A DNA stretch of 32,000 nucleotides from Megasphaera elsdenii DSM 20460 (lineage in GTDB: Bacteria; Bacillota; Negativicutes; Veillonellales; Megasphaeraceae). A program made the position numbers and the translations under genes. The notes below the pieces were generated by a model. That model was not told the origin of the DNA, searched no databases, and was given only the letters and a program-made list of their open reading frames with translations. The stretch lies in the NCBI RefSeq assembly GCF_003010495.1, contig NZ_CP027570.1:300001-332000 (forward strand). Reading direction: 5' to 3'. Of this stretch, positions 1 to 32,000 are shown in pieces; within the stretch, counting starts at the first letter, position 1; each line of letters starts with the position of its first letter.

Positions 1-2315
1 ACATTGAGTATCTGCCCTTCGATGGTCTTGACAAATTCGTCAAATTCCCGCGGCGGCAGCTTGAGGATCATCTTGCCCAGAAACTCCGGCACGTACTTGG
101 ATATCTGCGGGTCGCCGATTTCCAGGCCGTTGAACAGTTCCACCGTCAATTCATTCCGCTGGGCATAGGTCATGGTGGAAGCGATCTTGAGCAGGCTGTC
201 GCCGGCGGCGCGGCGGACGAAAATGGATTCGCTGACCTTGAGGAGGTTGGTCAGATGCGTCCCCAGGTGCATGACGCTGCCGGCGTCGCTCTGGCCGTCG
301 ATATAGCGCAGCATGAGTTCCAGGTTGGCCACCTTGACGACCCAATGGGTCCCCATCTTGAGGTCGACCAGGAAGAGATTGCCTTCCCGTTCAAAAAAGG
401 CATCCCGCCCTTCGGGCAGGTCCATGACCGTCAGCAGGTCTTTATAATACAAATCGTCGGAATAGTCGGCGAAGACGTGGCGGGCACAGTTGAGGGCAGC
501 GACGCGCAGGTTGAAGGAATCGCTTTTCCTCGCCGTTTCGACGAAAGGTGCCGCTGCCGCCATGAATCCGTCATCCAGATAAATCCGGTCCATATCGGCC
601 AGGACCTTCAAGAGGATGATATACTCTTCTTCACTGTAGTTGCGCCGCTCGTAGTACGGCCCCATGATGGCCGTATAGCGGCAGCACTGGGACGGGGCGC
701 AGCGCTGCAGAACGGCTGAGATGAATGTACTCAGGCAATAGCCGATCCACAATTTATGCTGTTCTGTGAAGCGGATGTCCGGACAGATGATGCGGTCCAG
801 GTAGGTCGTAAACAAGGACAGGTTGGTCACGGATTTCGCCGGCAGGGAGACGCCTTCGGGCAGTTCCTTCGTATACGTATCGTTGAAGTTGGCAATGATG
901 CGCCCCATGAGAGCGGCTGCCTGCAGGCGGATATCCCCTTCGCGGTGGGACAAGAGCTCGTAGAGGAACTTCAAGGTCATGAGTTTCTGATGTTCCGTCA
1001 TGTACGTCGAATATTCCTCGAAAATGCCGATATACGTGCGGACATTCTTCCACAGCCGTTCGCTTCGGGCCGCTTCGATGAGGTTGCCGAAATCGCTTTC
1101 ATCGCGGAAGATGCTCATGAGGCGGATATTGTGGTCGATGGCGGCATATTTGAGCTGGTCAATGACGTCGTTGCCTTCGAGGAGGACCTTTTCCCGATGG
1201 ACGGGCTGCGGCGGGTCGGCCGGCTGCCAGGCAAAGTCCGCCGGCAGTTCCGTGACGACGCCGTGTTCTTCCATAAAGGCTTCAAAATCCGCCAGTTTGG
1301 CATAGACTTTCTGGTAACGCTGGCGCTTGGCTTCATCGACATTATCCAGTTTGCCTAAGATGACATCGAAGGCTTCGGCCAGGGAATAGAAATGGACGAT
1401 TTCCTTGCCCTTATCATTGCGGCTGCTCTTGACGCGGAAGTCGGCATAGATGAGGAGCAGCGATTCGACGGACAAGTTTTCCAGCTCCAGGTCCCATACC
1501 GAATGGTTCGCCGCGATGTGACCGATAGCCGGCAGGCCCAGGCGGCGGCAGCACATGCCCGTATAATAATAATGTAAATAAGGGACGCGCTTTTCTTCAT
1601 TCTTCTTGCAGCCATATTTGCCGATATCGTGGCAGGCGGCGGCGCCGGAAATGAGGGCCACGTCGACGGGGATGCCGTTCCGGGCCAGCTGGCGGGCCGC
1701 ATAGACGGCGACGTAATGGACGCCGCCGACATGACCGAGCGTATTGAACGGCGTAATATCGATGCCGATGCGCATAAATTCATAAATATAATCATCAGTG
1801 GCCAGCATCCGCAGGCGGAGGTATTCCTTGATGTAGCCTTTACGGGCGATTTCTTCCGCTGGAATGAGTGGCATGTCCTTTTTCGGATCAAAAGGCAATA
1901 CGTTCCGTTCATAGTGATAGAGGCCGCGAAGGAGCTGCATAAAAATGAGGCAGCCCTGGCGATAGATATCCCCTTGGGCCCCGCGGCCTACAGCCGCTTC
2001 CAATTCCCGGTTCCCCTGACAGGACCCGGGGAACAGCCGGACCAGGACCCGCCGGTAGCAGCATTTCAGCCAACCTCCGGGCGGTTCCTGGCGAAGGCAA
2101 TCCAAGTACAGCTGCGCTGCCGCCAGGACCTGTGGCGACAGGAAACGCCCATCTTCATCGCGGCATCCTTGCAGCTCATCGGCCAGGGCCCGCAGATGGC
2201 TGCGGCGGATCCAGGCCGTCATTTCCTCTTTGTCCATTCCCAGCGTCGCTAAAAAATGCCGGCTCTCCAAGGCCGCCGTCATGGACGTGAAAATGGCTGT
2301 CGTTGAATCTTTCAT
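1..2315 (-). CDS. Large HD-domain (metal-dependent phosphohydrolase) protein with HEAT-like helical repeats. Only the N-terminal ~771 codons are present; the 3' end runs off the window.
   Basis: Missing from the ORF track because there is no in-window stop. The reverse frame from ATG 2315-2313 (SD-like GCGAGGTAGG just upstream) stays open to base 1. My translation is MKDSTTAIFTSMTAALESRHF... It contains GHVGGVHYVAVYAARQL...AACHDIGKYGC...LIYADFRV (HD signature). HEAT-like repeats follow (DIRLQAAALMGRII, NLRVAALNCARHVF, VRRAAGDSLLKIAS). Confidence 0.75.
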   Translation of the reverse strand, partial: MKDSTTAIFTSMTAALESRHFLATLGMDKEEMTAWIRRSHLRALADELQGCRDEDGRFLSPQVLAAAQLYLDCLRQEPPGGWLKCCYRRVLVRLFPGSCQGNRELEAAVGRGAQGDIYRQGCLIFMQLLRGLYHYERNVLPFDPKKDMPLIPAEEIARKGYIKEYLRLRMLATDDYIYEFMRIGIDITPFNTLGHVGGVHYVAVYAARQLARNGIPVDVALISGAAACHDIGKYGCKKNEEKRVPYLHYYYTGMCCRRLGLPAIGHIAANHSVWDLELENLSVESLLLIYADFRVKSSRNDKGKEIVHFYSLAEAFDVILGKLDNVDEAKRQRYQKVYAKLADFEAFMEEHGVVTELPADFAWQPADPPQPVHREKVLLEGNDVIDQLKYAAIDHNIRLMSIFRDESDFGNLIEAARSERLWKNVRTYIGIFEEYSTYMTEHQKLMTLKFLYELLSHREGDIRLQAAALMGRIIANFNDTYTKELPEGVSLPAKSVTNLSLFTTYLDRIICPDIRFTEQHKLWIGYCLSTFISAVLQRCAPSQCCRYTAIMGPYYERRNYSEEEYIILLKVLADMDRIYLDDGFMAAAAPFVETARKSDSFNLRVAALNCARHVFADYSDDLYYKDLLTVMDLPEGRDAFFEREGNLFLVDLKMGTHWVVKVANLELMLRYIDGQSDAGSVMHLGTHLTNLLKVSESIFVRRAAGDSLLKIASTMTYAQRNELTVELFNGLEIGDPQISKYVPEFLGKMILKLPPREFDEFVKTIEGQILN

Positions 2316-2342
2316 AACCTACCTCGCTTTCCTTATAGTCAT

Positions 2343-2377
2343 AAAAAAAGGCTCGTCGCCGAGCGACAAGCCTTTTT
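2343..2377 (-). terminator. Intrinsic terminator after the ccpN-ppsR operon
   Basis: GGCTCGTCGC / GCGACAAGCC stem (one mismatch) with a 3-nt loop. An A7 run at 2343-2349 reads as a U-tract on the minus strand, and T5 lies on the other side. Confidence 0.7.
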
Positions 2378-2401
2378 CCCGCTAGCCGCCATTGGCTAAC
2401 T

Positions 2402-3223
2402 TTATTCTGGATACAGTTCTTTGTTCCGTTTTACGATTTCCATGACCAAGTTGGCCGTTTCTTCGATGGCCTTGGACGACACATCGATGATGGGACAATG
2501 GAGACGGCGCATGACGCCGCGGGCATATTCCAGTTCTTCATTGATCCGTTCGATGTTGGCATAGCTGGCATTGGCATCGAGGCCCATGCTGCGCAGGCGT
2601 TCAGACCGGATGAAGTTCAGCTTGAACGGGTCGATGATGAGGCCGACGATCTTGCGGGCCGGGATCTGGAACAATTCCGGCGGCAGGCTGACTTCCGGTA
2701 CCAGCGGCAGGTTGGCCGCTTTGATACGCTTATGAGCCAAGTACATAGAAAGGGGCGTCTTCGACGTACGCGATACGCCAACGATGACGATATCGGCCTT
2801 CAAGAAGCCCATGGGGTTCTTGCCATCGTCGTATTTGACGGCAAATTCAATGGCTTCGACGCGTTTGAAATACTCTTCGTCGAGCTGGTGGATCATGCCG
2901 GCTTTCAACGTCGGTTCCGTATCGGTCAAGGTGCCGACACCGGCCAGCATGGGGCCGATGATGTCGACGACGGTAACGTTGGCCGTCTTGGTCAGTTCCC
3001 GCAGCTTCCGGCGCAGGGATGGGGAAATGATCGTATAGCAGATCATGGCCTTGTTGGCTTCGGCTTTGCAGACCAGTTCTTCGATCTGCTGTTCCGACCG
3101 GATATACGGCACACGGATGATGTTAAATTCCTGTTTGTCATACTGGCTGGCTGCTGCCCGGGCCACGCGTTCGGCTGTTTCACCGAGCGAGTCAGAGCAA
3201 GCATAAATAATCGGTTTTTCCAC
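2402..3223 (-). CDS. ppsR: PEP synthase regulatory protein (bifunctional kinase/pyrophosphorylase, DUF299 family; B. subtilis YqfL type)
   Basis: Track ORF 2402..3247. It contains the P-loop GVSRTSKTP and the family-typical IIYACSDSLGETAE N-terminus. I prefer the GTG at 3223-3221, which has a strong GGGAGGAG SD 6 nt upstream and lies 2 nt after the ccpN stop. The ATG at 3247 would overlap ccpN by 22 nt. Confidence 0.85.
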   Translation of the reverse strand: MEKPIIYACSDSLGETAERVARAAASQYDKQEFNIIRVPYIRSEQQIEELVCKAEANKAMICYTIISPSLRRKLRELTKTANVTVVDIIGPMLAGVGTLTDTEPTLKAGMIHQLDEEYFKRVEAIEFAVKYDDGKNPMGFLKADIVIVGVSRTSKTPLSMYLAHKRIKAANLPLVPEVSLPPELFQIPARKIVGLIIDPFKLNFIRSERLRSMGLDANASYANIERINEELEYARGVMRRLHCPIIDVSSKAIEETANLVMEIVKRNKELYPE

Positions 3224-3225
3224 GG

Positions 3226-3864
3226 TTATCTCCTCCCTAACCCACATTCTACAAAGAGACGGGTTATGTTCGTTTTTGATATTCTGCCCAGGACCTTCAA
3301 TTCCTTCTTGTCATCTTCGTCAGTCCCTTTGACCTCGACGACGGGCAGGCAGTCGATTTCATATTCGATCAGGCGCTGAGCCGCGACGATCGCCTTTTCT
3401 TCTGGCTGGGCGTAAATCACCTTGCTCACAGGCGTCATGACCATGCGTACCGGCAGGGCCCGAAGGTCATTGCTGCCCATAGCGGTTTTCAATAAATCCT
3501 TTCGCGATACGACGCCGGCCAGGATATTGTCCGTCCCGACAAATACGGTCCCCACGTCTTCCGTAAACATGGCGATGATGGCATCGTAAGCACTCGTATG
3601 CTCGCCGACGATCACCGGCTGAGACAGGCAGGAATCAATGGTAATATCCGTAATAGCCCGTGAGAGCAGGTCTTTCTCTTTGTTGCCCGTAAAAAAATAG
3701 CCTAATTTCGGCCGCGCATCGATGAGCCCTAACATGGTCAAGATGGCCAGGTCCGAGCGCAAAGCTGCCCGCGTCACGTGGAGCCGGTTGGCAATATGCT
3801 GGCCCGTAATCGGACTGTTTTCCTTTACAATCTGTAAAATCGTTTCCTGACGTTCCGATAACAT
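3226..3864 (-). CDS. ccpN: CcpN-type transcriptional repressor of gluconeogenic genes (HTH plus two CBS domains)
   Basis: N-terminus RQETILQIVKENSPITGQHIANRLHVTRAALRSDLAILTMLGLIDARPKLGYFFTG closely matches remembered B. subtilis CcpN. CBS-like repeats follow. SD GGGGGTGA. It is immediately followed by the yqfL/ppsR homologue, as in Bacillus. Confidence 0.85.
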   Translation of the reverse strand: MLSERQETILQIVKENSPITGQHIANRLHVTRAALRSDLAILTMLGLIDARPKLGYFFTGNKEKDLLSRAITDITIDSCLSQPVIVGEHTSAYDAIIAMFTEDVGTVFVGTDNILAGVVSRKDLLKTAMGSNDLRALPVRMVMTPVSKVIYAQPEEKAIVAAQRLIEYEIDCLPVVEVKGTDEDDKKELKVLGRISKTNITRLFVECGLGRR

Positions 3865-3992
3865 AGCGTCTTTTCACCCCCTATATAGCAAGCGTTCTCT
3901 TATTCACTTATTATCATAACATATATAAAAACATCCCGCGATATAAGATGTATAATATGCAAATAGTGTATAATACAAGGCCGTAGTATGAG

Positions 3993-4036
3993 AAAAAGGC
4001 GGCCCAAAAGTCTGCTTTTCTTTTGGGACCGCCTTT
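3993..4036 (-). terminator. Intrinsic terminator of ppsA
   Basis: GGCGGCCCAAAAG / CTTTTGGGACCGCC stem (one mismatch) at 3998-4033. A5 at 3993-3997 gives the U-tract on the minus strand. Confidence 0.75.
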
Positions 4037-4069
4037 CTATTACTCATAAATCGGATATGCTATTACCAA

Positions 4070-6478
4070 TTACCACGTATAGTCTTCCGTATCAGCACGG
4101 CCCTTGCCTGTCAGCGAATCGAGGAGGATACGCTGTTCGACTTGTGCTACGTGTTTCCGTGTCGATACGACAGCGTCGGGGTTGACCGAGATGGAATCGA
4201 TGCCGCTCTTGACCAGAAATTCGGCGAAGTCCGGATAGACGCTCGGCGCCTGGCCGCAGATGGAAACGGTCTTACCGTCTTTGTGAGCAACCGTGATGAG
4301 ATGGCGGATAGCCCGTTTGACAGCCAGGTTGCGTTCATCGAAGAGCGGTGCGACTGTATCGTTGTCGCGGTCGCAGCCCATGACGAGCATGGTCAGGTCG
4401 TTGGAGCCGATGGAATAGCCATCGACGAACTGATTGAACTGGTCAGCCAGGATGATGTTGGCCGGGATTTCAGCCATGAGCCATACTTTGAAGTCCGGAC
4501 CGCGATGGAGGCCTTCCTGAGCCATGAGGTCGACGACTTTCTGCATTTCATCGACGCGGCGGCAGAAGGGAATCATGACGTTGAGGTTCTTGAAACCGTA
4601 TTCTTCACGGACTTTGCGGACGGCTTTCAATTCCAGTTTGAACGCTTCGACGTATTTCGGGTCATAGTAACGGGAAGCACCGCGCCAGCCGAGGAGGGCG
4701 CTGCTTTCCTGGGGTTCGTATTTATCACCGCCCGTCAGGTTGCGGTATTCACTCGATTTGAAGTCGCTCAGGCGCAGCGTGACCGGACGCGGAGCCAGTG
4801 CCTGGCAGACCTTGCGGATGCCTTCGGACAGCTGATCGACGACGTAGTCAGCCCGGCCCGTTTCGATGAGATACAAAGGATGTTCGTGAATGAACGTCGT
4901 CCAGATAAATTCTTCACGCATGAGGCCGATGCCATCGCAAGGCAGTTTGCCGTATTTTTCAGCCAGATCCGGGTTGCCCAGGTTCATGTAGATTTTCGTG
5001 CCCGTAATCGGTGCGGCTTCGGCAGCGACGACTGTCGTTGCAGCCTGGCCGGCCGGAGCTTCGGCAGCTTCCGGTTTGACGATGTCGGCGACGATGCCTT
5101 CATAGACGATGCCGTTCGTCGCATCGACCGTGATTTCTGCGCCATCTTGGATGGTCGTCGTCGCTTCGACGCTGCGGCTCTTCGTGCCGACGATGCAGGG
5201 GATGCCCAGTTCACGGCTGACGATGGAAGCGTGACAGGTCATGCCGCCGGCATCGGTGACGATAGCTTTGGCCTTCTTCATGGCCGGAACCCAGTCCGGT
5301 GCCGTCATGGTCGTTACCAGGATTTCGCCGTCTTTGAATTCAGCGATTTTAGCCGGGTCGAGGATGACATGAGCTTTGCCAGCGGCACTGCCCGGGCTGG
5401 CCGGCAGGCCTTTGACGACGACTTTGCGGTCCGTCGTGACAGCAGCCTTAGCGGCAGCAGCTTCTTTCTTTTCTTTATTCTTCTTGGACCAGACTGTTTC
5501 CGGACGGGCCTGGAGGAGCCATACCTTATTGGTCCGTTCATCGACGCCCCATTCCATATCCATGTAGCAGCCGTAATGTTTTTCAATGGCTTTGGCATAT
5601 GTAGCCAGTTCTTTGACCTGTTCGTCCGTAATGACCTGCTGTTTCTGCAGTTCCGGCGGAACGAGTTTTTCTTCGCAGTCACCGCCCGGTTTGCGGACCA
5701 GTTCAATCGGTTTGGTATTGATCATCTTGGAGAGGATGGTCAAGTCATCTTTGCGGACTTTGAAGTTATCCGGCGTAACCGTGCCCTGTACGACGTATTC
5801 GCCGAGGCCCCAGGCGCCTTCGATGGTAATCGTCGAATCGTCGCCCGTGACCAGGTCGACCGTGAACATGACGCCGGCGGCTTTGGAGAAGACCATCATC
5901 TGGATGGCGGCGCTCAAAGCGACGGAGAGATGATCGAAGCCCTGTTTCGTACGATAGTACGTAGCGCGGTCCGTAAAGGTCGATGCATAACATTCCTTGA
6001 CCTTCTGGATGACCATGTCAGCGCCCTGGACGTTGAGGTACGTGTCCTGCTGGCCGGCAAAGCTGGCATCAGGCAAATCTTCTGCCGTTGCACTGGAACG
6101 GACGGCGACGAAGGGATTGGCTTCGCCGACTTTCTTGCCCAATTCTTCATAACTCTTGCGGATGTCTGCTGCCAAATCAGCCGGCATTTCAGCATCGCAG
6201 ATTGCCTTGCGGATCTTAGCCGTGACATCGCGGAGCTGGACAGCGTCTTCGACGTCAGTCAGGCCTTTCAGCAATTCCGGGATGGTGACGTCCATGCCCG
6301 TTTCATGCATGAAATGACGATAGCCTTCTGCCGTCGTCGCAAACCCATAGGGAACGGGGACATCCGTCTGGGATGTCAATTCACCAAGGGAAGACGATTT
6401 CCCGCCTACGAGGGAAACATCAGCCCTGCGCAGTTCATCGAACCACAATACATATGCTTTTTCTCTGTCCTTTGCCAT
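4070..6478 (-). CDS. ppsA: Phosphoenolpyruvate synthase (pyruvate, water dikinase)
   Basis: 802 aa. N-terminus YVLWFDELRRADVSLVGGKSSSLGEL and SSATAEDLPDASFAGQQDT parallel E. coli PpsA. Phospho-His motif GGMTCHASIVSRELGIPCIVG. C-terminal PEP-utilising domain (SIGSNDLTMLVMGCDRDN). The size fits PpsA rather than PPDK. SD GCAGGAGGTAAGG. Confidence 0.93.
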   Translation of the reverse strand: MAKDREKAYVLWFDELRRADVSLVGGKSSSLGELTSQTDVPVPYGFATTAEGYRHFMHETGMDVTIPELLKGLTDVEDAVQLRDVTAKIRKAICDAEMPADLAADIRKSYEELGKKVGEANPFVAVRSSATAEDLPDASFAGQQDTYLNVQGADMVIQKVKECYASTFTDRATYYRTKQGFDHLSVALSAAIQMMVFSKAAGVMFTVDLVTGDDSTITIEGAWGLGEYVVQGTVTPDNFKVRKDDLTILSKMINTKPIELVRKPGGDCEEKLVPPELQKQQVITDEQVKELATYAKAIEKHYGCYMDMEWGVDERTNKVWLLQARPETVWSKKNKEKKEAAAAKAAVTTDRKVVVKGLPASPGSAAGKAHVILDPAKIAEFKDGEILVTTMTAPDWVPAMKKAKAIVTDAGGMTCHASIVSRELGIPCIVGTKSRSVEATTTIQDGAEITVDATNGIVYEGIVADIVKPEAAEAPAGQAATTVVAAEAAPITGTKIYMNLGNPDLAEKYGKLPCDGIGLMREEFIWTTFIHEHPLYLIETGRADYVVDQLSEGIRKVCQALAPRPVTLRLSDFKSSEYRNLTGGDKYEPQESSALLGWRGASRYYDPKYVEAFKLELKAVRKVREEYGFKNLNVMIPFCRRVDEMQKVVDLMAQEGLHRGPDFKVWLMAEIPANIILADQFNQFVDGYSIGSNDLTMLVMGCDRDNDTVAPLFDERNLAVKRAIRHLITVAHKDGKTVSICGQAPSVYPDFAEFLVKSGIDSISVNPDAVVSTRKHVAQVEQRILLDSLTGKGRADTEDYTW

Positions 6479-6539
6479 AATCCTTACCTCCTGCTGCTAT
6501 ACCCAAGCGTGTACGCTAAATTGTCTGCTTGTTACGTTT

Positions 6540-6568
6540 ATAGTACGCTATTTATTTGTAAATGTCAA
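6540..6568 (-). promoter_or_regulatory. Candidate sigma-70-type promoter of ppsA
   Basis: On the minus strand: TTGACA (6568-6563), 17-nt spacer, TACTAT (6545-6540). This leaves a leader of about 60 nt before the SD. Confidence 0.45.
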
Positions 6569-6797
6569 TGGCCTTTCTTAAAAAGCTATGTGATACCTCT
6601 TTTAATGGTATACTATATGTGAAATATTTTCAGAATCCGTATAGCGTAAAACGATTTAAGTCCCAAAAACGCTTTAAATTTTCTCAACCTGCCCTGCCTA
6701 TATAGGATAATAATGGCGGATGTGATATAATAAGAAACTAGTAATGTTTCATTACCTGCTCATCTTGAACGATTATGTCGTCACGTAGGAGGAAAAT

Positions 6798-8840
6798 ATG
6801 TATACACCCAGACGCAGAGCAAAAAAAGCCAAAAAAGCCGGTCCCCTTCGCCGCATCCGCCTTTTCATCGCCTTATGCCTTGTCGTTTTCGCAGGCCTAG
6901 GCTTTGGCTATATTTTTGCAGCCTATCAAAGTTTGCCTGCCGTAGGCAATAACATGCGGCCTGCCGTTTCATCGCAGGTCTTCGATTCCCACGGCCGGCT
7001 GATTACGACCCTTCATTCCGACCAGAACCGCTTGCCCATCGACATCAATAAAGTGCCGCAGAACCTGCAGAACGCCTTCATCGCTGCCGAAGACAACCGC
7101 TTCTATGAACACATCGGCATCGACCCCATCGGCATCTTCCGCGCCATCTTTGCCAACCTGACAAACCGCGGCATCGCCCAGGGCGGCAGTACCATCACCC
7201 AGCAGCTGGCCAAGAATGCCTTCTTGTCCCAGGAACAGACATTGAAGCGTAAGATACAGGAAGCCATGCTGGCCCTGGAAATCGAACACAAATACAGTAA
7301 AAAAGAAATCCTGGAAATGTACATGAACCAGATCTACTTCGGCCAGGGCGCCTATGGCATCCAGACAGCGGCTAAGACGTATTTCAATAAAGACGTCAAC
7401 GAACTGAGCCTGACGCAGTGTGCCATGCTGGCCGGCCTGCCCAAGAGCCCGAACTACTACTCGCCGTTCAACAACCTGAACGAAGCCAAGAAGCGCAAGA
7501 ACGTCGTCCTCGACCAGATGGTCAAATACGGCTACGTATCGGCAGCAGAAGCGGAAGACGCCAAGAACCAGGACCTGGGCCTCTCCAAGAGCCACCAGGC
7601 GAAAGAAGCCGACGAATACGCTTCCTTCATCGACTACGTCTCCCAGCAGGTCGCCAAGAAATACGGCGACGATGCCCTCTATAAAGAAGGCCTCAAGATC
7701 TACACGACCATGGACGTCGACAAACAACACGCCGCCGTCCGGGCCATGCGCAACCTGCCCAACAACTATACCGACGAAAACGGCCTGACCCAGCCGCAGG
7801 CGGCTCTCGTCTCCATCGACCCCAAGACGGGCCATATCCTGGCCATGGTCGGCGGCCGCGGACAGGACAGCTTCAACCGCGCCAGCATGGCCGTCCGCCA
7901 GCCGGGTTCGGCCTTCAAGCCCTTCGTCTACCTGACGGCACTGCAGCACGACATGACGCCGGATACGACCATGAAAGACCAGCCCGTCACCTACGGCGGC
8001 TGGAGTCCGAAGAACGCCGGCGGCTCCTACAGCGGCGCTATGAGCCTCAGCGATGCCCTGGCCCACTCGGTCAACACCATCGCCGTCCAGCTGGCTGACG
8101 AAGTCGGCACCAAGAACATCATCGCCAACGCCAAGAAGATGGGCATCACCACCCTCGACGCCAAAGACGACAACCTGGCCATGGCCCTGGGCGGCCTGAC
8201 CCGGGGCGTCACGCCTCTGGAAATGGCCAGTGCCTACGGCACCTTCGCCAATAAAGGCGTCCACGTCAAACCGACGGCCATCGTCAAGATCCTCGACCGC
8301 AACGGCAACGTCCTGGAAGATTCGTCGACGTTAGAAAAAGAAGAAACGAAGACCCGCGTCATGTCCGAACGGGAAGCCTATGAAATGACGACCATGCTCG
8401 AAGGCGTCATCGACCACGGCACAGGGCGGGCTGCCGCCATCGGCCGTCCGGCAGCCGGCAAGACCGGGACGACGGACGACAACAAAGACGCCTGGTTCGT
8501 CGGCTACACGCCGGATATCGTCACGGCCGTCTGGATCGGCGACGATACAGGAGCCCACAGCTTAGGCGACATCTACGGTGGCACGGTCCCGGCCGAAATC
8601 TGGCGCGACTACATGTCGTCGGCCACGTCCGATGAATCGGGTGGCGACTTCTCCGCTCCGTCCGGCATGGAACGCCGCAAAGAGACGGCATCATCCAATA
8701 AGAGCTCGTCCCGCAGCGATGACCGGGAAGAACCAAAGAAAAAATCGGCAACGTCAGAAAAACCGACGACCAAAGAAAAATCCAAACAACAGACCCAGCA
8801 GCCGGCCAAACAACAAGCCGACCGCAATAATAAGGAATAA
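6798..8840 (+). CDS. Class A penicillin-binding protein (glycosyltransferase plus transpeptidase) with a disordered Ser/Lys/Gln-rich C-terminal tail
   Basis: SD GGAGGA 7 nt upstream. N-terminal basic stretch plus a TM segment. GT51 motifs EDNRFYEHIGID and GGSTITQQLAKN. Transpeptidase motifs SAFKP (SxxK), SVN and KTGTT. Confidence 0.93.
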   Translation: MYTPRRRAKKAKKAGPLRRIRLFIALCLVVFAGLGFGYIFAAYQSLPAVGNNMRPAVSSQVFDSHGRLITTLHSDQNRLPIDINKVPQNLQNAFIAAEDNRFYEHIGIDPIGIFRAIFANLTNRGIAQGGSTITQQLAKNAFLSQEQTLKRKIQEAMLALEIEHKYSKKEILEMYMNQIYFGQGAYGIQTAAKTYFNKDVNELSLTQCAMLAGLPKSPNYYSPFNNLNEAKKRKNVVLDQMVKYGYVSAAEAEDAKNQDLGLSKSHQAKEADEYASFIDYVSQQVAKKYGDDALYKEGLKIYTTMDVDKQHAAVRAMRNLPNNYTDENGLTQPQAALVSIDPKTGHILAMVGGRGQDSFNRASMAVRQPGSAFKPFVYLTALQHDMTPDTTMKDQPVTYGGWSPKNAGGSYSGAMSLSDALAHSVNTIAVQLADEVGTKNIIANAKKMGITTLDAKDDNLAMALGGLTRGVTPLEMASAYGTFANKGVHVKPTAIVKILDRNGNVLEDSSTLEKEETKTRVMSEREAYEMTTMLEGVIDHGTGRAAAIGRPAAGKTGTTDDNKDAWFVGYTPDIVTAVWIGDDTGAHSLGDIYGGTVPAEIWRDYMSSATSDESGGDFSAPSGMERRKETASSNKSSSRSDDREEPKKKSATSEKPTTKEKSKQQTQQPAKQQADRNNKE

Positions 8841-8842
8841 GG

Positions 8843-8874
8843 AAAAAGGCGCTGTCTTACGACAGCGCCTTTTT
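8843..8874. terminator. Bidirectional intrinsic terminator shared by the convergent PBP and CoA-transferase operons
   Basis: A5-GGCGCTGTC-TTAC-GACAGCGCC-T5, a perfect 9-bp stem. Confidence 0.8.
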
Positions 8875-8980
8875 AGTGGTTCGTAGTTAATGGCTCGTAG
8901 CTCGTGGTTCGTAGGGGCCGGCCCATTCGGGACACCTCTCCTAGCAGGAGAGGCTTACGAAGCCTTCGTGCGGCCTCCCC
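8875..8980. repeat. Intergenic modular repeat, copy R1 (C-type heptamer array plus hairpin modules; no second array)
   Basis: Heptamers GTGGTTC GTAGTTA ATGGCTC GTAGCTC GTGGTTC GTAGGGG at 8876-8917. Hairpins follow: CTCTCCT-agc-AGGAGAG (8936-8952) and AGGCTT-acg-AAGCCT (8951-8965). Confidence 0.8.
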
Positions 8981-9643
8981 TCACTCGCCCATGACGGCGA
9001 TGGTTTCGGGGACGATGAAGTCCGCTTCGGTGCAGGCCCGGATATCTTCTACGGTATAGCCCGGGGCCAGTTCCCGCAGGACCAGGCCTTGCGGCGTGAC
9101 TTCAAAGTAGCAGCGTTCGGTTACGATGTCGGTCACGCAACGGGCTCCCGTCAGGGGCAGCGTGCATTTCTTCAGTATCTTGGAATGGCCGCTCTTTTCG
9201 CAATGGTCCGTGGCGACGATGATCTTCTTGACACCGGCACAGAGGTCCATGGCCCCGCCCATACCGGGCACGAATTTCCCGGGGATGGTCCAGTTGGCGA
9301 TATTCCCTTCCTGGTCGACTTGCAGCGTCCCCAAGACAGTCGCGTCAATATGGCCACCGCGGATGAAAGCGAAGGACGTTTCGTGGTCGTAGACACTGCC
9401 GCCGGTAATGACCGAAGCCGGCTGGCCGCCAGCATCGATGACGTCGATATCGACATGATTCCAGTCCGGCGACGGGCCGCTGCCAACGGTGCCGATTTCA
9501 GCTTCCAGCCAGAGGGATACGCCTTCGGGCAGATAGTTGACGCACATCAGGGGCAGGCCGATCCCTAAGTTGACGAAGTCCCCATTTTTGAAGAATTGGG
9601 CACAACGCCAGGCAATCAAAGCTCTTCCTTTCCGTTCAACCAT
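8981..9643 (-). CDS. Family I CoA-transferase, subunit B (AtoA/ScoB/CtfB type)
   Basis: The track ORF 8981..9847 has a spurious basic N-terminal extension that overlaps subunit A. The real start is the ATG at 9643-9641 (MVERKGRALIAWR...), 4 nt after the subunit A stop, with SD GGGGATGAGG. The sequence aligns along its length with remembered E. coli AtoA (FVNLGIGLP, IRGGHID, VPGMGGAMDL). The catalytic Glu context here is EAEIG where AtoA has SENG. Confidence 0.88.
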   Translation of the reverse strand: MVERKGRALIAWRCAQFFKNGDFVNLGIGLPLMCVNYLPEGVSLWLEAEIGTVGSGPSPDWNHVDIDVIDAGGQPASVITGGSVYDHETSFAFIRGGHIDATVLGTLQVDQEGNIANWTIPGKFVPGMGGAMDLCAGVKKIIVATDHCEKSGHSKILKKCTLPLTGARCVTDIVTERCYFEVTPQGLVLRELAPGYTVEDIRACTEADFIVPETIAVMGE

Positions 9644-9647
9644 GACC

Positions 9648-10394
9648 TCATCCCCTTTCCTGCCGTTCCCGCGCCTTGGCTTCGGCACGGGCCCTGGCCT
9701 TTTTCCACATCGGGCAGATAAACCGTTTTTCGCCCTGCCGTTCATAGACCATGTCGACGACAGGAGCCGGGATGGCGATTTCTTCCGGCAAGAGCTGGCC
9801 GACGGGGACGATTTCTTCGACTTCGGCGGCGACGAAATCAGCCGCATAAGCGATGGTACTGTTCGTCGCCCGCGAATTCATGCGGAAATAGAGGTTCCCT
9901 GCCGTATCGGCTTTGGTCGCCTTGACCAGGGCTACGTCGGCATGGAGCGGTAATTCCAGGAGATATTCCTTCCCATCGATGACCAGCTTCTGTTTCCCTT
10001 CTTCGACACTCGTACCGACACCGGTCGGCGTCAGGACGCCGCCCAGGCCGGCACCGCCGCAGCGCACGCGTTCGGCCCAGGTCCCCTGGGGGACGAATTC
10101 GACGGCCAGTTCACCGGCCAGCATCTGTTTCAGCGCTTCCGGATTGAGGCCGATATGCGTCGTAACGATGGACGACACGCGATGAGCCACGATCAGCTTG
10201 CCTACGCCCTGGCCGGGATAGCCGGCCGATACGGCGATGGCTTTGATATCCTTGACGCCTTTTTCCAGCATGCCGTCGATGATTTCATCAGCCGCGAATT
10301 GGCCATGCCAGTCACCGAACATGATGGTCTGTCCGTCATGGATATGCTCCAGGATATCTTGGAGAGAAAATACCTTCGATAACACCGTACTCAC
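9648..10394 (-). CDS. Family I CoA-transferase, subunit A (AtoD/ScoA/CtfA type) with a short basic C-terminal tail
   Basis: FVPQGTWAERVRCGGAGLGGVLTPTGVGTSVEEGKQ matches the AtoD core. The start is a GTG at 10394 or, more likely given GGGAG spacing, the GTG at 10385. Confidence 0.88.
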   Translation of the reverse strand: MSTVLSKVFSLQDILEHIHDGQTIMFGDWHGQFAADEIIDGMLEKGVKDIKAIAVSAGYPGQGVGKLIVAHRVSSIVTTHIGLNPEALKQMLAGELAVEFVPQGTWAERVRCGGAGLGGVLTPTGVGTSVEEGKQKLVIDGKEYLLELPLHADVALVKATKADTAGNLYFRMNSRATNSTIAYAADFVAAEVEEIVPVGQLLPEEIAIPAPVVDMVYERQGEKRFICPMWKKARARAEAKARERQERG

Positions 10395-10413
10395 TCCCTT
10401 TCAGAGGACAGCC

Positions 10414-11208
10414 TTACTGGCCGGTAAAATGGGGACGCCGTTTTTCCATGAACGCGCAGACGCCTTCGGCAAAGTCCTGGGTCCGGGCACATTCACGCTG
10501 GCACGGGACTTCGATGTTTTCCAGGTAGTGCTGATATTCAGCAAAAGCAGCGGCATAAATCTGGCGCTTGATGTTCTTATAGGAAATAATCGGTCCGGCA
10601 GCCAGTTTCTTGGCAAATTTCATCGTTTCTTCATCGAGGGCATCGTTGGGCACAATGCGGTAGACAATGCCCAGATCCTTGGCTTCCTGTGCGCTCACAG
10701 GGCGTCCGGTAGCGCAGATGTCCATGGCCCGTTTCGGCCCCAGCTGTTTGACCAGGAGATAGGAACCGCCCGTATCGGGGACCAGGCCCAGATTGACGAA
10801 GGCCATGATGAACTTGGCGTTTTCACTGCAAATGATGAAATCCGCTGTCAGGGCCAAACTGGCACCGGCACCGGCCGCAGCCCCGCTGACCGAGGCGATG
10901 ACCATCTTGCTCATCTTCTTCAGGCCATCCGTGACCTTGCCGACCTTGCCGATAAGGCCGTCCATATTGACATCGCCGCCGGCCTTGATGAGCTGGTAGA
11001 AGTAGCCGATATCGCCGCCGGCCGAAAAAGCACGGGGCAGCCCTTTGAAGACGACGACCTTTACCGATTCATCCGCTTCAGCCGCTTGGACGACATAAAG
11101 GAGTTCATCGGCCATTTCTTCATCGATGGCATTGAGGTTCGTCGGATAATCGAGCTGAACGACAGCGATGCCATCTTCAACGGTATAATGTAACTTGTTG
11201 AGTTTCAT
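10414..11208 (-). CDS. Crotonase-superfamily enzyme, PaaG-like (enoyl-CoA isomerase/hydratase family)
   Basis: SD GAGGAGGG. GAAAGAGASLAL...AKFIMAFVNLGLVPDTGGSYLL...DFAEGVCAFMEKRRPHFTGQ parallels remembered E. coli PaaG (GVAAGAGATLAL...AKFVMAFSKLGLIPDCGGTWLL...EGVSAFLAKRSPQFTGK). Confidence 0.85.
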   Translation of the reverse strand: MKLNKLHYTVEDGIAVVQLDYPTNLNAIDEEMADELLYVVQAAEADESVKVVVFKGLPRAFSAGGDIGYFYQLIKAGGDVNMDGLIGKVGKVTDGLKKMSKMVIASVSGAAAGAGASLALTADFIICSENAKFIMAFVNLGLVPDTGGSYLLVKQLGPKRAMDICATGRPVSAQEAKDLGIVYRIVPNDALDEETMKFAKKLAAGPIISYKNIKRQIYAAAFAEYQHYLENIEVPCQRECARTQDFAEGVCAFMEKRRPHFTGQ

Positions 11209-11310
11209 ATGAATCCCTCCTCATTATTATAACAAAAACGAATGAATACCTTTCTTTATAATCATATTATATCATAGGTTCCAGAAAAAAGCCTATACCA
11301 GAAAGGCATA

Positions 11311-11342
11311 AAAAAGGCGCTGTCTTACGACAGCGCCTTTTT
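11311..11342. terminator. Bidirectional terminator hairpin, identical to the one at 8843-8874
   Basis: Same A5-GGCGCTGTC-TTAC-GACAGCGCC-T5 structure. On the minus strand it lies downstream of the 67-aa ORF and upstream of the crotonase operon promoter region. Confidence 0.75.
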
Positions 11343-11493
11343 AGTGGTTCGTAGTTCGTGGCTCGTGTTCCCTACAAGGTTAAACCTCTCCGATCCAGTT
11401 GGACCACTTTTCCTAATAAGAGAACGAGTTTGCAATTTGCAGCGAATCCCTCAAATTTAAAACCATCCGCTAACAACTAACCACTAACCACTG
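11343..11493. repeat. Intergenic modular repeat, copy R2 (both arrays present; opposite orientation to R3)
   Basis: C-type heptamers GTGGTTC GTAGTTC GTGGCTC GTGTTCC at 11344-11371, then a variable interior. Next come TTTAAA...CCATCCGC (11463-11470) and inverse A-type heptamers TAACAAC TAACCAC TAACCAC (11471-11491). Confidence 0.8.
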
Positions 11494-11502
11494 GCTTTTT
11501 TA

Positions 11503-11706
11503 TCAATCTACGCAATACTGACAGAAGATGCCGCGGAGGTCGAAGCGGCGGCTTTCTTTTTCCTGACGGGCCGTTTCTTTCGGCTGGCCCATGGAAGCGA
11601 CGAGTTCCTGGCCGCGGCAGTAGATGCCTTCGCCGTTGGCAGCGCCGCTGATGGGCAGGGGCATCATGGTGTTGATCATATCATCAAAAGTAAAGTGTTT
11701 ATCCAT
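11503..11706 (-). CDS. Hypothetical small protein (67 aa) with a C-terminal CxxC
   Basis: Strong SD AGAGGAGG 7 nt before the ATG. No family recognised. Cys at 30, 62 and 65. Confidence 0.5.
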   Translation of the reverse strand: MDKHFTFDDMINTMMPLPISGAANGEGIYCRGQELVASMGQPKETARQEKESRRFDLRGIFCQYCVD

Positions 11707-11840
11707 TTGAAAAGCCTCCTCTGAAGATGCTCAAGTTTTTATTATCTTGCTTGAGCATAAGTTTACGCTTTTCAATGTCTTTTTGTCAATGCTAATCACG
11801 AATTACTTTTGCATTTCATCCATTCAATATTAGAATCGTT

Positions 11841-13004
11841 CTACGCTTTATTCAATACCTTATGGACCAAAGCGCTGACGGCCATCAGGATGACGACGAC
11901 AGGGACGGTGATGCCCACGGGCGTATCGACATTGAGCAGGAAGCGGTACAGGGCGACGCCCAAAACCCAGAGGACGAGGTTGAGCCAGTTGACGCTGTCT
12001 GCTGTATGGTCCTGCTTGAGGATGAAGAAGTCCGACAAGAGGATGGCCGTCATCGGCGCAAAGACGGAACCGATGAGGTAGAGGAAATCCTGGAACTGGT
12101 CCGGTGCGGCGAAGATGGCCAGCAGGACGCCCAGGACCGTCGCGATAAGCGCTAAAATCTTATCCGATACCTTCGGGACCAGGCTCTGGCAGCTGACGCC
12201 GGCCGAAAAGGCATCGAGGAAGGTCGTCGTGACCGTCGACAAGAGGACGACGAGGATCCCGGCGACGCCCAGGCCGGCCTGGACCATGATGGCCGCAATG
12301 TCATCCTGGCCGGTGAACAGGGCCGCGCCCATGCCGATGAGGAACATCCACGAGCTGGCGATGAAATAGGCACTGCAGCTGGCCGCCGTAGCCAGGCCCG
12401 GCTTTTCAGCCGTCCGCGTATAGTCCGAAATAATGGGCAGCCATGACAGCGGCATGGCGACAGCCAGTTCGACGGCGCCGCCAAAGGTGAGGTCGCCAGC
12501 CGGTACCTGCGGCGCCCCGCCTTTGAAGACGACCAGGCTGAGGACAATCGTCAAGATGAACAGGGCCGCCATGACGACGACGTTGATCTTGCTGAGGTTC
12601 TTCAGTCCCATGACGATCCACACGGCGATGAAGGCGCCGATGATGAGGCTCCACCAGGACACGCCGATGGCGGCGATGGTATTGGCAGCCAAAGCGGCAC
12701 TGGCGACCATGACCGCCGTCCAGCCGACGAGCTGGATGACATTCAGGCCGGCAAAGAGCTTGGCCCCCTGGGTCCCGAAGGAAATGCGGACCGTTTCCAT
12801 GGCACTGCCGCCCGTCCGGCCTCCGATGAGGCCGGCCAGGTACATGACGACACCGCCGATGAGATGGCCCAGGATGATAGCCGCAAAGGCTTTGGCAAAG
12901 CCCAGCGGCGCCAGGAGCATACCCGTCAGGATTTCGGCGATGGAAATGCCGGCGCCGAACCATAACAGGCCGTTGGAAAAGACAGACGTCTTACGTTCAT
13001 TCAT
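11841..13004 (-). CDS. cytX: NCS1 / cytosine-permease-like transporter, probably a CytX-type hydroxymethylpyrimidine transporter
   Basis: 387 aa and highly hydrophobic, with about 12 predicted TM segments. The N-terminal FSNGLLWFGAGISIAEILTG resembles CytX/CodB-family openings. Substrate is not established. Confidence 0.6.
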   Translation of the reverse strand: MNERKTSVFSNGLLWFGAGISIAEILTGMLLAPLGFAKAFAAIILGHLIGGVVMYLAGLIGGRTGGSAMETVRISFGTQGAKLFAGLNVIQLVGWTAVMVASAALAANTIAAIGVSWWSLIIGAFIAVWIVMGLKNLSKINVVVMAALFILTIVLSLVVFKGGAPQVPAGDLTFGGAVELAVAMPLSWLPIISDYTRTAEKPGLATAASCSAYFIASSWMFLIGMGAALFTGQDDIAAIMVQAGLGVAGILVVLLSTVTTTFLDAFSAGVSCQSLVPKVSDKILALIATVLGVLLAIFAAPDQFQDFLYLIGSVFAPMTAILLSDFFILKQDHTADSVNWLNLVLWVLGVALYRFLLNVDTPVGITVPVVVILMAVSALVHKVLNKA

Positions 13005-13129
13005 AATAAAATACCAACCTTTCTTTTATAATGCTACATCAGTATAACACATTCTCCGGGAAAACCCTACGTACACAACATCTTTGTTACAATTCCAACT
13101 CACTTTACTAAGAAAAAATGGCTTTACCT

Positions 13130-13157
13130 TTATTGCTATAAAATGACATGCTATACT
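13130..13157 (+). promoter_or_regulatory. Candidate extended -10 promoter of the MacAB-like operon
   Basis: TTATTG (13130-13135), 16-nt spacer, TGcTATACT (13149-13157). Confidence 0.35.
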
Positions 13158-13213
13158 TAATGAATCAATGATAACTATACCTACTTATTTAACATCATGA
13201 CTGGAGTGATACC

Positions 13214-14347
13214 ATGCAAATTGACAAGCGCCTGAAAATCGTCATTGCCGCTGTCATCGTGGCGGCCTGTGCCTTTGGCGGCTATAAATACTATGAATCC
13301 CAGCAAGCCGCAAAACAATCCAAGGCCATCGAAACAGCCGATGTCGTCCGCAAAGACCTGCGTTCGACCGTTTCCGCCACAGGGACCATCAGCCCTGTCG
13401 ATTCCGTCGAAGTCTCGCCGAAGATCACGGCCCGCATCAGCCAGGTCCTGGTCAAAGAAAATGACCGGGTCACAGCCGGCCAGACCGTAGCAGTCCTCGA
13501 CGGCAAAGATTATGAAGCCAAACGCGACCAGGCCCAGTATAAGGTCACAAACACCAAAGTCGAATACGACCGGGCCCAGCAGCTCTATGACCTCGGTGCC
13601 GGCACCAAACAGGCCCTGGATACGGCGAAATTCAACTATGACACTGCCGTCAGTACTTTGACGGAAGCCGAATCGGACGTTGCCGAAACGGTCATCACGG
13701 CGCCCATGGACGGCGTCGTCGTCGGCGAACCGAAGACTGTCGGCACCATGGCCGTCCAGGGTAACAGCAACCCGACGGTCATCATGCGCATTGCCGACAC
13801 GTCGACGAAGCAGATTCTGGCCAAAGTCGATGAAACGGATATCGGCAAGATCCAAGTCGGCCAAGATGCGACCTTCACTGTTGACGCCTTTACAGACCGG
13901 ACTTTCACGGCCCACGTCTCGAAAATCGCCAAAACCGATACGGGCAATACGTGGGATACGAACGGCTCCAGTTCGACGTCCAGCTCGTCGAGTTCGTCGG
14001 CCAGCGTCATCTACTACTACGTCACCCTCGACGTCGACGACCCGGATGACGTCCTGAAACTGGGCATGACGGCCCGCGTCGACATTACGACCTCGCAAAA
14101 AGATGACGCCCTCGTCGTACCCATCGCCGCCTTGAAGACCAACGACTCCGGCTCTTACGTCATCCGCGTCGATGCCAATGGCCAGACGGAACAAGTACCG
14201 GTCACGACGGGCATCTACAGCGATGAATACGTGGAAATCCTTTCGGGCCTGACCCAGGGCGACAAGGTTTCCATCGCCTATACGGCCTCCAGCAAGTCGT
14301 CGTCCTCGTCGAACAGCAATAGACGCCAGGGCCCGCCGCCCATGTAA
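13214..14347 (+). CDS. Periplasmic adaptor (HlyD/MacA family membrane-fusion protein) with poly-Ser insertions
   Basis: SD GGAG. N-terminal TM segment. Biotinyl-lipoyl-like motif VSPKITARISQVLVKENDRVTAGQTVAVLD, then a coiled-coil region, then a beta-barrel segment VIYYYVTLDVDD. Confidence 0.85.
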   Translation: MQIDKRLKIVIAAVIVAACAFGGYKYYESQQAAKQSKAIETADVVRKDLRSTVSATGTISPVDSVEVSPKITARISQVLVKENDRVTAGQTVAVLDGKDYEAKRDQAQYKVTNTKVEYDRAQQLYDLGAGTKQALDTAKFNYDTAVSTLTEAESDVAETVITAPMDGVVVGEPKTVGTMAVQGNSNPTVIMRIADTSTKQILAKVDETDIGKIQVGQDATFTVDAFTDRTFTAHVSKIAKTDTGNTWDTNGSSSTSSSSSSSASVIYYYVTLDVDDPDDVLKLGMTARVDITTSQKDDALVVPIAALKTNDSGSYVIRVDANGQTEQVPVTTGIYSDEYVEILSGLTQGDKVSIAYTASSKSSSSSNSNRRQGPPPM

Positions 14348-14359
14348 GGGGGCCTCGCC

Positions 14360-15064
14360 ATGAAGCATGTCATCGAATTGAAAGATATCAAAAAAATCTA
14401 CCACATCGGCGGTGAAGACTTCGCCGCTCTGGCCGGCATTACCTTAAACATCGAAGAAGGCGAATTTGCCGCTCTCATGGGGCCATCGGGCTCAGGAAAA
14501 TCGACGCTCATGAACATCCTGGGCTGCCTGGACCGGCCGACGTCGGGTTCGTATAAGCTCGGCGGCAAGGAAGTCGCCCACCTCGGCGACGATGAACTGG
14601 CCGTCGTCCGCAACCAGCACATTGGCTTCGTCTTCCAGAACTTCAACCTCTTGTCCCGCATCTCCGCCCTGGACAATGTCGCCCTGCCCCTGGTCTACGC
14701 CGGTGTCGGCCGCAGGGAACGGACGGAACGGGCCATGGAAAAGCTGAAATCCGTCGGCCTGGAAACGTGGGCCCACCACAAGCCCAACGAACTGTCCGGC
14801 GGCCAGCGCCAGCGCGTCGCCATCGCCCGGGCCCTGGTCAATAACCCGCATATCATCATGGCCGACGAACCGACGGGCAACTTGGATACGAAATCGACGA
14901 AAGACATCATGCGCCTTTTCGAAGCGCTCCACGAAGAGCACAAGACGATCATCCTGGTCACGCATGAACCGGAAATCGCCGCCTGTGCCAACCGCCAGCT
15001 CCTGCTCTCAGACGGCAGGATCACAAAAGACGCCGGAAAGGGGGTCGTCATGGATGTTATTTAG
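14360..15064 (+). CDS. ABC transporter ATP-binding protein (MacB/LolD-type)
   Basis: Walker A GPSGSGKST, signature LSGGQRQRVAIARAL, Walker B IIMADEPTGNLD. Confidence 0.93.
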   Translation: MKHVIELKDIKKIYHIGGEDFAALAGITLNIEEGEFAALMGPSGSGKSTLMNILGCLDRPTSGSYKLGGKEVAHLGDDELAVVRNQHIGFVFQNFNLLSRISALDNVALPLVYAGVGRRERTERAMEKLKSVGLETWAHHKPNELSGGQRQRVAIARALVNNPHIIMADEPTGNLDTKSTKDIMRLFEALHEEHKTIILVTHEPEIAACANRQLLLSDGRITKDAGKGVVMDVI

Positions 15065-16271
15065 TGAAAGCGTGCAGATTGCCATTACGGCCCTGCTGTC
15101 CAATAAACTGCGCTCCATCCTGACCATGCTGGGCATCATCATCGGCGTCGGCGCCGTCATCGCCATGATTTCCATCGGCATGGGCGTCAAGCAGAACGTC
15201 ACCAACTCCATCGCCAGCCTGGGCAGCAATATGCTCATCGTTTCGCCAGGCTCGACCAATCACGGCGGCGTCCGTTCGGCAGCCGGTTCGAGCCAGAAAT
15301 TGAAATACGACGACGCCGTAGCCATCAAGAATAAAATAAAGAACATCGACTACGTATCGCCGACAGTCAACAGTTCCTACCAGATTGTCAACGGCAACCA
15401 GAACTGGAATACGTCGGTCTACGGCGTCACGCCAGAATACCTGCACATCCGGTCCCTCGTCGTCCAGTCGGGATCCTTCATCACCCAGAGCGACCTCAAC
15501 TCGCGCAACCGCGTCGCCGTCATCGGCCCGACGGTCGCCGCCAACCTCTTCGACGAAGTCAATCCCGTTGGCAAGAACATCCGCATCAACAACCAGCCCT
15601 ATAAGATCATCGGCGTCCTGGAAAGCAAAGGCCAGTCCTCCATGGGCCAGGACCAGGACGACATCGTCATCGTCCCCTTGACGACGGCCCAGGAACGCCT
15701 CATGGGCATCACCTACGTCCGCTCCATCAACATCCAGGTCTCCAGCGCCGATAAAATCGAACAGGTCCAGGCCGAAGTCGAAACGCTCCTGCGCCAGCGC
15801 CACCATATCCGCAGCGGCAGCGAAGATGACTTCACCGTCCGTAACCTGACGAGCCTCATGGAAACCATGACCAGCACGACGACCATGCTGACCCTCTTCC
15901 TGGGCAGTATCGCCGCCATTTCGCTCATCGTCGGCGGCATCGGCATCATGAACATCATGATGGTCTCCGTCACTGAACGGACGCGGGAAATCGGCATCCG
16001 GAAAGCCCTGGGCGCAACTTTTCAGAACATTATGATGCAGTTTCTCATCGAATCTGTCGTCATCGGCGTCATCGGCGGCCTCCTGGGCATCGCCTGCGGC
16101 GTCGGCATCGCCCTGGCTATCGCCAAGTCCGGCCTGTTCCAGACGGTCATCACGGCGGCGCCGATCATCATCTCTTTCAGTTTCTCCGTAGGCATCGGCC
16201 TCTTCTTCGGCATCTACCCAGCCCGGAAAGCAGCCAAGCTCGACCCCATCGAAGCCTTGCGGTATGAATAA
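15054..16271 (+). CDS. ABC transporter permease (FtsX/MacB-type, with a large extracytoplasmic domain)
   Basis: The track ORF 14964..16271 starts inside the ATPase gene. The likely start is the ATG at 15054 (MLFSESVQIAITALLSNKLRS...), with SD AAAGGGGG and an 11-nt overlap with the ATPase stop. It has TM1, then a ~230-aa loop, then three TM segments with an FtsX signature region. Confidence 0.88.
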   Translation: MLFSESVQIAITALLSNKLRSILTMLGIIIGVGAVIAMISIGMGVKQNVTNSIASLGSNMLIVSPGSTNHGGVRSAAGSSQKLKYDDAVAIKNKIKNIDYVSPTVNSSYQIVNGNQNWNTSVYGVTPEYLHIRSLVVQSGSFITQSDLNSRNRVAVIGPTVAANLFDEVNPVGKNIRINNQPYKIIGVLESKGQSSMGQDQDDIVIVPLTTAQERLMGITYVRSINIQVSSADKIEQVQAEVETLLRQRHHIRSGSEDDFTVRNLTSLMETMTSTTTMLTLFLGSIAAISLIVGGIGIMNIMMVSVTERTREIGIRKALGATFQNIMMQFLIESVVIGVIGGLLGIACGVGIALAIAKSGLFQTVITAAPIIISFSFSVGIGLFFGIYPARKAAKLDPIEALRYE

Positions 16272-16307
16272 AAAAAGGGCTTGTCACATGACGACAAGCC
16301 CTTTAAA
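16271..16307 (+). terminator. Terminator hairpin after the permease gene
   Basis: A6-GGGCTTGTC-acatgac-GACAAGCCC-TTTAAA. The stem is perfect, but the T-tract is short. Confidence 0.6.
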
Positions 16308-16545
16308 GTTGTTAGTGGCTAGCAGTTAGTTGTTAGCGGATGGCTTTAAAGCTGTAGCGGGCGTCCCGGCTCTCCTGCTAGGAGAGCTGTCAGCGCAGCT
16401 GACTGAGAGGTTGAATCTGGAAATTCAACCTCTCCGGCCCATTGGGCCACCTCCCCTATCAGGGGAGGCTTGGCGCTCTGCAATCGGCGGGCCGCCCCTA
16501 CGAGCCACGAACCACTAGCCACTAGCCACGAGCCACGAGCCACTA
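16308..16545. repeat. Intergenic modular repeat, copy R3 (archetype)
   Basis: The left side has A-type heptamers GTTGTTA GTGGCTA GCAGTTA GTTGTTA (16308-16335), then GCGGATGG and the palindrome GCTTTAAAGC. Five consecutive perfect hairpins follow between 16370 and 16468. The right side has CCCCTAC and then inverse heptamers GAGCCAC GAACCAC TAGCCAC TAGCCAC GAGCCAC GAGCCAC (16502-16543). Confidence 0.85.
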
Positions 16546-17064
16546 ATCTCTCAGCCAGCGGCGGATGTCGTCTTCGGCATCTTCGATGGTCGTACCCAGG
16601 AGGGCCAGGCTCTTGCCGAGTTTGGCCGTCGGGCAGAGGGCATGGATGTCTTCCAGACTGTGGCCGACGCCGCTGCCTTCATGGGTGCAGAAAGGATAAA
16701 TCGTCTTATCCGTGAAGTCGTGGTTTTCCAGGAACGTCCACAAAGCCATGGGCATGGTGCCGCACCAGTTGGGATAGCCCAGGAAGATGACGTCGTAATC
16801 ATCGATGCTGTCGATATCCCTTTCCAGGACCGGCCGGGCGTTGTCGGCCTTTTCTTTCTTGGCGATCTTGACGACTTCCTGATAGTCATTGGGATAGACC
16901 GAAGCCGTGCGGATGTGGAAGAGGTCGCCGCCCGTGAACAGGCGCAGCATCTGTGCCGCCCGTTCCGTATTGCCCACGGGCAGGTCGACGATCTTACCGC
17001 TGACATAGTTCATGCCGGCGTGTGAAAAATATGCAATGAGGCATTTCTTACCTTGATAATCCAT
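16543..17064 (-). CDS. Flavodoxin-family protein
   Basis: 173 aa. SD GGGAGG. It has CLIAYFSHAGMNY, FLGYPNWCGTMP and PFCTHEGSG motifs, typical of short flavodoxin-like FMN proteins. Confidence 0.8.
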   Translation of the reverse strand: MDYQGKKCLIAYFSHAGMNYVSGKIVDLPVGNTERAAQMLRLFTGGDLFHIRTASVYPNDYQEVVKIAKKEKADNARPVLERDIDSIDDYDVIFLGYPNWCGTMPMALWTFLENHDFTDKTIYPFCTHEGSGVGHSLEDIHALCPTAKLGKSLALLGTTIEDAEDDIRRWLRD

Positions 17065-17119
17065 CAGTCAATCAAACCTCCCTGATATGTTTGACTTAAA
17101 AATTCCCGATACAGTTTTC

Positions 17120-17148
17120 ATTATACGGCAAAAATCGTTGCCATTCAA
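17120..17148 (-). promoter_or_regulatory. Candidate sigma-70-type promoter of the flavodoxin gene
   Basis: On the minus strand: TTGAAT (17148-17143), 17-nt spacer, TATAAT (17125-17120). Confidence 0.5.
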
Positions 17149-17283
17149 TCACTATCATGAATGACGGCCATTTTATTTTATCATGCCTGCCCGGCGCCCA
17201 GTATCTTTCCAAGGCCCATATAATGTAGTAAAATAGAGTTTGTCAATAGATTACTATGCTAAGCAATACAAGGAGGTCCCTTT

Positions 17284-18525
17284 ATGGCTCATGTAAATGA
17301 AAACTACTTAAAACTCCCCGGCAACTATCTTTTTGCAACCATTGCAAAAAAAGTTGAAGCTTATTCCAAAGCACATCCGGAAGCGAATATCATCCGCCTC
17401 GGCATCGGCGACGTCACCCGTCCCCTGGCCCCGGCTATCATCGACGCCATGCACAAGGCCGTCGACGAAATGGGCAAAGCCGAAACCTTCCGCGGCTACG
17501 GTCCGGAACAGGGCTATGACTTCCTCCGTCAGGCTATCATCGACGGCGACTACAAGACGCGCGGCATCGACCTCGATCTGGACGAAGTCTTCGTCGGCGA
17601 TGGCGCCAAGACCGATGTCGCCTGCATCCAGGAAATCTTCGGCGACGACCTGAAATTCGCCGTAGCCGACCCGGTATACCCGGTTTACCTCGACTCCAAC
17701 GTCATGTTCGGCCATACCGGCGAATGGAACGCTGAAAAAGGCATCTACGACGGCGTCGTCTATCTCCCATGCACTCCGGAAAACGGCTTCAAAGCCGAAC
17801 CGCCGAAGGAAAAAGTCGACATCGTCTACCTCTGCAACCCGTCCAACCCGACCGGCACGGCCATGAGCAAGGAAGAATTGACCAACTGGGTCAAAGCCGC
17901 CAAAGAAAACAACTTCATCATCATCTACGATTCGGCTTATGAAACGTACATCACCGAACCGGACGTTCCCCACAGCATCTTTGAAATCGAAGGCGCTAAA
18001 GAAGTAGCCATCGAACTCCGCTCCTACTCCAAGTGCGCCGGCTTCACGGGTACGCGCTGCTCCTATGTCGTCGTCCCCCATGCCTGCGTCGCTTACAAGA
18101 AAGACGGCACGGCTGTCGAACTCAATCCCTTGTGGAACCGCCGTCAGTGCACCTTCTTCAACGGCACGCCGTACATCGTCCAGCGCGCAGCTGAAGCTTA
18201 CTACAGCCCGGAAGGCCAGAAACAGTGCCTGGCTGACGTCGAATACTACATGGAAAACGCCCACATCATCCGCGACGGCCTGACCGAAGCCGGCTTCACC
18301 GTCTACGGCGCTACCAACTCGCCGTACGCCTGGGTACAGACGCCGAACGGCATGAAGAGCTGGGATTTCTTCGACCTGCTCCTGGAAAAAGCCCACGTCG
18401 TCACGACACCGGGTTCGGGCTTTGGCCCCCACGGCGAAGGCTATCTCCGCCTGACCGCTTTCGGCACCAAAGAAAACACCGTCGAAGCTGTCAAACGCAT
18501 TGCTGATTTAAAATTATTCAAATAA
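17284..18525 (+). CDS. dapL: LL-diaminopimelate aminotransferase
   Basis: 413 aa. SD AAGGAGG. N-terminus VNENYLKLPGNYLFATIAKKV, IRLGIGDVTRPL, and the PLP-Lys context SYSKCAGFTGTRC are typical of DapL. Confidence 0.88.
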   Translation: MAHVNENYLKLPGNYLFATIAKKVEAYSKAHPEANIIRLGIGDVTRPLAPAIIDAMHKAVDEMGKAETFRGYGPEQGYDFLRQAIIDGDYKTRGIDLDLDEVFVGDGAKTDVACIQEIFGDDLKFAVADPVYPVYLDSNVMFGHTGEWNAEKGIYDGVVYLPCTPENGFKAEPPKEKVDIVYLCNPSNPTGTAMSKEELTNWVKAAKENNFIIIYDSAYETYITEPDVPHSIFEIEGAKEVAIELRSYSKCAGFTGTRCSYVVVPHACVAYKKDGTAVELNPLWNRRQCTFFNGTPYIVQRAAEAYYSPEGQKQCLADVEYYMENAHIIRDGLTEAGFTVYGATNSPYAWVQTPNGMKSWDFFDLLLEKAHVVTTPGSGFGPHGEGYLRLTAFGTKENTVEAVKRIADLKLFK

Positions 18526-18539
18526 AGGTGGTTTAACCA

Positions 18540-19646
18540 TTGAGTACCAATCTGGAAGTAGGCATCGTCGGCCTGCCGAATGTCGGTAAGAGCACGCTGT
18601 TCAACGCGATTACCAAGGCCGGCGCAGAAGCGGCAAACTATCCCTTCTGCACGATTGAACCGAATGTCGGTGTCGTAGAAGTCCCGGATAAACGCATCCA
18701 GGTCCTGACCGACATGTACAAACCGAAAAAAACAATTCCCGCTGTCATGCGCTTCGTCGATATCGCCGGCCTCGTCGCCGGTGCCTCCAAGGGCGAAGGC
18801 CTGGGCAACAAGTTCCTCAGCCACATCCGTGAAACCGATGCCATCGCTGAAGTCGTCCGCTGCTTCGAAGACTCGAACATCACCCACGTCGACGGCTCCA
18901 TCGACCCGATCCGCGACATCGAAACAATCAATACGGAACTGTGCCTGGCCGACCTGGAATCGGCCCAGAAACGGGCGGACCGCATCGCCAAAGTCGCTCA
19001 GTGTGGCGACAAGGACGCCAAAGTCGAATACGCCGTCCTGAAAAAAGTCCTGGCCTGCCTGGAAAACGGCGACCCGGCCCGCAAAGCCGGCCTGACAAAA
19101 GATGAACTGCCGCAGGTCAAAGAACTCAACCTCCTGACCTTGAAGCCGATCATCTACATCGCCAACGTCGCAGAAGACGAAGCAGGCAATCCCGACGCCA
19201 ACCCCAACGTCAAACGCGTCGAAGAATACGCCGCCAAGGAAGGCGCTCAGGTCGTCGCCGTCTCGGCCAAGATTGAAGCCGAAATCGCCGAACTGCCGGA
19301 CGACGAAGCCGAAGTCTTCCTGGAAGAACTGGGCCTGCCCGAATCGGGCCTGGACAAGCTGATCAAAGCCAGCTATTCCCTGTTGGGTCTGATCAACTTC
19401 TTCACGGCCGGATCTGACGAAGTCCGCGCCTGGACCATCGTCAACGGCACGAAAGCCCAGAAAGCAGCCGGTAAGATCCACACCGACATCGAACGCGGCT
19501 TCATCCGCGCCGAAATCGTTTCCTACGACGACCTCATCGCCTGCGGCAGCGAACAAACTGCCAAAGAAAAAGGCCTTGTCCGTCTGGAAGGGAAAGATTA
19601 CGTCATGCAAGACGGAGACGTCACATACTTCCGCTTTAATGTATAG
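18540..19646 (+). CDS. ychF: Ribosome-binding ATPase YchF
   Basis: TTG start with SD AAAGGTGG. G1 motif [16 protein letters not shown], then [14 protein letters not shown]-terminal TGS-like region [13 protein letters not shown]. Confidence 0.93.
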
Positions 19647-19647
19647 G

Positions 19648-19666
19648 AAAAAAAGGGGCTGTAACA
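19648..19666 (+). terminator. Left half of the ychF terminator hairpin, apparently split by an IS insertion
   Basis: A7 followed by GGGGCTGTAACA. The exact reverse complement TGTTACAGCCCC followed by T5 lies at 21525-21541. Confidence 0.5.
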
Positions 19667-19685
19667 GAATAGCCTCATCTAAAAA

Positions 19686-19716
19686 ATGGACTCAGTTATC
19701 TGAGCCCATTTTTTTT
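19686..19716 (+). terminator. Intrinsic terminator inside the IS left end, facing inward
   Basis: ATGGACTCAG-ttat-CTGAGCCCAT followed by T8 (19709-19716). A second hairpin, AGAGGCCC-caaa-GGGCCTCT, lies at 19724-19743. Confidence 0.65.
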
Positions 19717-19747
19717 AAGCAAAAGAGGCCCCAAAGGGCCTCTTTGC

Positions 19748-19756
19748 TGGTATAAT
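19748..19756 (+). promoter_or_regulatory. Extended -10 promoter (TGgTATAAT) of the transposase gene
   Basis: The hexamer ends 7 nt before the A of the ATG at 19763. No SD lies between them, which implies a leaderless mRNA. Confidence 0.45.
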
Positions 19757-19762
19757 TATTGT

Positions 19763-21382
19763 ATGCCAAACAAAATCAACCACGTAAAGTATACCAAAAC
19801 TTACACTCCGAGGCAACTCGTTTTGCCATTGGATTATGGCATTTCACTAGAACAAGATCGGTTGGTTTGTATCGTAGATGCATTATTAGAAAGGTTGGAT
19901 TATTCAGCATTACAGCATCTCTACTCTGTTAAAGGCAGAAATCCTAAGGTACCGCCCAAGATCTTGTTCAAAGTGAGGGTCTTTGCTGCAGCCCAGGGCG
20001 TATATTCCCTGCGCAGTATCAGCGAACAATGCCGTGTCAATATAGAATATATGTGGTTGCTGGAAGGGTATCCGGCTCCCAGCCACATGACGTTTGGCCG
20101 TTTCTTTCACCGGATTCCCATAGAAGTGCTCCGCCATTTGTTTGCCCAGTTTGTGCATCAACTGTCTTTGCTGGATTCCGTAGATTTTACAGAATGGTAT
20201 ATTGATGGGACCAAGATGGAAGCCAACGCGAACCGCTATACGTTTGTCTGGCGCAAGCGAGTGGAAAAAGGGATCGCTAAGCTAAAGGAAAAACGGCGGC
20301 AAATCCAGGAACAGATGCTAGCTTTCACGGGCATGGATACCTGTACACTGGATGACGATGAATTACTCCGGTCTGCCGCAGACGTATGCCAAGGAAACGG
20401 CATCACATTCGTGCAAGGGTCTGGCCACCGAAAAACAGTCGAACAAAAACTATTTGAAGAAGTGGCAGCCATCCGGGAGAAACAGCAAGAATATGATGCC
20501 CACCTGACCATACTGGGCACACGGAACAGTTATTCCAAGACCGATCCCGATGCTACATTTATGCGCATGAAAGAAGACCACATGAAAAACGGGCAGCTGA
20601 AGCCGGCCTACAATCTTCAGTTAGCCGTACAGTCTGAATATATTATCGGACTGGGTCTATTCCCGAATCCAACAGATACCCGGACCTTGATCCCGTTTTT
20701 GACGGCATTGGAATCAGAGTATGGAAGACTGGCAGATCATATCGTGGCGGATGCCGGATATGACAGTGAAGAGAATATGGACTGGATAGAAAAGAAAGGA
20801 AGCACGGTATGCATCAAGCCACGGGAGTATGAATACCGGAAGACGTCTGCCTTCAAGAAAAAAATCGGGCACCGAAGCAATATGGCCTATGACGCAGACA
20901 GCGATACCTATACCTGTGCCAAAGGAAGGAAGCTGCATTTCATAACGGAAAAAAAGCAGCGCGATAGGGCCAGCGGATATGAACGGACCGTACGAATTTA
21001 CCAATGTGAAAACTGTCAGTATTGTGGAAAACGGAATCAATGCCAGCCGACCCGTACAGGAAAGAAACCAACACAGAATAAAATGGTACAGTACAATCCT
21101 TACTACCAATCCTTATTGGACAGGGACTACGACTTCATTCATAGTGAAAAAGGAATCCAGTTGCGGATTAACCGCTCCATACAGATAGAAGGGGCGTTTG
21201 GAACAGTAAAGGGAAACTACGAATACCGCCGAGTGAGACATAAGGGAAAAGAAAGTGTAGAAAAGGAACTGTTGTTCATGGCATTCGGCTTTAATCTGAG
21301 AAAATACCGAAGTCGCCGGGATACGGACCGATTACAACAACACTATTTAGAAAAAGAAGAAACACATACAGTAGCCTGCTAA
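19763..21382 (+). CDS. IS1182-family DDE transposase
   Basis: The N-terminal region (GRNPKVPPKILFKVRVFAAAQGVYSLRSISEQC...MWLLEG) looks like a DUF772-type transposase N-terminus. It also has YIDGTKMEANAN, ADAGYDSEEN, a Cys-rich insert CAKG...CENCQYCGKRNQC, and a C-terminal GAFGTVKGNYEYRRVRHKG...LLFMAFGFNLRKY. Confidence 0.8.
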   Translation: MPNKINHVKYTKTYTPRQLVLPLDYGISLEQDRLVCIVDALLERLDYSALQHLYSVKGRNPKVPPKILFKVRVFAAAQGVYSLRSISEQCRVNIEYMWLLEGYPAPSHMTFGRFFHRIPIEVLRHLFAQFVHQLSLLDSVDFTEWYIDGTKMEANANRYTFVWRKRVEKGIAKLKEKRRQIQEQMLAFTGMDTCTLDDDELLRSAADVCQGNGITFVQGSGHRKTVEQKLFEEVAAIREKQQEYDAHLTILGTRNSYSKTDPDATFMRMKEDHMKNGQLKPAYNLQLAVQSEYIIGLGLFPNPTDTRTLIPFLTALESEYGRLADHIVADAGYDSEENMDWIEKKGSTVCIKPREYEYRKTSAFKKKIGHRSNMAYDADSDTYTCAKGRKLHFITEKKQRDRASGYERTVRIYQCENCQYCGKRNQCQPTRTGKKPTQNKMVQYNPYYQSLLDRDYDFIHSEKGIQLRINRSIQIEGAFGTVKGNYEYRRVRHKGKESVEKELLFMAFGFNLRKYRSRRDTDRLQQHYLEKEETHTVAC

Positions 21383-21524
21383 AAAAAGAAAAAACAGCAA
21401 GGCTTATTAAAGTACGCCTAAAAACAGATAGCTGGCATTTTTCACGAAAATGAAAAATGCCAGCTATTGTGTTAGTTATGGGAAAGAAAGAAGACTGCAA
21501 CAAAATGAGCTAAAAAGCTCATTT

Positions 21525-21541
21525 TGTTACAGCCCCTTTTT
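21525..21541 (+). terminator. Right half of the split ychF terminator hairpin
   Basis: TGTTACAGCCCC plus T5, followed directly by a heptamer array. The intact terminator/array junctions at 8870, 11338 and 16302 show the same layout. Confidence 0.5.
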
Positions 21542-21543
21542 AA

Positions 21544-21634
21544 GTGGTTAGTGGCTAGCAGTTAGGGGTTAGCGGATGGGTTTTAAATTTAAAAACCATC
21601 TGCTACAAACTACAAACTCCGTACTACAAACTAG
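21544..21634. repeat. Intergenic modular repeat, copy R4 (compact, nearly palindromic)
   Basis: GTGGTTA GTGGCTA GCAGTTA GGGGTTA, then GCGGATGG, then GTTTTAAATTTAAAAA, then CCATCTGC, then TACAAAC TACAAAC TCCGTAC TACAAAC TAG. Confidence 0.8.
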
Positions 21635-21869
21635 TATCGTCCTCCCGATGTTTTGGGCGTGGTTCCCGTTCATCTGTCAATCCGGCAATGTAATCGAGTG
21701 AGGTGTGGTACAGCCTTGCCAGCTGGATCAACTTTTCTACGGGGATCTTCCGTTTCCCCAATTCATACATGCCGTATCCAACTTGTGAACACTTCAAGAT
21801 TTTTGCCACGTCGGCCTGAGAAAGCCTTGCTTCCAACCGAAGCGTCTTTAAGCGGCTGTAGTATTTCAT
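21624..21869 (-). CDS. XRE-family helix-turn-helix transcriptional regulator (orphan)
   Basis: HTH region LSQADVAKILKCSQVGYGMYELGKRKIPVEKLIQLARLY. I prefer the second ATG (21869), which has AGGTGA 4 nt upstream. The track start is 21887. Confidence 0.8.
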   Translation of the reverse strand: MKYYSRLKTLRLEARLSQADVAKILKCSQVGYGMYELGKRKIPVEKLIQLARLYHTSLDYIAGLTDEREPRPKHREDDTSL

Positions 21870-21951
21870 GTCATCACCTGTTTTCATAGATCTAGGACTA
21901 TAATAAGTACATTAGTAAATTCCTTGATTCTATTATAGTAAATATATAAAA

Positions 21952-21990
21952 AGACGGCAACGATTATTATGAATATAATCGTTGCCGTCT
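21952..21990 (-). terminator. Intrinsic terminator of the FAD-oxidase gene
   Basis: Perfect 16-bp stem AGACGGCAACGATTAT / ATAATCGTTGCCGTCT, with a T-rich tract on the minus strand. Confidence 0.8.
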
Positions 21991-22020
21991 TTGCAATTTG
22001 ACTTCCCCTCTATGAAATAA

Positions 22021-23430
22021 TTAGCCGATTTCTACTAATTTTCCAGGATTCATGATGTTATTCGGGTCCAAAGCCTTCTTGATGGCTTTAATGACGTTAA
22101 GTTCCGCCTGCGGTGTGCAAAGGGCAAATTCTTCTAATTTTTTATAGCCAATGCCGTGTTCACCGGACATCTTGCCGCCCAGGGCATAGACGCGCGGGAA
22201 GAGGTCGCGATGGAAGGCTTTGATCTTCTGGAACCATTCTTCCGGCGACAAGCCTTTGGCATTCAGAGGCAGGACGTGGATGTTACCATCGCCGATGTGA
22301 GCAACCGTGACGCAGTAGAGGTCGTATTTTTCGCGCAGTTCCGGAATCTGTTTGGTGATTTCCGGAATCTTGTCCAAGGGGACGACGAAGTCTTCCGTCT
22401 GGAACATCTTGTCAACGTCGCGGGCGGCTTCGGCGAACTGCTTGCGCAGAGTCCAAATCCGTTTATCCGCTTCAAATTCGTCGATCGAGCCGTTGGCTTC
22501 CGCCAAGTCGCAGAGCTGTTCCATCTTGCGGTCCGAGTCGTCTTCGCTGAACGATTCGACCGTGACGATGACGTAATCACAGCCTTCGTCGACATGAGGC
22601 ATTTTCATGTCCAGGAATTTGCAGGTCATGCGCAGGGCTTCATTGTCCATAAATTCGATGCTCGTCGGGTCGATGCCGGCTTTGAGGATCTTATTGGGCA
22701 GGGCAAAGGCTTCTTCATCGGTCTTGAAAACGCAGACCATATTGAAGGCATACGGCGGCATGGGACGGAGTTTGACCGTGACTTCCGTAATGATGCCCAG
22801 CGTGCCTTCGGAACCGGCAAAGAGCTGTTCCAGGCAGAGGCCGGTAGAACTCTTCTTGAGGCGGGCACCGGCGTCGAGGATGTCCCCTGTCGGCGTAACG
22901 ACTTTCAGGCTGTAGATCTGATGGCGCGTCGTGCCGTATTTAACGGCTTTATTGCCGCCGGCATTGTTGGCGACGTTGCCGCCGATCATGCTGCTGTCGG
23001 CACTGGACGGGTCCCCGGCATAGAGGAGGCCGTGTTTGGCAGCTTCACGCTGCAAGTCCCCAGTGATGACGCCAGTCTGGCAGACGGCATACATATTGTC
23101 GGCATCGAATTTGAGGATCTGATTCATCCGTTCCAATTCGACGACCATGCCGTGATAAACAGGAATAGCACCACAGGCAACACCGGAACCAGCCGAGCGC
23201 GGCGTAATCGGAACGAGGTACTTATTGGCCAATTTGACGATAGCGGCCACTTCTTCCGTCGAGCCCGGGAAGACGACGACTTCCGGTTTATGGAAATAAT
23301 GGGAGTTCCCTTCTTCGTCTGTCTGGTATCTTTCCAAATAATCTTCGTCCGTCTTGACGTATTTATCACCGACGACCTGACGTAATTCTGCTAATAATTC
23401 CGGCGTAACCGGGTTAAACTGTGCTGCCAT
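22021..23430 (-). CDS. FAD-binding oxidoreductase of the GlcD / D-lactate dehydrogenase family
   Basis: 469 aa. PCMH-type FAD-binding domain (VVFPGSTEEVAAIVKLANKYLVPITPRSAGSG, GDPSSADSSMIGGNVANNAGG). C-terminal FAD-oxidase_C region ending ALDPNNIMNPGK. Confidence 0.88.
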   Translation of the reverse strand: MAAQFNPVTPELLAELRQVVGDKYVKTDEDYLERYQTDEEGNSHYFHKPEVVVFPGSTEEVAAIVKLANKYLVPITPRSAGSGVACGAIPVYHGMVVELERMNQILKFDADNMYAVCQTGVITGDLQREAAKHGLLYAGDPSSADSSMIGGNVANNAGGNKAVKYGTTRHQIYSLKVVTPTGDILDAGARLKKSSTGLCLEQLFAGSEGTLGIITEVTVKLRPMPPYAFNMVCVFKTDEEAFALPNKILKAGIDPTSIEFMDNEALRMTCKFLDMKMPHVDEGCDYVIVTVESFSEDDSDRKMEQLCDLAEANGSIDEFEADKRIWTLRKQFAEAARDVDKMFQTEDFVVPLDKIPEITKQIPELREKYDLYCVTVAHIGDGNIHVLPLNAKGLSPEEWFQKIKAFHRDLFPRVYALGGKMSGEHGIGYKKLEEFALCTPQAELNVIKAIKKALDPNNIMNPGKLVEIG

Positions 23431-23513
23431 ATATAAACGCTTCCTTTCTATCGGAATCTTTCCGTATGCTTTAAAGATATAATAAGTTTATCCTCCGAAT
23501 GGGAGTTGAGCAT

Positions 23514-23541
23514 AGTATACCACGTAGCAGAAACTTGTAAA
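23514..23541 (-). promoter_or_regulatory. Candidate promoter of the FAD-oxidase gene
   Basis: On the minus strand: TTTACA (23541-23536), 16-nt spacer, TGgTATACT (23522-23514). Confidence 0.45.
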
Positions 23542-23589
23542 GCCCGTTTTCTTGACATTTTTAAAAAATGCATCAAGAAAACGGGCTTT
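23539..23589. terminator. Long hairpin downstream of the ABC-F gene
   Basis: Perfect 17-bp arms AAAGCCCGTTTTCTTGA / TCAAGAAAACGGGCTTT. The T-tract is better on the plus strand than on the minus strand. Confidence 0.55.
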
Positions 23590-23692
23590 TTGAAACCACA
23601 CATCGGGATGGATACGTAAAGTTTTACGTTTTACGCTATTTCCAATCCTAAAGTTTATATTTATTTTTCATATCTTCCATGCACGGACAGTT

Positions 23693-25615
23693 TTAAGACT
23701 CCGAAAGGGCTTCCCACTTTTCATAAGCCTCATCGAGCTGGGCCTGGGCCGCTTCATATTCCCGGGTCAATTCCATCATGGCGTCGGCATCGGTCTGGTT
23801 CTGGGGCATATTCATCTGCACTTCATACATCTTGATGGTCGCTTCCAGTTCAGCAATCTTCATCTCGATTTTTTCCAGCTTGGCCGCCTGGCCATAAGCC
23901 GGGGCCTTGGCCGGCGCTTTCACGGCCGGTGCCGGTTCCGCCTTCCTGGCTGCCGGAGCGGCCTCTTTTTCATGAGCCGGCGAGGAGCTCTGCCCTTCGG
24001 CTGCCGCCTTTTCTGCCGCTTCCTGGGCTTCACGGACCTTTTCCCGGTAATAACTGTAATTGCCGACGTATTCCGTGAGCTGCTTATGTTCCAGGACCAG
24101 CGTCCGCTGGGTAATCTTATCGAGGAAATAACGGTCATGGGATACGACGAGGTACGTCCCGCCGAAATCCAGCAAAGCCTGTTCCAGCACTTCCCTCGTC
24201 GGGATGTCGAGATGGTTCGTCGGTTCGTCGAGGATAAGGAAATTCGGCCCCTGCAGGAAAAGCTTCAATAGGGCCAGCCGGGCCTGTTCGCCGCCGCTGA
24301 GGCTGTCGATGACCTTGAAGACATCGTCGCCGCGGAACATGAAGCGCCCCAGGACGGACCGGGCTTCTTCTTCGCCATAACTGAAATCGTTCATGATTTC
24401 ATCGAGGACCGTCCAGGCCCCGTGCAAATCCGTGTGTTCCTGGGCAAAATAGCCGATATGGACGCGGCTGCCCAAGGTAATATGGCCGTCTGTCGGTTCC
24501 TTTTCGCCCATGATCATGCGGATGAGCGTCGTCTTCCCCGTCCCATTGGGGCCGATGAGGGAAGCCGCTTCGCCGCGGCGCAGGAGGAGCGATAAATGGT
24601 CGAACAACTGGCGGTCGGCAAAGCCGCCGCTGACCTTGTCCAGGACCAGGACTTTCTGGCCGCACTCTTCGACGGGCTTGAAATTGAAGTGCAGCGACTC
24701 ATCTTCGGGCTGCCATTCGATGCGTTCCAACCGGTCCAGCTGGGACTGGCGCCCGCGGGCCTGCTTGGCCTTGATGCCGGCTTTGTATTTGCGGATATAT
24801 TCTTCCGTTTCGTGGATGTGTTCCTGCTGCTTCTTATAGGCCTTTTCCAGGGCCTTCTGCTGCTGGGCATGCTGCTCGACGTAGCGCGAATAATTACCCT
24901 TATATTTCGTTATCTTACCGTGGGACAATTCCAAGATTCCCGTCGCCACGCGGTCCAGAAAATAGCGGTCATGAGAGACGATGAGGATGCCGCCGCCATA
25001 GGACAAGAGATAACTTTCCAGCCATTCCAGCATGTCCACGTCGAGATGGTTCGTCGGTTCATCAAGGAACAAATAATCCGGCCGGCGGACGAGGGCCTTA
25101 GCCAGGTTGATACGCGTCTTCTGGCCGCCGGAAAAGCTCTGTACCGGCCGGTCCATATCGGCTTCCGAAAAACCCAGGCCTTGGACGATTTTCCGCGACA
25201 TTGATTCGTATTCATAGCCGCCGAGCCACTCGAACCGTTCCTGCATGCGGGCATAGCGGTTCATCAAGCCTTCATCATCGGGATGGGCCTGCATGGCCTT
25301 TTCAACAGCCTTCAAATCCTTTTCCAGCTTCATGACATCCTGCCAGGCCTCGGTAATCGTCTGGCGCAAGGTCACATCGTCGGCGTAGGTGATATCCTGC
25401 TGCAAATAGCCGATGGATTCACCTTCCGAAACGACAAAGGCCCCGTTGTCGTAGTCCTCTTCGCCCATGAGGCACTTGAGCAGCGTCGACTTCCCGGCCC
25501 CATTGGCCCCGATGAGGCCGATCCGTTCGCCCCGGCGGATTTCAAAACTCACATCATGGAATACCGTATGCACTCCAAAAGACTTACTCAATTTCTGTAC
25601 TTTAATACTACCCAT
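23693..25615 (-). CDS. ABC-F family ATPase (Uup/YdiF-like, with a C-terminal coiled-coil extension)
   Basis: Two ABC cassettes: Walker A GANGAGKST and GPNGTGKTT, signatures FSGGQKTRINLAKAL and LSGGEQARLALLKL. There is no TM domain. It has a Lys/Arg-rich interdomain linker and an Ala/Glu-rich tail. Confidence 0.92.
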   Translation of the reverse strand: MGSIKVQKLSKSFGVHTVFHDVSFEIRRGERIGLIGANGAGKSTLLKCLMGEEDYDNGAFVVSEGESIGYLQQDITYADDVTLRQTITEAWQDVMKLEKDLKAVEKAMQAHPDDEGLMNRYARMQERFEWLGGYEYESMSRKIVQGLGFSEADMDRPVQSFSGGQKTRINLAKALVRRPDYLFLDEPTNHLDVDMLEWLESYLLSYGGGILIVSHDRYFLDRVATGILELSHGKITKYKGNYSRYVEQHAQQQKALEKAYKKQQEHIHETEEYIRKYKAGIKAKQARGRQSQLDRLERIEWQPEDESLHFNFKPVEECGQKVLVLDKVSGGFADRQLFDHLSLLLRRGEAASLIGPNGTGKTTLIRMIMGEKEPTDGHITLGSRVHIGYFAQEHTDLHGAWTVLDEIMNDFSYGEEEARSVLGRFMFRGDDVFKVIDSLSGGEQARLALLKLFLQGPNFLILDEPTNHLDIPTREVLEQALLDFGGTYLVVSHDRYFLDKITQRTLVLEHKQLTEYVGNYSYYREKVREAQEAAEKAAAEGQSSSPAHEKEAAPAARKAEPAPAVKAPAKAPAYGQAAKLEKIEMKIAELEATIKMYEVQMNMPQNQTDADAMMELTREYEAAQAQLDEAYEKWEALSES

Positions 25616-25650
25616 CTATACAATCCTGCCCTTCCTGGCATACTGACGAC

Positions 25651-25696
25651 AAAACAAAAAAAGAGCCGCCCGCGACTCCTATCTTGAGCGGCTACT
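25651..25696 (-). terminator. Terminator-like hairpin plus U-tract inside the ABC-F 5' leader (possible attenuator)
   Basis: Minus-strand RNA reads AGCCGC-(18-nt loop)-GCGGCU followed by CUUUUUUUGUUUUG, about 40 nt upstream of the start codon. Confidence 0.4.
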
Positions 25697-25753
25697 CCTG
25701 TAGCAATTCATGAAGGCCAACCGTCCCGCGGCAAGACCCCTTTTCACATATCT

Positions 25754-25783
25754 ATTATACCGTCAACCCTCAATCATCGTCAA
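25754..25783 (-). promoter_or_regulatory. Strong candidate sigma-70-type promoter of the ABC-F gene
   Basis: On the minus strand: TTGACG (25783-25778), 18-nt spacer, TATAAT (25759-25754). The predicted leader is about 130 nt. Confidence 0.55.
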
Positions 25784-25784
25784 G

Positions 25785-26047
25785 CCTCGGACTCAGATGC
25801 GGCTTCGCCGCGTCAATTTCATGATTGTATTACGACCATGTGCCATCTGTCATAAATTCCGGCTATGTACAGGATTCACAGCGGTACGCCCTTTGGGCGT
25901 CCCCTACGGTATCGCATAGAGGCGATGAAAATGAACGCAGGTCGCATTCGCAGATGGCAGGCCGTAAAAAAATACACGGCCTGCGGCCGTTTCGTAGGGG
26001 TTTCCACGTGGGAAGCCCGCTAGAGAGATTGGTGTTAGCATATAAAT
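25785..26047. repeat. Intergenic modular repeat region R6 (hairpin modules, no clear heptamer array)
   Basis: Module CCTCGGACTCAGATGCGGCTTCGCCGC (25785-25811) and module GGGCGTCCCCTACGGTATCGCATAGAGGCGATGAAAATGA (25895-25934) both recur at 27428-27557. It also carries hairpins GCAGGCCGT...ACGGCCTGC and a CGTAGGGG motif. Confidence 0.7.
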
Positions 26048-26109
26048 AGGACAAGTCAAACTGAGGTTCCTAATGGTGGTACAATAGGATTAACTAAGGA
26101 GGCCTCAGT

Positions 26110-26391
26110 ATGGCAAAATTCAACAAAGAATTCAAAATCAACGCAGTTAAATATTATCATGAACATCGGGAACTCGGCTTGGTTGGCTGTGCTACGAATC
26201 TAGGTATTGCTCCACAAACCTTGTCCCGTTGGCAAAAGCAGCTGAAGGACAATGGCGAAATGCCTTATCGTGGTTCCGGCAACTATGCTTCGGATGAAGC
26301 TAAGGAAATCGCCCGTCTGCAGCGTGAACTGCGGGATGCGAAGGATGCGTTGAATGTCCTAAAAAAAGCTATCAGCATTCTGGACAAATGA
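26110..26391 (+). CDS. IS3-family transposase OrfA (HTH)
   Basis: SD AAGGAGG. 93 aa with an HTH (LVGCATNLGIAPQTLSRWQKQ) and a leucine-zipper-like C-terminus. Confidence 0.88.
   Translation: MAKFNKEFKINAVKYYHEHRELGLVGCATNLGIAPQTLSRWQKQLKDNGEMPYRGSGNYASDEAKEIARLQRELRDAKDALNVLKKAISILDK
26361..26368 (+). promoter_or_regulatory. Programmed -1 ribosomal frameshift site (A7G) joining OrfA to OrfB
   Basis: orfA reads CTA AAA AAA GCT. A -1 slip on A AAA AAA enters the orfB frame at 26367 (AGC TAT CAG...), upstream of the orfB ATG at 26388. Confidence 0.7.
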
Positions 26392-27302
26392 CCATTGCCA
26401 TCTATCGCAGTGTCCAGGAAGAAGCCGAAAATGCCCATCAGGCAGAACGTCGTTTTTCGGTGTCCGGAGTGCTTTCTGAACTCGACGTTTCTTCTTCAGG
26501 ATATTATGACTGGGCGGCGCGCAAACCATCGAAACAGGCCCAGCACCGCAAGGAGATGAAGAAAAAGATTCAAACTATCTACGACGATTCCAAGCAGATT
26601 TACGGAGCCCCGAAGATTGCCCAAGTTATGCAGCAGAACGGGGACAGTATCTCTGAACGCACAGTTGGCGTATACATGCGGCAAATGGGCATTCAGGCCT
26701 GCTGGGTAAAGCATTACACCGTAACGACCCGTAACAGTGACTTTGACGTGGCGCTGGTGAATATCCTTCAGGAATGCTTCAATCCTGAAGAACCGGATCA
26801 AGTATGGTGCAGCGACATCACCTATATCTGGACAGCTGAAGGTTTCGTCTATTTGGAAAGCATTATGGATTTGTTCTCCAGGAAAATCATCGCCTGGAAT
26901 CTGGCCCGTAATCTGGACGTCGCCGGCATCGTCAAGATGCTGCAGGAAGCCAAACAATGCCGGAAACCCGGACAGCTGTTGGTTATCCATTCGGACCGTG
27001 GCTGCCAGTATGTTTCGCAGGCATATATTCGGGAGACATCCCAAATGCGCCGCAGCTATTCGAAGAAAGGCTATCCATGGGACAATGCCTGCATCGAATC
27101 CTTCCACTCCCTGATTAAACGGGAATGGCTCAATCGCTTCAAGATTCAAAATTATCAGCAAGCGTACTTGTTGGTGTTTGAATACATCAATACCTTTTAC
27201 AACACCGTACGCATTCATAGCCATTGCAACTACATGTCACCGGATGACTATGAAAAGCTGTATGCTGATTTCCAGAAACATAATATGCGTCTGGGAATCT
27301 AA
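26388..27302 (+). CDS. IS3-family transposase OrfB (rve/DDE integrase core), probably made as an OrfAB fusion
   Basis: WCSDITYIWTAEG, VIHSDRGCQYVS and DNACIESFHSLIKREW give the DDE triad context. It overlaps the orfA end in the -1 frame. Confidence 0.88.
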   Translation: MTIAIYRSVQEEAENAHQAERRFSVSGVLSELDVSSSGYYDWAARKPSKQAQHRKEMKKKIQTIYDDSKQIYGAPKIAQVMQQNGDSISERTVGVYMRQMGIQACWVKHYTVTTRNSDFDVALVNILQECFNPEEPDQVWCSDITYIWTAEGFVYLESIMDLFSRKIIAWNLARNLDVAGIVKMLQEAKQCRKPGQLLVIHSDRGCQYVSQAYIRETSQMRRSYSKKGYPWDNACIESFHSLIKREWLNRFKIQNYQQAYLLVFEYINTFYNTVRIHSHCNYMSPDDYEKLYADFQKHNMRLGI

Positions 27303-27392
27303 GAAACGAAAAACCTCAATTTAATTTGTCCGAAATCTTGACATAGGACCAGATTTCACCACAGCCTAGCCGAGTATAATGGCTTTTTTTAC

Positions 27393-27587
27393 GAGCTACG
27401 AACCACGAACAACGAGCCACGGCTTTTCCTCGGATTCAGATGCGGCTTCGCCGCTATAAACTCAAACTAACAACGACGCTTCGGGAAACCCTCTGCGCGT
27501 AGCGGGACGCCTTAACAGGACGTCCCCTACGATATCGCATGGAAGCGAAGAAAATGATAAGACAAACGCAAAAATAGCCGCCTATCG
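27393..27587. repeat. Intergenic modular repeat region R5
   Basis: Inverse C-type heptamers GAGCTAC GAACCAC GAACAAC GAGCCAC (27393-27420), then the two modules shared with R6 (27428-27454 and 27518-27557). It also has the hairpin GGGACG...CGTCCC. Confidence 0.75.
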
Positions 27588-29117
27588 TTATTTTCCCTTT
27601 GAGTACACTCCAGGCACATTACAAAGCGGCAACAGTTCATCCAGTTTGGCGACGATGCGTTTTTGTTCGTCCAGAGGAGGAAGGGGAATACATATTGAAG
27701 CTATTATTGTCGCTTTTAATTCTTTTTGATTTGTCGAACCATCACCTGATGACTCTAATTTGGGTTGTAACTTCTTTAAGAAATAAAATATGTATTGGCT
27801 ATCAATCAAATCATGGAGAACTCGAATCGTAGTAACATGCGAATCTGGAACAATTTTAAGATTATACGGATTATCTTTATCCCGAAAGAATCCAACACGT
27901 CCCATAGTCCCATTTCCCGTTGAATTAATAACTATATCACCAGATAGCATAAATTCTTCTTCAGGATATTTTTTTAATGTACTTAAATCCAGCTTCTTAG
28001 CAAGCTCTAAATTAATGCGACCTGGCTTAGTATTGCATTTTTGCGCAAAAACTAACACATCTCCAGTTATACTATATTTAGGAGATTTGCCTCGCTTTAT
28101 GGTCTTACTAACAATATCTCCTAATCTCGCCCACATCCAGTTTGTCGGAATTTCAAAGGGAATTTCATCCGCTTCGATTTCCGGCAGGGGCTTTTCTTTT
28201 TTGATTTTCTTTTCAGCTATGAGCCGCTGTTTTTCTTTCTGAATGTCATTAAAGAGGTCCCGTGCGTCGCCGTCTTCTTTTCGCTGGTCCGTGAGTTTCC
28301 CTTGCATAGCCAGGTCCAGCAGTTTGGCTTTCATAGCTTGTTGCAGTTCCCGGTATTCTTCATAGGCCTTATTGATGGCATCCAGCTGGGCAAAGAGAGC
28401 GGATACCTTGTCGGCAATGCGGTGTTGTTCGGCCAGTGGTGGAAGTGGAATAAGGTATTTTAAAACATCTTTGGCAGCTAAATTAGGTTGCGCAGTACCA
28501 TTTGCATATTTATTTAATTCATTGGCAGCTTGTGGGGATTTTAAATAGATGAAAAGATATGCCCTCAGAGCAGTGTTAAATAGTCGAATAATAGCCAGCG
28601 ATGAGGCAATAGCCCCTTCACAAAAGGGTTCTATACGAGCAACTTTGCCAAATGAGCCTCTTAAACAAAACAGTAAATCATTTCTTTGAATTTTTCCATT
28701 GCGTAATGAATCATACTTATTTGGGGTTATATAATTCATCTTGTCCGCATTTAAATATCCATCGTCGGTGATATGTCCTGCATTAATCCAAGCTATTCCT
28801 GAAGCTACATATTCTTCACGTTTGGGATAATTTTTCCCTCTATCTCCATTAACTGCTTGAGCAATATCCCCCAGTCTTACCCACTCCCAGTTCTCAGGAA
28901 TTTCAAAGGGCTTTTCTTCTTCTGTTATCTCTGGCAGTGGCTTTCCTTTCTTGATTTTCTTTTCTTTGATGAGTTTTTCTTTTTCTGCCTGTATCTCTCT
29001 CAGGAGGTCCCGTGCGTTGCCGTCTTCTTCCCGCTGGTCCGTAAGTTTTCCCTGTATGGCCAAGTCGAGGATTTTGGCCCGCATGGCTTGGGTGTCGATG
29101 TGGAGATTCTTAGTCAT
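27588..29117 (-). CDS. hsdS: Type I restriction-modification specificity subunit HsdS (two target-recognition domains)
   Basis: 509 aa. The conserved coiled-coil region AM(R/K)AK(I/L)LDLA(I/M)QGKLTDQR.EDG.ARDL...KKIKK.KPLPEI..FEIP.NW.W.RLGDI occurs twice, exactly 250 aa apart. Each copy is followed by a divergent TRD. The start overlaps the hsdM stop by 8 nt. Confidence 0.9.
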   Translation of the reverse strand: MTKNLHIDTQAMRAKILDLAIQGKLTDQREEDGNARDLLREIQAEKEKLIKEKKIKKGKPLPEITEEEKPFEIPENWEWVRLGDIAQAVNGDRGKNYPKREEYVASGIAWINAGHITDDGYLNADKMNYITPNKYDSLRNGKIQRNDLLFCLRGSFGKVARIEPFCEGAIASSLAIIRLFNTALRAYLFIYLKSPQAANELNKYANGTAQPNLAAKDVLKYLIPLPPLAEQHRIADKVSALFAQLDAINKAYEEYRELQQAMKAKLLDLAMQGKLTDQRKEDGDARDLFNDIQKEKQRLIAEKKIKKEKPLPEIEADEIPFEIPTNWMWARLGDIVSKTIKRGKSPKYSITGDVLVFAQKCNTKPGRINLELAKKLDLSTLKKYPEEEFMLSGDIVINSTGNGTMGRVGFFRDKDNPYNLKIVPDSHVTTIRVLHDLIDSQYIFYFLKKLQPKLESSGDGSTNQKELKATIIASICIPLPPLDEQKRIVAKLDELLPLCNVPGVYSKGK

Positions 29118-30558
29118 CCTGATCCACCCCCGCCAATTCCTGGTTAAGTAAGGCTACGGCCTGGGCAATCTCTTCGGATTTTTCCTGCATGGCCGTCAGG
29201 ATTTCAGAAAGGCTGCGGGTATCCGCTTCTTCTTCATCGGTCATCCAGGAAATATCGAGACTGGTATTGGGCCGGGCCTCGATGTCCGCTTTCGTAAATT
29301 TGCGCCACCGTCCTTCAGTGTTGTTTTTTGCATCATACGTTTCTTTACGTTCTGTACGATTGTCAGGGCAGTACAGTTTCTCGAATTCAGCGAAGTCCCT
29401 TTCATTCAGAGGAGAGCGCTTGCCAAAAGTGCGCATTTTATGGCGCATATCATAGATCCAGATTTCCGCTGTATTATTTTGGTCTGTAGTCCCACGGTCA
29501 AAGAACAGGACGTTGGTCTGCACGCCCTGGGCGTAGAAAATGCCGGACGGAAGGCGCAGAATGGTGTGGAGATTGCATTTATTCATCAAGTCACGGCGAA
29601 TCTGTTCGCCTGCGCCATCGGCAAAGAGGACATTATCCGGCACTACGACAGCGGCACGAGCTGTCCCTTTTCGATTGAGGGCATTGTAAATGATTTCCAA
29701 AAAATTGAGCTGCTTATTCGATGTGGCATAAGTAAGGTCGTCACGGGTAGCCCGTTCACCGCCCTTTTTCGTACCAAAGGGCGGATTGGTCAAAATGACG
29801 TCGAAGTCCTTCATCCATTTCCCTGCCGCCGAAAGGCTGTCGCCCTGTTCCAAGCGTCCGTCCATATCATGCAAATATTCATTCATAAGAGCCAGACGAT
29901 GAGTAGTCGGGACCAGCTCCATGCCGGAAAAAGCTTCATGCCGCTGGAATTGCTGCTCCTCATCAGACAAGTCAAAATAATCATCAGTCTGCTTTTTCAG
30001 ATAGTCATTGGCAGCTACCATAAAGCCGAAAGTCCCGGCTGCTGGATCACAGAGGCGCTCTCCCGGTTTAGGATGTACCATTCGCACCATCATATTTATG
30101 AGGGGACGCGGTGTAAAATACTGGCCGGCGCCAGACTTGGTTTCATTAGCATTTTTCTCCAGCAGCCCTTCATACAGGTTGCCCAGCCCTTCTTCTCTGG
30201 CAGAAAACCAGTCGAGCTCATCAATATCCTTGATGATTTTTTCCAAGTTGGCCGGCTCATCAATACTGGTCGACGCATCCTTATAGATGGCATTGACTTT
30301 AGGGTTAGGCGTCTTTTGGGCATTGCCCAGGTCCAGGAGCATCTGTTTGTAGAAAGTCTTGAGTTCCAGCCCTTCTTTCGCTTTGAGCTCATCCCAACGA
30401 TATCGTTCCGGGATTCCTTCTTCCTGGCCCTGTTCCTTGCTCATCTTGAGGAACAAAATATACGTAAGTTCCGTCACATAATCCTGATAAGTAATGCCAT
30501 CATCCCGAAGGACATTACATTCATTCCACAAACGTTGTACAATTTCCTGATTGGTCAT
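29110..30558 (-). CDS. hsdM: Type I restriction-modification N6-adenine DNA methyltransferase HsdM
   Basis: N-terminal HsdM_N-like region (LWNECNVLRDDGITYQDYVTELTYILFLK), AdoMet motif CDPAAGTFGF, catalytic motif LTNPPFG. Confidence 0.93.
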   Translation of the reverse strand: MTNQEIVQRLWNECNVLRDDGITYQDYVTELTYILFLKMSKEQGQEEGIPERYRWDELKAKEGLELKTFYKQMLLDLGNAQKTPNPKVNAIYKDASTSIDEPANLEKIIKDIDELDWFSAREEGLGNLYEGLLEKNANETKSGAGQYFTPRPLINMMVRMVHPKPGERLCDPAAGTFGFMVAANDYLKKQTDDYFDLSDEEQQFQRHEAFSGMELVPTTHRLALMNEYLHDMDGRLEQGDSLSAAGKWMKDFDVILTNPPFGTKKGGERATRDDLTYATSNKQLNFLEIIYNALNRKGTARAAVVVPDNVLFADGAGEQIRRDLMNKCNLHTILRLPSGIFYAQGVQTNVLFFDRGTTDQNNTAEIWIYDMRHKMRTFGKRSPLNERDFAEFEKLYCPDNRTERKETYDAKNNTEGRWRKFTKADIEARPNTSLDISWMTDEEEADTRSLSEILTAMQEKSEEIAQAVALLNQELAGVDQDD

Positions 30559-30573
30559 AATCTTCTCTTTCTA

Positions 30574-32000
30574 TTACGCAAATATGATATCATTAATGAC
30601 ATCGACAATTTCATCTGTTTTATCTTTAAAAATCCGCTGCATCCCTTTATAGCCTCCCCGGCTGCGGAAGGCGTCGTTAGAATCGAAGGCGACTTGGGCA
30701 TTAGGCCCTAAGACATTGTTCAGGAGCAGTTGTTTTTTAATTCGTTCCAACCATTTCATCTGCGTGGGTGTCCATTCTGCCAAGCCATAGACCTTGTTCA
30801 TGGCGCGTTCTACCAGAGCGTCTTCAGACTCCAGCGGTGTCCCCAGTGCGGCTTGGCGGATAAAGCTGATAATATTAGCCGCTGTCGCTTCTTTATTCAC
30901 TTGCCGCCATGCAGACTGCAAATCGCGTTCCCGGAACCCCTGTGTTTGAAGGATGGCATCAATTTGCTGTAACTCTTTCAAGGTCAAATCTCTCGGACGG
31001 TTCACGATGACGCCGATGCCCGCAATGGCATTGACGTTATGCTTGATGAAGGCGTTAAATTCTTCCAGATAATCGCCAGGGCCTTCCCCGGTTTTGCCAT
31101 AGCTCTGACGCACGTCGACCAGCATATCATCCTGATGGGAAATAAGGACCTTCCGGGAATCCCTGTGGAAAGCATCAATGAGCCAGATGGCCTGTCCTTC
31201 TTTTACCATGGCCTGCTGGTCGCTTTTTTCCAATAACCGGGTCCATTGAAAGAGGTCCTTGATACCTGTCGCCGTTTCCAGTGATTTTCGTTCTTTCTCA
31301 TTCAGGCGATGCAACTTGCGCTGCACTTTGGCAATCAGCTGATCCCGATACTCTTCAAAGTCCCCTTCCTTTTCAGCTTCCGTAACTAGCTGAAAGAGGT
31401 CTTCCATAGAACGATGGACGTTCTTTTCGTGAATGACGGAATTCATGTCAGTTACTTTTTCCATACTGGCGAATTGTCCGACGGCGTCATAGATATTGAA
31501 ATAGTCCATGCCTGGGAACAGGCGCGTAGCACGGCCCAGCATTTGTTCAAATAAGATACGGGACTTCACACGACGCATGAACACGAGGTTCATAATGGAC
31601 GGCACGTCAATGCCCGTCGTCAAAAGGTCTACGGTAACGACGATATTCGGGAATTCCTCATTTTTAAATTCCCGGATATGCTGTTCTTTGTGACGATCAT
31701 GGCCCGTAATTTTCATGATGGCATTCGCCGGTAAAGGCTTATCGGCTTTGGCAAAGGCTTCCTGCAGCAAGTATACTATCATGTCGGCATGAGAATCACG
31801 GGCGGCAAAGATAAGCGTCTTGCCGAGTTCGCGGTCCAGCGGGTCCAGCCGTTCTGCCAACGCCTGACAAACGACACGGTTGAAGGATTCGGTCACGACT
31901 TTCGTATTGAACGCATCGACATCGAAATCCATATCATCGGGCAGCTGATATTTTTTGATAGACGCATCGGACTCATGAAAGACTTCGACTTCTTCATCTT
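30574..32000 (-). CDS. hsdR: Type I restriction endonuclease HsdR, C-terminal part; the 5' end lies beyond the window
   Basis: The frame stays open upstream of the track's Met (31932) to base 32000 (...DEEVEVFHESDASIKKYQLPDD-MDFDV). Helicase C-terminal motifs TVDLLTTGIDVP and QMLGRATR are present, followed by an EcoEI_R_C-like tail. Confidence 0.88.
   Translation of the reverse strand, partial: DEEVEVFHESDASIKKYQLPDDMDFDVDAFNTKVVTESFNRVVCQALAERLDPLDRELGKTLIFAARDSHADMIVYLLQEAFAKADKPLPANAIMKITGHDRHKEQHIREFKNEEFPNIVVTVDLLTTGIDVPSIMNLVFMRRVKSRILFEQMLGRATRLFPGMDYFNIYDAVGQFASMEKVTDMNSVIHEKNVHRSMEDLFQLVTEAEKEGDFEEYRDQLIAKVQRKLHRLNEKERKSLETATGIKDLFQWTRLLEKSDQQAMVKEGQAIWLIDAFHRDSRKVLISHQDDMLVDVRQSYGKTGEGPGDYLEEFNAFIKHNVNAIAGIGVIVNRPRDLTLKELQQIDAILQTQGFRERDLQSAWRQVNKEATAANIISFIRQAALGTPLESEDALVERAMNKVYGLAEWTPTQMKWLERIKKQLLLNNVLGPNAQVAFDSNDAFRSRGGYKGMQRIFKDKTDEIVDVINDIIFA

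Follow-up and report, generated by a model that had tools for sequence, protein, structure and literature searches.

What occupies the spacer between the convergent genes for a MacB-type permease and a flavodoxin, at positions 16272-16545 of the 32,000-nt stretch of DNA analysed here (the window) from Megasphaera elsdenii, a gut and rumen bacterium? A first-pass annotation of the window, which is 99.99% identical to M. elsdenii HE576794.1, had described the spacer as a modular repeat built of inverted heptamer arrays and a string of mini-hairpins. We find that the element is a non-coding, nested palindromic mosaic, and in our reading, to which we assign a probability of about 0.65, it belongs, as one composite copy, to a REP/BIME-like family of extragenic palindromes dispersed genome-wide in Megasphaera, for which we propose below a mode of spread, a slippage of its arrays, and a role in a 3′ UTR.

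Direct reading of the sequence bears out the layout given in the first-pass annotation at each coordinate, and allows its parts to be regrouped. After the permease stop codon comes a bidirectional terminator-like hairpin (A-tract, GGGCTTGTCAC...GACAAGCCC, T-tract; 16274-16304), followed by an A-type array of four heptamers (GTTGTTA GTGGCTA GCAGTTA GTTGTTA; 16308-16335, plus strand) directed away from the terminator. The array runs into an A-core (16336-16352, plus strand) made up of GCGGATGG (16336-16343) and the AT-rich palindrome GCTTTAAAGC (16343-16352); this A-core is half of a larger palindrome, GCGG-ATGGnTTTTAAA/TTTAAAAnCCAT-CTGC, the complete version of which lies at 21572-21602. Next is GTAGCGGGCGTCCCGG (16354-16369, plus strand), a REP-like half that in predicted folds pairs with 16486-16501 around the string of hairpins. 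The partner segment, GTAGGGGCGGCCCGCC (16486-16501, minus strand), consists of a GTAG tag with half a stem, on the inner flank of the right-hand, C-type array, and is read directly as CCCCTAC at 16495-16501. The two halves thus represent a GTAG-tagged stem split by the hairpin string; for comparison with the GTAGCGGGCGTCCCGG half, an intact REP is followed by the same hairpin string at sampled locus L325 (9497-9600).

The five perfect mini-hairpins between these halves (16370-16386, 16389-16403, 16405-16434, 16436-16448 and 16450-16468) are all present, and are two inverted double-hairpin units (DHUs). Hairpin 3 is divided between them: its left arm belongs, with hairpins 1 and 2, to the minus-strand unit (16369-16412; AACCTCTCA - GTCAGC..GCTGAC - A - GCTCTCCT..AGGAGAGC), and its right arm, with hairpins 4 and 5, to the plus-strand unit (16427-16469; AACCTCTCC - GGCCC..GGGCC - A - CCTCCCCT..AGGGGAGG); the segment between the two inverted DHU tags (16413-16426) forms a loop. 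The C-type array (16502-16543, minus strand) has six units (GTGGCTC x2, GTGGCTA x2, GTGGTTC, GTGGCTC), to which TRF assigns a period of 7, and which behave as a VNTR. The six inverse heptamers stand as first described, with the correction that the last of them runs into the stop codon of the flavodoxin gene (CTA at 16543-16545, or TAG on the minus strand, which includes the first base of the array). One ftsH allele likewise has its stop codon supplied by a heptamer.

The element folds far more stably than its dinucleotide shuffles (z = -8.5 on the minus strand and -9.2 on the plus strand), and the predicted fold has the arrays as the outer stem, the GTAG halves as the next stem, and the mini-hairpins within a multiloop. 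A terminator-like site of 14 pairs is predicted on the minus strand (16304->16274). Because this hairpin is the sole strong terminator predicted for the flavodoxin transcript, that transcript would have to traverse the entire element. The element may therefore form a structured 3′ UTR of about 270 nt on the flavodoxin mRNA, ending at a shared bidirectional terminator, and would act at this locus as a termination and insulation block and as a barrier to 3′ exonucleases between the convergent genes. Several other resemblances are apparent in the letters alone: hairpin stems that look like SD/anti-SD sequences, a DnaA-box similarity at 6 of 9 positions, (GGTTAGT)n runs that could form two-tetrad G-quadruplexes, and C-rich strands reminiscent of rut sites.

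The first-pass annotation named four other loci in the window with the same arrangement, and all four are present; they follow several arrangements, of which the proposed order of A-type array, GCGGATGG-TTTAAA, interior and C-type array is one, and not a single rule. The copy at 8843-8980 (plus strand) has a terminator hairpin (8848-8869), a five-unit C-type array (8876-8910), a GTAGGGG tag at 8911, and a partial DHU (8920-8953); it is one-armed, as had been noted for 8875-8980, and that stretch contains only the C-type array, the GTAG tag and hairpins. At 11311-11493, a terminator hairpin (11316-11337), a plus-strand C-type array (11344-11364) and a degenerate DHU (11383-11425) are followed on the other side by a minus-strand A-core (11456-11470) and A-type array (11471-11491). 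The terminator hairpins of these two copies are identical in sequence, which shows that the "terminator" itself belongs to the repeated unit. A compact copy at 21544-21634 opens with an A-type array (21544-21571), continues with the core palindrome in complete form (21572-21602), and closes with inversely arrayed units of the ACAAACT type (21603-21634). The locus at 27393-27587 exists, but lacks the A-core grammar ascribed to it: it is a different, X-type composite (27393-27530, minus strand) in which a C-type array (27393-27420) is enclosed in a longer, REP-flanked repeated body with a canonical GTAG REP (27502-27530) at its end, and five copies of this body conserve sequence on both sides of the array. 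Two more GTAG-tagged REP hairpins, with their tags inside, lie at 25881-25907 (minus strand) and 25994-26020 (plus strand).

A pattern search of non-redundant M. elsdenii DNA totalling 274,437 nt (some 11% of a 2.47-Mb genome) supports a modular intergenic family of genome-wide extent, as the first-pass annotation had supposed. Within the window, (GTDGYTM)x3 has 8 matches, against 0 in 100 shuffles; a looser three-unit pattern finds 40 heptamer arrays in the sample, against 0.9 in shuffles. Among 81 GTAGGGG sites in the sample, 60 have an adjoining hairpin of -14 kcal/mol or lower, compared with 0-1 for permuted motifs and 21 of 4000 random 29-mers. The sample also holds about 22 DHUs, built like those of our element, and 8 A-cores, and each module of the 16272-16545 element is found again at 4-16 other loci. 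(Repeat discovery with 11-mers and 14-mers in the same sample was too noisy for direct use.) Extrapolation from this sample, as opposed to a full count, gives about 540 tagged palindromes, 360 heptamer arrays and 200 DHUs per genome. Plasmid records contain no match to the element, and three unannotated human-faecal "Bacteriophage sp." contigs match its interior hairpins only.

These results bear on the simplest alternative, that the locus combines chance-alike local microsatellites with ordinary terminators and belongs to no repeat family at all. Tandem heptamer arrays of many sequences are indeed common in bacteria and phages, but we consider this account wildly improbable, as segments of 74-92 nt spanning hairpin, array and core are shared at 85-96% identity between unlinked loci. 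For example, the terminator hairpin with its array recurs at L237 (6929-7002; 96% over 74 nt) and, in strain L003, at a different locus (97.5% over 80 nt). In addition, the junction motifs GCGGATGG and GTAGGGG end arrays across the sampled genome and in other Megasphaera species, and the array-plus-core grammar occurs in three other species of the genus. Taken with the 40 arrays where 0.9 would be expected, the shared segments and junction motifs refute the absence of a family.

The family's tagged palindromes reveal the kind to which it belongs. Members of the GTAG REP superfamily, as surveyed by Di Nocera et al. in 2013, are stem-loops of 20-40 bp with an unpaired GTAG (or GYRG) at one end, and GTGG and GYRG are documented variants of the tag (PMC3733652). 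Such tagged stem-loops are found at the 60 GTAGGGG sites counted above, a number that by extrapolation from 274 kb exceeds the more than 100 copies per genome by which the superfamily is recognized. Their stems vary in a compensatory manner: the variable triplets are CCG/CGG (30), ACG/CGT (12), CTC/GAG (4), CGC/GCG (2), and CTT/AAG, ATT/AAT and TCG/CGA (1 each), plus two G-T variants, so that all nine combinations (seven of them Watson-Crick) pair and none is unpaired. These amount to subfamilies of the kind that define the superfamily, and hairpin 1 of the DHUs similarly occurs with at least 7 different stems, each fully complementary. REP dimers are HH (11), TT (11) or HT (3), and at L327 (11293-11923) the orientation of seven REPs alternates, at a period of about 211 nt; this cluster and the five X-type bodies display the alternating REPs and conserved linkers of BIMEs. 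The resemblance to BIME/REP elements proposed at first pass is thus borne out by C-type arrays that end in GTAG-tagged palindromes, compensatory stems, and clusters of alternating orientation. At the same time, two or more array units directly on the tag side are found at only 8 of the 60 canonical REPs, and the arrays are therefore optional; GTGG stands at positions 1-4 in 121 of 165 array units.

The position of the copies relative to genes, as judged from crude ORF calls, is likewise that of REPs, which lie downstream of coding regions, between co-directional or convergent ORFs. Arrays are found in convergent spacers (16), in tandem spacers near a 3′ end (14) or near a 5′ end (7), and in a divergent spacer only once; this preference for 3′ ends (30 of 40) had been anticipated from the copies in the window. 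REPs are tandem (34), convergent (12) or divergent (6). Copies of the REP are also present inside the mutL linker (L243 3990-4260).

Could the hairpins instead be kept for an RNA function and not for mobility, the element being a structured non-coding RNA gene or the source of a small RNA derived from the 3′ UTR? The very strong predicted structure, the compensatory changes in REP and double-hairpin stems (G-T pairs included), and a conserved promoter-like TATAAT segment that faces the array in X-type copies (near 27376 in that of the window) could all be cited in its favor. We nonetheless judge this improbable, given that module content and order vary from copy to copy and among strains at one locus, that copies lie in both orientations relative to neighboring genes, and that hundreds of copies with freely recombining modules suit selfish palindromes better. 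Moreover, the Rfam search that had been suggested gave no covariance-model match for any copy of the repeat, whether judged by gathering score or with E values up to 1, and the repeats thus fall outside the RNA families of that database.

Comparison of strains, also suggested at first pass, reveals polymorphism in both array length and module content. The right-hand array of the 16272-16545 locus has 3, 5, 5, 6, 6, 7 and 9 units in seven strains; the left-hand array (16308-16335) has an equal number in all seven, and the loop at 16413-16426 shows a 7-nt indel polymorphism in four of the seven. Overall, unit number varies in 4 of the 7 arrays in the window. Larger differences are also apparent: the 8843-8980 locus has 2 units and a 93-nt extra REP-flanked module in L003 and L006, the 11311-11493 locus is replaced in strain L003 by a different 528-nt composite, and the 21544-21634 copy is cut back in the same strain by a 78-nt deletion. 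Whole modules are swapped between loci and between alleles. No precise pair of empty and filled sites with a transposition signature was present among the strain comparisons, and the differences between strains could all be deletions, slippage or recombination.

This variation is informative with regard to two further alternatives. The element might be a MITE of a DDE-type insertion sequence, moved by cut-and-paste, with the inverted heptamer arrays as the subterminal repeats to which the transposase binds (as at the ends of Ac/Ds and En/Spm). Arrays do stand inverted at both ends of the element; at 6 of 8 independent insertions of the IS1182/IS5-like element (in the window, 19657-21534), an IS end with a T-tract adjoins an array that reads away from the IS; and some array-adjoining terminator-like hairpins, such as GGGGCTGTCGCATGTGCGACAGCCCC in L326, have at their base the same sequence as the outermost 8 nt of the IS ends (GGGGCTGT/ACAGCCCC). 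On insertion, this IS may take the place of the top of a terminator hairpin. Set against these points, however, target-site duplications are absent at every copy and polymorphic site, boundaries are not fixed (one-armed copies, as at 8875 and many other places, are common), array length differs among strains at a fixed locus, and strains without the IS at a locus still have the arrays. The inverted repeats of the IS (GGGGCTGTAACAG) are unrelated to the heptamer unit, and the terminal inverted repeats matching an autonomous IS and the target-site duplications by which MITEs are recognized are both missing, leaving a MITE with only a slim chance of being the right answer.

The second alternative is that the arrays are bound by a multimeric protein that reads RNA or DNA in a 7-nt register, making the element a cis-regulatory device for its neighbors; candidates would be a HutP-like protein on (UAGNNNN)n RNA or an omega-type ribbon-helix-helix protein on 7-bp heptads. 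On one strand or the other, TAG or GAG comes back at 7-nt intervals, the heptads occur both directly repeated and inverted, and the arrays lie in the predicted transcribed 3′ UTR of the flavodoxin gene; the omega heptad, WATCACW, agrees with AACCACT at 6 of 7 positions, and the units may likewise resemble HutP sites. Yet near-identical strains differ from 3 to 9 units, some 360 extrapolated arrays per genome lie beside unrelated genes, C-type units (GUGGCUC) lack UAG, and arrays are lost or cut back with no change to the flanking genes. As no candidate binding protein was identified either, we think it improbable that the arrays serve in this manner.

We return to the reading of the element as a composite REP/BIME-like copy, and consider how it may have been built. 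A few kinds of palindromic unit appear to have been nested and placed side by side: (i) a terminator-like hairpin with an A-tract on one side and a T-tract on the other, (ii) REPs, the GC-rich hairpins tagged GTAG, (iii) double-hairpin units, which carry the tag AACCTCTC, and (iv) an AT-rich palindrome with the tag GCGG. The heptamer arrays would not be independent termini, but tandem GTRG + YTM units with their first four bases of the REP-tag kind, placed on the tag side of a palindrome and reading inward, and would act as minisatellites that gain and lose whole units. The units may spread in single-stranded hairpin form by means of a Y1/HUH (RAYT-like) enzyme, through recombination and gene conversion between copies, or both, and array length would change through slipped-strand mispairing beside stable hairpins.

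In the REP/REPIN-RAYT system, a single-copy RAYT gene (TnpA_REP, a Y1 HUH transposase) is flanked by cognate REPs (Nunvar 2010, PMC2817692; Bertels and Rainey 2011, PMC3116915); unlike in that system, no cognate RAYT gene was found in the sampled Megasphaera DNA. No PF01797 protein is listed among the genes at the sampled loci (about 11% of the genome), and tblastn with E. coli RayT (NC_000913.3) against about 0.4 Mb of Megasphaera DNA gave no match; homologues of the RayT protein were all from Enterobacteriaceae among the matches listed (120 of 2920). The window itself has only two IS transposase genes, and at L328 the gap adjoining a TnpB remnant is a run of N. One further proposal, which we offer as a long shot, is that the heptamer arrays are a by-product, and hence a record, of palindrome processing by a Y1/HUH (RAYT-like) enzyme. 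Its basis is that a unit would equal a 4-nt recognition tag, GTRG, plus a 3-nt linker, and that the arrays would always lie on the tag side, toward the hairpin; repeated cleavage and rejoining, or slippage stalled by the hairpin at the tag, could multiply the tag into a minisatellite. Were this so, Bacillota would have their first described REP/RAYT-type system, two old puzzles would be joined (the multiplication of REPs and the origin of STRR-like heptamer arrays), and the system would be easy to study, as thousands of metagenomic strain variants already exist; metagenomic contigs match the present locus in 5165 blocks. Independent of this proposal, the repeats occupy many 3′ intergenic spacers of M. 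elsdenii and yet are absent from standard annotation, they reshape gene ends (the stop codons of flavodoxin and the ftsH allele, and the mutL linker), and they are hypervariable among strains and targets for two insertion sequences, which makes them ready-made typing markers for a probiotic and rumen species in metagenomes.

How, then, does the family compare with known repeats? Pneumococcal BOX, RUP and SPRITE and the Correia elements are similarly intergenic, modular from a few box types, and capable of forming hairpins, but the Megasphaera repeats have no known match among them in sequence or architecture. BOX has A-B-C boxes and is not known to carry tagged palindromes, and Correia elements are marked by terminal inverted repeats of 26 nt and a TA duplication. 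Cyanobacterial STRRs, reportedly treated by Mazel in 1990, have units such as CCCCAAT, TTGGTCA and CAACAGT; those of Megasphaera are GTGGYTM. STRRs are described as standing alone in filamentous cyanobacteria, whereas the Megasphaera arrays are joined to, and travel with, tagged palindromes and terminator hairpins. What is shared with STRRs and heptanucleotide long simple sequence repeats (LSSRs; Mrazek 2007, in the summary given in PMC4679880) is that intergenic tandem 7-nt units often pair into hairpins by way of inverted arrays, vary in copy number and have no established function (PMC4679880, PMC2670836); this likeness is of form only (period 7, 40 arrays against 0.9, 3 to 9 units), since strict STRRs are cyanobacterial.

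The first-pass claim that termini of degenerate 7-nt arrays were undescribed therefore holds in part: we found no description of such termini, but tandem heptamer arrays are already a known class, as STRRs and LSSRs (PMC2670836, PMC4679880). Nor is the GTGGTTA-type heptamer special across bacteria: GTDGYTM x4 has 110 viral stretches, against 73 for a scrambled unit, and at least 120 matches in species genomes of many phyla, and in other phyla such arrays adjoin hairpins no more often than the scrambled control, from which we conclude that the link between tag and array is specific to Megasphaera. The TAACTGA direct repeats of Beggiatoaceae, Cyanobacteria and Bacteroidetes are another abundant intergenic heptamer, and the minor Megasphaera unit GCAGTTA agrees at 6 of 7 positions with TCAGTTA, the reverse complement of TAACTGA; those repeats lie just upstream of start codons, with a proposed role in translation control (PMC4679880), whereas the Megasphaera arrays lie mainly after stop codons, beside palindromes.

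BIME/REP is the right comparison. Like the REPs and BIMEs of E. coli, the REP/REPINs of Pseudomonas and the SMAG of Stenotrophomonas (PMC3733652), the Megasphaera units are short GC-rich stem-loops with an unpaired GTAG at one end, and fall into subfamilies by complementary stem changes. In both, copies number in the hundreds per genome (here by extrapolation), are arranged as HH or TT dimers and in clusters of alternating orientation, favor the downstream side of genes where neighboring ORFs converge or run the same way, and turn up occasionally in repair genes, here mutL. The survey covers 24 families; the Megasphaera stem reads GGG-NNN...NNN-CCC-GC, and the host differs, being a Negativicute (Bacillota) where the survey names Proteobacteria, Cyanobacteria, Chloroflexi and the PVC group for GTAG repeats (PMC3733652). 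Our literature search found no account of the family in Negativicutes or of REP repeats with heptamer-array edges. While the REP/BIME kind is well known, then, its GTAG-type architecture is extended here to Negativicutes. In contrast to GTAG REPs elsewhere, these often continue on the tag side as tandem heptamers that resemble the tag; this joins REP tags physically to heptamer minisatellites, a connection open to testing.

The repeat mosaic at window positions 16272-16545 is flanked by convergent genes, with a MacB/FtsX-type permease gene ending at 16271 on the + strand and a flavodoxin gene at 16543-17064 on the - strand; the window matches HE576794.1 (strain DSM 20460) at 99.99% over 20.7 kb, and its ABC ATPase occurs with identical sequence on Megasphaera elsdenii contigs. 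The first-pass annotation had located every part of the element correctly (four left heptamers, GCGGATGG, GCTTTAAAGC, five perfect hairpins, CCCCTAC, and six right heptamers), with the correction that one base, the first of the outermost right heptamer, also belongs to the flavodoxin stop codon. Read from the left, the modules are a hairpin flanked by an A-tract and a T-tract (16274-16304, with a terminator score for the - strand), an A-type array of four GTGGYTA-like heptamers, GCGGATGG with an AT-rich palindrome (half of the palindrome that is whole at 21572-21602), GTAGCGGGCGTCCCGG, two double-hairpin units (DHUs) inverted relative to each other, a linker, the complement of GTAGGGGCGGCCCGCC, and a C-type array of six GTGGYTC-like heptamers on the - strand. 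What had been described as the third hairpin is the pairing between the two DHU tags, TGAGAGGTT and AACCTCTCC.

The arrays and the fold of this element are far beyond chance. Three consecutive GTDGYTM units occur 8 times in the window, as opposed to 0 in 100 shuffles, and folding of the 281-nt element gives -147 and -144 kcal/mol (z = -8.5 and -9.2), with a predicted structure whose outer stem consists of the paired arrays and whose next stem consists of the two GTAG halves, the hairpins being placed in the multiloop. Terminator prediction places the sole strong terminator of the flavodoxin gene on the far side of the element, which, taken with the sequence, makes the whole element most probably the flavodoxin 3' UTR.

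The element belongs to a modular, intergenic family resembling REP/BIME repeats (dispersed extragenic palindromes), as had been proposed, an assignment supported by a multi-locus census, tagged hairpins, and compensatory stems. Our census sample of 274,437 non-redundant bases (~11% of the genome) comprised the window and 13 more 21-kb regions, reached via identical copies of the window's two insertion sequences. It contains 40 heptamer arrays, each 3 to 11 units long (vs 0.9 arrays in shuffles), 8 A-cores (AT-rich palindromes tagged GCGG), about 22 DHUs, and 81 GTAGGGG sites, with a stable hairpin directly after 60 of the 81 (0-1 for permuted motifs, 0.5% for random 29-mers). By extrapolation from this ~11%, the genome would hold ~360 arrays, ~540 tagged hairpins, and ~200 DHUs. 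Stretches of 74-92 nt covering hairpin, array, and core are 85-96% identical between unlinked loci, and a species-genome scan finds the grammar terminator hairpin - T-tract - A-type array - GCGGATGG - TTTAAATTTAAA in at least three other Megasphaera species as well. Within the window, related copies at 8875, 11343, 21544, and 27393 are present as first described, except that those at 8875 and 27393 are different composites. A further correction concerns the adjoining terminator: the hairpin at 8848-8869 is identical to that at 11316-11337, and the terminator is therefore part of the repeat. The family is dispersed, abundant, palindromic, and biased toward 3' spacers, its stems being kept by compensatory change while its arrays are hypervariable.

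Tagged hairpins (REPs) take the form C-GTAG-GGG-x1x2x3 ... y3y2y1-CCC-GC. The x/y stem triplets of 53 distinct copies are CCG/CGG (30), ACG/CGT (12), CTC/GAG (4), and CGC/GCG (2), with CTT/AAG, ATT/AAT, TCG/CGA, and two G-T variants making up the rarer forms; no triplet among the 53 is unpaired. DHUs are a second tagged palindrome family in M. elsdenii, of the form AACCTCTC(C/A) - hairpin 1 - A - hairpin 2, in which hairpin 1 has at least seven stem sequences, each fully complementary. Two tandem copies of a GTAG REP plus DHU, ~129 nt apart, lie inside the mutL ORF of sampled region L243 (copies at 3990-4260, ORF as called at 2996-5077), between the N-terminal and C-terminal domains. BIME-like tandem clusters of alternating REPs with a period of ~211 nt occur at L327 11293-11923 and L324 9393-11700; the region that they flank, with no called genes and a sequence judged 23S-like, is probably an rRNA operon.

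The commonest array units are GTGGCTC (47), GTGGTTC (36), GTGGCTA (21), GTGGTTA (17), GTTGTTA (10), and GCAGTTA (7), giving the consensus YT(C/A) after a conserved GTRG-like tetranucleotide. C-type arrays lead straight into the GTAG tag of a REP, and A-type arrays into GCGG, with which the AT-rich palindrome begins and which resembles a tag; in every case the G-rich strand reads toward the palindrome. Because GTGG and GYRG are recognised REP tag variants (PMC3733652), the arrays may be read as tandem runs of tag-like tetranucleotides, each joined to a 3-nt linker. Their behaviour is that of minisatellites: the element locus has 3, 5, 5, 6, 6, 7, and 9 units in seven strains, its interior being constant except for one 7-nt indel, and unit number varies in 4 of 7 window arrays in the same strains. 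Many units contain TAG, and arrays abut or supply the stop codons of the flavodoxin gene and one ftsH allele. Further heptamer families in M. elsdenii (TTGATGT/ATCAAAC, AGTTTGA, ACAAACT, GTTCATC) likewise form inverted arrays around AT-rich cores or beside terminator hairpins, at L237 20480-20560, L240 6190-6290 and 3290-3340, and window 21603-21634.

The novelty claimed for termini built of 7-nt arrays holds only in part. Tandem heptamers are an already described class: cyanobacterial STRRs are hairpin-capable 7-bp repeats of unknown function (PMC2670836), and heptanucleotides rank first among long simple repeats in many genomes, with TAACTGA repeats as another example (PMC4679880). Among the matches listed, GTDGYTM-type arrays are common across many phyla (a scrambled unit is about as common), and outside Megasphaera they show no link to hairpins beyond that of a scrambled control. 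Only two things are therefore new here: that arrays are physically coupled to tagged palindromes, and the host group. The repeat feature itself is real, and is REP/BIME-like with STRR-like tag arrays. Inverted heptamer pairs keep to one polarity, the G/T-rich arm being 5' on both strands. Where a GTDGYTM array of another phylum (viral and species-genome loci L007-L236) has an inverted partner within 200 nt, the complement almost always lies downstream of the G/T-rich array, with ratios of 19 to 1 for genomes and 16 to 0 for viral contigs (scrambled control unit, 7 to 1). One IMG/VR contig (L108), which probably derives from a Megasphaera prophage or is a fragment binned in error, carries Megasphaera-type modules: a (GTGGCTC)n array followed by the conserved segment GTAAAAAC..ATTATACTCGAAAAGGCTGTGATGAAA of the X-type composite, the type seen at 27393.

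Strains differ at several of these loci. At 11343, the strain version L003 has a different 528-nt composite, part of which matches the left module of the 16272 element at 97.5%; at 8875, L003 and L006 carry an additional 93-nt REP-flanked module; and at 21544, a 78-nt deletion in L003 removes most of the element. The ftsH 3' end has two alleles with unrelated elements (L237 20430-20640 vs L244 8037-8290, the latter also in L239), which part ~25-35 nt before the stop codon and converge again ~150-200 nt later. One allele has an inverted TTGATGT-type heptamer pair around TAAATTTAAA; in the other, the TAG stop codon comes from the first unit of a GTGGCTA/GTGGCTC array, and hairpin units follow the array. 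None of the differences at the 11343, 8875, 21544, and ftsH loci bears a clean transposition signature.

Both insertion sequences of the window associate with the repeats. The 1878-bp IS1182/IS5-like element (window 19657-21534, transposase 19763-21382, ends GGGGCTGTAACAG / CTGTTACAGCCCC; also at 9895-11772 in L237 and L240-L245) lies right after a stop codon at 8 of 8 independent sites, with an A-tract on one side and a T-tract on the other. Its flanks are mutually inverted complements (AAAAA|TTTTT, AAAAT|ATTTT, GAA|TTC), with no direct duplication at any of the eight, and a heptamer array follows at 6 of 8. IS-free strains read GAAAAAAAGG-CTTGTCGCATATGCGACAAG-CCTTTTTAAG at the window locus, which argues that the insertion sequence substitutes for the top of a terminator hairpin. 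The IS3-family element (window 26031-27350, orfA 26110-26391, orfB 26388-27302; L324-L329 at about 9644-10962) occurs 7 times in the type-strain genome, and 6 of the 7 copies have REPs, DHUs, or heptamer arrays within 100 nt on one or both sides; the window copy interrupts an X-type repeat that is intact in L001, L002, and L006. Elsewhere in the window, the leader upstream of an FAD-linked oxidase gene (22021-23430, - strand) holds a promoter-like site (23541-23514) and, at 23511-23623 (- strand), an Rfam match to the sRNA family tp2 that falls below threshold (36.6 bits, the gathering score being 50; E = 0.0098).

The family could have spread through a RAYT-like Y1 enzyme (a REP-associated Y1/HUH transposase) acting via single-stranded hairpin intermediates, and/or by recombination between copies; arrays would change length by slippage beside stable hairpins, and locally the repeats may serve as structured 3' UTRs and termination barriers. 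No RAYT-like Y1 enzyme, the key piece of such a model, was found in the sampled loci. Short TnpB-like (Cas12f1-like_TNB) ORF remnants at L328 1200-1650 (beside a run of N) and L321 6839-7267 show that M. elsdenii has, or once had, IS200/IS605-family elements.

IS1397 and ISKpn1 are REP/BIME-specific IS3-family elements, and the IS3-family element of the window recalls them in adjoining REP-type repeats. The GTAG-tagged REP superfamily is defined by a tag and a short stem, with subfamilies distinguished by complementary changes, an architecture that the Megasphaera tagged hairpins share (PMC3733652). The survey of that superfamily detected GTAG repeats in Proteobacteria, Cyanobacteria, Chloroflexi, and the PVC group, and makes no mention of Firmicutes or Megasphaera (PMC3733652). 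Like that superfamily, the M. elsdenii repeats form dimers (HH 11, TT 11, and HT 3 in the sample) and a BIME-like series in which seven REPs alternate in orientation (L327 11293-11923), and they prefer tandem and convergent spacers. Copies within a repair gene, here in the mutL linker, likewise have a counterpart, as REPs within repair genes are on record in other phyla (PMC3733652).
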